Origin: Escherichia coli
GTDB taxonomy: Bacteria > Pseudomonadota > Gammaproteobacteria > Enterobacterales > Enterobacteriaceae
Length of the DNA stretch: 64,000 nt
Direction: 5' to 3' (one strand)
Assembly (NCBI RefSeq): GCF_013315695.1
Contig: NZ_CP054353.1
In this document: positions 1 through 64,000 of the stretch, piece by piece
How positions within the stretch are numbered: the stretch's first letter is position 1
How the letters are laid out: every line of letters starts with the position of its first letter
Translations under genes and position numbers: made by a program
The notes under the pieces: generated by a model
Seen by the model: only the letters and a program-made list of their open reading frames with translations
Databases searched by the model: none
Told to the model about the DNA's origin: nothing

Positions 1-947
<947 letters not shown>

Positions 948-1276
948 TACTTACCCGCAGAAATCATTCTGCGGGTATTAAGTTACTTTCTTATAAATTA
1001 ATACAGATTAATCCTGGTTATTTGCTTTATTTATCACCAGTCATCCGGTATAGTTCTTCATAATCTCTTCAAAATCATCGTGTTGTAATATTCTCTCATT
1101 ACTCTCCATCAAATTTTCTTTTTTTCTCCATAATTGGCGAAAAAGTGTTTTTTACACTTTCATTGTTTTACCGTTGCTCTGATTAATTGACGCTAAAGTC
1201 AGTAAAGTTAATCTCGTCAACACGGCACGCTACTTAAGAAAGCCGTAATAAATAACTGAAAGGAAGGATATAGAAT

Positions 1277-1762
1277 ATGCGTAAATTAACTGCACTGTTT
1301 GTTGCCTCTACCCTGGCTCTTGGCGCGGCTAACCTGGCCCATGCCGCAGACACCACTACCTCAGCACCGGCTGACGCGAAGCCGATGATGCACCACAAAG
1401 GCAAGTTCGGTCCGCATCAGGACATGATGTTCAAAGACCTGAACCTGACCGACGCGCAGAAACAGCAGATCCGCGAAATCATGAAAGGCCAGCGTGACCA
1501 GATGAAACGTCCGCCGCTGGAAGAACGCCGCGCAATGCATGACATCATTGCCAGCGATACCTTCGATAAAGCAAAAGCTGAAGCGCAGATCGCAAAAATG
1601 GAAGAACAGCGCAAAGCTAACATGCTGGCGCACATGGAAACCCAGAACAAGATTTACAACATCCTGACGCCGGAACAGAAAAAGCAATTTAATGCTAATT
1701 TTGAGAAGCGTCTGACAGAACGTCCAGCGGCAAAAGGTAAAATGCCTGCAACTGCTGAATAA
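1277..1762 (+). CDS. spy: Periplasmic chaperone Spy
   Basis: 161-aa ORF with signal peptide and the helical Spy/CpxP-like sequence (MRKLTALFVAS...LTDAQKQQIREIM...); position between astE and ves. Confidence 0.95.
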   Translation: MRKLTALFVASTLALGAANLAHAADTTTSAPADAKPMMHHKGKFGPHQDMMFKDLNLTDAQKQQIREIMKGQRDQMKRPPLEERRAMHDIIASDTFDKAKAEAQIAKMEEQRKANMLAHMETQNKIYNILTPEQKKQFNANFEKRLTERPAAKGKMPATAE

Positions 1763-1784
1763 TCTTTCAGCCAAAAAACGTAAG

Positions 1785-1850
1785 ACCGCCGGTCTTGTCC
1801 ACTACCTTGCAGTAATGCGGTGGACAGGATCGGCGGTTTTCTTTTCTCTT
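1785..1850 (+). terminator. Intrinsic terminator after spy
   Basis: Long GC-rich inverted repeat (ccgccggtcttgtccac / gtggacaggatcggcgg) followed by ttttcttttc. Confidence 0.5.
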
Positions 1851-1886
1851 CTCAAACAGATGCAAAAAAAGCCTGATCGCCACTAA

Positions 1887-3387
<1,501 letters not shown>

Positions 3388-3616
3388 TGTTGACTCCGAG
3401 TGCTGGTTATCTATCCAGTGTAACAGGCGGGGAGCGATTAAAAAAGAGGCGGGTTGATGACAAAGGTTACACCGTCAGACGTGCTACGCCTGTCAGGCCT
3501 ATTCGACTCATGCAATATATTGAATTTGCATAGTTTTGTGGGGCGAATAAGGCGTTCACGCCGCATCCGGCGTGAACAAAGTACTCTTTTTCGCACAAAC
3601 CAATATGTGCAAATTA

Positions 3617-4444
3617 TTACTTCTTCCAGAAATCATCGAAAACGGTAATTGGCGGACGGCGTTTATGTTCAGTTTTCAGATACCAGTTCTCTATTGTTCT
3701 GGCGACCTGTTCAGGTACGTTTTTCCCTTCCAGATAGTCGTCGATATTGTCATAGGTCACGCCGAGTGCCACTTCATCTGGTAGAGAAGGGCGATCATCT
3801 TCCAGATCGGCCGTTGGCGCTTTCTTATAAAGGTGTTCCGGGCAACCTAATGCCGCCAGTAACTGTTTACCCTGACGTTTGTTAAGACGATACAGTGGAT
3901 TAATGTCCGTACCGCCGTCACCATATTTAGTGAAGAATCCGGTAATGGCTTCTGCTGCATGATCGGTGCCCACCACGACACCGCTGGTCATACCCGCAAT
4001 GCTATATTGTGCTTTCATCCGCTCACGCGCTTTTTCATTGCCACGGACAAAATCGCTCAGTTCAATGCCTGCTTCCCGCAATGCCTGCTCGCTGGCCAAT
4101 ACCGCGCCCTTGATATTAACGGTTAATACGCGATCCGGTTGAATAAAGGCAATGGCATCCTGGCAATCTTGTTCGTCAGCCTGAACACCATAGGGCAGGC
4201 GTACGGCAATAAATTGCAGTGATTCGTTGCCAGTTTCCTGGCGCAGCTCATTAATCGCCATCTGGCACAGCTTTCCGGCAAGCGTGGAGTCCTGACCGCC
4301 GCTGATCCCGAGCACCAGTGATTTAATGAACGGATAAGTTTGCAGGTAGCTTTTCAGAAAATCGACACTACGACGAATTTCCTCTTCAGCATTAATCTGC
4401 GGTTTTGCGCCCAGCGCCTTTATTATTTGTTGTTGCAATGTCAT
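3617..4444 (-). CDS. nadE: NH3-dependent NAD+ synthetase
   Basis: 275-aa ORF with the SGGQDS PP-loop motif ([15 protein letters not shown]). Confidence 0.95.
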
Positions 4445-4645
4445 TGAACCCCTCCAGACAGAAAAGACAAAACTTCCTTAAAGCTAACCCGTTGCTACTG
4501 AAACGACAAGCGACAGCGGGCTGAATGGTGGTTAAAACGTCATACAGGAATCCTCTGAAAGCGGAGCCGTTTCGTTCACGGGCTTGAAAAAGCGCCCAAT
4601 GTATTCCAGGCTTATCTAACACGCTGATAAACAAGAGGACGGAAT

Positions 4646-4984
4646 ATGAACAAGAATATGGCAGGAATTCTGAGTGCAGCGGCGGTATTAACCATGCTGG
4701 CGGGTTGTACGGCTTATGATCGTACCAAAGACCAGTTTGTACAGCCTGTGGTGAAAGACGTCAAAAAAGGCATGAGCCGGGCGCAGGTTGCACAAATTGC
4801 GGGTAAACCTTCGTCTGAAGTGAGCATGATTCATGCTCGTGGTACTTGCCAGACCTACATCCTGGGTCAACGTGATGGTAAAGCAGAAACCTACTTTGTC
4901 GCGTTAGATGATACCGGACATGTCATCAACTCCGGTTATCAGACCTGTGCTGAATACGACACTGATCCACAGGCTGCGAAGTAA
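4646..4984 (+). CDS. osmE: Osmotically inducible lipoprotein OsmE
   Basis: 112-aa ORF with a lipoprotein signal peptide and lipobox (LTMLAGC). Confidence 0.9.
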
Positions 4985-5016
4985 TCACTTCGCCTGAAAG
5001 CTTGAGTTACAACGGA

Positions 5017-5042
5017 AACCGGCCATTGCGCCGGTTTTTTTT
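5017..5042 (+). terminator. Intrinsic terminator after osmE
   Basis: Hairpin accggccattgcgccggt followed by a T-run. Confidence 0.55.
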
Positions 5043-5282
5043 GGCCTGAGTTCTTAATTATCTTCGCGAATTATTTGCCCGAAATGTGAAGAGGGTCATA
5101 ACCGCAGGTCAAGGAGAGACAATTTATAAGGTCAAAGAAATACTATTGCTCAGGTCTATACCGTATACTCCTTTCAGCCACAAAAAAAGTCATGTTGGTT
5201 TCGCAAGTTACCCAGAGCATGGAAGCAGGTTAAGGCTTGCGGAGTGTCTGGCTTACAGATAATCGTCGATGAGGGCAGTTTT

Positions 5283-5603
5283 ATGGAAAAGAAACACATT
5301 TATCTGTTTTGTTCTGCGGGCATGTCTACCTCTTTACTGGTATCAAAAATGCGCGCACAGGCAGAAAAATATGAAGTTCCGGTCATTATTGAAGCATTTC
5401 CGGAAACACTGGCTGGTGAAAAAGGTCAGAATGCCGATGTCGTGTTATTAGGGCCGCAGATTGCTTATATGTTGCCCGAAATCCAGCGTTTGTTACCCAA
5501 CAAACCGGTCGAAGTAATTGACTCGCTGCTTTATGGCAAAGTCGATGGTTTAGGCGTGCTTAAGGCTGCGGTTGCAGCGATTAAAAAAGCCGCAGCAAAT
5601 TAA
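5283..5603 (+). CDS. chbB: PTS chitobiose-specific EIIB component
   Basis: Translation from ATG 5283 ([20 protein letters not shown]...), 106 aa with the EIIB Cys-containing N-terminus; first gene of the chb operon. Confidence 0.9.
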
Positions 5604-5687
5604 TTTATTTTAAATTTTCCCGTCAAAGAGTTATTTCATAAATCAATACCGCAATATTTAAATTGCGGTTTTTAAGGGTATTTTTCT
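5604..5687 (+). promoter_or_regulatory. chbB-chbC intergenic region, site of the ChiX sRNA decoy pairing
   Basis: Position only. In E. coli and Salmonella the chbBC intergenic RNA pairs with and destabilises ChiX (established knowledge); I did not verify the pairing sequence. Confidence 0.4.
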
Positions 5688-7046
5688 ATGAGTAATGTTA
5701 TTGCATCGCTTGAAAAGGTACTCCTCCCTTTTGCAGTTAAAATAGGAAAGCAGCCACACGTTAATGCAATCAAAAATGGCTTTATTCGCTTAATGCCGTT
5801 AACCCTTGCGGGGGCCATGTTTGTATTAATTAACAACGTTTTTCTAAGCTTTGGGGAGGGGTCGTTTTTTTATTCCTTAGGTATTCGCCTGGATGCCTCA
5901 ACCATTGAAACACTTAATGGTCTGAAAGGTATTGGCGGTAACGTATATAACGGAACATTAGGGATAATGTCTTTAATGGCACCGTTCTTTATTGGCATGG
6001 CGCTGGCAGAAGAGCGTAAAGTCGATGCGCTGGCGGCCGGGTTGTTATCCGTTGCAGCATTTATGACCGTCACCCCATATAGTGTCGGTGAGGCCTATGC
6101 GGTTGGCGCAAACTGGTTAGGTGGGGCGAATATCATCTCCGGGATTATTATTGGCCTGGTGGTGGCAGAAATGTTTACCTTTATTGTCCGCCGCAATTGG
6201 GTCATTAAATTGCCCGATAGCGTACCTGCTTCAGTATCGCGTTCCTTCTCGGCTTTAATTCCCGGCTTTATTATTCTTTCCGTGATGGGGATTATTGCCT
6301 GGGCGTTGAATACCTGGGGCACCAACTTCCATCAGATCATCATGGATACCATCTCAACCCCACTGGCATCGTTGGGTAGCGTGGTGGGCTGGGCCTATGT
6401 GATCTTTGTTCCACTGCTCTGGTTCTTCGGTATTCATGGCGCGCTGGCGCTGACCGCACTGGACAACGGCATTATGACGCCGTGGGCGCTGGAAAATATC
6501 GCGACCTATCAGCAATATGGTTCCGTCGAAGCGGCGCTGGCAGCCGGTAAGACCTTCCATATCTGGGCCAAGCCGATGCTGGACTCCTTTATTTTCCTCG
6601 GTGGCAGTGGTGCGACTTTGGGTCTGATCCTGGCTATCTTTATCGCCTCTCGCCGTGCTGATTATCGTCAGGTGGCAAAACTGGCGCTGCCGTCCGGCAT
6701 CTTCCAGATTAACGAACCGATTCTGTTTGGTCTGCCAATTATCATGAACCCGGTGATGTTTATCCCGTTTGTACTGGTACAACCGATTCTGGCGGCAATC
6801 ACCCTGGCAGCGTACTACATGGGCATTATTCCTCCGGTGACCAATATTGCACCGTGGACCATGCCAACCGGTCTGGGAGCCTTCTTTAACACCAACGGTA
6901 GCGTCGCCGCATTGCTGGTCGCACTCTTCAACCTTGGTATCGCAACGTTAATTTATCTGCCCTTTGTTGTGGTCGCTAACAAAGCACAAAACGCGATTGA
7001 TAAAGAAGAGAGCGAAGAAGATATCGCTAACGCCCTGAAATTTTAA
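5688..7046 (+). CDS. chbC: PTS chitobiose-specific EIIC permease
   Basis: 452-aa polytopic membrane protein within the chb operon. Confidence 0.95.
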
Positions 7047-7096
7047 TCGATGCCGGTACGGGTAATCGTGCCGGTAAGAAAAGAGAGGAACGATGT

Positions 7097-7447
7097 ATGA
7101 TGGATCTCGATAACATTCCCGATACGCAAACAGAAGCTGAAGAGCTGGAAGAAGTGGTGATGGGGCTTATCATCAACTCCGGGCAAGCGCGCAGCCTGGC
7201 GTATGCGGCACTGAAACAGGCGAAGCAGGGCGATTTTGCCGCAGCAAAAGCCATGATGGATCAGTCACGGATGGCATTGAATGAAGCGCATCTGGTACAG
7301 ACGAAACTGATTGAAGGCGATGCGGGCGAAGGTAAGATGAAAGTGAGTCTGGTGCTGGTCCACGCTCAGGATCATTTAATGACGTCCATGCTTGCGCGTG
7401 AACTGATTACTGAATTAATTGAGCTTCATGAAAAACTGAAGGCATAA
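7097..7447 (+). CDS. chbA: PTS chitobiose-specific EIIA component
   Basis: 116-aa helical EIIA-lactose/cellobiose-family protein within the chb operon. Confidence 0.9.
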
Positions 7448-7454
7448 GGAGTCG

Positions 7455-8297
7455 ATGATGCAGCCAGTGATTAACGCGCCGGAAATTGCCACTGCCCGAG
7501 AACAGCAGTTGTTTAATGGCAAAAACTTCCATGTGTTTATCTACAACAAAACTGAGAGTATCAGCGGACTGCATCAGCACGACTATTATGAATTTACTCT
7601 GGTATTGACCGGGCGTTATTTCCAGGAGATTAACGGTAAGCGCGTGTTACTGGAACGGGGCGATTTTGTTTTTATTCCGTTAGGTTCGCACCATCAAAGT
7701 TTTTATGAGTTTGGTGCCACGCGCATATTGAACGTTGGGATCAGTAAACGCTTTTTTGAGCAGCATTACCTGCCGTTGTTGCCTTATTGCTTTGTAGCTT
7801 CGCAGGTATACCGGACCAATAACGCTTTTCTCACCTATGTGGAAACAGTGATTTCTTCATTGAATTTCCGCGAAACAGGGCTGGAAGAGTTTGTTGAGAT
7901 GGTTACTTTTTATGTCATTAACCGTTTACGTCATTACCGCGAAGAACAGGTGATTGATGATGTACCGCAGTGGCTGAAAAGTACGGTAGAAAAGATGCAT
8001 GATAAAGAGCAGTTTAGTGAATCGGCACTGGAGAATATGGTGACGTTGTCAGCCAAATCACAGGAATATTTGACGCGAGCGACTCAACGATATTATGGCA
8101 AAACGCCAATGCAGATTATTAATGAAATCCGTATTAATTTTGCCAAAAAACAACTGGAAATGACCAACTATTCAGTGACGGATATTGCGTTTGAGGCCGG
8201 TTATAGTAGCCCGAGTTTGTTTATTAAAACGTTTAAGAAATTAACGTCCTTTACGCCTAAGAGCTATCGTAAGAAATTGACTGAATTTAATCAGTAA
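7455..8297 (+). CDS. chbR: AraC-family dual regulator of the chb operon
   Basis: 280-aa ORF with a C-terminal AraC-type HTH ([22 protein letters not shown]). Confidence 0.9.
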
Positions 8298-8401
8298 GTC
8301 GTTATACCTGACAATTCACATATCTGTCCTGTTGCTGGATTATTTATGTCCGGGGGGGCAGATATGCCAGATATCAGTATTCTGTACTGAAGGGAGAAAT
8401 T

Positions 8402-9754
8402 ATGAGCCAGAAATTAAAAGTCGTCACTATTGGTGGCGGGAGCAGCTATACCCCGGAGTTACTGGAAGGATTTATTAAGCGTTATCACGAATTGCCGGTC
8501 AGCGAATTATGGCTGGTGGATGTCGAAGATGGTAAAGAGAAACTGGATATTATTTTTGATCTCTGCCAACGGATGATTGATAACGCTGGCGTCCCGATGA
8601 AGCTTTATAAAACGCTGGATCGCCGCGAAGCATTGAAAGATGCTGATTTCGTTACTACCCAACTGCGCGTAGGCCAATTACCGGCGCGCGAACTGGATGA
8701 ACGTATTCCATTAAGTCATGGTTATCTTGGTCAGGAAACTAACGGCGCGGGCGGTCTGTTTAAAGGTCTGCGTACCATTCCGGTGATTTTTGACATCGTA
8801 AAAGATGTCGAAGAACTTTGTCCGAATGCATGGGTGATTAACTTCACTAACCCGGCGGGAATGGTCACTGAAGCCGTTTATCGTCATACCGGATTTAAAC
8901 GCTTTATCGGCGTGTGTAATATTCCGATCGGCATGAAGATGTTTATTCGCGATGTTCTGATGCTGAAAGACAGCGATGATTTATCTATCGATCTGTTCGG
9001 CCTCAACCATATGGTGTTCATTAAAGATGTGCTGGTAAATGGCAAATCACGCTTTGCCGAATTGCTTGATGGTGTGGCATCCGGGCAGTTAAAAGCATCT
9101 GGCGTTAAAAATATTTTCGATCTGCCATTTAGCGAAGGCTTAATTCGTTCTCTGAATCTGTTGCCGTGTTCTTATTTGCTTTATTACTTCAAGCAAAAAG
9201 AGATGCTGGCTATTGAAATGGGCGAATACTACAAAGGCGGCGCACGAGCGCAGGTAGTACAGAAAGTCGAGAAACAACTTTTTGAGCTGTATAAAAACCC
9301 GGAGTTGAAAGTTAAGCCGAAAGAACTGGAACAGCGCGGTGGGGCTTATTACTCTGATGCTGCGTGCGAAGTGATCAACGCTATCTACAACGACAAGCAA
9401 GCTGAACATTACGTTAATATCCCGCATCATGGGCATATTGATAATATTCCGGCAGACTGGGCGGTAGAAATGACCTGTACGCTGGGGCGCGATGGCGCGA
9501 CGCCACATCCGCGCATTACGCATTTCGATGATAAAGTGATGGGGCTGATTCACACCATTAAAGGCTTCGAGATTGCTGCCAGCAACGCCGCACTTAGCGG
9601 AGAGTTTAACGATGTGTTACTGGCCCTAAACCTTAGTCCGTTGGTGCATTCCGATCGCGATGCTGAGCTGCTGGCACGCGAGATGATTCTGGCGCACGAG
9701 AAATGGTTGCCAAATTTTGCCGACTGCATCGCAGAGCTTAAAAAAGCACATTAA
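8402..9754 (+). CDS. chbF: 6-phospho-beta-glucosidase (GH4, NAD/Mn-dependent)
   Basis: 450-aa ORF with a GH4 N-terminal Rossmann motif (KVVTIGGGSSYTPEL). Confidence 0.95.
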   Translation: MSQKLKVVTIGGGSSYTPELLEGFIKRYHELPVSELWLVDVEDGKEKLDIIFDLCQRMIDNAGVPMKLYKTLDRREALKDADFVTTQLRVGQLPARELDERIPLSHGYLGQETNGAGGLFKGLRTIPVIFDIVKDVEELCPNAWVINFTNPAGMVTEAVYRHTGFKRFIGVCNIPIGMKMFIRDVLMLKDSDDLSIDLFGLNHMVFIKDVLVNGKSRFAELLDGVASGQLKASGVKNIFDLPFSEGLIRSLNLLPCSYLLYYFKQKEMLAIEMGEYYKGGARAQVVQKVEKQLFELYKNPELKVKPKELEQRGGAYYSDAACEVINAIYNDKQAEHYVNIPHHGHIDNIPADWAVEMTCTLGRDGATPHPRITHFDDKVMGLIHTIKGFEIAASNAALSGEFNDVLLALNLSPLVHSDRDAELLAREMILAHEKWLPNFADCIAELKKAH

Positions 9755-10516
<762 letters not shown>

Positions 10517-10562
10517 GTAAGGTGGTAAGGTCACTCCCCAGGGGGCGTGACCTTATCCATAT

Positions 10563-12824
10563 TTACGCCGGAATTTTGTCAATCTTAGGAATGCGTGACC
10601 ACACGCGGTGTGCTGCCATCAGCGTTAACAGTTCATCCATAAAACTACCATCGGCGCTGTCAGCTTCCACAATCCCTTCTTCACCCTGATCAGCGACCTT
10701 GATTCTTACTTTAAACTTGCGCGCGTCTCCTGCCAGCGCAATCGGTTTAAGGTGTTTGTAGGCTTCCATCAGGTAGTAGTTGGCATCGCCGTTGTCAGCG
10801 ATATCCGCGATATTGCCGCAAGGGACAATAACCGCATCGACCGTCAGCGAAGGCGCTCCGGCAAATGTAGCGGCTATAGGCAGCACCGTACCGTCATCCG
10901 CAGTCACTTCACCCATTCGGGAGTAGAGCAGTTTGGCATGAACGCCTTTGGCCTTCAGCGCCTTGAGAATGGCCAGAAGGTCTGCCGATCTCACTTCATC
11001 ATTAAGTAAAATCGCTACCACGCGACCTTTCACATCACCGTCAGGAATGGCGTACAAACTTAAGGATGGATCCTTTTTCAGACCGTTGACGTCCGGAGGC
11101 GGGGTGATATTCAGCTGGTCGTCCGTCAGCTCGATACCGAGATTTTTCGCCACCGCCTGGGCCAGAGTGAGATCAATATGTGCCAGCTGGTCAACAACGC
11201 GCTCACGAATATACGGACGAACTACTTTGCTTAACTCAAAACTGAAACCATCGACAATATGGCGCTGCTCGAATGGCGTCTGACTTAGCCAGAACAGACG
11301 CGGATGGGAATAATATTCGCCAAACGATGGGCTGCGCTCGCGAACTTTATTGCCTTCCACGCGCTCCTGGTATGATTCAAAACCGCCGCGTTTCGGCCCC
11401 GGCGGTGTTTCGCGCGGCCAGTTATCGTTGATCGAGTTCGGTTCATAATTCGCCGGGTTAGTGTCGATCCCCATACGATGCATGCCGTCACGCTGGAAAT
11501 TATGGTAAGGGCAGGTCGGGCGGTTAATCGGAATCTCATGGAAATTTGGTCCGCCAAGACGACTGATTTGTGTATCGGTATAAGAGAACAAACGCCCCTG
11601 CAACAGCGGATCGTTGGTGAAGTCCAGACCAGGAACAATATGACCTGGATGGAATGCTGCTTGTTCGTTTTCGGCAAAGAAGTTATCCGGATTGCGATTG
11701 AGCACCATTTTGCCGACACGCTGAACGGGCACCAGTTCTTCCGGGATAAGTTTAGTTGGATCAAGAAGGTCGAAGTCGAACTTAAATTCATCTTCCTCAG
11801 GAATCAACTGGAAGCCCAGTTCGTATTCCGGAAAATCGCCGGCTTCAATCGCTTCCCACAACTCGCGGCGGTGGAAGTCCGGGTCACGTCCGGTTAGTTT
11901 TTGTGCTTCATCCCAAACGAGTGAGGCTTTACCTGCCAGTGGTTTCCAGTGGAAACGTACGAACGTTGCCTTCCCTTCGGCATTAATCAGGCGGAAGGTG
12001 TGAATACCGAAGCCTTCCATGGTGCGGTAACTGCGCGGGATACCGCGATCCGACATCGCCCACATCACGTTGTGCAGAGTTTCAGGTTGCAGAGAAACAT
12101 AATCCCAGAAAGTATCGTGGGCGCTTTGCCCTTGTGGAATTGCCCAGTGTGGTTCTGGTTTTACCGCATGCACAAAATCAGGGAATTTATGCGCATCCTG
12201 GATAAAGAAGATTGGCGTGTTATTGCCAACAAGGTCAAAAATACCCTCTTCGGTATAGAACTTGGTGGCAAAGCCACGGATATCACGCACGGTATCGGCA
12301 GAGCCAGCACCACCCTGAACGGTAGAGAAACGTACAAATACTGGGGTGATTTTGTTCGGATCTGAGAGGAAATCCGCTTTGGTAATATCGCTTAAGCTTT
12401 TATATGGCTGGAAATAACCGTGAGCGGCTGATCCGCGTGCATGAACAATACGTTCCGGGATGCGCTCATGGTCAAAGTGGGTGATTTTCTCGCGCAGAAT
12501 AAAATCTTCCAGCAGCGTTGGACCACGGTTACCGGCACGCAGTGAGTTTTGATCGTCGGCGATGCGCACGCCCTGATTAGTGGTCAGCGCATAATTTTCA
12601 CTGCCTTTGCGTACGTCTTCCAGAGAATTAAGTTTTTCGTTACGCGTATCAGGGGCTTTCAGGCTCCCAGGGGCGGTAGGTTGTGCACCTGGCGGTGTTG
12701 GTTCAGCCGCTGGACGATGAGATCCGTCTTCAGGTGCCAGTGAGTCCATCCCCGGTTTCGCTTCGCTGGAATCGTGTAGTGGTGACTGGTGCTGATGTGG
12801 GTTCTTTTCGTTATGTTGCGACAT
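10563..12824 (-). CDS. katE: Catalase HPII
   Basis: 753-aa large-subunit catalase ([20 protein letters not shown]... with catalase core and C-terminal flavodoxin-like domain). Confidence 0.95.
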
Positions 12825-13027
12825 TGAACTCGTCTCCTTAAATTATTACTGAAAGGGCCGCTGTTTTGGTCAAAAAACCCTCTAACTATAGACCACCAGT
12901 CAGATCCCGCTTCGGAGACTATTCTGGAAACGGTGTTATGAAATACACGCAAAGCAGGACGTACAGGGGCTAAATCGGCTAAACTACAGTTTTTCTGATT
13001 TTTAATATGCGTTTAGTGAAGCCAGTA

Positions 13028-13270
13028 ATGAAGAAACCGCTCCGTCAGCAAAACCGCCAGATTATTAGCTATGTCCCACGCACGGAACCCGCGCCGCCAG
13101 AACATGCGATAAAGATGGATTCGTTTCGTGATGTCTGGATGCTGCGTGGCAAATATGTTGCGTTTGTACTGATGGGGGAGTCATTTATGCGCTCACCGGC
13201 GTTTACTGTGCCTGAATCCGCCCAGCGTTGGGCAAATCAGATCCGCCAGGAAGGGGAAGTGACTGAGTAA
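13028..13270 (+). CDS. cedA: Cell division modulator CedA
   Basis: 80-aa product from the internal ATG (MKKPLRQQNRQIISYV...); the ORF track begins at an upstream alternative start at 13007. Confidence 0.8.
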   Translation: MKKPLRQQNRQIISYVPRTEPAPPEHAIKMDSFRDVWMLRGKYVAFVLMGESFMRSPAFTVPESAQRWANQIRQEGEVTE

Positions 13271-13546
13271 AGATTACGTACCTCCCGGTTTTGCCGGGAG
13301 TTACATGGCCTGAAATTTTGTATTTCATTGCTACATTCATTCAAACCACCTGTAACAAAAAGCTGCCTTTGACGATCTATTGCTATAAATAAGTGAACTT
13401 TTTTCTTTAATTGTTTATTTATTTTAAAATGGTTAAGTTTTGCTAATCATGATGAGCTATTTTTGATAGTTCATCCTGTGGCGTCGCTCTTAAACTTATA
13501 TTGTAAATGACTTAGATTTAAATGAGATAATAATTTTGTTAACAAT

Positions 13547-14362
13547 ATGAGGCGGGAGATGCTTTCTACAAACTTAATACAGAGTAATTATGGTGATTTA
13601 AATATTAAAAGCCTGGCTTTCGACTCTTTTAAAGAAAGGCTGCAGTCTACTATGACAGCACTCACTTTCTTTATATCAACGGGTCAATGTGACTGCGATG
13701 AAATAGCAGAATCAAACTTTAATTATATGATTGCCTATATGTCTAACATTAACTATGATGCCTCAAAGCCAGGAGCGCCAGCACTTAGTTTTGATACATA
13801 TCTGCAGGACAATGTTAAATATAGAGTAATAATTAATAATCTTTATGGTAGTGAAATTCGGATAAGGGGTATAAATAAGGATTTTATTGGAATGGATGTC
13901 ACTTCTGTATTTCGCCCAGAAAAAATGACCAATTTGATCAATATAAAAAACAGGTTGGTTATTCACTATTTAAGGACTATATACTATGAACAAAATTATA
14001 TACATCCTGTCGGGAGCATTTTTGCTGCGATTCAAAAAAATGAGAGTCTCCTAAAGTTTCCTTCGATAATATCAATGCTTAATATCAGTCTTCTTTTTAA
14101 TCCACTAAATCTTCCGCGAATGGGAAATGGTGTGCTTGAAGATATTATGAGTATTCCAGATAGTTCACTTAGAAAACGTCTCGGGTATGAGGTTTTAAGC
14201 TTCTCGCTACAGGCACATTCATTGAGCCAGGAATGTATTGATAAGTTGGCCATTTTTTTCGCTGACGATCTGTTTCAATATGAGTCAGTATGCATCGCCG
14301 CGATGGAACATTTAAAAAGTAAGGCAACGGCTCCTATACAAAACGGACCGTTGCCAGCATAA
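13547..14362 (+). CDS. ydjO: Uncharacterised protein YdjO
   Basis: 271-aa low-GC ORF at the ydjO position between cedA and ydjN. Confidence 0.7.
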   Translation: MRREMLSTNLIQSNYGDLNIKSLAFDSFKERLQSTMTALTFFISTGQCDCDEIAESNFNYMIAYMSNINYDASKPGAPALSFDTYLQDNVKYRVIINNLYGSEIRIRGINKDFIGMDVTSVFRPEKMTNLINIKNRLVIHYLRTIYYEQNYIHPVGSIFAAIQKNESLLKFPSIISMLNISLLFNPLNLPRMGNGVLEDIMSIPDSSLRKRLGYEVLSFSLQAHSLSQECIDKLAIFFADDLFQYESVCIAAMEHLKSKATAPIQNGPLPA

Positions 14363-14365
14363 GAA

Positions 14366-15757
14366 TTAACGGTGTGCCAGTTCGGCGTCGTCTTCGCTAT
14401 CCAGAATGGCTTTATCGGTTTGCTTCAGCCACTGGCTGGTCAGCGTGCCAGCGGTCATCGAGCCACTAACGTTTAGCGCCGTACGCCCCATGTCGATAAG
14501 CGGTTCAACGGAGATTAACAATGCCACCAGCGTTACAGGCAGGCCCATCGCAGGCAGCACAATCAGTGCGGCGAAAGTTGCACCACCACCGACACCGGCA
14601 ACGCCTGCGGAACTAACGGTAACAATACCGACCAGCGTCGCAATCCACATCGGGTCCATCGGGTTAATGCCAACCGTAGGCGCAACCATCACCGCCAGCA
14701 TCGCCGGATACAAACCGGCACAGCCGTTCTGACCAATGGTTGCACCGAAAGAGGCGGCGAAACTGGCGATGGATTCAGGAACGCCCAGACGACGCGTTTG
14801 TGCTTCCACATTCAGTGGGATAGACGCAGCACTGGAACGGCTGGTAAAAGCAAACGTCAGAACTGGCCATACCTTACGGAAGTATTTCAGCGGGCTCACG
14901 CCATTAATGCCCAGCAGAAGGCCATGCACTGCAAACATAATCAGCAGACCGAGGTAGGACGCGACAACGAAACTTCCCAGTTTGATGATGTCTTGCAGGT
15001 TAGAACCTGCAACCACTTTGGTCATCAGCGCCAGAACGCCGTAAGGGGTCAGCTGCATGACCAGGCGAACCAGTTTCATCACCCAGCTTTGCAGGGTATC
15101 GATAGCGGTTAAGACGCGTTCACCTTTCGGCGCATCATCCTTCAGCAGCTTGAGCGCAGCTACGCCGAGGAATGCGGCAAAAATTACCACGCTGATAATT
15201 GACGTCGGATTGGCTCCGGTCAAATCGGCAAACGGGTTTTTCGGGATAAAGGACAAGACCAGCTGCGGAACGCTCAGGTCAGAGACTTTACCAACATAGT
15301 TACTTTCAATGGCGTTCAGACGTGCAGTTTCTGCACCACCCTGAACCAGACCTTCAGCCGTCAAACCAAACAGGTTGGTGACCAGCACACCGACCAGCGC
15401 CGCAATCAGCGTGGTAAACAAAAGCGTACCGATGGTCAGAAAACTAATTTTGCCTAACTGAGATGCGTTATGCAGACGGGCAACCGCGCTCAGAATAGAG
15501 GCGAAGACTAACGGCATAACGATCATTTGCAGCAGTTGAACATAGCCGTTACCAACAATGTTAAACCACTGTACAGAATCTTTAAGTACCTGGCTGTCAG
15601 AACCATAAATGGTATGCAGGGCGAGGCCAAAAACCACACCCATCACCAGACCCACCAGCACTTTTTTCGCCAGACTCCACTGTTTATGGCGGGTCTGAGC
15701 CAGCGCAAACAGCAGTACAACGAACACCACGATGTTCGCAATTAATGGAAAGTTCAT
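14366..15757 (-). CDS. tcyP: L-cystine transporter (sodium:dicarboxylate symporter family)
   Basis: 463-aa polytopic membrane protein ([22 protein letters not shown]...); the K-12 ydjN/tcyP position. Confidence 0.9.
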
Positions 15758-15889
15758 CCCCGTTCTCCTGATCTTATTATTTCTATCACTGCGTAGCAGT
15801 CATAGTGTTGGCGCAAGATTAACAGAACTGTGAGCTGGCTCTTATATTCAAATGGAATTGCTTATTCCAGAAAGGTGATTTTTGCCTTT

Positions 15890-31859: not shown

Positions 31860-31957
31860 CAGCCGAAAGGCACCCGCGCGTAATTTACCGTTTCCTGAGT
31901 AAATTCTCCAAATAAAATTCCACAGTCAAAAGTACAGAAACAAAAACAGGTATGTGA

Positions 31958-32215
31958 TCACATCGCCGGAAGTGGCAGCGACATCTGCGCATCACCACGG
32001 TGTGACGCTGGCAGGCTCTGCCACGGAATATCCGGTGAAGTACCACCGCTGCGCTTTACGGTGAGTTTTTCGAAGCTCTCCAGCGTCGAGAAGGAGAGAC
32101 TGCATTCGGGATTGTTGCACTGGTAGAGCTTCTGCCGGACAGTGCGTGAGTCGTTCGCGGCGCGGCTTGTGCGGGTGCGCGTGCTCGCACCACAAAAAGG
32201 ACACGGAAAAGACAT
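31958..32215 (-). CDS. ogr: Ogr/Delta-type zinc-finger late-gene activator
   Basis: 85-aa ORF with CPFC...C...NPEC zinc-finger spacing, adjacent to gene D as in P2. Confidence 0.75.
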   Translation of the reverse strand: MSFPCPFCGASTRTRTSRAANDSRTVRQKLYQCNNPECSLSFSTLESFEKLTVKRSGGTSPDIPWQSLPASHRGDAQMSLPLPAM

Positions 32216-32267
32216 GACGGAGACCTCCTTTTTTTCATGAAGGTGAATCTCCGTGATTTTATTCCTG

Positions 32268-33383
32268 TTATTCCTGTTGCGCTATCCATTCAGGAATTTT
32301 TAATTCCAGCTCAAGCCGCGTGGTGAAGCCGCTGTCGTCGATGTTGTGCTCCACCTTCGCCAGTACCCAGTCCTCCGCGTCGATGTCACTCTTGAAACCG
32401 GATACCGTGCCGCGCATTTCGGGGTACAGGTCGGGGCGACCGCGTGCCAGCGTGATGGAGAACTCAGCCGCGCCGCGCTGTAGCTGCTGCCATTTTGCCG
32501 CCGCTGCACGGCGTGCGGCCTCCTCGTTTTTGAAGGTTTTACGCATGACGTACACATTGCCGTCTGCGCCCTCCATGTAATCCCCCTCGCGGCTGCTGCT
32601 TTTCTCCTTTTTTGTTTTTTGGGCAGAACCACGTTTTGTCACGCTGACTTTTTTCTTTTTGCCAAAGTCCAGATCCAGCCAGTAAGCGCGCACCCCCGTG
32701 TACGCCTGCCGGTCTGCAATGCGGAAGTGATGGCTGTCACCGCTGCTGCGGGTGATGGCGAATGAGGGCAGCGGCTTTCCGCTGGCGCTCACCCCCTGTC
32801 CGGGCACGATGAAAAGCAGGGCACCGTTTTTGACGGTGGCGATGGCGCCCAGCATGTCCGCCATGCGCGTGAGAAACGAGATGTCACTTTCCTCCGTCTG
32901 GTCGGCGTGGTCGATTTCCACCTCTGCCAGCGAGGCGCTGATTTGTGCCTTCAGTCCGTAGCGGTACGCGATGGCAGAAACAACCTGTCCCACCGTCACG
33001 TCATGCCAGGACACTTCACGCTTCACGTTGAACTCCTGCCGGAAGTCTGCGCTGCTGGCCGTGATGGTGAGCCTATCCGGTGGTCCCTCATGTGTCACCT
33101 CGTCAACGATGAAGGTTCCCTTGTCTGTCAGCGCCTCACCTTTCCAGCCCAGCGCCAGACCCAGCGTCTGTCCGCGCTTCGGGAGTTGCACTCCGCCGTC
33201 GCAGTCGTCAATCGTGAGGGTTAACTGGTCCGCCTCAAATCCCCGGTTGTCGGTCATCGCCAGCGAGATGACCCGTCGGGTCAGCGCCGCGTTTTCCGTG
33301 CCCTTAACCGTGATGGAAAAATCAGGGATCTTCACGCACTCTGACAGACCGTTCAGGTATCCGCTTACGTCCGCAGGGTTCAT
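32268..33383 (-). CDS. Tail protein D (P2 gpD family)
   Basis: Translation from the internal Met (MNPADVSGYLNG...) aligns along its length with my recollection of P2 gpD (LTMTDNRGFEADQL, SGDSHHF, EFSITLARGR motifs). Confidence 0.85.
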   Translation of the reverse strand: MNPADVSGYLNGLSECVKIPDFSITVKGTENAALTRRVISLAMTDNRGFEADQLTLTIDDCDGGVQLPKRGQTLGLALGWKGEALTDKGTFIVDEVTHEGPPDRLTITASSADFRQEFNVKREVSWHDVTVGQVVSAIAYRYGLKAQISASLAEVEIDHADQTEESDISFLTRMADMLGAIATVKNGALLFIVPGQGVSASGKPLPSFAITRSSGDSHHFRIADRQAYTGVRAYWLDLDFGKKKKVSVTKRGSAQKTKKEKSSSREGDYMEGADGNVYVMRKTFKNEEAARRAAAAKWQQLQRGAAEFSITLARGRPDLYPEMRGTVSGFKSDIDAEDWVLAKVEHNIDDSGFTTRLELELKIPEWIAQQE

Positions 33384-33545
33384 CGCAATTTCTCCGTCTG
33401 TGTCTTCGTCCGGCGAAATACTCCCACGCGCACGGAGGCGCTGTAATCCTGCGTATGTTGTCGGAGAACGGTGAGAACAGGCAGCGCGTGAATGCGGGGC
33501 TGTTTTTCGGGAGGATGTCGCCACACAAAACACCAGGAGGTGCTC

Positions 33546-34727
33546 ATGAGTGAAACACGCTTTCACGGTGCACGCGTCAAAGAAAACACCGACCTTGTGA
33601 CCGCGATTAATGACATTGATTCCAGTGTCATCGGTATCGTGGCCACGGCGGACGATGCAGACAGCGACGCGTTCCCGTTAAACAAACCCGTATTGATCAC
33701 CCGCGTGGCGAATGTGCTGGGTAAGGCAGGCACAACAGGCACGCTGTACAAAACGCTCAAGGCGATTTCCGACCAGACCAGCCCGAAGGTTATCGTGGTG
33801 CGTGTGGCTGAAGCCGGAGAGGAAGGTGAGACACAGGATCAGCTTGTCATCGGTGGCTCGCAGGCTGACGGCAGCTACACGGGCATGTATGCCCTGCTGG
33901 TTGCTGAACAGGACGAGAGCATTGGTTACCGCCCGCGCATTCTGGCGGCTCCCGGCCTGGATACCGAAGCAGTCACATCCGCCCTGTGCGTCATTGCGGA
34001 CAAGCTCCGCGCCTTTGTGTACGCCGGATGTAACGGGTGCGACACGATGGCGGAGGCAATCACTTACCGTGCGAAGTTCTCCGCGCGTGAGCTGATGCTG
34101 CTGTGGCCTGACTTCATTGCCTACAACCCGGTGAGCGGAAATAACGAAACATTTCCGGCAGCGGCGTATGCGTGCGGGTTGCGTGCGCGGATTGACAGTG
34201 AACAGGGCTGGCACAAGTCACTGTCCAACGTGGCGCTGAAAAATGTTCTCGGTATGTCGCAGCAGGTGTTCTGGTCGTTGCAGGCCGAAGACAGTGATGC
34301 GAACAACCTGAACAACAAGGAAATCACCACGATTATTCGCCGTAACGGCTTCCGCTTCTGGGGGAACCGTACTGCCGAAACCAGCGACTACATCTTTGAG
34401 GTGTACACGCGCACAGCGCAGATTCTGGCAGATACCATCGCTGAGGCGCAGTTCGAAACCATTGACGAACCGCTGACCCCGGCGAACGTGAAGGACGTGA
34501 TTAGCGCCATCCGCGCAAAACTCAACGCCCTGGTCACCGCCGGGAAACTCATCGGTGCGGAGTGCTGGTATGACGTGCTGGACAACGGCACGACGGATTT
34601 GCGTCAGGGGCGCGTGCGCATCCGCTACAAGTACACGCCAGTGCCGCCGATGGAAGATCTGACGCTGTATCAGACCTTCACGGATGAGTATTTCGACTCC
34701 GCTTTTGCAACGCTGGGAGGTGCGTAA
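33546..34727 (+). CDS. Contractile tail sheath protein (gpFI)
   Basis: From ATG 33546 with AGGAGG RBS; FPLNKPVLIT, GFRFWGNRT and YTPVPPMEDLTL motifs match P2 FI. Confidence 0.9.
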   Translation: MSETRFHGARVKENTDLVTAINDIDSSVIGIVATADDADSDAFPLNKPVLITRVANVLGKAGTTGTLYKTLKAISDQTSPKVIVVRVAEAGEEGETQDQLVIGGSQADGSYTGMYALLVAEQDESIGYRPRILAAPGLDTEAVTSALCVIADKLRAFVYAGCNGCDTMAEAITYRAKFSARELMLLWPDFIAYNPVSGNNETFPAAAYACGLRARIDSEQGWHKSLSNVALKNVLGMSQQVFWSLQAEDSDANNLNNKEITTIIRRNGFRFWGNRTAETSDYIFEVYTRTAQILADTIAEAQFETIDEPLTPANVKDVISAIRAKLNALVTAGKLIGAECWYDVLDNGTTDLRQGRVRIRYKYTPVPPMEDLTLYQTFTDEYFDSAFATLGGA

Positions 34728-35243
34728 ATGGCTGTACCACGTTACGTTCGCCAGTTCACGCTGTTTGTGAACGGCAAAAACAAAATCGGCACGGTGACAG
34801 GCGTCACTCTGCCCAAGCTGACCCGAAAAACCGAAGCCTATCGCGGTGGCGGGATGCTGGGTGCGGTGCATATTGACCTCGGACTGGATGACGGCGCACT
34901 GGATGCCTCGTTCACCACCGGTGGGGTTGAAAAAGAGCTGCTCCAGGAATACGCCACTGACATTAACGAAGTGGCGCTGCGCTTTGTGGGTGAGCTGTTC
35001 ACCGATGGTGAGGAAAGTCAGCTCCTTGAGGTGGAGATGCGCGGACGCATCACGGAAATCGACCGTGGCGAAACCAAACAGGGCGACACCACACAGTACA
35101 CCTTCGCCGTCAAAAACACCTACTACAAGGAGTCGGTGGATGACAGTGATGTGACAGAAATCGACCTGCTGAACTTCATCTACAAAAAAGACGGCCAGAA
35201 CGTCTTTGGTGACCGCGTGAGTTCGGCGCTCGGTCTGAACTGA
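34728..35243 (+). CDS. Tail tube protein (gpFII)
   Basis: 171-aa ORF immediately after FI, P2 FII-like. Confidence 0.9.
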   Translation: MAVPRYVRQFTLFVNGKNKIGTVTGVTLPKLTRKTEAYRGGGMLGAVHIDLGLDDGALDASFTTGGVEKELLQEYATDINEVALRFVGELFTDGEESQLLEVEMRGRITEIDRGETKQGDTTQYTFAVKNTYYKESVDDSDVTEIDLLNFIYKKDGQNVFGDRVSSALGLN

Positions 35244-35289
35244 CAGCATTAACAGGGCGGCACATTGTGCCGCCACAGGAGAAAGAAAA

Positions 35290-35673
35290 ATGGCAGCAAA
35301 GAAAGATGACATCATGAACAGCGAAATCGTCGCAGGTGACACCACCACTGAAAACATCGATGTGGCAGAGGAAAAAACGGGGGTGAAGTTATCCTGCCCG
35401 GTGGTGCGTGGCGAACGCGTTATTGACTACGTGGAGATTGGCGAGGAAATCCGTCAGGCAGGCTCGTTGCGCGGGCTGTCTCTGATTGAGGTGCTGAACC
35501 TCAAAACGGACCCGATGATGACGCTGCTTTCGCGCGTGACCGCACCACGCCTGAAGCTGGCAGAAATCCAGACACTGGACACCGGTGATTTCGTGGCGCT
35601 GGCGACTATGGCTGCGAATTTTTTTGCTCCCACGGAGTCTGCGAAACCGTCCGTGGCGGTGATGGAAGCGTAA
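35290..35673 (+). CDS. Tail assembly chaperone gpE
   Basis: 127-aa ORF between the tube and tape-measure genes; contains a T7G slippery run near its 3' end. Confidence 0.7.
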   Translation: MAAKKDDIMNSEIVAGDTTTENIDVAEEKTGVKLSCPVVRGERVIDYVEIGEEIRQAGSLRGLSLIEVLNLKTDPMMTLLSRVTAPRLKLAEIQTLDTGDFVALATMAANFFAPTESAKPSVAVMEA

Positions 35674-35837
35674 TCACGCTGGCGAAGTTCGACAACGTTG
35701 AAGAACTGGTCGCTGATATAGCAGTCGTGTTTAACTGGTCGCCCGGCGAGATATTCTCAATGCCTCTCGTCGAGGTGATGAGCTGGCGTGAGCGGGCGGC
35801 GCAACGTAGCGGAGTCCGCAACAGTGAAATCCCTTGA
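35290..35837 (+). CDS. gpE+E' fusion produced by programmed -1 frameshift
   Basis: TTTTTTTG at 35619-35626; the -1 frame is open from the slip site to TGA at 35835-35837, overlapping the start of T, as in P2 E/E'. Confidence 0.55.
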
Positions 35838-38800
35838 TATTCGTGTCAGCTTTGGCGCAATTGACCGGCTGACATGCCCGACCGAAAACGCCCGCCGTCA
35901 GGTGGGCGCTCTCACTGAATCCCTTCAGAAGACGCAGAACAACATACAGGCGCTCGACAGACAGTCGAAGGTGTTCGATCGTGCCGCCGGAAATCTCAGT
36001 AAATACCGCGAACAGATTGCCCGCGCGGAGCAGAGGCTCGCCGGGCTGCGAAAGGCAGAGCAGAACGGTAACATCCTCTCCGAAAAGCAGCGCGAAACGC
36101 TGGCGGCACTCTCCGCGCGGCTTGAGCGCCTGAACGAGCTGCGCACGCGCGAGCGCGAAAAACTCCAGGCGGCGGCTGGCGAAATGCGTAAACATGGCAT
36201 TCTGCTTTCCGGCAGCAGCCGCACCATCGAAAGTGCCGTTCGTCGCACGCAGCAGTACAACGAGCAGCTCGAGCGTGAACGGCAGGCTCTGGCTCGCGTG
36301 ACGCAGGCACAGAGCCGCTATGAGGCCGCGAAGGCACAGGCGGAAAAACTGCGCAACACAGGGGCTGTGGCGATGGCGGCGGGTACAGGCGGCCTGTATG
36401 CGGCGCAGCGCATGATGGCTCCGGCGATGGAGTCCGAACAGCACGGTGCGGTCATCGCAGCCGGTTCGGGGGAAGGCGCACAGGATGGCGCACGTTACAC
36501 CCACATCATCCGTAACATACAGGCTGACGGTCTCGCTGATTTTGCCGGTGCTGCGGAGGCCGTGAGTGCGGTACGCAGCACGCTCGGCGCACTGGGCGAC
36601 ACCGGTGACAGGGAGCTTGAGCGCATCAGCCGTCGTGCGCTGGATATGCGGACCGTCTTTGGTGTTGATGTGCCGCAGAGCATTCAGGCCGCTGCCATCA
36701 TGATGAAGAACGGGCTGGCCGCCAGCAGTGACGAGGCTACTAACCTGATGACGGCAGGGATGCAGCGCATGTCCGCTGAAATGCGCGATGAACTGCCGGA
36801 AATTCTGCATGAGTATTCCACCCACTTCCGCAACATGGGCTTCACCGGCAGCGAGACAATGAGTCTGCTGGTTGAGATGGCAAAGCAGGGCAAGTTTGCG
36901 CTGGACAAAACCGGCGATGCCGTGAAGGAGTTCAGTATCCGTGGTTCGGATATGTCGAAATCCAGTGTTTCAGCGTATGAGACACTTGGCCTGAATGCCG
37001 AACGGGTGTCTGCTGCCATTGCTCAGGGGGGCAGTACCGCACGCCAGGCGATGCAGGTGACCGCCCGTGCACTGCTGGCCATCCGTGACCCGGCAGAGCG
37101 GGCGAACACGGCCATTGCGTTATTCGGCACCCCCGTTGAAGACCTTTCCGTTGACCAGATCCCGCAGTTCCTGAGGGCGCTGGCTGATGTTCGTGACAAT
37201 CTGGGCGATGTCACCGGTGTGGCAGACCGCATGGGGCAGACGCTGCGCGGTAATCTCTCCGGCGATATTCAGGCGCTGAGTGGTGCGTTCTCAGGGCTAC
37301 GCACGGACATCTTCGGTACTGTGACCGAGGATTTGCGCGGGCTGGTTCAGACGGTGAGCGCGTGGGTGACCCGGATGCGCGAATGGGTCGGAGAGCATCA
37401 GGCGCTGGTCAGGGTGCTGGTACTGGCGGGCGGGAGTGTTCTGGCGCTGTCTTCTACGTTCGGTGCGCTGTCACTGACGCTCGGGCTGATTGCGGGGCCG
37501 CTGGCAAAACTGCAACTGGGACTGGGGCTGCTGACGGGGGGCGGCGGCATTGGTGGTGCTGTCCGGCTTGTGTCTGCGATGGCGCTGCGCCTGACGGGGC
37601 TGCCTGCGCTGTGGGGGCTGGTCACGGGGGCGGTGTCGGTACTGGGTGGTGCAGTGGGGGCGCTGTTCAGCCCGGTCGGGCTGATTGTTGCCGCCCTGGT
37701 GGGCGGCGCGGTTCTGGTGTGGAAATACTGGGATCAGATCAGTGCGTTTTTTTCCGGCTTTTTTGCCGGAGTGTGGGAGGCGCTGCAACCGCTGCGGGAA
37801 GCCTTTGCGTCGCTGGCTCCGGTGTTCGGGCTGATTGGCGATGGCATCAAAGCCGTGTGGGAATGGTTCACCCGCCTGCTTGAACCTGCAAACGCCTCAA
37901 AAGAGACACTCGACAAATGCACCAGCGCCGGGGAGTCGTTCGGGAAAACGCTGGGGTGGGTCATTCAGAACATTGTGCTGGGGCCGCTGACACTGCTTCT
38001 TGATGGCCTCGGCACAGTGCTGAAGTGGCTGGGTGTTATCCCGGATGGCATCAGGGAAGCGCAGAAGGAGACGCAAAAACTCCAGGAGAGCGCCGCAAAA
38101 CAGGCCACACAAAAAGCGCCGGTTGCGTGGGAGTGGGATCCTGCACAGAAAAAAATGGTGCAGAAAACATGGTCGTGGTCATCAGATGCAGCGGAAAACA
38201 ACGGTGACAATAAACCCGCAATACCTGCCCCTGCGGTTCCCGGAGAGGTGAAGGGAACGTCAGACAATCCGGTCGGCAAACCCGGTAGTAAATCCCCGCT
38301 GGATGAGGCATGGTTCCGGCAGGGGATACAGAAAACCGCCAGCAACACCGGCGGGCTGCTTGAGGAAACCAAAAAACGTACTGGTCCCGGCGATATTGTT
38401 TTCAAAAACCTGCCCGGACCCGAAATCATTCACGGCGAGTGGAAAGCACCGCAGGTTATCCGGACAGTGCAGGCGGTATCGGCGGGCGGAGGACTGGCGG
38501 ATGCGCTGACAACGCTCTGGCAGAAACTCACCGGAAGACAGACTGCTTCACCCGTTCCGGTCGTGAATATTCCTGCGCCAGTGGAGAGAGTGGCACGTCA
38601 GGTATCCACGCTGCCACAGCCGCAGCACAACGAGGCAAATACAGAACTGGTTGCCGGTATTCAGCGCGTGCATGAGGCTGTGAACAGTCCGGGGGGAGAG
38701 ACGGTATCGCCTCCACCTGTGGTGAACGTTCTGATGCCAGCAGTGAATGTTCCTGCGCCAGTGGTGAGTGTGGCGCGTCAGGTATCCACGCTGCCGCAGC

Positions 38801-39288
38801 ACAACGAGGCAAATACAGAACTGGTTGCCGGTATTCAGCGTGTGCATGAGGCGGTGAACAGTCCGGGTGGAGAGACGGTATCGCCTCCACCTGTGGTGAA
38901 CGTTCTGATGCCAGCAGTGAATGTTCCTGCGCCAGTGGTGAGCGTGGCCCGTCAGGTATCCACGCTGCCGCAGCACAACGAGGCAAATACAGAGCTGGCT
39001 GCCGGTATTCAGCGCGTGCGTGAGGCTGTGAACAGTCCGGGTGGAGATGTGGCTTTATCTGTTCCTGTTGCGGAGGTTATCCGTCCACCGCTGCGACCGG
39101 AGTCCGTCAAAAAAGAAACCGCGCCACAAACGCAGGCTGCGGTATTTTCCGGTGAGATACACGTGCATCTGCACAACGTCAACACGCAGAATCCGCGTGA
39201 ACTGGCAAAACTGGTTGGCGAGGCTGTCCGCGAAGAGATGCGCAGACAGGTGCGTACAGGCATGAACAGCTTCCGTGACAGGGACTAA
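35788..39288 (+). CDS. Tail tape measure protein (gpT)
   Basis: 1166-aa ORF with a coiled-coil N-terminal half, Gly-rich TM segments and C-terminal tandem repeats; the track start at 35788 is a GTG and the true start is uncertain. Confidence 0.85.
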   Translation: MSGRRNVAESATVKSLDIRVSFGAIDRLTCPTENARRQVGALTESLQKTQNNIQALDRQSKVFDRAAGNLSKYREQIARAEQRLAGLRKAEQNGNILSEKQRETLAALSARLERLNELRTREREKLQAAAGEMRKHGILLSGSSRTIESAVRRTQQYNEQLERERQALARVTQAQSRYEAAKAQAEKLRNTGAVAMAAGTGGLYAAQRMMAPAMESEQHGAVIAAGSGEGAQDGARYTHIIRNIQADGLADFAGAAEAVSAVRSTLGALGDTGDRELERISRRALDMRTVFGVDVPQSIQAAAIMMKNGLAASSDEATNLMTAGMQRMSAEMRDELPEILHEYSTHFRNMGFTGSETMSLLVEMAKQGKFALDKTGDAVKEFSIRGSDMSKSSVSAYETLGLNAERVSAAIAQGGSTARQAMQVTARALLAIRDPAERANTAIALFGTPVEDLSVDQIPQFLRALADVRDNLGDVTGVADRMGQTLRGNLSGDIQALSGAFSGLRTDIFGTVTEDLRGLVQTVSAWVTRMREWVGEHQALVRVLVLAGGSVLALSSTFGALSLTLGLIAGPLAKLQLGLGLLTGGGGIGGAVRLVSAMALRLTGLPALWGLVTGAVSVLGGAVGALFSPVGLIVAALVGGAVLVWKYWDQISAFFSGFFAGVWEALQPLREAFASLAPVFGLIGDGIKAVWEWFTRLLEPANASKETLDKCTSAGESFGKTLGWVIQNIVLGPLTLLLDGLGTVLKWLGVIPDGIREAQKETQKLQESAAKQATQKAPVAWEWDPAQKKMVQKTWSWSSDAAENNGDNKPAIPAPAVPGEVKGTSDNPVGKPGSKSPLDEAWFRQGIQKTASNTGGLLEETKKRTGPGDIVFKNLPGPEIIHGEWKAPQVIRTVQAVSAGGGLADALTTLWQKLTGRQTASPVPVVNIPAPVERVARQVSTLPQPQHNEANTELVAGIQRVHEAVNSPGGETVSPPPVVNVLMPAVNVPAPVVSVARQVSTLPQHNEANTELVAGIQRVHEAVNSPGGETVSPPPVVNVLMPAVNVPAPVVSVARQVSTLPQHNEANTELAAGIQRVREAVNSPGGDVALSVPVAEVIRPPLRPESVKKETAPQTQAAVFSGEIHVHLHNVNTQNPRELAKLVGEAVREEMRRQVRTGMNSFRDRD
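38555..39052 (+). repeat. Tandem repeats of 180/174 nt inside the tape-measure gene (about 2.8 copies)
   Basis: gtgaat(a/g)ttcctgcgccagtgg... recurs at 38563, 38743 and 38917; encoded peptide PAPVxxVARQVSTLPQ...HNEANTELVAGIQRVHEAVNSPGGETVSPPPVVNVLMPAVNV repeats in frame. Confidence 0.7.
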
Positions 39289-39760
39289 AGGAGACGCAAT
39301 TATGATGATGATTTTTGGCATGTTTGTGTTTGAACTGAAAACGCTGCCGCATCAACAGATTCAACAAAACAAAACGTGGCGGCATGTGAAAAATGAGCGA
39401 ATCAACCGTTCTGCGGCCTGGCAGTATATTGGCGCAGGTGACGACCAGATCACGCTGTCCGGTCTGCTGTACCCGGAAATTACCGGCGGTGAGGTGTCGC
39501 TGACACTGCTGAACACCCAGGCCTACACCGGATGTCCCTGGCCGCTGATTGATGGTACGGGGCAGATTTACGGAATGTACGTGATTACGGGATTACAGAC
39601 CACCCGCTCCGAACTGGATCGCTACGGGAAGGCAAAAAAGATTGAGTTCTCCATCAGCTTTCAGCGGTGTGATGAGGATATGCGGGAGAGGCTTCAGTCT
39701 GCTTCTGCAGGTGATTTACTGAACACGCTTAAAGACAAAATGGCGATAGCGGCATTCTGA
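39275..39760 (+). CDS. Tail protein U (gpU family)
   Basis: 161-aa ORF following T with an MMMIFGMFVFELKT segment; the actual start may be the internal ATG at 39302. Confidence 0.8.
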   Translation: MTGTKGDAIMMMIFGMFVFELKTLPHQQIQQNKTWRHVKNERINRSAAWQYIGAGDDQITLSGLLYPEITGGEVSLTLLNTQAYTGCPWPLIDGTGQIYGMYVITGLQTTRSELDRYGKAKKIEFSISFQRCDEDMRERLQSASAGDLLNTLKDKMAIAAF

Positions 39761-39770
39761 ATAAAAAAAG

Positions 39771-39795
39771 AGGGAGTGTAAAAAGCACTCCCTTA
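39771..39795 (-). terminator. Intrinsic terminator, minus-strand orientation, abutting the U stop codon
   Basis: Reverse complement reads gggagtg-cttttta-cactccc followed by tctttttttat. Confidence 0.45.
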
Positions 39796-40140
39796 TTGCC
39801 TTCATGGAAAAGAAGCAAATGTTGTCAATACATTCTGACTATATATAAATCGCCCGATGAAGGCAATGGTGATGTTCGGGAAATAAAAAAGCCCTCACAA
39901 AGAGGGCGGCATGCATTGTGTGAAGATTTAATTTTTCTGCTTGCAGGGGGATTATATTGAACGGTATTCATTCAATGCAATATTTTTAATTGTCATTATC
40001 ATTAATGAAAATGTTTCTTGTGTTTTTGTTGCTCTGATTACAATCCCGTTTATTACTGTGTCTTTGCGGCAAAAAAAAAGCCCGCACGGGGCGGGCAAAG
40101 AATGTTTGCATGTGTAGAACAGTGCGGGATTATAAATATA

Positions 40141-40560
40141 TTATGCGTTCTGAAAAGTCCCCTTTGATGGAGATTCAGGCCATACCAGCGCATTATAACA
40201 ATCTTTATTCATCACGGAAGTGAACGTCAACTGCTGAAGTTCCCTAATATATTCAATCCACGTAGCCAACCTTCCCTTGTCTGCATTGCTGATGGTGCCG
40301 GGCAATAACTCAGATTGCCAGATTCTGATCCTCTCTTTTGCCTCCGGCAGCAGGGGATTTCGTTGTCATTCTGCTTTAGCCTGCCACTTTTCAGGTGGCA
40401 GCACATGACGAACAATATTTTCATCATCAAATATCCAGTTACCTGAGTCATCAGCACGTTGGTTAGCGTTAATATCAGAAGTATTAACAACACTAAAACC
40501 GACATGATTAAGTGTTGATGCCTCTCTGGTAATGGTGACAATAATATTATTTCGTTGTAA
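40141..40560 (-). pseudogene. Degenerate ORF of unknown family with an in-frame TGA and no start codon
   Basis: Minus-strand frame reads ...NWIFDDENIVRHVLPPEKWQAKAE*QRNPLLPEAKERIRIWQSELLPGTISNADKGRLATWIEYIRELQQLTFTSVMNKDCYNALVWPESPSKGTFQNA*, protein-like on both sides of the internal stop. Confidence 0.4.
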
Positions 40561-40770
40561 ATCATTTTGATTTTATCTGGTCGAAAGGTCCCTGCTTCGT
40601 TATGTCAGTTTTATCGCCTTCAGAGGAAACCAGATTACTTTGTGCTTCTTTTTCTAACACATACAGTCCCGGAGTTAATATTGCCTGTTTTATGTTCTTG
40701 AGTGCATCATATTAATCTCTTACATATTGTATCTGGTGAAATTTATAATTTTCTGAAGCTGCCTGAAAGA

Positions 40771-40870
40771 ATTGAGTTTCCTGCAGGCTTTCAATGGTGT
40801 GATGAGGATATGTGGGAGAAACTCCAGTCTGCTCCTGCAGGGGGGGCTTACTGAACACTATCAAAGACAA
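40771..40870 (+). repeat. Diverged direct copy of the 3' end of gene U
   Basis: attgagtttcctgcaggctttcaatggtgtgatgaggatatgtgggagaaactccagtctgctcctgcag...ctgaacac...aaagacaa parallels U 39641-39740 at about 80 percent identity. Confidence 0.6.
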
Positions 40871-40903
40871 ATCTTCGTCGTTGATCGCATTCCCTTAACC
40901 TGA

Positions 40904-40938
40904 CGCCACCACCCCACACAGATGACGGGGTGGTGGCG
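40904..40938. terminator. Perfect 12-bp inverted repeat hairpin between convergent tail operons
   Basis: cgccaccacccc ... ggggtggtggcg, located between the rightward FI-U unit and the leftward H unit. Confidence 0.5.
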
Positions 40939-40943
40939 TGATT

Positions 40944-41240
40944 TCACCAGTAACTAACCAGCAGCCAGAACAACAGGCATATTGCCACTGGTGCAGCAAA
41001 ATCCATCAGGCTTCCGGCATCCCACACGCGCGGATCAAAACCACCCCACCAGGGCATGTTAATTCGTTTCCCTTTCCCGAATTTTTCAATCCAGCGATAT
41101 TCTGCCTGGGTGTGTTCACGCGCAATGAAGAACGAGCAACCGGCTATCGCTCCGTAAACCCAGTTTCCCGTAAGAATGCCAGCCAGTACCTGCGCAGCCA
41201 CGGCACAAAGTGCATGAAGGACAGGCGTTATATCCATCAC
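40944..41240 (-). CDS. Hypothetical small membrane protein downstream of the tail fibre gene
   Basis: 98-aa ORF with hydrophobic N- and C-terminal segments (MMDITPVLHALCAVAAQVLAGILTG...AICLLFWLLVSYW); no family recognised. Confidence 0.5.
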   Translation of the reverse strand: MMDITPVLHALCAVAAQVLAGILTGNWVYGAIAGCSFFIAREHTQAEYRWIEKFGKGKRINMPWWGGFDPRVWDAGSLMDFAAPVAICLLFWLLVSYW

Positions 41241-41249
41241 TCCCTCCCT

Positions 41250-41528
41250 TCAGCTCCATTCCCGAAGCGGTGCTTCCAGCTCCACCACATAATCAGAGAA
41301 CACAGAAACATCAAACGTATCATCAAGAATACGAATGTTGACAAAATAACCGTCATTCCGGATACAGACAGGTTCTCCCTCTTCATTTTCCCCTGTTTCT
41401 GTATAGGTGAAACCAATTTCATCGACTAACAGTTTGTTCTGGAGGTCTTCATTTTCCTCCCAGCCAAGAGATGACAGGAGGGCTTTAAACTGCTGTTTGT
41501 CATGAAACTTCAAAGTCAAATCTTTCAT
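41250..41528 (-). CDS. Hypothetical acidic protein downstream of the tail fibre gene
   Basis: 92-aa ORF overlapping the H stop by 4 nt; strongly acidic; no family recognised; it occupies the position of a tail fibre assembly protein. Confidence 0.5.
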   Translation of the reverse strand: MKDLTLKFHDKQQFKALLSSLGWEENEDLQNKLLVDEIGFTYTETGENEEGEPVCIRNDGYFVNIRILDDTFDVSVFSDYVVELEAPLREWS

Positions 41529-43306
41529 ATTGCCTCTCTTAATTGCCTGTCATTTAATTCTTTATGCCATATGCGGAAATTACGAATGTGACCAAACAGA
41601 TGTCGTTCTCCAGTACTCGTTCGCCCTCCAATACGGATAATTGCGGAGTTCTGAATATATGACCATGTGGTTTTTGTTTCGCCGGATAACCGTCCGTTAC
41701 TGACTGAGCATGTAGACTGATCTGACTTTACTCGCATCCCTATAACCATTTTTTCAAGTGATGCGTTTTCGTTTACCCGCATGTTAGCCCCGCCTATATC
41801 GCAATAAGGAAATCCGTCGTAATCCGTCGAACGACCGAATCCAAGAATAATTTCCTCTCCAGTTTGATGACCACTGGTATTAAGAACACGCGGTGCTGCA
41901 TTTGGCGTTTTATACCAGTTCTTATGTACCTCACAAAGAACAGTAAAAGGAGGATTATAAAGATTATTCTTAACCGGAACTGTCACAATATCACTTGCAC
42001 GTGTTGCTGGTGTTGCACCCGATATAATAAATGATGATGCGCAGGGGCCATTTTCAACCTGAGGGGTGGACAGGAAAACATAATCTCCTGATTCAACGAC
42101 ACCACCTTCTTTCGGAGTGTATTGTATTGCCGATGTTATGTAGGACTCATCAATTGCCTGAATCGTTGCCTCTGCAAAAATCCAGCCGGTAACCTCATCT
42201 TTGTTAACTCGGGCAGTGATCCTGTCGGCAGCTCCTCCTGTGATTTTAACTGATAAAGATCGCGTATTAACAATGGCATATCCAAGGTTAGATGATGTGT
42301 TGCCATCGTAAGATTCAAACCTGATCCTTAACATGAGTTCCAGATCAGTTTTAAATCTGCACGATGTCGTCACGCACTTATTATCGCCTGAAACATCGAC
42401 GGCTCCGGTTACTGCAACTGATGCCATGTTAACAGGCAGGGACTGCCCAATCAGAGAATCGTTACAGACGAACTTTCCATAGGTAAAACCAGAACTGTCC
42501 GTCCCGGTTTCGGGAACATCCATATTTACCGACTTGCCCCAGTTGACCGGGGTTTCCGAATTGAGCATGTAGTTTGTTCTTTGCCCTTCAATAAGCAGTC
42601 CATCGCGTTCAAATCGCGGCTCATTAATTTCAGCTATTTTCAGTTCACCGGATTTATTGATATAGGTTGCCGTTGATGCGCGACTGAAACTAACCTGTTT
42701 ATCACTGGCAACCTGAACCACATCGTCACCAATGGTGATTTTTTTATAGCCCGGTGCGAACCCCGTAAGCATATCCAGTGAATCGTTAAACGGTATCCAC
42801 ACATCAGGCAGCGGCGGTACAGACTCCTTTTCCTGCGCAACATATTCTTCAACATAGGCGCGGGTGGCGAGCACGACAGAGGGATCAACTTTCAGTTCGA
42901 CAGACGAAGCACTGGAAACCACAACAATCATGCGAATCGTCTGCGTGCGCCCGCTTCCCTCGGTGAGTACAGGCTTGTAGGTTTCGGGGCAGTTCGCCAC
43001 GGCAATCATCACGCCGTCGCTGTCAAAAAGCCCAATCTCGCGGATCCAGAACCCCCCTTTATCTTCCGGGATAATCATCTCGGCGATAAGCTGGCTGGCA
43101 TCAGACGCGCTGATGCTCAGTTGATTCAATGGGGCGCTGTATACCGTGTTCACCAGATTTTCCATGGAAGCCTCCGGTTCCGGCAGGCTGCCGCCGCCAT
43201 CCCCCAGTTTCATGGTGGTGATGGATATTTTCGAGCCGCTGGCCACCGCCTTTGCCAGACGGGCGGCACCCTTGTCAGTCAGAACAGAAAAATATTTTAC
43301 AGTCAT
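41525..43306 (-). CDS. Tail fibre protein (gpH family) with divergent lower-GC C-terminal module
   Basis: N-terminus matches P2 H (ITTMKLGDGGG, GFWIREIGLFD, AVANCPETYKPVLTEGSG, RMIVVVSSASSVEL); the C-terminal two thirds are unrelated to P2 H. Confidence 0.8.
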   Translation of the reverse strand: MTVKYFSVLTDKGAARLAKAVASGSKISITTMKLGDGGGSLPEPEASMENLVNTVYSAPLNQLSISASDASQLIAEMIIPEDKGGFWIREIGLFDSDGVMIAVANCPETYKPVLTEGSGRTQTIRMIVVVSSASSVELKVDPSVVLATRAYVEEYVAQEKESVPPLPDVWIPFNDSLDMLTGFAPGYKKITIGDDVVQVASDKQVSFSRASTATYINKSGELKIAEINEPRFERDGLLIEGQRTNYMLNSETPVNWGKSVNMDVPETGTDSSGFTYGKFVCNDSLIGQSLPVNMASVAVTGAVDVSGDNKCVTTSCRFKTDLELMLRIRFESYDGNTSSNLGYAIVNTRSLSVKITGGAADRITARVNKDEVTGWIFAEATIQAIDESYITSAIQYTPKEGGVVESGDYVFLSTPQVENGPCASSFIISGATPATRASDIVTVPVKNNLYNPPFTVLCEVHKNWYKTPNAAPRVLNTSGHQTGEEIILGFGRSTDYDGFPYCDIGGANMRVNENASLEKMVIGMRVKSDQSTCSVSNGRLSGETKTTWSYIQNSAIIRIGGRTSTGERHLFGHIRNFRIWHKELNDRQLREAI

Positions 43307-44079
43307 GAAAAAATCCTCAAAGAATCCTCCAGAAATACCACTGATGCTGTCAGGGTTCCGGTTGTGGCGGTCAGTTGCATCACCGCCTGTGGCTCCACGG
43401 TCACCGCATCATCGCCCGTAACCTGTAATCCCATGACAATCCCCGCATCGACAGATACCGACGGTGTCGGCGGGTAAATGGTGAGCATGTCGCCGTCAAA
43501 GAAAGCCGGAGATGCCCGGAACACCGAAACAGTCTCAACACCGGCAGAAGCGGCTGGCCAGATTGTTGTTTCACTGCCGTCGTGCATGCCGGAAAACACA
43601 CGTGCGACTCCCTGCGTATCCAGCATAATGTTCAGCGAGGCAAGGTGGCGGCTGACCGGACGGGCATCGTCGATCAGTCGTGTCAGCTCGGAGTACGTTT
43701 CCTCTGTGATACCCGCGTCCTGCACGCCAATATCAATGCGGAACGTGCCGCGCGGGTCGCCGTTCTGCCACCACTCCGTCACGTTAATGACATAGCCAAA
43801 GGGTTCAACCACACGCCTGATGGCGCTGATGGTTCCCTTATGGCGGTGGATTGCCCAGGCATCACGGATCACCTGGCGCTTTGTTTCTTCCGTCCAGTCA
43901 CGATCCCACCTGTCCACGGACAGCGCCCACGCCAGATAAGGCAGCAGGGCTGCCGGGCAGGTGTCAGGATCCCAGAGCTGGTTAAGGCTGACAGGTAATG
44001 CTGACAACCGGGCGGTTCCCCGCTCCACGCAGCGCATGAAATCGCTGGCTGAAGGGGGGAGAAGTGACGGTTCACTCAT
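43303..44079 (-). CDS. Baseplate protein gpI
   Basis: NQLWDPDTCPAALLPYLAWALSVDRWD and TISAIRRVVEPFGYVINVTEWW motifs match P2 gpI; start taken at the internal Met 4 nt after the J stop. Confidence 0.85.
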   Translation of the reverse strand: MSEPSLLPPSASDFMRCVERGTARLSALPVSLNQLWDPDTCPAALLPYLAWALSVDRWDRDWTEETKRQVIRDAWAIHRHKGTISAIRRVVEPFGYVINVTEWWQNGDPRGTFRIDIGVQDAGITEETYSELTRLIDDARPVSRHLASLNIMLDTQGVARVFSGMHDGSETTIWPAASAGVETVSVFRASPAFFDGDMLTIYPPTPSVSVDAGIVMGLQVTGDDAVTVEPQAVMQLTATTGTLTASVVFLEDSLRIFS

Positions 44080-44968
44080 TGGTTCCCCCTGTGCTGACCG
44101 TGAACGATGTGCAGTACGCTGACTGCACATCACTGATAACAATATTCTGTGCGGGGCTGGTCAGTTCCACGCGCTGAACGCCCTGAACATGCAGTGCGGC
44201 CATGATGGCGGAGAGCGCGACATCGCGACCGATTTTGCCCTGTTCGGCAAGCCAGGTTTCCAGATTGTTTCTGGCGGCATTCAGGATGGGTTCCGACTCC
44301 GGCCCCGGATAAAAGTAAAGCCGGGCATCAATCTGATACCGTATGATTTCTGCGCTCTGCACCGTCAGACGGTCACCGACCGGGCGAACGTCTTCGGCAT
44401 TCAGCGCATTTCTGACCGTTGTCAGGAGTTCTTCGGTCGCCGTGCCGTCGCCTTCTGTGGACAACACTGTCACCACCACTTCCGCCGGTGCGGGGCTGGT
44501 TGCGCGCGCGTCCGCCACCTGACCGCTGGCACTGCGGGCAAAATATTCATACGCCCCGGTGGGACCGGCCACGCTGAGGCCATCAAATGCAGACTGCGCA
44601 CGCAGCCGCAGGGCGGAGTCGCTTTCCATGACGGCCTCCGTGGTGTCCATGGCCGGTGTGATGACCAGCCGCGCGGTGTTCATGTTGGCAGCGAGGTTGT
44701 CCAGGTCATCACCTGTGGAATGGCTCAGCATACAGGCCGCTGCGCCCTCATTAATGCGCTGGCGAAGCAGCAGTTCACGCAGCGCGAAAGCCTGGGCAAT
44801 GACCGTGAGCGGTTCGGACTCCAACGCCATGGCTGACCGGATGGCAGCCTGCTGTGTCTGTGGAAATGACGTAATGATGTCTTCTTTCACTTCCGCTAGG
44901 ATGACTTCAAAATCCGGCGTTTCAATAATCTGTGGTGTCGGCAGTTCCGACAGGTCAACGGCTGGCAT
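44072..44968 (-). CDS. Baseplate assembly protein gpJ
   Basis: 298-aa ORF, N-terminal MPAVDLSELPTPQIIE and C-terminal VQGVQRVEL...TGG match P2 J. Confidence 0.9.
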   Translation of the reverse strand: MPAVDLSELPTPQIIETPDFEVILAEVKEDIITSFPQTQQAAIRSAMALESEPLTVIAQAFALRELLLRQRINEGAAACMLSHSTGDDLDNLAANMNTARLVITPAMDTTEAVMESDSALRLRAQSAFDGLSVAGPTGAYEYFARSASGQVADARATSPAPAEVVVTVLSTEGDGTATEELLTTVRNALNAEDVRPVGDRLTVQSAEIIRYQIDARLYFYPGPESEPILNAARNNLETWLAEQGKIGRDVALSAIMAALHVQGVQRVELTSPAQNIVISDVQSAYCTSFTVSTGGTNE

Positions 44969-45320
44969 TGTCGCTCCTGAGTGTCAGTGTGTTCTGTACG
45001 GTTTCCAGGCTTTCTGTCAGTGTGCCGGTGAGGGTGATAACGGCTTTTCCGCCCGCCTCCCACTGAATGTCAACGGCATTCAGGGCGATGCGTGGCTCCC
45101 ACTGTGTCAGGGCAATCACCACGGCGCTCATGCACTGAAGGCGCGTGGTGGCATTCATCGGTGCATCCAGCAAATCCGGCAGCAGGCTGCCGTATTCCCG
45201 GCGCATCACCCGGCTGGCGAGCGGTGTTAACAGAATATCCCTCACGCTGTTCCACAGATGGTCCGTGTCGCTGAGCGTGCCGGTGGCCTCGGGGTTCATC
45301 CCCAGAAAACGGGCACTCAC
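44955..45320 (-). CDS. Baseplate protein gpW
   Basis: 121-aa ORF, ARFLGMN...RVMRREYGSLLPDLLD as in P2 W. Confidence 0.85.
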   Translation of the reverse strand: MSARFLGMNPEATGTLSDTDHLWNSVRDILLTPLASRVMRREYGSLLPDLLDAPMNATTRLQCMSAVVIALTQWEPRIALNAVDIQWEAGGKAVITLTGTLTESLETVQNTLTLRSDNASR

Positions 45321-45898
45321 TGCGGGCCTCCTGTGCTGTCACCGCCGCTCTTCACGCCACTGTGTTTGTGCGTGTGCAGCGTCACACCGTTTGAGGTGAA
45401 ATCACCGCCGCTGTGCGAGATACTGCCACTCATGGTTCCGCCTTCTGTCACCTCAATCGTTGTCGTCTTCAGATGGTTTGTGCAGGTGACGGTGGGGGTA
45501 TCCAGCGTCACGCCTGTTCCGGCCTGAATGGTGGCAGTTTTGATTCCGCTGGCGCTCAGTGCGCCAGCGTCCGCATCGTAGCGGAACACCGCGCCGTCAG
45601 GCGCTGTAACCACGATTTCCGTCAGGCTGCTGCCGGGCGCCGGATGTTCGCTGCTCCAGAGACTGCCGATGACGGACGCGGTCGCGGGGTCGCCACCGAT
45701 GCAGGCAATCATGACCTGTTCGCCCACGGCAGGCGGCAGCCAGACGCTGAACGCGCCCGCGCGTGGTGTGTTCCAGCGCAGCCAGTCGGTTTCCAGCTCT
45801 CCGCTGCGCACGCGAACGCGCCACGTTGTTTCGTCCACGGCAAAAATCACGCCCGTGCGGATGATATTTGCAAGCAGTCGCATGATTTCCGCTGTCAT
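45317..45898 (-). CDS. Baseplate spike protein gpV
   Basis: 193-aa ORF with the C-terminal GVTLHTHKH..GG.TGGP motif of P2 V. Confidence 0.85.
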   Translation of the reverse strand: MTAEIMRLLANIIRTGVIFAVDETTWRVRVRSGELETDWLRWNTPRAGAFSVWLPPAVGEQVMIACIGGDPATASVIGSLWSSEHPAPGSSLTEIVVTAPDGAVFRYDADAGALSASGIKTATIQAGTGVTLDTPTVTCTNHLKTTTIEVTEGGTMSGSISHSGGDFTSNGVTLHTHKHSGVKSGGDSTGGPQ

Positions 45899-46533
45899 CG
45901 TGCTGCACTCCCCAGGGAACGGATAATCGCGTCACGCATCCGGCGTTCGTCGGCTGCGGTCACACCCAGCAGTTCACGCACCGGGTAGGTGGTCATCACG
46001 CCCGGTGTCACCTCGTCGCGTAACCCCGCCTGATGCACGCGGGCAATCCGCGCAGCCAGGCCATCAAAGCCCACCACAGCGCCTTCCGCATCTGAGCGCA
46101 TTTTTAACCAGCGATATGTGCGAAGACGCGCGAACATCGGCGTGCTTTTCTTGCTGGTCTGGCGGGCAGACATGGACGATACAGCGAGGTATCGTTCAAT
46201 ATCATCGCGGTAAAACGTCCTCAGTGCGCCGCCACGGTCAGGGTCGCGCCCGATGATGGCGCGGCCTTTCCGGTAACGTTTGTGCCCCCACTGGCGCAGC
46301 GTGCGGACCTCGCCGTTCCAGACAAACTTCACCTCCCGGCGGGTGTGCATTACCTGCTGTTTTCGCGCCGGATACGGCGAACCGTCTGCGTTCTTCTGCG
46401 TACGGATACGCGCCTGCTGGCTCTGGCGCAGCGCCTGCCCGACAGCCCTCGCCGTGCGTGCACGTCCGGCGGTGGAAAGTCCGTTCAGGATGTCGCGGAA
46501 AACCGCGTCCGGGTCATGCGTCGTCGTGTTCAT
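45895..46533 (-). CDS. Phage virion morphogenesis / tail completion protein (gpS-like)
   Basis: 212-aa basic ORF in the S position between R and V; the family assignment rests on position and is weaker than for its neighbours. Confidence 0.65.
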   Translation of the reverse strand: MNTTTHDPDAVFRDILNGLSTAGRARTARAVGQALRQSQQARIRTQKNADGSPYPARKQQVMHTRREVKFVWNGEVRTLRQWGHKRYRKGRAIIGRDPDRGGALRTFYRDDIERYLAVSSMSARQTSKKSTPMFARLRTYRWLKMRSDAEGAVVGFDGLAARIARVHQAGLRDEVTPGVMTTYPVRELLGVTAADERRMRDAIIRSLGSAAR

Positions 46534-46996
46534 CCGTCAAATCCTTAAAGGTCACATCCTCAACAATCAGCTCTCCCCAGGCTCCTGTCAGTGCGGCAGG
46601 CGGGCGGGGTTCCGGCAGGTGCACCGGATACAGTTCCCCCTGTTCATTGCGACAGACTTTCACGCGCTCGCGCACGGGAATTTCCAGTAACAGGTCGGTG
46701 CTGTCGTCGTCATTGACGGCAACGGAAAACTTAACGTCCTTGTTTTTCTCCGGGTTGAGCAGCAAATCCGGCTGGTTGTGCATGAGCCAGACAATCAGCG
46801 GCAGCATCAGCTCGTCGATGTGTCCCGGAAAATCCATGACGAAGGCCACGAGCGTGTAACGGTAGACAAACGTCGGGGTTTCACCCGTGGTCTCAATACT
46901 TCCGCTTTCTGCAAACACGGTGAGTTTTTCCGGATTCGCGCGACACCACCGGGATGAGGCGGTGAGGGCTTCGCGCAGACGGTTCATTTTCAGCAT
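46514..46996 (-). CDS. Tail completion protein gpR
   Basis: 160-aa ORF, MLKMNRLREALTAS...NQPDLL... resembles P2 R. Confidence 0.8.
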   Translation of the reverse strand: MLKMNRLREALTASSRWCRANPEKLTVFAESGSIETTGETPTFVYRYTLVAFVMDFPGHIDELMLPLIVWLMHNQPDLLLNPEKNKDVKFSVAVNDDDSTDLLLEIPVRERVKVCRNEQGELYPVHLPEPRPPAALTGAWGELIVEDVTFKDLTDEHDDA

Positions 46997-47005
46997 GACT
47001 TCTCC

Positions 47006-47299
47006 TTACGGTCGCATCCGGCGTTGTTGTTCGGTTGCTTTAATGGCTGCCTTGTCAGCGTTGCAGCTCTCCAGTGCGTCCAGCAGCCGGTCACTCCAGA
47101 CGGCCAGTCCGCCCCACGTCAGCGGACGGGGCAGGGACGGCACCGGCGTTGGCTGTGTCAGACTTTCCGGCAGCGGTGCGTGCTGCGTCTGAGTGACCAC
47201 GACGGGGCGCGGCGCGCTGTTGCAGGCGGTCAGCAACAGCGGCAGGCACAGCAGCAGCCGCGCACGGATTTTCCCGGAGTGTGTTGCGTATCTCTTCAC
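47006..47299 (-). CDS. Outer-membrane spanin lipoprotein (LysC/Rz1-like), start inside the i-spanin gene
   Basis: Alternate frame overlapping lysB; lipobox LLTAC followed by a Pro-rich region; the GTG start at 47299 is inferred. Confidence 0.55.
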   Translation of the reverse strand: MKRYATHSGKIRARLLLCLPLLLTACNSAPRPVVVTQTQHAPLPESLTQPTPVPSLPRPLTWGGLAVWSDRLLDALESCNADKAAIKATEQQRRMRP

Positions 47300-47537
47300 G
47301 GCGTTTTTCTCCCTCCTGATTCCGGTGCTGCTCTGCGGCGCGGACCTGCGCCAGCAGGTCGCTGATGCCCCGGAGTTCCGCATGAAGTGCATCCACGGCG
47401 GCATTTGTTCCCGCCAGCGCCTGTTCGTGATATTCCCGGCGCGCCCGTTCATGCCCTGCCTGCCAGGCCAGACGCAGTGACACCAGATACAGCGCCCCCG
47501 AAAACAGGGCGACGACGGCGGCGGTGGTCAGCCTCAT
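47091..47537 (-). CDS. Inner-membrane spanin (LysB/Rz-like)
   Basis: N-terminal TM helix (MRLTTAAVVALFSGALYLVSL) and a coiled-coil periplasmic domain; ATGA overlap with the endolysin gene. Confidence 0.6.
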   Translation of the reverse strand: MRLTTAAVVALFSGALYLVSLRLAWQAGHERARREYHEQALAGTNAAVDALHAELRGISDLLAQVRAAEQHRNQEGEKRREEIRNTLRENPCAAAAVPAAVADRLQQRAAPRRGHSDAARTAAGKSDTANAGAVPAPSADVGRTGRLE

Positions 47538-48076
47538 TTCTGTTTCTCCACATCCCGCAGACACCAGGCGCGAAAATCGCTGCGGCGGTTAACCAGTCCC
47601 TGACTGCGCTTCCCGCCTGCATTCACAAAATCAGTGAGGCGGGCACACATCCGCGCCCAGTTATGCGCCTGTGCCTGTTTCCAGATGGTGGTGCGCTGGC
47701 GCTTACCGTTGCGGTCCCTGAACCACATCAGACCGGAGCACCCCAGATTGAAGGCTGCATCCGTCATCGCCTCGAAGGCCGACTGCGGCATGGCTGCCCC
47801 CTGAAAATTCTGGTTAATACAGCTCTCCGCCCGCTGCATGTCATTCACCCAGCGACGGGCCACCTCCTGCTCGCTGTACAGGTGTTTCTGTACGTTCCCC
47901 GTGGAGCCGCAGCCCACGGTGGCAACACCCGCGATGTCCGTGTAGGGTGTGGCGCGGCAGTCTTCCCACGTGGCAATTTTTATCTGTGCCTCCTGTGAGG
48001 TGCGCAGTGCTTCAGGAGCCAGCGAGACACCCAGCGCCACAATCACGGCGGCGGCATATCGCTTAATGTTTTTCAT
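47534..48076 (-). CDS. Endolysin (lysozyme-type, gpK-like) with N-terminal signal-anchor
   Basis: MKNIKRYAAAVIVALGVSLA then a lysozyme-like domain in the K position. Confidence 0.8.
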   Translation of the reverse strand: MKNIKRYAAAVIVALGVSLAPEALRTSQEAQIKIATWEDCRATPYTDIAGVATVGCGSTGNVQKHLYSEQEVARRWVNDMQRAESCINQNFQGAAMPQSAFEAMTDAAFNLGCSGLMWFRDRNGKRQRTTIWKQAQAHNWARMCARLTDFVNAGGKRSQGLVNRRSDFRAWCLRDVEKQK

Positions 48077-48356
48077 CGTTATCCCGTTGCAGTGCGGCAA
48101 GCGCCCGTTGTTCACTTTCATGAAGCCCGCGCGTTCCGGCCTGTGCCAGAATCTGTGCAATCAGCGCATTGCGGCGGACCTGCGCACGCTCCATGCGGCG
48201 ACGGTGAAGCCAGCCCTGAAAGAGTGAAAGCGCACCCAGCAGCAGCCCGGCCAGCGCGATTTTTTCGCTGATGGTCATCGCGCCAATCGTGACCGCAGAG
48301 ACGGAGGCGGCGAAGGCGATGTGGTCGTAAATACTGCGAAAAAAACCTAATCCCAT
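48063..48356 (-). CDS. Holin (gpY-like)
   Basis: 97 aa with two TM segments and a charged C-terminus, immediately upstream of the endolysin gene; start taken at the internal Met. Confidence 0.6.
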   Translation of the reverse strand: MGLGFFRSIYDHIAFAASVSAVTIGAMTISEKIALAGLLLGALSLFQGWLHRRRMERAQVRRNALIAQILAQAGTRGLHESEQRALAALQRDNDEKH

Positions 48357-48547
48357 AACTGCACCGTCTCCCGTGTTTTTTTCTCTTCCTGCTCCGGTAA
48401 TTCCACTTCCTGTCCGGCCTCCAGAAAAATCTGTCCGCACAGCCCCGGATTGGCGGCCAGCACCTTTTCGGTCACGCCCTGCGTTGTGCCGTAGTGCCGG
48501 AAGCACAGCAGGTCAACGGTGTCGTCCTGTAATGCCTTCACCTTCAT
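48347..48547 (-). CDS. Tail protein gpX
   Basis: MKVKALQDDTVDLLCFRHYGTTQGVTEKVLAANPGL matches P2 X. Confidence 0.75.
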   Translation of the reverse strand: MKVKALQDDTVDLLCFRHYGTTQGVTEKVLAANPGLCGQIFLEAGQEVELPEQEEKKTRETVQLWD

Positions 48548-49041
48548 CAGCACAGCCTCGCAAAGATGCGCGGTGCGCCCTGAATATCGGCAATGGCCCA
48601 GCGCACGTCGCGCCAGAGGTCACCGGTCTGGGCTTCCAGTGCGTCCGCTTTCCGGTCGCCCTGTTCGGTGGTGTCCACATCGCGCACGCGCTCCAGTATC
48701 AGGGCGCGGGTGGCGGCATACACCGCAAGACGGAAGCGGTGCACGTTGACGCTTTCGCCGTTCACGCGGGAAGCCGGAACGTCCGCCAGCGTGCGGTATC
48801 CGTCATTCATCTGCTGCGTCTGCCAGTTGCGCAGCTCACCGGTGACGTGTGCCACGGCTTCGGTTGCCGCGTGCATCAGGCGCGACGTGGTGGTGCGACC
48901 GGGCAGGCGCACGGCAAGACGCAGCGCGCGCAGTTCTGTCTCCGGCCAGAAGTCGTCCGTGGTGATGCGTGCATCACCGTCGTCCGTGTCCGCGACATCC
49001 TCCGTCGCGGCAGTGATACCGGGTTTTGCAATCATGCTCAT
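48547..49041 (-). CDS. Capsid completion protein gpL
   Basis: 164-aa ORF; the C-terminal ...LWRDVRWAIADIQGAPR region resembles P2 L. Confidence 0.8.
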   Translation of the reverse strand: MSMIAKPGITAATEDVADTDDGDARITTDDFWPETELRALRLAVRLPGRTTTSRLMHAATEAVAHVTGELRNWQTQQMNDGYRTLADVPASRVNGESVNVHRFRLAVYAATRALILERVRDVDTTEQGDRKADALEAQTGDLWRDVRWAIADIQGAPRIFARLC

Positions 49042-49160
49042 GACGAGCCTCCGTTAAAAAGTCAGGCGGTGGGCGAACGGTCAGAAGGTCGCGGAGTTAA
49101 AAAACCAGGTGACCGTTCGCGCCGCCTGTCGCCGGGGCGAAGTCGGTATGCGTGAGAGTC

Positions 49161-49958
49161 TCACGCGGATTTTTTGCTTTTCCGTGTGGCAGTGGCTTTT
49201 GTGGCGCTCTTTTTGCCTGCCTTTTTCGTCACGGTTTTCGCGGTACTTTTGCCTTCCGCGTTGTTCTCCGCACCGTCGGTACTGGTCAGCTTTTTCACTG
49301 CACGGGACAGCGTGGCAATCTCGCGCTTCACGCCCGCGTTCGGGTTCAGGTGCATCGCTTCGCGCAGCAGTTTCAATGATGAAGCCATACTGTCCGCATC
49401 GGTCAGACCACGGCGGGAAAAGGCGCACGCCTTGCAGAGTTTGGCGCGGACCTCGTCCGGCATGTCCCGACCGGCGATAATTTCCTGTAGCGTGTCCAGC
49501 GGGGCGATGTATCCGGACAAATCCGCGTCCTGGTCAGTGCCTGCCAGCGTCAGCACCGGGTTACAGATTTCCTCTGTCAGCAGCGTGGCGGCATCGCGCC
49601 CGAAGCTGTCCGGTGTGCTGAGGTTATGGCGTACCACGTACTCACCGATGCGCAGCGCCAGCGGCAAATCACCGCAGTCAACGGCCCAGACCATGAGGGT
49701 GACTATCACCTCATCCTGGCGTCCGCTGTCGCTCTCGAGCGTGCCGTCAATCCAGCCGGAAAAATCCGGCAGCAGCGTCTTTTTCAGTTCCGCTTTCGCT
49801 GCCTTTGACTGAATGCCTTTCAGTCGTGCCTGTGCCAGTCGCAGGCGATGCAGGATTTGTTCGTGAGCCGTGCGCACCGTCTGTGACTGACTGTCATCGG
49901 TCAGTCCGGCGCGTTGTGCCATCGTGCGCTGAAAATGCGCCTGTGCCGGTGTCAGCAT
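49161..49958 (-). CDS. Terminase endonuclease (small) subunit gpM
   Basis: 265-aa ORF with a MPDEVRAKL motif and Lys-rich C-terminal tail as in P2 M. Confidence 0.85.
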   Translation of the reverse strand: MLTPAQAHFQRTMAQRAGLTDDSQSQTVRTAHEQILHRLRLAQARLKGIQSKAAKAELKKTLLPDFSGWIDGTLESDSGRQDEVIVTLMVWAVDCGDLPLALRIGEYVVRHNLSTPDSFGRDAATLLTEEICNPVLTLAGTDQDADLSGYIAPLDTLQEIIAGRDMPDEVRAKLCKACAFSRRGLTDADSMASSLKLLREAMHLNPNAGVKREIATLSRAVKKLTSTDGAENNAEGKSTAKTVTKKAGKKSATKATATRKSKKSA

Positions 49959-50007
49959 TGTTCTCTCCTCTTACGGGCGGTCAGCGCCCGCCCGTGGTTC
50001 AGGTAAA

Positions 50008-64000: not shown

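Follow-up and report, generated by a model that had tools for sequence, protein, structure and literature searches.

Gene order of the late region

The 64,000-nucleotide Escherichia coli sequence analysed here (GCF_013315695.1, NZ_CP054353.1; hereafter the window) contains a P2-like prophage, inserted beside ihfA in an E. coli-type chromosome and running off the window end, in which the tail genes FI to U lie in the opposite orientation to that in P2. This raises the questions of whether the order is a rearrangement, a mosaic, an assembly error or an inherited feature, and of how the genes on either side of the resulting divergent D/FI junction may be transcribed. The inverted FI-U block is the fixed, inherited order of the P88-like clade, a large and well-sampled group of P2-family phages, and is thus unremarkable, being neither a rearrangement nor an assembly error. 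Considered jointly, the best explanation, and in our judgement a highly probable one, is a P88-like prophage with a single old, clade-fixed FI-U inversion and a bidirectional Ogr-type promoter between D and FI.

The annotated P2 record has H-G-FI-FII-E-T-U-D-ogr as a co-directional series, by comparison with which the block in the window is inverted, as a sequence-only reading of this DNA had claimed. ORF lists together with PHROGs, NCBIfam and Pfam assignments confirmed the strands given in that reading, with D, ogr and H to O on the minus strand and FI-FII-E/E'-T-U on the plus strand; the divergent D/FI junction, put at about 160 bp, proved to be a spacer of exactly 162 bp (33384-33545). U and H are indeed convergent, but the junction is not tight, with 1.76 kb between them.

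On the minus strand, the late control D/tail protein gene (32268-33383; phrog_52, E=2.9e-151) has its own RBS and ATG, the start codon having been checked, and diverges from FI; 52 bp downstream on the same strand is an ogr-like late-gene activator with an Ogr/Delta zinc finger (31958-32215; Pfam Ogr_Delta PF04606, E=2.9e-13), which has 40% identity to P2 Ogr across the zinc finger and a homologue in E. coli TUM9803 that PGAP names 'ogr/Delta-like zinc finger family protein'. The plus-strand block opens with the tail sheath gene FI (33546-34727; phrog_23, E=4e-126) and the tail tube gene FII (34728-35243; TIGR01611 tail_tube, 121.8 bits, above cutoff), followed by E (35290-35673; phrog_103). 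A -1 frameshift product E+E' (35290-35837) is predicted from the slippery sequence T TTT TTT G at 35619-35626, which is in the X XXY YYZ register, the -1 frame being open until a stop at 35837; PGAP annotates a GpE-family ORF at the matching place in E. coli TUM9803. The tape measure gene T (35788-39288; phrog_28, E=9.5e-111) encodes 1166 amino acids from a GTG at 35788, with a PGAP-equivalent alternative start at GTG 35824, and contains three 174-nt tandem repeats (38619-39140; repeat family D1). The tail protein gene U (39302-39760; phrog_76, E=2.7e-65) is the last of the inverted block, all genes of which are intact, including the E/E' slippery site. Convergent with the block is the tail fibre gene H (41525-43306, minus; phrog_327/phrog_1419), beyond which I, J, W, V, S, R, the lysis genes, L, M, N and O are all on the minus strand, and P and Q on the plus strand. 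An Rfam scan of 31.2-41.7 kb gave no match within or beside the FI-U block, the only matches being sok-like and STnc540, near the prophage end.

Family and clade membership

The prophage has the Peduoviridae late set (Q, P, O, N, M, L; R, S, V, W, J, I, H; FI, FII, E/E', T, U, D), and tblastn with 20 window proteins found every P2 counterpart at 24-57% identity. It also has the family's Ogr/Delta zinc-finger activator and a predicted E/E' -1 frameshift signal upstream of the tape-measure gene. The canonical co-directional H-to-ogr order is absent from the window, but it is not family-defining, because three ICTV genera within Peduoviridae lack it: Xuanwuvirus (P88, phiSM), Novemvirus (T5282H) and Senquatrovirus (SEN5).

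P2 (Peduovirus) resembles the prophage in gene set, Ogr-type activator, E/E' -1 frameshift on a T-run (predicted here), divergence of P-Q from O-N, and the position of ogr downstream of D. In P2, however, FI-U-D make up a single co-directional operon read from pF, the U and D genes overlap, and a separate pV promoter lies between S and V; the window combines an inverted FI-U with a D that carries start signals of its own, and it lacks any pV-type box.

The closest layout is that of Escherichia phage P88/P88_4B11 and Citrobacter phage phiSM (Xuanwuvirus), in which the late order is identical: ogr and D (minus)/FI-FII-E-E'-T-U (plus)/fibre module/H to O (minus)/P and Q (plus). In these phages, too, the D/FI spacer (about 157 bp) has TGTTGT-N12-AGA at its centre and the O/P spacer contains another box, S and V overlap without pV, and a hok-like gene adjoins ogr. 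By comparison with them, the window has late genes of only 38-85% amino acid identity and neither an invertase nor an invertible fibre segment in the U-H interval; its H differs at the C-terminus, its T is longer (1166 versus 935 amino acids), and it carries no cargo from ogr to the prophage end. The prophage also shows the features expected of the P88-like clade, namely the grouping of its D and FI proteins, a TGTTGT-N12-A[G/C]A box in the middle of the D/FI spacer with a -10 element on either side, FI divergent from D over some 150-230 bp (162 bp here), U some 5-6 kb off on the FI strand, and ogr downstream of D. ICTV genera are delimited at approximately 70% or more nucleotide identity over genome length; the high nucleotide identity to P88 expected within Xuanwuvirus was not found in the 9.7-kb tail region, of which megablast covered 24% at 77% identity.

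Salmonella phage SEN5 and Enterobacter phage phiT5282H likewise have the inverted FI-U block and divergent D/FI, and fall in the same D and FI tree clade, although they are more distant (D 62% and 72% identical, respectively), and in the alignment the SEN5 spacer has a degenerate box with ATTGT instead of TGTTGT. In neighbour-joining trees of D and of FI the inverted group formed one clade in each, and the trees were congruent. D identity was 62-74% to clade members and at most 52% to every canonical-order phage sampled (P2, Gegavirus, Fels-2, Shewanella and Mannheimia phages), a sample comprising these five fetched genomes and one published table, that of KS5 (PMC3091744), which places the inversion point in the family tree roughly.

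Distribution of the inverted order

FI was divergent from and adjacent to D in 80 of the 80 best D-relatives in IMG/VR, as it was in the functional phages P88_4B11, phiSM, SEN5 and T5282H. In the 83 loci scored, without exception, the aligned D and FI gene starts were 159-232 bp apart on the same relative strands; the opposite orientation was found in none of 86 relatives. The order also occurs in an E. coli TUM9803 prophage (92% nucleotide identity) and in prophages of complete E. coli genomes that are 92-94% identical. A D/FI junction query had matches in 1488 of 5426 complete E. coli genomes (approximately 27%); 11 of 12 evenly sampled matches that were checked span both genes contiguously. 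Inducible or active phages with this order include P88 and phiSM (PMC5285337; PMC6456863).

The sequence-only reading had proposed a rearrangement or recombinant mosaic of this element, unless co-linear relatives routinely shared the divergent arrangement. They do, in IMG/VR loci, isolated phages and complete E. coli genomes alike, and the arrangement is thus a lineage feature; the mis-assembly that had also been raised falls with the recurrence of the order in independent complete genomes and phages.

The D/FI spacer as a candidate bidirectional promoter

The 162-bp spacer contains at its middle an Ogr-type activator box, TGTTGTCGGAGAACGGTGAGAACAGG (33456-33481; inner TGT-N12-AGA, centre 33467.5), and on either side of it a predicted -10 element. 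Towards D, an extended -10, TGGGAGTAT (33418-33426, minus), is predicted from its conservation in relatives and includes the hexamer GAGTAT (33423-33418), giving a predicted transcription start at about 33411; towards FI, the predicted -10 is GAGGAT (33511-33516, plus), with a start at about 33523. The box is palindromic and equidistant from both elements, its centre being 49.5 nt from the 3' end of the -10 on the D side and 48.5 nt on the FI side. Across 73 unique spacers of relatives, TGTTGT is invariant and A-[G/C]-A conserved; on the D side the pattern TGnRAYCAT is conserved (TG 73/73, final T 73/73), and on the FI side GAnnAT (A2, A5 and T6 each 73/73).

Promoters on both sides of the spacer had been anticipated, together with an Ogr-type TGT-N12-ACA element. 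Late-promoter signatures do occur in both directions, although as predictions from sequence; as to the element, the one-mismatch variant TGT-N12-AGA is present and the exact form, which occurs in the spacers of 21 of the 73 relatives, is absent. A search for exact TGT-N12-ACA gave none in the D/FI spacer and 9 overall against 16 expected, no better than chance, and a search allowing one mismatch was uninformative on its own (295 found, 303 expected); the box signal emerged only because the spacers were compared with one another for repeats and for conservation. Box-type 26-mers occur only twice in the 64 kb, against none expected by shuffling, in the D/FI and O/P spacers. Similarly, TGTTGT-N12-A[CG]A occurs exactly twice in the prophage and exactly twice in P88_4B11, always in these two spacers. 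No promoter in the D/FI spacer emerged from a generic scan for sigma-70 promoters and terminators, as expected for activator-dependent promoters without a -35 element.

The arrangement matches that of P2 pP/pO, in which one dyad-symmetric TGT-N12-ACA-type site lies midway between divergent late promoters, its centre 48.5 nt from the 3' end of each -10 and about 55-56 nt from each start, the start sites and shared activator site being as annotated in the P2 record; in the window, the dyad site is about 55 bp from the two predicted divergent starts. In P2 the shared-site design is known at P/O only, where it was mapped experimentally, whereas at D/FI it is a prediction. We infer from these signatures that the D/FI spacer is a bidirectional Ogr-type late promoter, and likewise infer Ogr binding, the transcription start sites and co-transcription of D and ogr. 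Because the predicted -10 facing D is of the extended (TGn) type, D might be transcribed to some degree independently of Ogr.

The conservation of this extended -10, a feature that can lessen dependence on an activator, is compatible with a narrower possibility, in which the inverted order is still characteristic of the lineage but FI alone responds to the central box, the D promoter being Ogr-independent or located elsewhere. We consider this improbable given that the box is palindromic and equidistant from the two -10 elements, in the geometry of P2 pP/pO, that the symmetric design is repeated at O/P in both the prophage and P88, and that D encodes a late structural protein required together with the products of FI-U.

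Proposed late control from two symmetric sites

The second activator box, TGTTGTCGGAGAACCGCCAGAACAGG (52014-52039), is near-identical to the first and occupies the middle of the divergent O/P spacer, between the O ATG at 51948 (minus) and the P ATG at 52100 (plus). Its flanking -10 elements are TAGCCT (52070-52075, plus), which is identical to the P2 pP -10 hexamer, and CATCAT (51981-51976, minus). No pV-type box was found in this prophage; S and V overlap, and there is therefore no pV-type site.

A single TGTTGT-N12-A[G/C]A site would thus activate two divergent late promoters about 55 bp off on each side, by analogy with the single shared site that serves the divergent pP and pO in P2. At D/FI, one promoter would drive FI to U and the other D, probably reading on into ogr. 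With boxes at D/FI and O/P and no pV, two bidirectional nodes would govern the entire late region, its four units being P-Q, O to H, FI to U and D-ogr. On balance we favour the view that a second bidirectional Ogr-dependent late promoter at D/FI either originated together with a single ancient inversion or was co-opted later, and that this, with the loss of pV, left two nodes controlling four operons.

Origin of the orientation

An inversion did take place, but only in evolutionary terms: it is an old event, fixed in the whole clade. It is best pictured as one inversion with one breakpoint immediately ahead of the pF activator site and the other between U and D; such an event would make D, and then ogr, a transcription unit of its own, diverging from FI across approximately 160-230 bp.

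The possibility that FI-U was instead imported from another phage lineage in the opposite orientation draws on the mosaicism of P2-like phages, on an H C-terminus and accessory ORFs that are common to lambdoid phages, and on the close similarity of the early genes to those of P88-type phages (ParM-like 99% and A 88% amino acid identity to P88, as against 60-85% in the late genes). It is nevertheless very unlikely, as within the block identities to P88 and P2 respectively were 85% and 47% for FI, 63% and 43% for FII, and 78% and 47% for U, in the same range as those of the flanking genes D (73% and 48%), V (75% and 47%), P (74% and 48%) and Q (77% and 49%); the P88 values for D, FI and U refer to P88_4B11. 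Identity to both phages is uniform across block and flanks, the block genes are as P88-like as their neighbours and the block is therefore not foreign; the congruence of the trees for FI, inside the block, and D, outside it, also argues against importation.

There is next to no chance that FI-U is a programmed segment caught in one orientation by a Gin/Cin/Pin-type invertase. A serine invertase does adjoin U in P88_4B11, phiSM and 18 of 91 fetched loci, but there it adjoins duplicated, opposed tail-fibre and assembly genes, not FI-U. The window has none of the features of such a segment: a search for an invertase found none (best tblastn match E=0.02 over 35 amino acids), no inverted repeats were found at the ends of the FI-U block, and no relative among the 86 is flipped. 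Mis-assembly, or a recent private inversion that might have crippled this prophage, has nothing in its favour other than the departure from P2 order and can be dismissed with near certainty: independent complete genomes and isolated phages show the same order with the same junctions, as do 80 of 80 IMG/VR relatives and roughly 27% of complete E. coli genomes; the regulatory elements at either side of the spacer are conserved; and the block genes and slippery site are intact.

Old, clade-wide inversion therefore remains the preferred origin, and the inverted arrangement itself is the normal layout of P88-like phages. Papers on P88, SEN4/5, phiSM and Serratia PP4 make no mention of an inversion, and no published description of it or of P88-like late promoters was found, subscription-only literature aside. 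Not every member of the P2 family has the gene order of P2, and a different order should therefore not be taken as a sign of rearrangement or faulty assembly. In this clade, nature supplies a case in which a palindromic activator site, usable both ways, has allowed an operon to be inverted and stay viable, a view that yields a simple testable prediction on late-gene control in P88-like phages. If the two-node model is correct, the inversion would serve as a clean, undescribed synapomorphy of a group above genus rank in Peduoviridae, D-ogr would be an Ogr-activated positive-feedback unit apart from the sheath and tube genes, and late control in a very common enterobacterial phage clade would rest on two symmetric activator nodes.

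The interval between U and H

Directly after U is a hairpin (39771-39793) that is terminator-like on both strands, followed by roughly 1 kb of AT-rich DNA (39794-40765) that separates it from a degenerate remnant of a second U 3' end (40766-40900, plus). The remnant was recognised as direct repeat D3 (39636-39711 versus 40766-40841, 79% identical), with the ORF fragments ...FQWCDEDMWEKLQSAPAGG and GGLLNTIKDK, and is followed by a strong hairpin at about 40903-40938; remnant and hairpin mark an older U end. Two small ORFs lie downstream of H (40944-41528, minus; phrog_1443 and phrog_1361), in a tail-fibre module shared with lambdoid phages, whose side-tail-fibre regions it matches at 88% nucleotide identity. 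The prophage clearly has different histories at its tail-fibre end and in its early region.

Orientation of the FI-U block relative to P2

The left part of the window is E. coli-type chromosome carrying pheS, pheT and ihfA (30988-31287); among 5426 complete E. coli genomes, 5425 have a match to the ihfA flank, most of them at an identity of at least 99%. A P2-family prophage spans from about 31.5 kb to the window end. Genes were mapped from ORF lists, PHROGs, NCBIfam and Pfam. An ogr-like gene (31958-32215) and D (32268-33383) lie on the minus strand and are followed on the plus strand by FI (33546-34727), FII (34728-35243), E (35290-35673), T (35788-39288) and U (39302-39760). H (41525-43306) and, beyond it in this order, I, J, W, V, S, R, the lysis genes, L, M and N are all on the minus strand, as is O (start 51948); P (52100-53842) and Q (53842-54891) are on the plus strand, and early genes follow as far as the window end. 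FI-U is an intact module, and the T7G slippery run of E/E' (35619-35626) is in the correct register for a -1 frameshift, with the -1 frame open as far as 35837.

In the annotated P2 record H, G, FI, FII, E, T, U, D and ogr occupy a single strand and U overlaps D, whereas here D/ogr and H through O share one strand and FI-U takes the other, with a 162-bp spacer (33384-33545) between D and FI. Comparison with this record therefore confirmed the inversion proposed by the sequence-only reading; the U/H junction is convergent, as also proposed, but at 1.76 kb wide it is not tight.

Conservation of the arrangement among relatives

The same order and strands are found in the annotated phages P88_4B11 and Citrobacter phiSM (Xuanwuvirus), SEN5 (Senquatrovirus) and phiT5282H (Novemvirus); phiSM is temperate and active, and P88 has been induced and lyses strains of E. 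coli (PMC5285337; PMC6456863). A D-protein profile search of IMG/VR retrieved more than 571 stretches, and in all of the best 80 loci scored (67-74% D identity) FI diverged from D, the aligned starts of the two genes being separated by 159-232 bp, with U about 5.3 kb off on the FI strand and ogr downstream of D. Copies with 92-94% identity that stay colinear from ogr past U are present in complete E. coli genomes; an 862-bp query spanning the junction matched 1488 of 5426 such genomes, and 11 of 12 matches sampled evenly down the ranking, O157:H7 strains included, spanned D and the sheath gene contiguously. All sampled phages whose D identity was no higher than 52% had the canonical order (P2, Gegavirus, Fels-2, a Shewanella phage, a Mannheimia phage and Burkholderia KS5, the last from a table in PMC3091744), and in an evenly spaced sample of 60 of 474 records D identities fell from 62% to 52% with nothing between. 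Neighbour-joining trees were built for D, which lies outside the block, and for FI, a block gene; each gave one inverted clade with SEN5 basal and the canonical-order phages outside.

The sequence-only reading had taken the arrangement to imply a roughly 6.4-kb inversion or a recombinant mosaic. Amino acid identities to P88 and P2 are 85% and 47% for FI, 63% and 43% for FII and 78% and 47% for U, which fall in the range of the flanking late genes (D, 73% and 48%; V, 75% and 47%; J, 70% and 56%; P, 74% and 48%; Q, 77% and 49%), indicating that the block is not foreign. These uniform identities, the trees and the same order in phages, IMG/VR loci and E. coli genomes rule out a private rearrangement, a mosaic or an artefact, since co-linear relatives share the divergent arrangement. 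A switchable segment is likewise ruled out, as there are no inverted repeats at the block ends and no invertase in the window. The FI-U orientation is a lineage feature, an evolutionary inversion, and the element both belongs to and works like the P88-like clade of Peduoviridae (phages with FI-U opposite to P2).

By late-region nucleotide identity the element is probably not a Xuanwuvirus (24% coverage at 77% identity). Its early region (56804-60713, minus strand) is far closer to P88_4B11 (ParM-like partition protein 99.4% and replication protein A 88% amino acid identity) than are its structural genes (38-85%), which points to recent exchange of the early module. Searchable papers on P88, SEN4/5, phiSM and related prophages held no comment on the gene order, and we found no study of late promoters in the P88-like clade; as annotated genomes from several ICTV genera already show this order in public records, the finding itself is ordinary.

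A predicted bidirectional control region between D and FI

The sequence-only reading called for promoters on both sides of the D/FI spacer. The exact TGT-N12-ACA activator motif is absent from this spacer, but predicted promoter signatures are present on both sides. The 26-mer TGTTGTCGGAGAACGGTGAGAACAGG (33456-33481) has a second copy, with four changes, in the divergent O/P spacer (52014-52039), and no pair of this kind arose in shuffled sequence. The core of this Ogr-type box is a dyad, TGTTGT-N12-AGAACA (inner triplets TGT-N12-AGA), and it is central in both spacers: the start codons lie 84 nt (D) and 78 nt (FI) away in one and 77 nt (O) and 74 nt (P) away in the other. TGTTGT-N12-A[CG]A occurs exactly twice in the prophage and exactly twice in P88_4B11, only in the D/FI and O/P spacers. 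Across 73 non-identical D/FI spacers of relatives TGTTGT was invariant and the right arm was A-[G/C]-A (G in 52, C in 21). On the FI side these spacers carry GAnnAT (A2, A5 and T6 in 73/73), here GAGGAT at 33511-33516, whose 3' end is 48.5 nt away from the centre of the box; the minus strand of the D side carries an extended -10, TGnRAYCAT (TG in all 73), here TGGGAGTAT at 33426-33418, ending 49.5 nt from the centre. The P2 record shows a single activator site shared by the divergent pP and pO (mapped start sites 3016 and 3127), whose -10 hexamers, TAGCCT and GAAACT, both end at a distance of 48.5 nt from the centre of the box; the P-side hexamer in the window is also TAGCCT. A second instance of the pP/pO design, the predicted D/FI promoter adds a small point that can be tested.

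An Ogr homologue is identified by a Pfam match and similarity to P2 Ogr. From the boxes and -10 elements we infer Ogr binding, Ogr dependence and start sites, those at D/FI predicted at about 33523 (plus) and 33411 (minus). From a single site in each of two bidirectional control regions, bound Ogr would drive four late units: P-Q, O to H, FI to U, and D, which probably runs on into ogr across a 52-bp gap without a terminator. S and V overlap by 4 nt (45895-45898), leaving no room for a pV-type promoter, and there is no box between them, so the lineage seems to lack the separate pV promoter of P2, and a single long late unit would extend from O to H.

Additional features of the prophage

An STnc540 sRNA match (Rfam, 31229-31373, plus; 41.1 against a gathering score of 38 bits) overlaps the ihfA 3' end immediately ahead of the prophage boundary, and the left att site is expected at about 31.4-31.6 kb. 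Between the left end of the prophage and ogr is a hok/sok-like type I toxin-antitoxin pair (31589-31875, minus), with a 46-aa Hok-family ORF (31729-31589; NCBIfam HokA, E=2e-8, under cutoff) and a sok match (Rfam, 31716-31875; 48.4 bits, E=1.5e-8, under the gathering score of 59); in P88_4B11 the equivalent position is occupied by a 'MokW-like host killing' gene. T has three tandem 174-nt (58-aa) repeats near its C-terminus (38563-39140), the first two 97% identical and the third 62%, and is 1166 aa long, longer than its counterparts in P88_4B11 (935 aa) and P2 (815 aa); E. coli TUM9803 has a homologue of similar length. A low-GC cargo gene (55450-56256, plus) has no NCBIfam match and matches the PADLOC candidate defence family PDC-M04A (E=2.6e-35); it lies between Q and the partition/replication genes, a cargo hotspot of the P2 family.

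Within 39761-40940, downstream of U, is about 1 kb of AT-rich (~44% GC), apparently non-coding DNA with several terminator-like hairpins and a minus-strand promoter-like site (TTTTCA-16-TATAAT, 40156-40129), followed by a second, degenerate U 3' end (40766-40900), part of which is 79% identical to 39636-39711, and a strong hairpin. The AT-rich DNA and U-end remnant look like a scar left by recombination or insertion; 71 E. coli genomes share the AT-rich part at 85-88% identity, mostly without annotation, and it could hide small RNAs or peptides. The C-terminal two-thirds of H (phrog_1419) and two small downstream ORFs (phrog_1443 and phrog_1361), within 40944-43306 on the minus strand, show ~88% nucleotide identity to side-tail-fibre regions of lambdoid phages, and GC falls to ~44-46%. 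This appears to be a host-range module swapped between phage families, and in this prophage it takes the place of the invertase and invertible fibre segment of P88.

Follow-up and report, generated by a model that had tools for sequence, protein, structure and literature searches.

A predicted P2-type gpE/gpE+E' frameshift site with an all-T slippery heptamer in a P88-like prophage of Escherichia coli

The closest well-described counterpart of the site analysed here lies in the tail module of phage P2, where the slippery sequence TTTTTTG gives rise to products of 91 and 142 aa and no structure is found downstream (PMC3091744). The GenBank record of P2 (AF063097) places a -1 frameshift at the homologous position and describes E+E' as an essential tail protein. 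The shift rate of P2 and its relatives is 2- to 3-fold above that of lambda (PMC5009743). The lambda gpG/gpGT pair follows the same logic, with a common N terminus and overlapping ORFs between the major tail and tape measure genes. Lambda uses the heptamer G_GGA_AAG, and its tail is non-contractile. The gpG/gpGT frameshift is reportedly the subject of work by Levin et al. in 1993 and by Xu et al. in 2004, 2013 and 2014, and Christie is said to have put the P2 E+E' shift rate at ~10% in 2002.

Here we describe the corresponding region of an E. coli genome, studied within a stretch of 64,000 nucleotides of contig NZ_CP054353.1 (assembly GCF_013315695.1), hereafter the window. Judged by its sequence, the feature belongs to the P2 gpE/gpE+E' recoding family, displaying every sequence-level defining feature that was tested, and it very probably encodes a gpE/gpE+E' tail assembly chaperone pair, generated by a -1 slip, in a P2-family prophage of P88-like architecture. 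The site is an ordinary one, expected for any P2-family tail module; what is unusual is only its all-T heptamer together with the linked loss of an upstream Shine-Dalgarno-like element, a minor variant of the signal. The relevant features are:

34728..35243, plus strand: tail tube gene FII, immediately 5' of E (Pfam PF04985, E=3e-46)
35290..35673, plus strand: gene E, putative tail assembly chaperone (ORF, P2 gpE homology, PHROG 103, gene position)
35586..35588, plus strand: upstream TGA closing the -1 frame (sequence reading, script)
35607..35614, plus strand: upstream patch ATGGCTGC, Shine-Dalgarno-like element absent (lineage alignments, element scan)
35619..35625, plus strand: slippery heptamer T_TTT_TTT, the sole in-phase X_XXY_YYZ heptamer of ORF E
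35625..35837, plus strand: E' extension in the -1 frame, 70 codons plus TGA (translation, PF06528, PHROG 1756)
35630..35656, plus strand: candidate hairpin CCACGGA/TCCGTGG, 7 bp with a 13-nt loop (35630-35636 pairing with 35650-35656)
35824..39288, plus strand: tape measure gene T with a GTG start (Pfam PF10145; the start agrees with RefSeq calls in relatives)

Gene E encodes a protein of 127 aa (13.7 kDa), ends at TAA 35671-35673 and is preceded by a likely ribosome binding site, AGGAG, ~8 nt 5' of the ATG. BLASTP aligns E with P2 gpE at 40% identity over 84 aa (E=2e-17), and E matches PHROG 103 'tail protein' at 1.4e-28. For E alone there was no Pfam or NCBIfam match and, because these models miss it, its homology is based on the BLASTP alignment and PHROG 103. 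Within the acidic N-terminal part of E, at ~35364, comparison of the window with loci L001, L088, L090, L092 and L093 reveals a 33-nt indel bordered by GCAGAGGAAAA direct repeats, the presence of which is independent of the slip-site allele. A four-gamete argument for recombination between this indel and the slip allele was dropped, since an indel between direct repeats may recur.

The preliminary description had reported a T7G run at 35619-35626, and the letters confirm it, a stretch of seven T occupying 35619-35625 and G being the next letter, 35626 (sequence reading and script). The zero-frame codons at the run are AAT TTT TTT GCT, and G 35626 lies outside the in-phase heptamer, in which TTT 35620-22 is the P-site codon and TTT 35623-25 the A-site codon; the zero-frame peptide across the site is LAEIQTLDTGDFVALATMAANFFAPTESAK. 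The -1 frame is open between TGA 35586-35588 and TGA 35835-35837, as had been claimed for its 3' end at 35837, and a search for a stop in this frame close to the slip site found none before TGA 35835-35837. The upstream TGA and the E stop at 35671-35673 delimit an 85-nt zone in which a shift yields full-length E+E'. With 18 copies in the window, where 6.7 would be expected, the octamer TTTTTTTG by itself is not diagnostic; the case is made by context and homology. A generic in-phase heptamer would fall within the 85-nt overlap by chance about 1 time in 10 (a rough estimate of our own), and it is the PF06528 domain in the -1 frame, together with a heptamer in 171 of 175 related loci, that takes the frameshift site beyond chance.

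Translated from the slip site, the -1 frame reads CSHGVCETVRGGDGSVITLAKFDNVEELVADIAVVFNWSPGEIFSMPLVEVMSWRERAAQRSGVRNSEIP. It matches Pfam PF06528 (Phage_P2_GpE) with 51.7 bits, where the cut-off is 23 (E=6e-14), as well as PHROG 1756 (2e-25) and PHROG 6416; by these profile matches, the -1 extension is genuinely coding. The full product, join(35290..35625,35625..35837), is a predicted gpE+E' of 182 aa and 19.8 kDa with the junction peptide LAEIQTLDTGDFVALATMAANFFCSHGVCETVR. P2 gpE+E' and this fusion can be aligned over their entire lengths, at 40% identity, and the slip site falls in the alignment column and phase of the frameshift site annotated in P2; the fusions of P88, P88_4B11 and phiT5282H also align, and the junction shares one column. 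The earlier statement that the T7G run reproduces P2 E/E' thus holds for the arrangement and not for the run itself, which in P2 is T6G, one T shorter. A tblastn search of phage genomes with the fusion matched 395 records, and every match listed consisted of two pieces, which implies two frames. Furthermore, conservation of the -1 frame sequence reaches upstream to the slip site across clades. A PDB sequence search with the fusion profile gave no match.

E' is without a translation start of its own. A script that scanned the -1 frame from 35589 onwards reached the first ATG, GTG or TTG codon only with GTG 35727; this codon is already six residues into the Pfam domain and lies downstream of the invariant A-D-x-A motif, and no Shine-Dalgarno sequence was seen before it. 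RefSeq nevertheless annotates E' in relatives as a separate ORF of 25, 39, 52 or 54 aa, that is, as a small gene with its own start and no recoding. The records of loci L001, L002, L088 and L089 (E. coli RefSeq) and L004 (P88) carry a stand-alone 'GpE family phage tail protein' or 'tail protein', and in none of these five records is there a ribosomal-slippage join. That PGAP calls such 25-54 aa ORFs in relatives, and that the P88 RefSeq entry lists two separate tail proteins, would agree with an independent E' gene, an explanation we consider extremely improbable: the called starts vary between genomes, the first candidate, GTG 35727, is inside the domain, the -1 frame is conserved up to the slip site, and according to the P2 record the fusion is essential. 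The short E' ORFs with their inconsistent start sites look instead like forced calls on a start-less frame. As the preliminary description had anticipated, standard ORF calling misses the recoding. The annotation gap is systematic for this prophage lineage and for P88-like phages; the 182-aa E+E' is missing from RefSeq, and the correct feature would be join(35290..35625,35625..35837).

In the -1 slip reading, most ribosomes would translate E from 35290 to TAA 35671-35673 and release the 127-aa protein. In a minority, the two Phe-tRNAs on TTT TTT (35620-35625) would slip back by one nucleotide and re-pair perfectly on TTT 35619-21 and TTT 35622-24, after which translation would resume at TGC 35625 in the -1 frame and continue to TGA 35835-35837, giving a 182-aa fusion with the E' domain in which ...AANFF is joined to CSHGV... 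An identical protein would alternatively result from just one A-site slip, at the first U_UUU tetramer. The A-site codon is UUU and not the UUG of P2, so that re-pairing would be cognate and intrinsic slippage should rise. By analogy with P2 and lambda, E and E+E' may both bind the tape measure protein, with the rarer long form recruiting tail tube subunits, and neither would be expected to end in the virion, as for P2 E/E+E' and lambda G/GT. Both the occurrence of the shift and its rate are predictions for this locus, and we infer the low E+E' ratio and the chaperone role from P2 and lambda (PMC5009743).

To assess conservation of the site, we collected 175 E'-domain loci from one genome per species, IMG/VR, a metagenome scan, E. 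coli genomes and reference phages. An in-phase slippery heptamer is present within the E/E' overlap in 171 of the 175 loci. T_TTT_TTG, in any combination, accounts for 111 loci, followed by T_TTT_TTA, A_AAT_TTT alone and C_CCT_TTC (16 loci each), T_TTT_TTC (7 loci) and T_TTT_TTT (5 loci), and four loci have no heptamer. The Z base is thus variable (G, A or C) among the relatives and is T in the window. The claim of a conserved site therefore stands as far as the heptamer is concerned, and its T7 form turns out to be a lineage-specific allele. One of the four heptamer-less loci has a T5 run, probably owing to an indel. In L087 (Enterobacter sp. EA-1 chromosome), the slip site, GGTTTTTGT, has T5 and not T6 through a 1-nt deletion, reflecting either a pseudogene or a homopolymer sequencing error. 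In P88_4B11 (L006, 1806) and 15 other loci the T6G heptamer has been lost and the site reads AAATTTTATG; these loci keep only the overlapping A_AAT_TTT, 3 nt upstream, a one-codon displacement of the slip position within the clade.

Within the 175 loci the T7 heptamer is found in the window lineage only, in five sequences: the window, E. coli strain 135, two IMG/VR contigs and one metagenome contig that is identical to the window over the compared region. Position 35625 is G in the T6G relatives, and T7 represents a G-to-T substitution at the Z position, through which E acquires Phe in place of Leu and the first codon of E' encodes Cys instead of Gly. An insertion fusing E and E' in frame was rejected as the origin of the run, as no gap interrupts the alignment and the usual stop still ends the zero frame. 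T7 is found on three or more diverged haplotypes, each with open E and E' frames, so the allele is inherited and is neither a read error nor new. The upstream patch is perfectly linked to the slip allele in all 11 lineage sequences: T6G alleles read ACT CTG GTG GCG AAT TTT TTG and T7 alleles ACT ATG GCT GCG AAT TTT TTT. The three upstream substitutions in the T7 alleles destroy a Shine-Dalgarno-like GGTGG that the T6G relatives and P2 keep at an equal spacing of 6 nt; the element of the T6G alleles corresponds, in both sequence and spacing, to that of the strongly conserved AAGGTGG in P2-like phages. We defined Shine-Dalgarno-like stimulators as in Sharma et al. 2014 (PMC4066793); the GGTGG of the T6G alleles falls within this definition, and a scan with the same definitions found no such element in the window allele. 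The all-T version of the signal is rare and probably more slippery.

A homopolymer of seven also invites the explanation that RNA polymerase adds one U at T7, so that some transcripts would encode E+E' in a single frame. Productive transcriptional slippage in bacteria is documented for runs of ~9 or more, longer than the 7 nt present here. Moreover, 106 of the 175 loci have only T6G, T6A, T6C or CCCTTTC, with a T-run never exceeding 6, and encode the same fusion; the ancestral mechanism of the family therefore cannot depend on a long homopolymer. E. coli genes show a marked under-representation of U7 and of A7 in each of the three phases, for which transcriptional slippage and indel mutation are possible reasons (PMC4066793); in addition, the U7 readout without stimulator, given below, is the highest of the four U6N motifs and could include a transcriptional part. 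On balance, transcriptional slippage is an improbable account of the site and would make at most a small contribution in the T7 allele.

For ribosomal slippage, the slipperiness of all 64 heptamers has been measured in E. coli, homogeneous A-site codons shifting better (Sharma et al., PMC4066793). In the supplement of that study, -1 shifting without stimulator, with the IS911 stimulators and with the IS3 pseudoknot was 0.326%, 0.446% and 10.2% for U7, 0.121%, 0.893% and 7.58% for U6C, 0.094%, 0.266% and 1.27% for U6A, and 0.118%, 0.247% and 0.765% for U6G, respectively (PMC4066793). Comparison of the U7 and U6G values makes the window heptamer intrinsically ~3 to 13 times slipperier than that of P2, and the same 3- to 13-fold difference in intrinsic slipperiness is predicted between the T6G and T7 heptamers of the lineage. 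Since U7 reaches only ~0.3% without stimulator and the P2 rate is reportedly ~10%, an additional context effect would be needed.

The candidate hairpin begins after a 4-nt spacer downstream of the heptamer, and its core has a predicted stability of -10 kcal/mol. The hairpin is of unremarkable stability, scoring z=-0.84 relative to shuffled sequences and ranking at about the 43rd percentile of control segments from this locus, and an A-to-T change in its 5' arm is uncompensated in one relative (L089/no107). We rejected 35630-35656 as a stimulator, given that it is no better than shuffles and local controls and that a pair is broken without compensation in a relative. Post-motif segments across the family exceed controls in structure by a small margin only (mean percentile 0.33), and the structure of the P2 segment is below average, in agreement with PMC3091744. 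An Rfam scan of 35400-36000 gave no match. Thus, the site fits neither the Shine-Dalgarno-stimulated type (dnaX/IS911) nor the structure-stimulated type (IS3/coronavirus).

The linked changes raise the possibility that T7 is a natural re-tuning, in which a weak heptamer with GGTGG was swapped for the strong U_UUU_UUU without the element. We offer this tentatively and regard it as rather unlikely; equally doubtful, though worth stating, is the corollary that four linked substitutions within 19 nt would have held the E : E+E' ratio within the range suited to tail assembly. Fusion proteins were clustered at ~65% identity, and three clusters hold both motif classes, the stronger or extended class comprising T7, CCCTTTC, CCCTTTT+T6G and AAATTTT:

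Cluster 12 (window lineage): T7, 3 without element; T6G, 5 with element
Cluster 10: stronger/extended motif, 17 without and 1 with element; plain T6G/T6A, 5 with element
Cluster 14: stronger/extended motif, 16 without element; plain T6G/T6A, 1 with element

These counts reflect few independent events, and some of the elements are merely the four-base GAGG. There are also exceptions, namely, one cluster of 23 T6G sites without the element and three T6C sites with it. The trade-off between heptamer strength and the Shine-Dalgarno-like element is accordingly put forward as a hypothesis, not a finding. If re-tuning were true, it would provide natural allele pairs for measuring how selection balances heptamer strength against upstream stimulators, and it would suggest that the conserved AAGGUGG of P2 is an unrecognised stimulator. 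T6G with GGTGG and T7 without it coexist in near-identical backgrounds, a natural experiment on the control of the chaperone ratio.

The site resides in a tail module with the gene order sheath (PF04984), tube FII, E, E', tape measure T and U (PF06995). The T start overlaps the E' end by 14 nt, which is comparable to the 8-nt overlap in P2. D (PF05954) and ogr (PF04606) are divergent and upstream, and the other genes on the minus strand are late genes for fibre, baseplate, tail completion, lysis and head; the FI-FII-E-E'-T-U block occupies 31958-39760 on the plus strand, and D, ogr and the other late genes 41525-52101 on the minus strand. The block is inverted relative to the FETUD-ogr operon of P2, and the layout of P88 (Xuanwuvirus) is identical. 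Gene T contains a 174-nt tandem repeat at 38563-39047 (2.8 copies, 93% matches) that encodes three ~58-aa repeats near the C terminus; T is 3051-3477 nt long in relatives, possibly by way of this tandem array. The surrounding chromosome is E. coli-like, with pheS-pheT-ihfA 98.7% identical. The prophage end adjoins ihfA (30988-31287), and a Hok/Gef-like ORF lies at 31589-31729 on the minus strand. In the phage genome collection the E region has no megablast match. A tail module 91-97% identical is found in 9 of 5426 complete E. coli genomes, where it is next to copA; with this prophage at ihfA and its relatives at copA, the element occupies different chromosomal sites.

This context also bears on the possibility of a relic site, in a prophage that has ceased to produce tails and in which the G-to-T substitution and the upstream changes linked to it are neutral or damaging. 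Certain relatives are plainly remnants; in E. coli AST205, the terminase is truncated, a methyltransferase is a pseudogene and IS421 has inserted. In the window, by contrast, the examined morphogenetic and replication genes are full length and both frames are intact: tail fibre, baseplate, tail completion, lysis, small terminase, capsid and scaffold genes, and likewise those for the large terminase, portal, partition protein, gpA-like replication nickase and a repressor-like regulator. T7 is, moreover, carried on at least three diverged haplotypes, and U7 is predicted to shift more, not less. We consider decay of this kind very improbable and retain the reading of a gpE/gpE+E' pair in a P2-family prophage.

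Among the known systems, lambda gpG/gpGT has no sequence similarity to the window E/E+E'. A -1 slip keeps its two products in a constant ratio, and the virion contains neither (PMC5009743). P2 gpE/gpE+E' resembles the window in its position between FII and T, its homologous E, the PF06528 E' domain, and the column and phase of the slip; in both, the E' stop overlaps the T start and downstream structure is unsupported. The two differ in the heptamer (U_UUU_UUG in P2, U_UUU_UUU in the window), in the AAGGUGG-type Shine-Dalgarno-like upstream element, which P2 has and the window does not, and in the length of E, which is 91 aa in P2 and 127 aa with an acidic N-terminal extension in the window. 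Relative to P2, the window E' also has a 10-residue insert after the junction, and the FI-to-U block of the window, unlike that of P2, is in inverted orientation to D and ogr. The closest named phages are P88 and other Xuanwuvirus members (Peduoviridae; gp47/gp46), with ~50-55% aa identity in E+E', although the P88 group has no megablast-level DNA similarity to the window and the frameshift is unannotated in its records. P88 shares the inverted FI-FII-E-E'-T-U block, the divergent D, the hok/gef gene, and the replication endonuclease and ParM, and the lengths of its E and E' and its 85-nt overlap equal those of the window. The slip signals themselves differ, P88 having an extended A_AAT_TTT_TTG with two overlapping heptamers, P88_4B11 A_AAT_TTT only, and the window T_TTT_TTT.

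Follow-up and report, generated by a model that had tools for sequence, protein, structure and literature searches.

An in-frame variable-number tandem repeat in the tape-measure gene of a P2-type Escherichia coli prophage, with a predicted effect on tail length

Engineered deletions and duplications in the tape-measure protein gp29 of phage T4 rescale its tail, and the tape-measure protein of phage P2, gpT, is about 815 aa long. The ruler principle and the tolerance of tape measures towards duplications and deletions have been described in earlier work (PMC5099701, PMC3271669), including work on a contractile tail (PMC10457771). Where internal deletions and duplications were tested, tail length changed proportionally (PMC5099701, PMC3271669). 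Belcaid, Bergeron & Poisson (2011; PMC3271669) found a 44-aa block that occurs four times in some and three times in other tape measures of Bacillus cereus-group prophages, and Mahony et al. propose that repeats ease the natural gain and loss of length (PMC5099701).

The window (the whole 64-kb stretch of DNA that we analysed) contains a P2-like prophage in the E. coli chromosome, which adjoins ihfA and starts after it at ~31.33 kb. The genes at 18-31 kb are host housekeeping genes according to Pfam (thrS, infC, rplT, pheS, pheT); a PADLOC scan of these genes gave no matches, and a tRNA search across the 64-kb window found none. In the prophage, the genes for the tail sheath (33492-34727; Pfam Phage_sheath_1) and the tail tube (34728-35243; Pfam Phage_tube), both on the plus strand like the genes, motifs and repeat features placed by coordinate below, precede the tail assembly chaperone gene E (35290-35673; phrog_103, a 'GpE family phage tail protein' CDS in relatives), which a −1 frameshift extends into E'. 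The slippery T7 run (35619-35625) is intact, and the E+E' region (35290-35837) overlaps the start of the next gene, the P2 gpT-like tape-measure gene at 35824-39288, which encodes 1154 aa. Its GTG start agrees with the RefSeq annotation of relatives; the longest open reading frame begins at 35788. Directly 3' lies a gpU-like tail gene (39275-39760; Pfam PF06995 Phage_P2_GpU, E 9e-40). Sheath, tube, frameshifted chaperone pair, tape measure and gpU are annotated in the same order in relatives.

This position, between the gpE/E' pair and gpU and downstream of sheath and tube, agrees with the sequence of the protein itself in bearing out the original prediction that the gene encodes a tape measure. 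The 1166-aa translation from 35788 matches Pfam PF10145 (PhageMin_Tail) at residues 255-447 with 62.1 bits, above the curated cut-off of 33.2 (E 8.5e-17); 1808 homologues at E<=1e-30 are labelled tape-measure protein by their sources, and the window protein is identical to WP_250886375.1, a 'phage tail tape measure protein'. Its best matches in phage databases, from P88-like phages, share 38-39% of their amino acids with it across 83% of its length, and tblastn to these phages aligns only ~83% of the query, in two pieces. At the nucleotide level the gene matched none of 50,697 phage records by megablast, and a PDB sequence search with the whole protein found no solved relative, only a chance match (E 0.99).

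Tandem Repeats Finder (TRF) reports a single strong array within the gene, at 38563-39047, with a period of 174, 2.8 copies, 93% matches, 1% indels and a score of 832, where the reporting threshold is 30-50. The array, first placed at 38555-39052, comprises codons 914-1074. Repeat unit 1 (38563-38742; 180 bp, 60 aa) reads VNIPAPVERVARQVSTLPQPQHNEANTELVAGIQRVHEAVNSPGGETVSPPPVVNVLMPA; unit 2 (38743-38916; 174 bp, 58 aa) lacks one CCRCAG (Pro-Gln) copy, and the partial unit 3 (38917-39045; 129 bp, 43 aa), which ends in ...REAVNSPGG, carries an identical 6-nt deletion. All unit lengths are multiples of three, so the units stay in frame with the 1154-aa ORF. Units 1 and 2 are 96.0% identical in nucleotide sequence (7 mismatches and one 6-nt indel), units 2 and 3 94.6% (7 mismatches), and units 1 and 3 93.8%; head-to-tail identity of 94-96% over 129-174 aligned bases far exceeds chance. 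The tandem repeats foreseen in the original prediction are thus real and similar at the nucleotide level, with about 2.8 in-frame copies, few substitutions and one 6-nt indel. The predicted 180-bp, 60-aa period applies to unit 1 and to the relatives L001-L003; since the CCRCAG copy is missing from two of its three units, the window array has a consensus period of 174 bp (58 aa).

The unit is rich in Val (13 of 58 residues) and Pro (8) and lacks both Trp and Phe. Its only internal sub-period, of ~7 aa (21 bp; VVNVLMPA / VNVPAP / VVSV), occurs at the unit junctions, in the period-21 rows of TRF at 38719-38771 across units 1 and 2 and at 38893-38945 across units 2 and 3. This sub-repeat is a possible candidate for the microhomology that seeded the first duplication. 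Neither the 11- or 18-aa period nor the regularly spaced aromatic residues of classical tape-measure repeats (Belcaid 2011; Mahony 2016) are found in the unit. Minus-strand ORFs across the array (38528-38986 and 38548-38976) were dismissed as by-products of a stop-free repeat, and the substitution pattern fits the plus frame.

The array lies within a Pro/Val/Ala-rich linker of variable length that is flanked by two conserved C-terminal motifs. The upstream border is the motif DIVFKNLPG (38392-38418), conserved in the distant homologues P0005, P0006 and P0015, and the downstream one is the C-terminal tail (GEIHVHLHNVNTQNPRELAKLVGEAV...NSFRDRD; 39154-39285), which has a constant length of 44-45 aa in all homologues and, by analogy with PMC5099701, is presumed to be a putative hub-docking end. 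Between these motifs, the linker measures 61-67 aa in distant relatives; in alleles without the repeat module it has 110-113 aa, and in those that carry it 186-429 aa. An AlphaFold2 model of the C-terminal 312 aa, calculated with no alignment, has a mean pLDDT of 43.9, too poor for a fold search; the conserved tail is the only part with a pLDDT of ~70. Under half of each unit is helical in this single-sequence, low-confidence model (mean pLDDT 44), which is crude and weak evidence.

Related prophages carry different numbers of modules, as the original prediction had envisaged. Of 5426 complete E. coli genomes, just 3 have the module, with three (L001; 1158 aa), five (L003; 1275 aa) and six copies (L002; 1335 aa), and two-module forms occur in draft or viral contigs (P0001, P0139 and the IMG/VR locus L007), giving an overall series of 2, 3, 5 and 6. 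The lysogens with three, five and six copies are TUM9803, SWHEFF_58 and AR_0085, and strain 135 has an allele without the module. Two near-identical pairs are one unit apart. The window and L007 are 98.0-99.7% identical across ~7.7 kb; between L002 and L003, which are ~99.2-99.5% identical, the difference is a single 180-bp unit, and the four full units that they share are 100% identical. Units resemble each other more within one array than across arrays, and in one array type the 6-nt deletion has spread across several units. These comparisons indicate that the array is a genuine in-frame variable-number tandem repeat that changes by gain and loss of units. In strain no107 (L005), the tape-measure gene is frameshifted and split into two CDSs.

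Between unit types, dN/dS is ~0.2-0.3, against ~0.07-0.1 in the rest of the gene, which suggests that the peptide encoded in the plus frame is under purifying selection. The dS of the units (0.2-0.3) compared with that of the flanks (0.15-0.20) indicates that the module is as old as the split between the lineages, so that the description of these repeats as young fits the individual duplications and not the module. Alleles without the module were considered as the zero-copy end of the series and rejected: these alleles are equally close or closer in their N-terminal parts but have a C-terminal tail of another haplotype (dS 0.44-0.50, versus 0.05-0.07 among module-bearing alleles). They are not deletion derivatives, and the clean allelic series is therefore limited to 2-6 copies. 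Outside this E. coli prophage lineage the module was not found. A word-indexed protein search returned only fragments from the same lineage, and an exhaustive HMMER search of 1.84 billion representatives gave no true relative; its sole addition, P0151 (27% identity, E 7.5e-6), is a repetitive protein unrelated to the module and was discarded as a chance match of repeat against repeat.

Very probably, then, the locus is a genuine coding VNTR (174/180 bp, 58/60 aa) in a P2-type tape measure, and its copy number is expected to set steps in tail length. Copy number would change by unequal homologous recombination or replication slippage between units that are 94-100% identical, and each unit would add 58-60 residues to the tape measure. 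If this segment adopts the extended form of the remaining ruler, the contractile tail would lengthen by ~9 nm per unit, about two tube/sheath discs, and the predicted spread between two-copy and six-copy alleles is ~35 nm. The effect of copy number on tail length is inferred by analogy with the tape measures discussed above. The unit is an atypical ruler segment and might not set length at all; because it is rich in Pro and Val, lacks Trp and Phe and is less than half helical in the low-confidence AlphaFold2 model, the conversion from residues to nm is uncertain.

The copy number in the window could in principle be an assembly artefact, the true array being longer and collapsed or shorter and falsely expanded, and among draft relatives there are grounds for such concern: P0141 and P0145 are partial proteins that end inside unit 1, P0149 is a 416-bp contig of repeat only, and the two-module P0139 does not differ outside the array from the six-module protein of a complete genome (100% identity). 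Drafts of the six-copy allele thus show signs of having been broken or collapsed at the array, as the original prediction had warned, and two-copy members, which come from draft or viral contigs, could be collapsed. For the window this is highly improbable. With 7-8 differing positions each plus an indel, and no exact repeat longer than 74 bp, its three units can be resolved. The same protein, without any change, is on record from a 5.17-Mb contig; P0127, from an independent contig of 352 kb, matches the whole 161-aa array and has just 3 substitutions outside it; and multi-copy arrays are present in three complete genomes. We also consider it quite unlikely that the repeat is a neutral expansion in a decaying, non-functional prophage, of no consequence for any particle. 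The rarity of the module in complete E. coli genomes, the frameshifted gene of strain no107 and the lack of a nucleotide-level match to an isolated phage would all fit decay; however, the ORF is intact in every module-bearing allele seen, the low dN/dS extends over both units and the rest of the gene, and all P2-type tail and head genes that were checked are present (sheath, tube, chaperone with its intact frameshift site, gpU, gpD, fibre, baseplate, capsid, scaffold, terminase and portal).

A real repeat may nonetheless lie outside the ruler, in the hub or the tube lumen, or act after ejection, by spanning the periplasm, aiding insertion into the inner membrane or varying the surface seen by tape-measure-directed exclusion proteins, in which case tail length would not change in proportion to copy number. 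We regard this as possible but rather doubtful. The Pro/Val-rich composition without aromatic markers is consistent with it, as are the short helices, the only ones that the low-confidence model gives per unit, and the span of 61-113 aa that the linker between the conserved C-terminal motifs already shows without repeats. In TP901-1, moreover, the extreme N- and C-terminal parts dock, and only ~810 of 937 residues determine length (PMC5099701). The C-terminal minimum in that protein is, however, only about the last 60 residues (PMC5099701), whereas the array ends before the last 80, and the internal deletions and duplications tested in other tape measures rescaled tails proportionally (PMC5099701, PMC3271669). 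We see no sign of a post-ejection role here, and the module has no homologue to lend it a function. It is unlikely, too, that the module is a non-passive 'contingency locus' whose copy number tunes tail length, or else, in the periplasm, the reach or recognition of the ejected protein, with envelope spanning and escape from tape-measure-directed superinfection exclusion as examples. Such a role would be compatible with three observations: the module is an orphan among 1.84 billion representatives, is under purifying selection and is linked to a distinct C-terminal haplotype. Otherwise the variation is of an ordinary, already-known kind, phage-gene mosaicism combined with repeat turnover.

If the module does act as part of the ruler, these prophages provide a natural allelic series of tape measures of 1095, 1154/1158, 1275 and 1335 aa on near-identical backbones. 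With a Pro-rich, non-canonical segment, the series would then let the ruler rule be tested directly in a P2-type contractile tail, both for the nm gained per residue and for quantisation by tube/sheath discs. Short-read assemblies of this lineage do not give reliable tape-measure lengths or copy numbers, since they show truncated proteins, repeat-only contigs and probable collapse.

Among known systems, the array resembles the cases of PMC3271669 in its in-frame head-to-tail units, in whole-unit differences between close relatives and in their explanation by duplication and loss. Those repeats have an 11-aa (or 18-aa) period with conserved Trp/Phe and belong to siphophage-type prophages of Firmicutes, whereas the E. 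coli array has a Pro/Val-rich unit of 58-60 aa without Trp/Phe, located in a C-terminal linker of a P2-type contractile-tail prophage. As with the engineered deletions and duplications in lambda gpH and the TP901-1 tape measure (cited in PMC5099701, PMC3271669), an internal change in residue number would be expected to rescale the tail. However, these were laboratory constructs with measured tails, while the E. coli series (2, 3, 5 and 6 units) is natural. The gene shares its position, together with sheath, tube, E/E', T and U, with P2 gpT and the P88-like Peduoviridae (Xuanwuvirus P88, Escherichia phage 503458), but at 1154 aa its product is much longer than P2 gpT.

Within 36-42 kb of the window, Tandem Repeats Finder reports one strong array only, at 38563-39047 (period 174, 2.8 copies, 93% matches, 1% indels, score 832). 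Reading the sequence and placing the units in register sets the unit boundaries at 38563-38742 (unit 1, 180 bp), 38743-38916 (unit 2, 174 bp) and 38917-39045 (partial unit 3, 129 bp). Pairwise identities of the units are 96.0%, 94.6% and 93.8%, exact repeats reach 74 bp at most, and the one 6-nt indel is a second CCRCAG (Pro-Gln) copy present only in unit 1. The array coordinates, copy number, in-frame status and indel of the original prediction are all correct, and so is its placement in the C-terminal part of the tape-measure gene, since the array covers codons 914-1074 of 1154. Its 180-bp period describes unit 1 and the arrays of relatives; the consensus in the window is 174 bp (58 aa).

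The long ORF holding the array (35788-39288, +) matches Pfam PF10145 (PhageMin_Tail, E 8.5e-17) and has genes for sheath, tube, gpE (phrog_103) and gpU as neighbours. From the RefSeq start used in relatives, GTG 35824 in the window, it encodes a 1154-aa protein exactly matching WP_250886375.1, 'phage tail tape measure protein [Escherichia coli]', on a 5.17-Mb contig. A nucleotide search of 50,697 phage records returned no match to the gene; at the protein level, P88-like Peduoviridae come closest among phages, with 38-39% identity. The tail-chaperone gene E with its E' extension (35290-35837, +; phrog_103) contains a slippery run of seven T at 35619-35625, from which the -1 frame extends to 35837, 14 nt inside the tape-measure gene. 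This is the conserved programmed chaperone frameshift of P2 (E/E+E'); RefSeq annotates the E' part separately in relatives as 'GpE family phage tail protein'.

The window comes from the chromosome of E. coli, and host genes thrS-infC-rplT-pheS-pheT lie at 24-31 kb. Core homology stops at the left prophage junction at ~31.33 kb (about 31330), directly downstream of ihfA. Aligned with a 30500-33500 query, most E. coli genomes lose homology to the window after position 830, and in some genomes the site after ihfA holds a related P2-like element with Hok/Gef, ogr/Delta zinc finger and gpD. No tRNA gene was found anywhere in the window. Beyond the junction lie P2-type gpD, fibre, baseplate, capsid, scaffold, terminase and portal genes, and the window also holds a homologue of replication gene A. 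The P2 gene order is FI-FII-E-T-U-D, whereas at 32268-39760 gpD (late control D, -) lies next to the upstream end of the sheath-tube-E-T-U block (+) and is transcribed away from it, as also annotated in the relative locus L006. Between gpU and the tail-fibre gene, 1.8 kb (39761-41524) contains only two short ORFs, 40227-40565 (-) and 40938-41429 (+), neither with a PHROG match and the latter also without a Pfam match; relatives have a tail-fibre assembly gene at this position. Just downstream of portal, a 268-aa ORF (55450-56256, +), possibly a defence or moron gene at a P2-type hotspot, matches phrog_3732 (unknown function) and, with E 2.6e-35, the PADLOC candidate defence family PDC-M04A. 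On the host side, a 632-aa ORF just upstream of thrS (21693-23591, -) combines ankyrin repeats with a ShET2 enterotoxin N-terminal domain (PF07906, E 2e-45).

Close relatives of the tape-measure gene (91-96% nucleotide identity) occur in 9 of 5426 complete E. coli genomes. Six are module-free alleles of 1016-1022 aa, one of them frameshifted; this gene (L005 1537-4606, E. coli no107) is split into two annotated CDSs, and the prophage copy is therefore probably defective. The other three carry the module with a period of 180 bp, in three copies in TUM9803 (L001, 1158 aa), five in SWHEFF_58 (L003, 1275 aa) and six in AR_0085 (L002, 1335 aa). Two modules are found in 1095-aa proteins from draft assemblies (P0001, P0139) and in the IMG/VR contig L007. 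The original prediction described such repeats as recombinogenic, and copy number among related prophages does vary (2, 3, 5 and 6 modules), with two pairs of loci each one unit apart. L007 matches the window at 98.0-99.7% identity over ~7.7 kb and has exactly one unit fewer; the first of its units is a hybrid, beginning as window unit 1 and thereafter agreeing with unit 2 at 173/174 positions. L002 and L003 (~99.2-99.5% identical) differ by exactly one 180-bp unit, and the remaining four full units are 100% identical; the order A-B-A-B-A-A' in L002 suggests duplication of a two-unit block. Variants are common to units within one array, such as the 6-nt deletion, which window units 2 and 3 share with both L007 units, as are unit endings (GEGALPSP versus GETVSPPP), and L001 combines the two unit types in a mosaic. 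Unequal recombination or slippage, together with concerted evolution, would produce these one-unit differences and shared variants.

A separate segment of the gene (38002-38230, ~200-230 bp around residues 727-802, WEALQPLREAF...ETLDKCTSAGESFG; query positions 2179-2407 of the nucleotide search) is ~80% identical to E. coli plasmid regions without a listed gene, at 30 plasmid places, the listed plasmids being mostly 90-120 kb. Possibly the plasmids are phage-plasmids that carry a related stretch of tape-measure gene, a sign of mosaic exchange if so.

Between distinct unit types dN/dS is ~0.2-0.3; the plus-frame peptide is therefore constrained, and minus-strand ORFs over the array were set aside as by-products. 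Units of the window type and L002 type differ by a dS of 0.20-0.34, compared with 0.15-0.20 for the N-terminal 2.7 kb of the gene in the same lineages and 0.02-0.16 for units inside one array. The module is therefore older than the split of these lineages, and the individual duplications are recent. In the last 80 codons, dS is 0.05-0.07 among module-bearing alleles and 0.44-0.50 (dN 0.10) between module-bearing and module-free alleles, despite N-terminal parts that are equally close or closer. The module thus travels with a distinct C-terminal haplotype, and module-free alleles are not simple zero-copy derivatives.

The original prediction also cautioned that repeats of this kind can be assembly-collapse artefacts, and for near-perfect 180-bp L002-type arrays three signs in draft assemblies bear this out: partial proteins ending inside unit 1 (P0141, 6 contigs; P0145), a 138-aa fragment encoded by a repeat-only contig of 416 bp (P0149), and the two-module P0139 (9 contigs), which outside the array is 100% identical to the six-module protein of the complete AR_0085 genome. 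Collapse in the window's own assembly is unlikely because its units are distinguishable and P0127, on an independent 352-kb contig, has an identical 161-aa array.

Two motifs, DIVFKNLP...GEW and a terminal F(S/N)GEIHVHLH...NSFRDRD, are conserved across genera, and the terminal tail keeps a length of 44-45 aa throughout. Between the two motifs, distant relatives have 61-67 aa, alleles lacking the module 110-113 aa and alleles with it 186-429 aa, so the repeat expands a linker already tolerant of length change. No solved structure is related by sequence to the tape-measure protein. A single-sequence AlphaFold2 model, unreliable at a mean pLDDT of 43.9, suggests for each unit a 9-aa helix, a 17-aa helix and ~26 aa of Pro-rich coil; only the terminal strand-plus-helix reaches pLDDT ~70.

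The tail tube polymerises round the tape measure until the end of the latter is reached. At a helical rise of 1.5 Å per residue and a tube/sheath disc height of ~4 nm, each unit of 58-60 aa would add ~9 nm of tail, roughly two discs, and the 2-to-6-copy series would span ~35 nm. With the unit only partly helical in a weak prediction, its contribution could be more, less or none. The main alternative is that the repeat is real and the linker lies outside the ruler, as a spacer for hub docking or with a post-ejection role. The linker end of the tape measure is expected to leave the tail first. We consider this alternative less probable than the ruler reading. For lambda gpH and TP901-1 TMP, internal deletions and duplications have been shown to rescale tails proportionally (cited in PMC5099701 and PMC3271669), and ruler logic has likewise been applied to simple contractile tails (PMC10457771). 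The copy series would serve mainly as a ready natural experiment on the ruler rule and as a warning for short-read annotation.

Variable-copy tandem repeats in tape-measure genes of related prophages have been described previously, for example in Bacillus prophages, which differ in having 4 or 3 copies of a 44-aa block (PMC3271669), and Mahony et al. proposed that repeats ease natural length change (PMC5099701). Outside the lineage no relative of the module was detected, either by word-indexed search, which returned lineage fragments only, or by exhaustive search of 1.84 billion representatives, where the one extra match, to an unrelated repetitive protein, was a chance match. Specific to the present case are this orphan Pro/Val-rich unit of 58-60 aa, its location within the C-terminal linker of a tape measure from a P2-type contractile-tail prophage, and the natural series of 2, 3, 5 and 6 copies on near-identical backbones. 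The classical tape-measure repeat has an 11/18-aa period marked by aromatic residues (PMC3271669, PMC5099701), whereas the 58-60-aa unit has 13 Val and 8 Pro per 58 residues and no Trp or Phe, and is therefore not a repeat of the classical kind.

What the first reader, a model, noticed from the sequence alone, without database searches (positions are those of the whole stretch)
39761..40940. 1.1-kb AT-rich cargo after gene U, flanked by a duplicated U 3' end and containing a decayed ORF
About 100 bp of the 3' end of U (39641-39740) recurs at 40771-40870 in direct orientation at roughly 80 percent identity, bracketing an AT-rich insert. The insert carries three minus-strand intrinsic terminators and a protein-like minus-strand frame (40141-40560) that has an in-frame TGA and no start codon. 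This is the footprint expected from cargo exchange by recombination within the conserved gene end, with the cargo gene since inactivated.
Basis: seen in the sequence. Interest (0 to 1): 0.6.

Follow-up and report, generated by a model that had tools for sequence, protein, structure and literature searches.

The report
Tail-fibre swap scar in a prophage
The AT-rich stretch after tail gene U is not foreign cargo: it is the prophage's own intergenic region, a dead tail-fibre chaperone gene, the last 50 bp of the old fibre gene and a stray copy of the U gene end, left by an old recombination that gave the phage a new tail fibre, which is ordinary phage mosaicism.

Summary
39637-39739 recurs at 40766-40871 (81% over 107 columns, E=1e-20). 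The interval is AT-rich, has three minus-strand terminators and holds a decayed minus-strand gene.

The "cargo" reading is only partly right. The window is an E. coli chromosome carrying a P88-like (Xuanwuvirus-type, P2-family) prophage, in which the FI-FII-E-T-U operon normally converges on the tail-fibre operon.

The interval has four parts:
- a 380-bp U/tfa intergenic region, present full-length in 71 E. coli genomes;
- a full-length tail-fibre-assembly (Tfa/gpG, Caudo_TAP) pseudogene, 40141-40710, with one TGA and about seven frameshifting indels;
- the last ~50 bp of a P2-H/P1-S-type fibre gene, 40712-40765;
- a frameshifted relic of a second U allele's 3' end, 40766-40898, plus its hairpin.

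Next come orf98, orf92 and a different fibre gene. Their closest relatives in the phage collection lie in a lambdoid phage.

The same fibre-tip|U' junction occurs in E. coli TUM9803 and, at ~70% identity, in ST131-type prophages. Strain 135 keeps an intact tfa and fibre with no U' relic.

Best reading: one old unequal, illegitimate crossover between two collinear P88-like phages, which orphaned tfa. This is ordinary mosaicism and of low interest. The one unexpected point is a 165-bp intergenic core conserved far below the synonymous rate, which may encode a small RNA.

The parts
39302..39760 (+). Intact tail gene U (152 aa from the ATG used in RefSeq homologues; the mechanical ORF starts at GTG 39275). 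It is the last gene of the FI-FII-E-T-U operon.
   Evidence: Pfam Phage_P2_GpU PF06995 E=9e-40, residues 6-125; PHROG 76 E=1e-65; dN/dS 0.06-0.07 against L001 and L003; homologues annotated 'phage tail protein'.
39636..39741 (+). Copy 1 of the direct repeat: codons ~112-147 of the functional U gene.
39761..40140 (.). Resident 380-bp intergenic region where the U operon and the tail-fibre operon converge. It is not part of any insertion.
   Evidence: Present full-length, and unannotated, in 71 of 5426 complete E. coli genomes, including strain 135 with an intact tfa.
39771..39793 (-). Terminator T3: an 8-bp stem followed by U7 on the minus strand. It also sits 11 nt after the U stop codon, so it probably acts in both directions.
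   Evidence: compensatory G:C to C:G swap in L001 and L003.
39771..39935 (-). Highly conserved non-coding core, containing T3, a minus-strand promoter-like site (TTGCCT-17-TATAGT, 39866-39838) and T2. It is a candidate ~70-nt small RNA running from about 39832 to 39763.
   Evidence: 90-97% invariant columns in most 30-nt blocks (80% in one), against 73% in the U 3' end and 50-63% in 39936-40067. A 1-nt indel at ~39817 in 6 of 9 sequences argues against coding. Fold z-score -2.96. No Rfam match.
39891..39907 (-). Terminator T2 (6-bp stem, U6).
   Evidence: stem invariant in 9 sequences, one loop substitution.
40080..40096 (-). Terminator T1 (6 G-C pairs, U9), directly downstream of the tfa stop codon. 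It is the original terminator of the tail-fibre operon.
   Evidence: nearly invariant in 9 sequences (one stem-end substitution in L005/L009).
40141..40710 (-). Full-length pseudogene of a tail-fibre assembly protein (Tfa, P2 gpG / P1 U type). It has an in-frame TGA at 40366-40368 and about seven 1-2-nt indels in 40561-40710. The ATG at 40710-40708 is retained.
   Evidence: PHROG 136 E=1e-27; Caudo_TAP PF02413 E=3.4e-14; 63% aa identity to the intact Tfa of strain 135; DNA alignment to P2 and P1; dN/dS 0.34 against 0.07 for U.
40712..40765 (-). Relic of the last ~17 codons and stop codon (40714-40712) of the former tail-fibre gene (P2 H / P1 S type).
   Evidence: blastn to P1 S/U, P2 H/G and SfMu fibre/tfa junctions extends to window ~40747-40767; alignments A2 and A3.
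40766..40898 (+). Relic of the 3' end (~40 codons plus stop) of a second U allele (U'). It is copy 2 of the direct repeat and is frameshifted at the G7 run 40840-40846.
   Evidence: The L001 copy has a different frameshift. The homologous relic in ST131-type L002 runs into a canonical U stop codon and a T3-like terminator.
40903..40939 (.). Stem-loop with a 13-bp stem between the U' relic and orf98. It has no clear U-run on either strand. It probably marks the 3' end of the convergent units in the parent that carried U'.
   Evidence: Sequence; C:G to T:A compensatory change in L001; the lambdoid copy of the cassette (L006) starts only at 40942, so the hairpin belongs with U'.
40944..43306 (-). 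The current fibre module: orf98 (40944-41240, small hydrophobic, membrane-like protein), orf92 (41250-41528) and fibre gene H* (41525-43306). H* has a P2-H-type N-terminus and a different receptor-binding part.
   Evidence: PHROG 1443, 1361 and 1419/327; NCBIfam GTA_spike_fiber domain; orf98, orf92 and the fibre 3' end match lambdoid phage Lambda_2E9 at 85.6%.
43303..44142 (-). Baseplate gene I. Similarity to the strain-135-type prophage resumes at ~43609, which is the right-hand edge of the variable block. The last ~100 codons (43303-43608) are an extension absent from the 179-aa gpI of relatives.

Best explanation
The interval is a recombination scar in the tail region of a P88-like, P2-family prophage.

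Two collinear phages of this group differed in their fibre modules:
- Parent A: ...T-U -> intergenic region <- tfa <- H(old) <- I...
- Parent B: ...T'-U' -> hairpin <- orf98-type gene <- other fibre <- I'...

An unequal, illegitimate crossover joined the 3' tip of A's fibre gene to a point ~130 bp before the end of B's U' gene. Any shared sequence at the joint is at most about 5 nt, around ...GAAAGA|ATTGAG.

The product keeps A's left arm: functional U, the intergenic region with its terminators, tfa and 50 bp of H. It keeps B's right arm: the last ~40 codons of U', the hairpin, orf98 and the fibre. The old fibre gene was lost.

tfa then had no cognate fibre to fold, and the U' fragment had no start codon. 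Both have decayed since by nonsense mutation, frameshifts and deletions. Later exchanges to the right of orf98 changed the fibre again.

Shown here: the identity of each piece, the position of the joint, the presence of the same joint in diverged prophages, and the pseudogene lesions.

Inferred: the order of events, the number of crossovers (one unequal crossover, or a two-crossover cassette replacement with the second exchange in gene I near 43609), and that orf92/orf98 rather than Tfa serve the present fibre.
For: 1. Convergent gene order is normal for this group. D(-) | FI FII E T U (+) converging on tfa/fibre/I/J/W/V (-) is seen in five E. coli prophages and in phage P88 itself.
2. Strain 135 (L003) shows the parent-A state: U, the same intergenic region, an intact 187-aa tfa, a 1079-aa fibre and no U' relic.
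3. The decayed frame is Tfa. Its 5' third and the 50 bp upstream align to the G/H junction of P2 and the U/S junction of P1 and SfMu.
4. Similarity to U starts within a few bases of where similarity to the fibre gene ends (alignments A2 and A3).
5. The same joint is present in TUM9803 (L001, ~90% identical, with extra deletions between the short repeats 40357-40371 and 40549-40563) and in ST131-type prophages (L002; 70.7% over 215 columns, E=2e-20; the middle of tfa is deleted, and U'' runs to a canonical U stop codon plus terminator and then straight into orf94).
6. The U' relics carry different frameshifts in the window and in L001, as expected for neutral decay.
7. orf98, orf92 and the fibre 3' end match a lambdoid phage. 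That match begins only at 40942, so U' and the hairpin came from a P88-like parent.
8. Sliding identity shows strong mosaicism around the joint.
9. dN/dS of the tfa relic is 0.34, against 0.07 for U.
Against: - No prophage with an intact U' directly followed by this hairpin and orf98 (parent B) was found. In 5426 E. coli genomes the best U genes are only ~80% identical to the relic. Exact-pattern scans of viral, genome and metagenome collections gave only the same haplotypes.
- The microhomology at the joint is short and was read by eye.
- One crossover cannot be told apart from two.
- dN/dS of the tfa 3' part is 0.34, not ~1. That part also has no indels while the 5' third has seven, so the 3' part may have been refreshed by later recombination with a live tfa, or inactivated more recently.
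- How many of the 71 genomes carry the scar rather than an intact tfa was not counted.
Confidence: 0.78

Rival explanations
1. First reader's model. The conserved 3' end of U is a recombination anchor, and the AT-rich DNA between the two U ends is an exchangeable cargo (moron) cassette whose gene has since died.
For: Direct repeats of a conserved gene end bracket AT-rich DNA that has its own terminators. In P2 the site after the fibre-assembly gene G holds the non-essential gene Z/fun (my own knowledge of P2, not tested here).
Against: The bracketed DNA is the resident intergenic region plus the phage's own tfa and fibre tip. Its content is the same in every related locus aligned here; only its decay differs. 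The left edge of U' is joined to fibre-gene sequence, not U sequence. The two repeats are ~80% identical and no related locus shows recombination between them.
Confidence: 0.05
2. Two-crossover cassette replacement. A fibre cassette (U' end, hairpin, orf98, orf92, H*, I C-terminal extension) from a donor replaced the resident fibre gene, through one homologous exchange in gene I (~43609) and one illegitimate exchange at 40765/40766.
For: Similarity to the strain-135-type prophage is lost from 40444 and returns at 43609, inside gene I. Both flanks are 94-95% identical.
Against: The product is the same as in the single unequal crossover, so present data cannot separate the two. The flanks are themselves mosaic (the U-intergenic-tfa block is 87.6% identical to L003 while its neighbours are 95%), so the boundary at 43609 may date from a later exchange.
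Confidence: 0.12
3. Local tandem duplication of the U 3' end, by slippage or unequal sister exchange, followed by insertion of tfa-containing DNA between the copies.
For: The repeats are direct and only 1.1 kb apart.
Against: The U' tail (…AAATCTTCGTCGTTGATCGCATTCCCTTAA plus a different hairpin) differs from the resident U end. In L002 the relic ends in a third version. The intergenic region and tfa are in their normal place directly after U, as in strain 135. This model needs more steps.
Confidence: 0.03
4. The relics are kept for a function, for example as a silent cassette for gene conversion or inversion of tail genes, as in the invertible fibre segments of P1, Mu and P88.
For: P88 has a DNA invertase and an invertible fibre/tfa segment exactly here. 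The hairpin 40903-40939 shows a compensatory change.
Against: There is no invertase gene or relic in the window's interval. The repeats are direct, not inverted. tfa and U' carry different disabling lesions and deletions in different lineages.
Confidence: 0.02

Closest known systems
Horizontal exchange of tail-fibre modules (fibre gene plus assembly chaperone) among P2, P1, Mu, lambda-type and other phages (Haggard-Ljungquist et al. 1992, J Bacteriol, cited from my own knowledge; P88/pro147 host range set by the fibre gene, PMC5285337)
   Same: The variable block is the fibre module. The relic tfa and fibre tip are P2 G/H- and P1 U/S-like at 72-78% DNA identity. Part of the current module (orf98, orf92 and the fibre 3' end) matches a lambdoid phage.
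   Different: Here the exchange left a visible scar: an orphaned chaperone pseudogene, a fibre-gene tip and a fragment of the neighbouring operon's last gene. It was not a clean swap.
Mosaic joints made by illegitimate or relaxed-homology recombination in temperate phages (Hendrix/Juhala model, from my own knowledge; Rad52-like recombinase-driven exchange with defective prophages, PMC3945230)
   Same: A novel joint with little or no homology, close to a gene boundary, flanked by blocks with different histories.
   Different: This joint lies inside two genes (fibre 3' tip and U' 3' end). It survives because functional copies of what is needed lie on either side. It persists in lineages that have diverged to ~70% identity.
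Xuanwuvirus P88 tail region (U -> <- DNA invertase, invertible Sv'/tfa' and tfa/S segment)
   Same: Same convergent layout of the U operon and the fibre operon, with a P2 G-type tfa next to the fibre gene.
   Different: The window's prophage has no invertase and no alternative fibre end. P88 lacks the 380-bp intergenic region, the U' relic and orf98/orf92.
Morons such as P2 Z/fun, inserted after the fibre-assembly gene
   Same: Position next to tfa, low GC, own terminators.
   Different: No intact gene. The DNA is resident intergenic sequence plus pseudogenes of structural genes, and it is present in all relatives.

Membership tests
Tail-fibre assembly protein (Caudo_TAP PF02413 / PHROG 136; P2 gpG, P1 U, lambda Tfa) | Significant sequence similarity to the family profile | tested here: met
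   PF02413 E=3.4e-14; PHROG 136 E=1e-27; 63% identity over 136 aa to an intact Tfa.
Tail-fibre assembly protein (Caudo_TAP PF02413 / PHROG 136; P2 gpG, P1 U, lambda Tfa) | Uninterrupted reading frame from start to stop | tested here: not met
   TGA at 40366-40368; about seven frameshifting indels in 40561-40710. It is a pseudogene, not a working member.
Tail-fibre assembly protein (Caudo_TAP PF02413 / PHROG 136; P2 gpG, P1 U, lambda Tfa) | Lies directly downstream of its cognate fibre gene | tested here: not met
   Only the last ~50 bp of the fibre gene remain upstream (40712-40765).
P2 gpU tail protein (PF06995), for the second copy at 40766-40898 | Similarity to U over the Pfam domain and a complete ORF | tested here: not met
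   Only codons ~112-152 are present, largely C-terminal to the Pfam domain (residues 6-125 of U). There is no start codon and the frame is shifted at the G7 run. The resident U at 39302-39760 is a full member.
Moron / exchangeable cargo cassette | A gene foreign to the phage's core set, present in some relatives and absent from or replaced in others at the same slot | tested here: not met
   The content is the resident intergenic region plus structural-gene relics. Every related locus aligned here has the same content.
Rho-independent terminators (T1, T2, T3) | G+C-rich stem-loop followed by a U-run on the transcribed strand | tested here: met
   Stems are conserved in 9 sequences and T3 has a compensatory swap. 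Termination itself is not testable here.
Small regulatory RNA (candidate, 39832->39763 minus strand) | Own promoter, own terminator, conservation without coding capacity | tested here: inconclusive
   Promoter-like site at 9 of 12 consensus positions, a terminator, and 95-98% identity although U has dS ~0.36-0.39. An indel excludes coding. Only one covarying pair and no Rfam family.
Small regulatory RNA (candidate, 39832->39763 minus strand) | A transcript of that size is made | not testable with these tools
   Needs RNA-seq or a Northern blot.
Invertible tail-fibre segment (Cin/Gin/Pin type, as in P88) | DNA invertase gene and inverted crossover sites flanking alternative fibre ends | tested here: not met
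   No invertase ORF or tblastx match in 39761-40940. The repeats are direct.

The most novel reading that the evidence does not exclude
The 165-bp core of the U/tfa intergenic region (39771-39935) is a functional non-coding element of this prophage lineage. Most likely it is a ~70-nt terminator-ended small RNA, transcribed from the minus-strand promoter-like site at 39866-39838 and ending at T3. Its sequence is held about ten-fold below the synonymous substitution rate of the neighbouring U gene. If so, this prophage family, which includes the copy in ST131 strains, would encode an undescribed regulatory RNA between its two tail operons.
Probability: 0.3. Interest if true: 0.4.

Novelty: new member of a known kind. 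Interest (0 to 1): 0.15.

Why it matters
The main value is housekeeping. The result shows that an eye-catching "cargo flanked by repeats" is a scar from tail-fibre module exchange, so it should not be counted as a moron or defence locus.

It is a clean, datable example of an illegitimate joint inside two genes that has persisted in E. coli prophages, including those of ST131. It also shows how a fibre chaperone decays once its fibre is replaced. That is useful for annotation (Psi-tfa, Psi-H, Psi-U') and for reconstructing host-range switches in P88-like phages.

The conserved intergenic core is the only part that could lead to something new.

Tried and rejected
- Searches for a parent with an intact U' next to the hairpin and orf98. 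The E. coli complete genomes gave only three records with the relic, and otherwise U genes at ~80% identity. An exact hairpin pattern in IMG/VR gave 0.
- Searches for more diverged copies of the intergenic core. Two IMG/VR scans found the same 4 contigs. GTDB representative genomes gave 0. Metagenomes gave 6 hits: 5 were the known haplotypes and 1 was a chance match. The phage collection gave nothing. Covariation could therefore not be tested beyond one pair.
- Rfam at a permissive threshold gave only chance-level hits.
- A small hydrophobic plus-strand ORF in 39941-40117, considered as a possible type I toxin. Rejected as weak: its start and stop are not conserved, and L005/L009 have an in-frame stop.
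- Relics of a P88-type invertase in the interval: none by blastn or tblastx.
- Function of orf98 and orf92: no Pfam, NCBIfam or PADLOC match. They match only PHROGs of unknown function.
- The similarity between T1 and T2 (29 nt, 76%) was considered as evidence of stacked former 3' ends. It was dropped, because two A-run-plus-GC-stem terminators are expected to resemble each other this much.

Full report
CONTEXT

The window is an E. coli chromosome. pheS-pheT-ihfA (27586-31287) is 100% identical to strains MS 21-1 and MSB1_4I. A P2-family prophage starts just after ihfA. It has an Ogr-like zinc-finger gene (31958-32215) and gene D (ORF 32268-33566) on the minus strand. FI, FII, E, the tape-measure gene T (35788-39288) and U follow on the plus strand. 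Converging on them from the minus strand are orf98, orf92, a fibre gene, I, J, W, V and the other late genes.

This convergent layout differs from P2 but is normal for the P88 (Xuanwuvirus) group. It is annotated the same way in five E. coli prophages and in phage P88 itself. No complete E. coli genome carries this exact prophage; the best is 90% identical. Three metagenome or viral contigs are 99.6-100% identical over 39700-41000.

THE OBSERVATION

It holds on every point.
- The U 3' end (39637-39739) recurs at 40766-40871 in direct orientation, at 81% over 107 columns and E=1.2e-20. Nothing else in the window comes close.
- GC falls to 0.36-0.42 between the copies, against 0.52-0.60 outside.
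- Three minus-strand terminators lie at 40096-40080, 39907-39891 and 39793-39771.
- The minus-strand frame 40141-40560 is open apart from a TGA at 40366-40368.

WHAT THE PIECES ARE

(a) 39761-40140 is not inserted DNA. It is the normal intergenic region between U and the tail-fibre assembly gene. It is found full-length in 71 of 5426 complete E. coli genomes and is never annotated. One of these is strain 135 (L003), where it separates U from an intact 187-aa tfa and a 1079-aa fibre gene.

(b) The decayed frame is a tail-fibre assembly gene.
- It matches PHROG 136 (E=1e-27) and Pfam Caudo_TAP (E=3.4e-14), and is 63% identical over 136 residues to the strain-135 Tfa.
- DNA alignment with P2 G/H and P1 U/S shows that the gene is complete in length (40141-40710) and keeps its ATG.
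- About seven 1-2-nt indels destroy the frame in the first ~50 codons.

(c) 40712-40765 aligns with the last codons and stop codon of the P2 H / P1 S / SfMu fibre genes. It is the stump of the fibre gene that tfa once served.

(d) From 40766 the sequence switches, within a few bases, to the 3' end of a U gene. This relic runs to its own stop codon at 40896-40898 and is frameshifted at a G7 run (40840-40846). A 13-bp-stem hairpin follows at 40903-40939. The tail of this U' differs from the resident U, so it is a second allele and not a copy of the neighbour.

(e) Next come orf98, orf92 and a 593-aa fibre gene. The fibre has a P2-H-type N-terminus and a different distal part (PHROG 1419; NCBIfam spike-fibre domain). 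orf98, orf92 and the fibre's 3' end match a lambdoid phage (Lambda_2E9, beside sitABCD) at 85.6%. That match begins only at 40942, so U' and the hairpin did not travel with the lambdoid version.

RELATIVES

- TUM9803 (L001) has the same architecture at ~90% identity. It has extra deletions in tfa, one of them between the short direct repeats 40357-40371 and 40549-40563. Its U' relic carries a different frameshift.
- ST131-type prophages (L002, L004 and others) looked different at first. They keep only 128 bp of the tfa 3' end, followed by 320 unmatched bp. A sensitive alignment shows that those 320 bp contain the tfa start, the fibre tip and a U'' relic, joined at the same place. Identity to the window is 70.7% over 215 columns (E=2e-20). 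The relic ends in a canonical U stop codon and a T3-like terminator, and then runs straight into orf94.
- The joint is therefore old and arose once. It predates the divergence of these lineages and later changes of fibre gene to the right of orf98/orf94.
- Sliding identity confirms heavy mosaicism. Against L002, for example, U and the first part of the intergenic region (39400-39999) are 94-95.5% identical and I-J-W 91-98.5%, while FI-T is ~70% or unalignable.

MECHANISM

The simplest account is one unequal, illegitimate crossover between two collinear P88-like genomes.
- One parent had U-intergenic-tfa-H. The other had U'-hairpin-orf98-type gene-fibre.
- The tip of H was joined to a point ~130 bp before the end of U'.
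- The recombinant keeps a working U on the left and a working fibre module on the right. It loses the old fibre, and it carries tfa and the U' stump as dead weight.
- A two-crossover cassette replacement, with the second exchange in gene I near 43609 where similarity to strain 135 resumes, gives the same product and cannot be excluded.

Decay is visible but uneven. dN/dS of the tfa 3' part is 0.34, against 0.07 for U. The 5' third has seven indels and the 3' two-thirds have none. Later patching by recombination with a live tfa is possible.

The parent with an intact U' was not found.

In every related locus aligned here the enclosed DNA is the same, and the part that varies lies outside the repeats.

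WHAT WAS UNEXPECTED

Within the intergenic region, 39771-39935 is almost invariant across nine sequences from four or five haplotypes. Over 39761-39870, 104-108 of 109-110 positions are identical. The adjacent U gene has dS of 0.36-0.39 against L001 and L003, and 39936-40067 varies freely.

A 1-nt indel in six of nine sequences rules out coding. The core contains T3 (with a compensatory G:C to C:G swap), T2 and a minus-strand promoter-like site, TTGCC(T/A)-17-TATAGT. That site would give a ~70-nt terminator-ended RNA. Rfam has nothing like it.

Too little sequence diversity exists to test structure by covariation. This remains a lead, not a finding.

VERDICT

Interest is low.

Noticed in passing
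window 39771-39935: The intergenic core is conserved far more than the neighbouring U coding sequence (about 95-97% identity, against dS ~0.36-0.39 in U). It contains a promoter-like site and two terminators on the minus strand, and may encode a ~70-nt small RNA. Rfam has no match.
   Followed up: partly
window 40903-40939: Hairpin with a 13-bp G+C-rich stem between the U' relic and orf98, with no U-run on either strand. The TUM9803 copy (L001) has a compensatory C:G to T:A change, so the structure seems to be maintained.
   Followed up: partly
window 40944-41528; L006 5003-5587: orf98 (small, hydrophobic, membrane-like) and orf92 sit at the distal end of this fibre type in both P88-like prophages and a lambdoid phage (Lambda_2E9, next to sitABCD). 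They match PHROGs 1443 and 1361 of unknown function, with no Pfam, NCBIfam or PADLOC hit. They may be the fibre's accessory or exclusion genes.
   Followed up: partly
window 43303-43608: Baseplate gene I is 279 aa here, against 179 aa in relatives. The last ~100 codons are an in-frame extension with no match to the strain-135-type gpI. In TUM9803 this area is annotated as pseudogene fragments.
   Followed up: no
window 38563-39047: The tape-measure gene T carries 2.8 tandem copies of a 174-bp (58-codon) unit at 93% identity. Relatives have tape-measure genes of different annotated lengths.
   Followed up: no
window 31589-31729 (minus strand): A 46-aa Hok-family-like type I toxin ORF (NCBIfam HokA model E=2e-8, below the curated cut-off) lies between ihfA and the prophage's ogr-like gene (31958-32215). 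It may be a prophage-end moron or lie at the attachment junction.
   Followed up: partly
L017 (phage P88) 5525-8229: In P88 the position after U holds a DNA invertase and an invertible fibre/tfa segment (two convergent tfa genes). The window's prophage has none of this.
   Followed up: yes
L002 6969-7288 (E. coli KFu014; same in ST131 L004): The unannotated 320 bp between U's intergenic region and orf94 in ST131-type prophages is the same scar in a more decayed form: tfa with its middle deleted, the fibre tip and a U'' relic.
   Followed up: yes

Follow-up and report, generated by a model that had tools for sequence, protein, structure and literature searches.

The locus lies in a prophage of Escherichia coli, inside a window of 64,000 nucleotides (the whole stretch of DNA that we analysed; NCBI RefSeq assembly GCF_013315695.1, contig NZ_CP054353.1). 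The pheS gene of the window matches E. coli strains at 99.9% identity. The prophage starts at about 31.3 kb in the window, past ihfA, and its gene content assigns it to the P2 family. Its plus-strand tail operon reads FI-FII-E-T-U, with U last, and meets a minus-strand tail-fibre operon at a convergent junction. Both are late tail operons, and the 380-bp gap considered here separates them. The genes of this part of the prophage are as follows.

32268 to 33566, minus strand: D, a P2-family gene
39275 to 39760, plus strand: tail gene U (GpU; Pfam PF06995, E=9e-40; phrog_76)
40141 to 40551, minus strand: tfa pseudogene, N-terminally truncated, with an in-frame stop and a weak phrog_136 match
40944 to 41246, minus strand: 100-aa ORF, phrog_1443, no Pfam family, hydrophobic stretches
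41250 to 41528, minus strand: 92-aa ORF, phrog_1361
41525 to 43306, minus strand: tail fibre gene H, followed by I, J, W and V and then the capsid genes, all on the minus strand

By U protein, the closest sequenced phages are P88 and other members of Xuanwuvirus (78% identical), and from its sequence we class the phage that hosts the gap as P88-like (Xuanwuvirus, Peduoviridae, P2 family) and not lambdoid. The order FI-FII-E-T-U on one strand, converging on the tail-fibre genes, is shared with these phages; the FI-U block is inverted relative to P2, which is the normal layout of P88-like phages. The difference lies at the junction itself, where P88 has a DNA invertase and an invertible fibre segment, whereas this clade has the 380-bp gap with its three terminators. 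Relatives in Citrobacter have a DNA invertase with an invertible fibre segment, or else one bidirectional hairpin. In the nearest relatives that do not belong to the clade (L017, positions 3525-4124, Citrobacter youngae; L164, phage P88) a convergent gene of 185-196 aa follows U within about 40 bp at most; it is annotated as a DNA invertase in P88, and we assumed the C. youngae ORF to be the same. The three-terminator gap fills this slot in the present lineage.

Some features lie further from the junction. D on the minus strand and FI on the plus strand diverge at 33492-33566, where their mechanical ORFs overlap. The prophage end at 31300-32220 comes directly after the ihfA terminator and, judged by eye, contains several strong hairpins at 31406-31580; a small Cys-rich minus-strand ORF at about 31950-32215 is presumably Ogr-like, again by eye. 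The tape-measure gene holds a 174-nt unit three times in tandem at 38563-39140 on the plus strand (100%, 97% and 62% identity to the reference copy), and the tape-measure genes of relatives are 2805-3828 nt long, so that repeat number may vary here.

The segments between the terminators of the gap are AT-rich, as had been noticed from the sequence alone, with a GC content of 0.27-0.41 against 0.54-0.62 in the adjacent tail genes. We found the gap in 71 of 5426 complete E. coli genomes (about 1.3%, ST131 isolates included) at 85-92% identity. It is 377-380 bp long in all 71, has no annotated feature in any of them, and none of the 71 is a model strain. Six IMG/VR contigs and five metagenome contigs carry it as well. 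Searches with blastn against 50,697 phage records and against a plasmid collection returned no match, and the sequence is absent from U-protein relatives in other genera (Citrobacter, Enterobacter, Pantoea and others). In those relatives and in 75 further viral contigs (U 78-89% identical), U is followed by one hairpin, often bidirectional, or by an invertase gene, and the three-terminator arrangement occurs in none of them. By these comparisons of sequence the gap is a lineage-specific insert confined to one clade of P88-like phages, and the sequence-only reading was fair in calling it cargo placed after U. Because relatives use one bidirectional hairpin or an invertase gene, the extra DNA was acquired and is not needed for termination alone. 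Exact 19- and 20-mer matches in L016 and L040 stand in unrelated contexts and are due to chance.

A tool scan recovered three intrinsic terminators within 326 nt of the gap, all canonical and all on the minus strand.

39793 to 39771, minus strand: stem of T1, with its U-run at 39770 to 39762; 8 bp, 7-nt loop, tail CTTTTTTTAT, -12.1 kcal/mol
39907 to 39891, minus strand: stem of T2, with its U-run at 39890 to 39885; 6 bp, tail TTTTTTATTT, -10.9 kcal/mol
40071 to 40096, minus strand: T3, with its stem at 40096 to 40080 and a run of 9 U; 6 G-C pairs, tail TTTTTTTTTG, -10.9 kcal/mol

The coordinates match the places given in the sequence-only reading. A stricter scan of 39751-40150, which asked for a perfect stem and at least 6 T in 8, returned T1, T2 and T3 only, and neither scan found a plus-strand terminator in this range. 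The mean number of strict sites in 1000 dinucleotide shuffles was 0.019, with more than one site in none of the shuffles, and over both strands of the 64-kb window there are only 19 sites of this kind. Each of the three minus-strand sites joins a G+C-rich stem-loop (6-8 perfect pairs) to a U-run (6-9 T). Seen from the plus strand, these T-runs are A-runs that precede the hairpins, with no U-runs after them. As no canonical plus-strand terminator follows U, its transcripts must enter the gap; T1 could be a weak terminator for U on that strand.

It had also been proposed that conserved structure across homologous loci would be informative, and structure is indeed conserved. All three hairpins are kept, with changes confined to loops or compensatory, save for one T3 pair. 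T1 has undergone one compensatory change of G:C to C:G (strain 135) and one loop change, T2 varies among clades by a loop substitution only, and T3 has lost one basal pair in one clade. A 20-mer from the T3 hairpin was uninformative as a marker of the locus, as more than 120 unrelated viral contigs hold this generic terminator.

Part of what these hairpins do is ordinary. The tfa gene is intact in strain 135 and ends 44 nt upstream of T3, which makes T3 the native terminator of the tail-fibre assembly gene and of the fibre operon. The stop codon of U adjoins the T-run of T1. T3 and T1 are thus placed to end the convergent tail operons, an ordinary job; with T3 at the end of the tail-fibre operon and T1 at the point where U stops, the three terminators together necessarily stop late minus-strand transcription before it runs antisense into the U operon. 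A role in termination and insulation follows directly from the sequence. It is possible that there is no further role, that the hairpins only terminate and insulate the convergent late operons, and that the AT-rich DNA between them is a non-functional relic in which promoter-like motifs arise by chance. Such a relic might consist of morons emptied by deletion of their genes, or of what remained from a replaced invertase or fibre module. We take this to be a substantial possibility, while putting it clearly short of even odds. The assignment of T3 to tfa and the contact of T1 with the U stop codon both fit it well. Two observations made above do not: relatives need a single hairpin and about 40 bp to terminate at this junction, and relic DNA should vary in length, whereas the gap measures 377-380 bp in every copy.

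Repeated replacement of modules at the locus, as recorded in the tfa pseudogene and in a second remnant of the U 3' end, also agrees with a gap of relic DNA. The pseudogene is 63% identical to the tfa protein of strain 135 over residues 54-187, with the stop in the aligned frame (tblastn), and mechanical ORFs at 40227-40565 and 40141-40305 are pieces of it. Beyond it, an orphan second copy of the U 3' end lies at 40766-40898 on the plus strand (79-88% identical to 39636-39739), followed at 40903-40937 by an 11-bp GC-rich hairpin that has no T-run. Together, the orphan end and this hairpin look like the scar of a fibre-module replacement, by recombination with a related phage of equal convergent layout. 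The 100-aa ORF, the 92-aa ORF and H form the live end of the present fibre module; a plus-strand ORF at 40938-41429, which overlaps the small genes after H, is probably spurious. The pseudogene, the second U 3' end and the live module imply a nested replacement of fibre modules, throughout which the T1-T3 gap remained joined to the U side.

We next consider whether the gap encodes a peptide. The sequence-only reading, which had reported only very short ORFs, holds within each segment, where we find a 14-aa ORF with an ATG start (39804-39848) and a 9-aa ORF (39857-39886); it does not hold for the gap as a whole, where mechanical ORFs of 41-58 codons run across the terminators, none of them gene-like. 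No ORF of at least 9 codons in the gap has both a conserved start and a ribosome-binding site, and no conserved ORF was found there, as befits a small RNA (sRNA) gene. The same reading had offered, beside an sRNA, a micro-protein or a type I toxin-antitoxin locus. Here the product of the 9- or 14-codon ORF, or a hydrophobic plus-strand peptide of segment 2 (the stretch between T2 and T3), would be opposed by a minus-strand RNA. The sRNA half of that reading is plausible in the light of the promoter-like sites, the unstructured 5' parts and the lack of coding potential described here; the peptide half is unsupported, and we judge it very improbable. The gap does resemble type I loci (hok/sok, ldr/rdl, ibs/sib, zor/orz) in being a short AT-rich intergenic locus with closely spaced terminators, and in combining an open, hydrophobic frame with a putative small RNA from the opposite strand. 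The hydrophobic frame (39941-40117; core IFLIVIIINENVSCVFVALITIPFITVSL, 39977-40069) is open for 46-79 codons in 15 of 15 variants, with an ATG available in one clade. All 14 of 14 variants keep the 9-aa ORF intact, and by eye a plus-strand promoter-like sequence, TTGTCA-16-TATAAA, can be read at 39822-39849, a site absent from the list of the tool scan.

The details of these frames point the other way. Half of the variants (7 of 14) have a frameshift in the 14-aa ORF. The 9-aa ORF has no Shine-Dalgarno sequence or other ribosome-binding site, and nearly all of its substitutions alter the product (five residue substitutions, four of them changing the internal peptide and one turning the ATG start into GTG). 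For the hydrophobic frame, pN/pS is 0.4-0.7 against 0.24-0.8 in two off-frames, a match that indicates no frame-specific constraint, and since the strand is T-rich, other frames are equally hydrophobic. Two clades start the hydrophobic frame with TTG and one with ATG, and one has lost the start; in one clade its first 13 codons fall in another frame across a conserved -10 island; its C-terminus shifts with the length of an A-run; and it, too, lacks a Shine-Dalgarno sequence. The gap differs from known type I loci in these respects, and also in having no plus-strand terminator for the would-be toxin mRNA. The candidate minus-strand unit 2, described below, would sit just upstream of the hydrophobic frame, with no credible toxin gene to oppose.

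Promoter prediction and RNA folding had been suggested as checks. A promoter-like site of sigma-70 type precedes each terminator on the same strand, its -10 ending 32-44 nt from the stem, and the predicted fold of every unit is a free 5' part followed by the terminator hairpin. For the segments, a reading as promoter-to-terminator cassettes is better than one as elements with a terminator on either side. The candidate units are these.

39838 to 39866, minus strand (read 39866 to 39838): promoter-like site of unit 1, TTGCCT-17-TATAGT, the -35 being TTGCCA in some clades
39796 to 39834, minus strand: RNA body of unit 1, predicted single-stranded; putative transcription start at about 39834-39831, whole RNA about 65-72 nt
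39948 to 39980, minus strand (read 39980 to 39951): promoter-like site of unit 2, TTGCAT-18-TATAAT, with the invariant island AATATAATCCC
39908 to 39944, minus strand: predicted RNA body of unit 2; putative transcription start at about 39944 (39942-39944), whole RNA about 60 nt
39981 to 40070, minus strand: upstream part of segment 2, with the invariant islands AAACATTTTCA (40016 to 40006) and ATTGTAATCA (40044 to 40035)
40097 to 40156, minus strand: unit 3, a promoter-like TTTTCA-16-TATAAT (40156 to 40129) and a body of about 25 nt

From the -10 to the stem the distance is 44 nt in unit 1, 43 nt in unit 2 and 32 nt in unit 3, whose RNAs would have their 3' ends at T1, T2 and T3, respectively. 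An AT-rich stretch lies upstream of the unit 2 promoter-like site. The unit 2 body consists of a hypervariable 5' 15 nt and then the block TTAAATCTTCACACAATGCATG, invariant in 15 of 15 variants. The promoter-like site of unit 3 overlaps the end of the tfa remnant, that is, former coding sequence, and the product of unit 3 could be an RNA of 3'-UTR type, about 52 nt long, with its end at T3. The 9-mer TATAATCCC occurs only twice in the 64 kb (0.21 expected), at 39948-39956 and at 40126-40134 on the minus strand; it is both times the predicted -10 with its C-rich discriminator, in units 2 and 3, and it is invariant. A tandem duplication of the units was rejected, as the only sequence shared is a terminator 3' half with its T-run, in units 2 and 3.

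How far these promoter-like sites exceed chance depends on how they are counted. Hexamers of this kind are common in AT-rich DNA, and in the tool scan the region has no more promoter-like sites than its shuffles, which is as expected if the motifs are accidents in relic DNA. Their placement was scored as well: by the tool's criteria two of the three terminators have an upstream same-strand site (P=0.036 relative to shuffles of the local sequence), and by relaxed criteria all three do (P=0.0005, a figure to be discounted as the criteria were chosen post hoc). A site at the right distance and on the right strand before all three terminators argues against a set of hairpins that merely insulate.

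The upstream part of segment 2 possibly contains regulatory sites for unit 2. The palindrome TCATTAATGA (39999-40008) is the 10-bp core of a 20-bp near-perfect palindrome, CATTATCATTAATGAAAATG (39994-40013), centred about 57-60 nt upstream of the predicted start of unit 2, and the 20-bp palindrome may be a binding site for a protein dimer. In other clades the symmetry of the core is kept by paired central changes (TCATTAATGA against TCATCGATGA). Upstream of unit 2, AATGATAAT may be Fur-box-like, a pyrimidine run in unit 1 may be RybB-like, and an 8-mer in unit 3 may be complementary to GcvB; these possible resemblances carry no weight in our reading.

The palindrome brings in a further alternative, that the gap acts on the plus strand or as DNA: either as the structured 3' UTR of the FI-U mRNA, its hairpins serving as exonuclease barriers, or as protein-binding sites, for which the palindrome and the invariant islands are candidates; either might control late tail expression. 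The entry of U transcripts into the gap would suit such a function, as would the folding of the plus strand, which is as good as that of the minus strand (z from -2.4 to -4.4), and the preserved symmetry of TCATTAATGA. Short palindromes are, however, frequent in AT-rich DNA, and all T-runs belong to the minus strand only. We also searched for an Ogr-dependent late promoter, as a TGT-N12-ACA dyad about 55 nt upstream of a start site; the gap contains no such motif, and the window has 9 matches against 16 expected. This alternative also leaves the minus-strand U-tail and the upstream -10 of each hairpin unexplained, and we regard it as improbable.

We compared 15 distinct gap sequences in four clades, a sample with only four distinct variants per unit. 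Nucleotide diversity was as follows.

U third codon positions: 0.10-0.11
T1, T2 and T3: 0.038, 0.026 and 0.017
Segment 1, between T1 and T2: 0.053
Predicted RNA body of unit 1 (39796 to 39834): 0.042
Unit 2, -10 block: 0
Unit 2, the 22 nt that precede T2: 0.018
Unit 2, spacer of the promoter-like site: 0.27
Unit 2, 15 nt at the start of the predicted RNA: 0.36 (0.356)

Segment 1 evolves about half as fast as third codon positions of U (0.053 vs 0.10-0.11). Within unit 1 all 15 variants agree in the -10, in spacer length and in the 20 nt at the 5' end of the predicted RNA; they differ upstream of the -35, inside the spacer and over the body's 3' half. A low-diversity stretch that begins at about 39344, inside U, takes in segment 1, T2 and the 22-nt block of unit 2. 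As this is one stretch shared with U, the invariance of these parts is not independent evidence, and it could merely reflect a low-diversity recombination block. That most of what is conserved in the gap falls within such a block is another point for regarding the gap as a relic held between terminators.

The -10 island of unit 2, AATATAATCCC, is invariant within DNA of diversity 0.27-0.36, in which 12 of the 18 spacer positions vary, and the TTG of the -35 is kept 17-18 nt from the -10 in four clades despite an indel. Three invariant islands of 10-11 nt in segment 2 exceed column permutation (P=0.0005). An unchanging -10 amid diversity of 27-36%, with the -35 spacing conserved across an indel, counts against non-functional DNA. 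Covariation is minimal (the one compensatory pair of T1, and a second pair in a weak upstream hairpin, itself broken elsewhere).

Known RNA families gave no lead. The Rfam search, also among the checks proposed from the sequence alone, returned nothing above noise: covariance models run at permissive E-values gave only terminator-driven noise, the best relevant scores being 12-22 bits against thresholds of 41-80 (AgvB, IsrK and RyhB, 12-16 bits against 50-56), and no antitoxin family (Sok, Sib and others) matched in the gap. The missing Rfam match is also in keeping with hairpins that do nothing but terminate. Target complementarity for the candidate RNAs within the 64-kb window was at chance level, and the 11-mer ATGGAAAAGAA at 5283 was discarded as a target, as it is at the start of neither listed ORF.

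Precedent for the kind of RNA proposed here nevertheless exists. Small RNAs that lie among structural genes of E. coli prophages and end in intrinsic terminators are documented, for example PasB, which is found in RefSeq lambdoid phages; Pas, AgvB, AsxR, Esr41 and STnc100 originate from lambdoid or Stx-type phages or from pathogenicity islands (bioRxiv 10.64898/2026.05.13.724894). The candidate units resemble prophage sRNAs (PasA-D, AgvB/AsxR, IsrK, DicF, IpeX, STnc100, Esr41) in their predicted length of 50-90 nt, their 3' stem-loop and poly-U, a conserved single-stranded region, here predicted, and their presence in only some strains; like PasB, they are located among phage structural genes. 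They differ in showing no similarity to such RNAs by sequence or by covariance model (AgvB, IsrK and RyhB). The Pas sRNAs (PasA-D) themselves are set apart by phage and context, the present host being P88-like Peduoviridae, and by the want of a blastn match to the gap among phage records.

Another precedent comes from phage morons, which are autonomous promoter-gene-terminator cassettes between the structural genes of lambdoid and P2-like phages; in P2 an example is the Z/fun slot between G and FI. The gap is like a moron in being lineage-specific and absent from close relatives, in lying between tail operons, co-oriented with and downstream of a late-operon terminator, in its deviant composition (GC 0.27-0.41 against about 0.57) and in having intrinsic terminators and promoter-like sites of its own, the latter being sequence matches. 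It is unlike one in that it carries no protein-coding gene, its cassettes are only about 100 bp each, and three unrelated ones are stacked.

We therefore return to our preferred reading, that the gap consists of protein-free promoter-to-terminator cassettes giving RNAs of about 50-70 nt, to which we assign, tentatively, a probability of roughly 45%. Under this reading the gap would be a lineage-specific non-coding insert of three unrelated minus-strand cassettes, whose AT-rich segments would be transcribed from their own sigma-70-type promoters, placed 32-44 nt before the next terminator. The products would be an RNA of about 68 nt from unit 1, one of about 60 nt from unit 2 and possibly one of 52 nt from the 3' end of tfa, each made up of an unstructured, conserved 5' part and then a terminator hairpin with its U-tail. 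Such an architecture would be that of base-pairing, Hfq-type sRNAs carried as protein-free morons; here we infer transcription, Hfq dependence and targets alike. It is tempting to speculate further that the junction of the tail operons in these P88-like phages holds two or three protein-free morons in a compact array, unrelated to one another and each with its own promoter, and that each produces an sRNA of about 50-70 nt in the lysogen, with targets among host mRNAs (for example those of envelope or receptor proteins) or in perfect antisense to read-through transcripts of the convergent tail operon. We consider this more specific proposal unlikely.

If the cassettes are not expressed, the gap would be an unusually redundant stack of terminators at a recombination-scarred junction, and ordinary as such. 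If the RNAs are real, they would be prophage sRNAs of a known kind that introduce no new principle. Expressed cassettes would nonetheless be sRNA genes outside every Rfam family and outside the Pas family, in a prophage of the Peduoviridae (P2 family), and would extend the moron mechanism to cargo made of RNA only, delivered in units of about 100 bp. Should the array be as speculated, non-lambdoid prophages of the Peduoviridae would also rewire host regulation through sRNA cargo.

Follow-up and report, generated by a model that had tools for sequence, protein, structure and literature searches.

Several phage genes that lie next to receptor-binding genes protect the host or change its surface, among them cor, llp of T5, gp15 of HK97, sieA and gtrABC of P22, and oac of Sf6. 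The locus considered here also has described relatives among the fibres themselves. ORF137 of phage AKFV33, a homologue of the fibre of this locus, was detected in virions by mass spectrometry (PMC3326045), and Rcc01080, the head-spike fibre of RcGTA, has been found experimentally to bind capsular polysaccharide (PMC10218006). The locus lies in a P2-family prophage of Escherichia coli, within a stretch of 64,000 nucleotides of contig NZ_CP054353.1 (assembly GCF_013315695.1) that was analysed as a whole and is called the window below; it encodes a tail fibre and two small proteins, p92 and p98, neither of which is characterised in the BASEL, DT57C, tail-spike modelling, AKFV33 or RcGTA literature. 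Our main reading, to which we give a probability of about 60%, is that the fibre is a chimera in which an H-type end (aa 1-162) is fused to a foreign distal module, that the cassette carrying this module displaced the distal part of H together with Tfa, and that p92 and p98 have the roles proposed below.

The fibre gene and both small genes are all on the minus strand, and the ORF list places them where the initial annotation had reported a fibre followed by 92-aa and 98-aa reading frames. Directly upstream of the fibre gene (43306..41525, minus strand, 593 aa) is a P2 gpI-type baseplate gene (43303..44142, minus strand; PF09684, E 1e-52; TIGR01634, E 8.5e-58), which overlaps the fibre start by 4 nt. 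At the other end the fibre stop overlaps the start of p92 as ATGA, so that translation of p92 (41528..41250, minus strand, 92 aa), a predicted acidic cytoplasmic alpha/beta protein, is coupled to that of the fibre. The ATG at 41237, the probable start of p98 (41240..40944, minus strand, 97/98 aa depending on the start), comes 12 nt after the TGA stop of p92; p98 is a predicted three-helix membrane protein, and a ribosome-binding site, GGGAGGGAG, precedes this ATG. Just past the p98 stop, a GC-rich inverted repeat (40907..40937; ccaccacccc...ggggtggtgg, read from the sequence) likely marks the end of the transcription unit despite the absence of a T-run; it was not called by the terminator scan. 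The gpU tail gene (39275..39760, plus strand; PF06995, E 9e-40) is convergent with the fibre operon.

Two features place the fibre with P2 gpH-type proteins, namely its position right after gpI and the presence of the baseplate-attachment domain. This N-terminal domain (aa 1-162; 42821..43306, minus strand) matches PF12571 over aa 1-149 (E 1e-56, Pfam search) and shares 48.9% identity with P2 H over aa 24-162 (tblastn), with Erwinia phage ENT90 as its top tblastn match (62%). The resemblance is shorter than the first third of the protein that the initial annotation had assigned to P2 H, amounting to 27% of its length, and H-type PHROGs align to aa 1-164 only. An alignment to P2 H along the full length, which had been named beforehand as grounds for abandoning the idea of a swap, was absent, nothing aligning past aa ~162. 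Likewise absent are an H-like shaft and tip with a Tfa-family chaperone, as PHROG 1419 covers aa 148-593 (E 6e-214) and the tfa gene of the prophage is a pseudogene. The description of the distal fibre as unrelated to P2 H and richer in AT was upheld, both by the PHROG 1419 match and by composition: GC is 0.52-0.57 in the 5' part of the fibre gene and ~0.60 in the rest of the prophage, and falls to 0.41-0.48 from ~42750 downstream.

The distal part (aa ~163-593; 41525..42820, minus strand) is taken as an imported receptor-binding module on the strength of the PHROG 1419 match, its DNA homology to phage 21 and its low GC. A mosaic identity profile across nine phages divides it into a conserved frame (aa 164-250 and 551-593) and variable segments (aa 251-400 and 451-550). 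Its mid-part contains a beta-rich sub-domain, putatively glycan-binding (aa ~186-445; 41972..42751, minus strand), that profile matches show to be a clear homologue of the GTA head-spike fibre: NCBIfam NF048003, the GTA head-spike fibre domain, matches aa 238-437 (E 3.9e-12; 47.1 bits, above the cut-off of 36), and the fibre family profile matches Rcc01080 in PDB 6tb9 (E 4.6e-31). The C-terminus (aa ~465-593; 41525..41914, minus strand) is probably a lectin-like jelly roll of the ConA/LamG kind. This ending had been proposed already, and the proposal is supported in part: the window fibre itself matches Laminin_G_3 (PF13385) over aa 537-588 below threshold (E 0.0015; 19.2 bits against 27.6), the homologue L105 passes the same cut-off with 39.2 bits, and there are weak profile matches to pentraxin and to a sialidase CBM. 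The module most likely binds a surface polysaccharide, for example O-antigen or capsule.

The boundaries of the exchange can be placed by comparison with phage 21 and with a sister prophage. Homology to the side fibre of phage 21 begins at nt ~42820 (fibre aa ~162), with 76% DNA identity to stf over window 41886-42820; window 41525-41642 is again homologous to stf, inside an 87.6%-identical block that spans p98, p92 and the 3' end of the fibre gene. A prophage of E. coli strain 135 with the same backbone has a 1079-aa H and a 187-aa Tfa at the cassette site, and the divergence between the two is bounded at 40443 and 43609. The window retains a tfa pseudogene (40144..40551, minus strand), found by tblastn with the strain-135 Tfa, which matches from aa 54 to 187 with 63% identity (E 1e-56); the first 53 codons are missing, an in-frame stop replaces Ser113, and a weak Caudo_TAP match is found in the Pfam search. 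A duplicated 3'-end fragment of gpU (40765..40860, plus strand) matches aa 121-152 of the window's own gpU (tblastn, 59%, E 5e-9) and also the gpU end of relatives (blastn), and we read it as a recombination scar that came with the cassette. The claim of a host-range cassette swap is borne out by the phage 21 junction, the strain-135 genes and these decayed remains. The further statement, that two small genes stand where P2 has the G chaperone, needs one correction, since a truncated tfa persists further downstream. The module arrived as a three-gene cassette, displacing the ancestral distal H and the Tfa chaperone, and tfa is at present a pseudogene.

The cassette itself is widespread. Its region (window 40900-43400) was matched, whole or in part, in 1821 of 5426 complete E. 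coli genomes and in 221 phage records, and it occurs in a P2-type context in only two of 80 IMG/VR loci and three of the 5426 genomes. Absence of the distal module from other phage families would have spoken against a chimera, but it was found in fibres of T1-like, T5-like, 9g-like and Dhillonvirus phages; it circulates between the side fibres of lambdoid phages and the lateral fibres of these four groups. The swap is textbook tail-fibre modularity, in which a myovirus attachment domain has been joined, with clear scars, to a module otherwise carried mostly by siphoviruses. The fibre swap itself is ordinary, and the modest lead lies in the p92 and p98 families.

Both small genes had been described as unrecognised, which was not sustained, since each falls into a large phage protein family (PHROG) without an assigned function. 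p92 matches PHROG 1361 over positions 1-91 of 92 (E 4e-42) and p98 matches PHROG 1443 over positions 2-96 of 97 (E 1.5e-52). Searches of Pfam, NCBIfam, PHROG, PDB and PADLOC returned no characterised family or fold for either, and neither has a PDB sequence match at E up to 10. It is highly improbable that they are chance reading frames or decayed, functionless remnants. Their shortness and the lack of a Pfam domain would suit such a view, against which stand the strong PHROG matches, hundreds of homologous protein clusters with invariant motifs, confident structure models, ribosome-binding sites and translational coupling, and synteny across bacterial classes. They are real genes, and their conservation contradicts the chance-ORF reading.

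p92 is strongly acidic (pI 4.16; 21 acidic against 8 basic residues), and its AlphaFold model (pLDDT 89) has a beta-alpha-alpha-beta-beta fold. It is encoded in 163 phage records, including many virulent phages, and in all nine phage loci inspected, among them virulent T1-like, T5-like, 9g-like and Dhillonvirus loci, its start lies at or over the fibre stop codon. An intact Tfa gene was present in none of the phage loci inspected, and 2G7b, like the window, has tfa fragments only. In prophages of Comamonas, Pantoea and Chelativorans, profile searches found remote homologues in the corresponding place. Divergence of p92 follows that of the fibre's conserved frame (for aa 164-250 rho is 0.78, for aa 551-593 it is 0.55; n = 87 unique fibre/p92 pairs); an apparent co-variation with the variable segment aa 251-400 (rho 0.63, 10 phages) failed with the 87 unique pairs. 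The gene is directly downstream of the fibre gene, as those of tail fibre assembly proteins are, and Pfam and NCBIfam searches gave no match between p92 and these proteins (Caudo_TAP PF02413; P2 G, lambda Tfa, Mu U). The likeliest reading, to which we give about an even chance, is that p92 is a dedicated cytoplasmic assembly factor, or a fibre-bound accessory, in place of Tfa, made in step with the fibre through the overlapping start and stop. It counts against a chaperone that globular lectin domains may need none at all.

What follows p92 in other phages suggests a different role, that of an adaptor. About 10 nt past p92, KarlJaspers, tonn, JenP1, Ioannina, HMD-P4, AKFV33, IrisVonRoten and 2G7b encode a second fibre protein, B, of 224-574 aa, which in all except Ioannina has the N-terminal peptide M(A/V)T.T.IP.DITKLK and an endosialidase-type chaperone domain at the C-terminal end; p92 could then be a structural part of the fibre that forms or stabilises the docking site for an exchangeable B, with B lost here and p92 left over or reduced in role. 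The gap between p92 and p98 fits this, measuring 0.2-1.1 kb in 42 of 73 IMG/VR loci and mostly being wide enough for a B gene. However, p92 is intact and conserved with no B gene in the window, in phage 21 and in 31 IMG/VR loci, which indicates that it is maintained independently of B, and B is missing as well from the cassettes of Comamonas, Pantoea and Chelativorans, so that we regard the adaptor as possible and on the unlikely side. Joining p92 and p98 in one two-part system, whether for membrane-anchored fibre maturation or as the exclusion or immunity pair that the initial annotation had raised, is harder still to credit. Fibre module, p92-like gene and p98 are kept together in prophages of Gamma-, Beta- and Alphaproteobacteria (an earlier impression from tblastn, that p98 loci outside Escherichia lack the module and p92, was overturned by profile searches, which detected the two in Comamonas, Pantoea and Chelativorans), the ATG of p98 is in frame with the stop of p92 in 32 of 32 adjacent loci, and three metagenomic proteins are in-frame p92-p98 fusions. 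These fusions come from single short metagenome contigs, however, and may be sequencing errors, and 25 of the 32 adjacent loci have a tight TAA stop, on which ground programmed read-through of the p92 TGA into p98 was rejected as a general feature. The two genes also part company: p92 occurs in virulent phages and, in all, in at least 100 phage records that lack p98 (163 records against 73), and p98 occurs with no p92 after many other, unrelated receptor-binding proteins and in chromosomal settings, so that the claim of a pair was not upheld.

p98 is best considered by itself. Its AlphaFold model (pLDDT 95) has helices at 5-24, 27-54 and 75-97, and 22 columns of its alignment (A1) are invariant, with AREHTQAEYRW...MPWWGGFDPR.W as the invariant motif. 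Full-length copies in coliphage records were in a temperate-type genome in every one checked; PhiR41_1 was rejected as a T5-like virulent carrier, since its genome, circular and 108 kb long, encodes gpJ and ParA and is thus probably a phage-plasmid. The immediate upstream neighbours of p98 encode P22-type tailspikes, pectate-lyase tailspikes, fibres that carry an S74 chaperone domain, and a GDSL-esterase H-type fibre, and the p98 start often overlaps the stop codon of the preceding tailspike or fibre gene; on the other side p98 adjoins integrase, cargo or lysis modules, and in P22-like prophages it sits between tailspike and integrase. p98 is a separate accessory of temperate phages, in the slot after the last receptor-binding gene of whatever type. 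Our tentative proposal is that it acts on the envelope, excluding superinfecting phages or altering the cell surface. p98 has no match to PADLOC models at E up to 1 and no Pfam family, and hence none to an exclusion-protein family either; neither small ORF matches Caudo_TAP or Tfa (Pfam, PHROG, NCBIfam), a match that the initial annotation had named as grounds for giving up its view. The N-terminus has no lipobox and Cys12 is not conserved in the alignment, so that a lipoprotein signal is absent. A scan found no promoter-like site of its own, which, together with the frequent coupling to late genes, fits poorly with expression in a lysogen, and the chromosomal homologues in non-phage settings, in Aeromonas and sphingomonads, suggest a function of wider use in the cell and not an exclusion device peculiar to phages.

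An alternative is that p98 is a late membrane protein of the lytic cycle that takes part in lysis, for example as holin, antiholin or regulator of lysis timing. At ~100 aa and with three hydrophobic helices p98 has the build for this, it is co-transcribed with late genes and often translationally coupled to them, and in Acidovorax and Comamonas prophages lysozyme comes directly after it, as does lydB, at some point downstream, in a P1-like contig. Yet in the locus labelled L108 a separate holin (PHROG 4237, E 1e-10), then lysozyme and spanin, come after p98, and the lysis genes of the window prophage form a P2-type region of their own near 47-48 kb, to which p98 is not adjacent. The C-terminus ends inside the last helix with no charged tail, the invariant loop motif is untypical of holins, no holin family is matched (Pfam, PHROG, NCBIfam), and the non-phage chromosomal settings do not suit lysis. 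On the absent family match, the missing charged tail and the lysis genes elsewhere, a holin was rejected, and a part in lysis at large appears improbable; envelope action stays our preferred, if tentative, reading of p98.

The implications reach beyond this prophage. At least 163 sequenced phages encode p92 beside its fibre type, easily manipulated BASEL members among them, and p98 follows tailspikes and fibres of many kinds in prophages from several classes of bacteria. Their roles, once known, would allow better annotation of host-range loci and would tell which helper travels with the module when fibres are engineered for phage therapy or tailocins, and p98 might reveal a new prophage-encoded envelope function. 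One could speculate further, at rather long odds, that p98 stands for a widespread, unstudied class of small membrane proteins which temperate phages of Proteobacteria encode right after their glycan-directed receptor-binding genes, with an activity borrowed from a cellular gene that Aeromonas and sphingomonads still have, and which acts through its invariant loop on a conserved component of the envelope to block superinfection or remodel surface glycans, and p92 for a new class of non-Tfa chaperones or accessories of lectin-type fibres.

Set against known systems, the locus is a composite. With P2 H and G it shares the slot after gpI, a homologous N-terminal domain and a gene immediately 3' of the fibre; it differs in a distal fibre unrelated to P2 H, in a tfa that is a pseudogene, and in p92, which is half as large as G and resembles it in neither sequence nor fold. 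Rcc01080 of RcGTA (GhsB; PDB 6tb9) has a beta-rich domain homologous to the mid-part of the window fibre, but is a GTA head decoration of 325 aa, with a short N-terminal peptide as anchor and no P2 H domain. p98 has no sequence relationship to cor, llp, gp15, sieA, gtrABC or oac, carries no lipoprotein signal, is often coupled to a late gene with no promoter of its own, and has chromosomal homologues outside phages, but it resembles them in occupying the same slot directly after a tailspike or fibre, in being a membrane protein and in that its full-length coliphage copies are in temperate phages. AKFV33 (ORF137, ORF136 and ORF135, that is, ltpA, a small ORF and ltpB), IrisVonRoten (bas32_0022-0024) and KarlJaspers (bas06_0037-0035) have the homologous module with a p92 homologue over its stop codon, as in the window, but these virulent siphoviruses lack p98 and encode a second fibre downstream of p92. 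The stf locus of phage 21 (OL657228: CPT_21_22 stf, CPT_21_23, and CPT_21_24, a 'putative membrane protein') differs in that the module sits on a lambda Stf-type N-terminus in a siphovirus, whereas that of the window sits on a P2 H-type N-terminus for a contractile-tail baseplate; it has the same three genes in the same order and with equally tight spacing, an order found also in mEp460, ev207 and Perceval, the related lambdoid phages grouped with phage 21.

The tail fibre of the P2-like prophage (593 aa; 43306..41525, minus strand) is a chimera. PF12571, the P2 H-type N-terminal domain, matches residues 1–149 (E 1e-56), P2 H is 48.9% identical over residues 24–162, and the nearest phage relative is Erwinia phage ENT90 (62%). 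Alignments to all H-type PHROGs are confined to residues 1–164, and PHROG 1419 matches residues 148–593 (E 6e-214). DNA similarity to the side tail fibre locus of phage 21 runs from the stop codon of p98, the second of two small genes that follow the fibre, up to nt 42820 (fibre residue ~162), with 87.6% identity over 40942–41642 and 76% over 41886–42820, and GC steps from 0.52–0.57 to 0.41–0.48 where this similarity ends. The initial annotation had called the first third of the fibre P2 H-like; the extent is really the first 27%, and the rest of that description stands. The arrangement of a fibre with two small genes is confirmed, and import of the distal module, p92 and p98 as a cassette is well supported, as an ordinary event in a prophage tail fibre.

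In the sister prophage of E. coli strain 135, the same place is occupied by a 1079-aa H and a 187-aa Tfa chaperone, and similarity to the window ends at 40443 and restarts at 43609. Two replacement scars lie downstream of p98: inside the divergent block, a 32-codon duplicate from the 3′ end of gpU (40765–40860, plus strand), and a tfa pseudogene with an in-frame stop (40551..40144), which corresponds to residues 54–187 of the sister Tfa at 63% identity. Lambdoid phage 2G7b likewise retains nothing but tfa fragments beyond its copy of this cassette. Copies of the cassette are very common, and its P2-type context is rare: matches to all or part of the region (window 40900–43400) occur in 221 phage records and in 1821 of 5426 complete E. 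coli genomes, with the P2-type context in three of the complete genomes and 2/80 IMG/VR loci. Between gpU and the tfa pseudogene lies an AT-rich spacer (39761–40140, GC 0.36–0.44) that is conserved at ~87% identity across 71 E. coli genomes; three terminator-like minus-strand hairpins fall within it (39771–39793, 39891–39907 and 40080–40096).

The host is E. coli: strain MSB1_4I matches window 1–20000 at 100% identity in its katE-chb-ast region. P2-family prophage sequence is present from ~32 kb onward. Its sheath, tube, tape measure (35788..39288) and gpU (39275..39760) genes lie on the plus strand; the lysis genes, R, S, V, W, J and I (43303..44142), then the fibre, p92 and p98, converge on them from the minus strand. 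The related prophage of E. coli SWHEFF_58 has the same annotated gene layout, and window 39000–45000 is 99.8% identical to one IMG/VR contig. Compared with window 1–20000, GC is unusually high in the structural genes (window ~32000–48500; ~0.60 vs 0.41–0.53 in the imported cassette) and well above that of typical E. coli, so an enterobacterial lineage of higher GC is the probable source of the backbone. Within the tape measure gene, a 174-bp tandem repeat (38563–39047; 2.8 copies, 93% match) encodes a repeated ~58-aa unit; in a related prophage (L001) the repeat is matched five times at 180-bp spacing in a longer gene, and copy number therefore appears variable. The gpI ORF (43303–44142) encodes 279 aa, or ~258 aa when counted from its first ATG, and the strain 135 relative encodes 177 aa; Pfam Tail_P2_I spans residues 28–163 only, and the L001 counterpart is annotated as incomplete. 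Because similarity to the sister backbone ends within gpI at 43609, its C-terminal extension seems to have been exchanged along with the fibre N-terminus.

The three cassette genes are tightly packed. The fibre stop overlaps the p92 ATG (ATATGA), p92 ends in TGA, and 12 nt further on is the p98 ATG (41237; gene end 40944, minus strand), preceded by a ribosome-binding site, GGGAGGGAG. No promoter-like site was found in the window sequence between the fibre gene and p98, and a GC-rich inverted repeat (40907–40937) follows p98.

The 92-aa p92 protein is acidic (pI 4.16), lacks a signal sequence and is confidently predicted (pLDDT 89) to fold as a small beta-alpha-alpha-beta-beta domain, which in structural searches resembled uncharacterised phage proteins alone; Pfam, NCBIfam and PADLOC gave no match. 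Homologues comprise only 55 clusters by exhaustive single-sequence search and 324 by profile search, all 'hypothetical', and tblastn places p92 in 163 records of lambdoid, T1-like Drexlerviridae, Dhillonvirus, Nonagvirus and T5-like phages. In all loci inspected, p92 starts at or over the stop codon of a module-carrying fibre. Many p92 phages have a second fibre gene ~10 nt after p92, encoding 224–574 aa in KarlJaspers, IrisVonRoten, JenP1, tonn, Ioannina, HMD-P4, AKFV33 and 2G7b (L125–L132). With Ioannina's as the exception, these proteins have in common an N-terminal peptide, M(A/V)T.T.IP.DITKLK, a variable middle and a terminal endosialidase-type chaperone domain, which suggests a branched fibre whose docking site is provided by the first fibre or by p92. 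The p92 gene is also kept without a second fibre gene in the window, phage 21 and 31 IMG/VR loci. Across 87 unique fibre/p92 pairs, p92 divergence tracks the fibre's conserved frame (rho 0.78 for residues 164–250, 0.55 for 551–593) and not its variable segments (rho 0.14–0.37); an earlier small-sample co-variation result was misleading and is superseded. We take p92 to be a partner of the fibre's conserved scaffold, most likely an assembly factor and possibly a bound accessory or adaptor, and put at about 0.5 the probability that it is a fibre-dedicated factor or accessory standing in for Tfa. IMG/VR contig L136 (802–5288) carries two successive fibre-module/p92-like pairs (802–2988 with 2988–3272; 3282–4607 with 4540–4890) and then a single p98 (4890–5288), with p92-like sequences that lie between the E. 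coli type and the Comamonas type.

The p98 model has three helices (5–24, 27–54 and 75–97; pLDDT 95), and its family of 614 clusters keeps an invariant core (D3, H9, Q17, R41-E42, Q45-W50, R59, M62, W65-F68, W73, S77, D80, P84). The conserved loop is predicted to be cytoplasmic by the positive-inside rule and periplasmic by a TMHMM-based note on the phage 21 counterpart (two segments, N-in, C-in). The p98 gene is not tied to the cassette fibre type: it directly follows P22-type tailspikes (between tailspike and integrase), tailspikes of pectate-lyase and TSP1/Gp66 type, fibres bearing an S74 chaperone domain, a P2 H-type fibre that carries a GDSL esterase and a gpJ-like protein, its start often overlapping the upstream stop codon. 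The 73 matching phage records (56/73 over >=80% of length) include full-length coliphage copies, and those checked are in temperate-type genomes; set against the 163 p92 records, at least 100 p92-bearing phage records, taken as virulent, therefore lack p98. Homologues at 51–58% identity occur in non-phage chromosomal settings in four Aeromonas species and two sphingomonads. A similar flanking gene at the Aeromonas loci (L004, L088, L091–L093) suggests conserved synteny, with annotated neighbours at one locus only: in A. rivipollensis the homologue lies between pirin and RIO1-like kinase genes, adjoining two lipid A acyltransferase genes. The sphingomonad copies (L120, L121) follow ligA.

As the best explanation, p98 is a putative accessory membrane protein of temperate phages that sits behind receptor-binding genes and would act on the envelope; exclusion or surface conversion is the favoured, if tentative, function. 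A lysis-related role is less likely, as is joint action of p92 and p98. The genes found downstream of p98 are a holin-lysozyme-spanin cassette, an integrase, umuDC-like cargo, host genes or lydB-darA. Profile searches found a fibre-module homologue, a p92-like protein and p98 together in Comamonas, Pantoea and Chelativorans prophages (order fibre, p98, p92-like in the last), which means that all three have been carried together across classes of bacteria; the p92-like proteins match p92 by hhalign (probability 74%, E 2.9e-5), and PHROG 18574, cross-hitting HMMs and alignment intermediates join the groups. The p92 stop and p98 ATG share a reading frame (41237–41252), as at 32/32 adjacent loci (12 or 15 nt apart), and three 194-aa proteins (P0220, P0221, P0222) are in-frame fusions with the stop replaced by Cys, Trp or Arg. 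Each of the three genes also occurs without the others, and the fusions are given little weight because they come from single short metagenome contigs and 25/32 adjacent loci have a TAA stop. Both genes are real and conserved, and sequence, structure and literature searches linked neither to a characterised family, fold or paper.

A profile built from 13 members of the distal-module family matches the Rhodobacter capsulatus GTA head-spike fibre Rcc01080 (PDB 6tb9; E 4.6e-31) over fibre residues ~186–445 and, at ~1e-10, baseplate proteins in PDB 8env and 9b45, and the fibre passes the NCBIfam GTA_spike_fiber model (47.1 bits, cut-off 36). The last ~130 residues give weak pentraxin and sialidase-CBM matches and a LamG/ConA match that is sub-threshold in the window protein and above threshold in one homologue. 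Against nine phages the module shows mosaic conservation: a conserved frame (residues 164–250 at 68–93% identity, 551–593 at 45–77%) encloses variable segments (251–400 and 451–550, down to 15–20%), as would be expected of a lectin scaffold whose binding surfaces change. The homologous ORF137 of AKFV33 is a confirmed virion component (PMC3326045), and Rcc01080, described as lectin-like, bound capsular polysaccharide in binding assays (PMC10218006); by this likeness the distal module would be glycan-binding.
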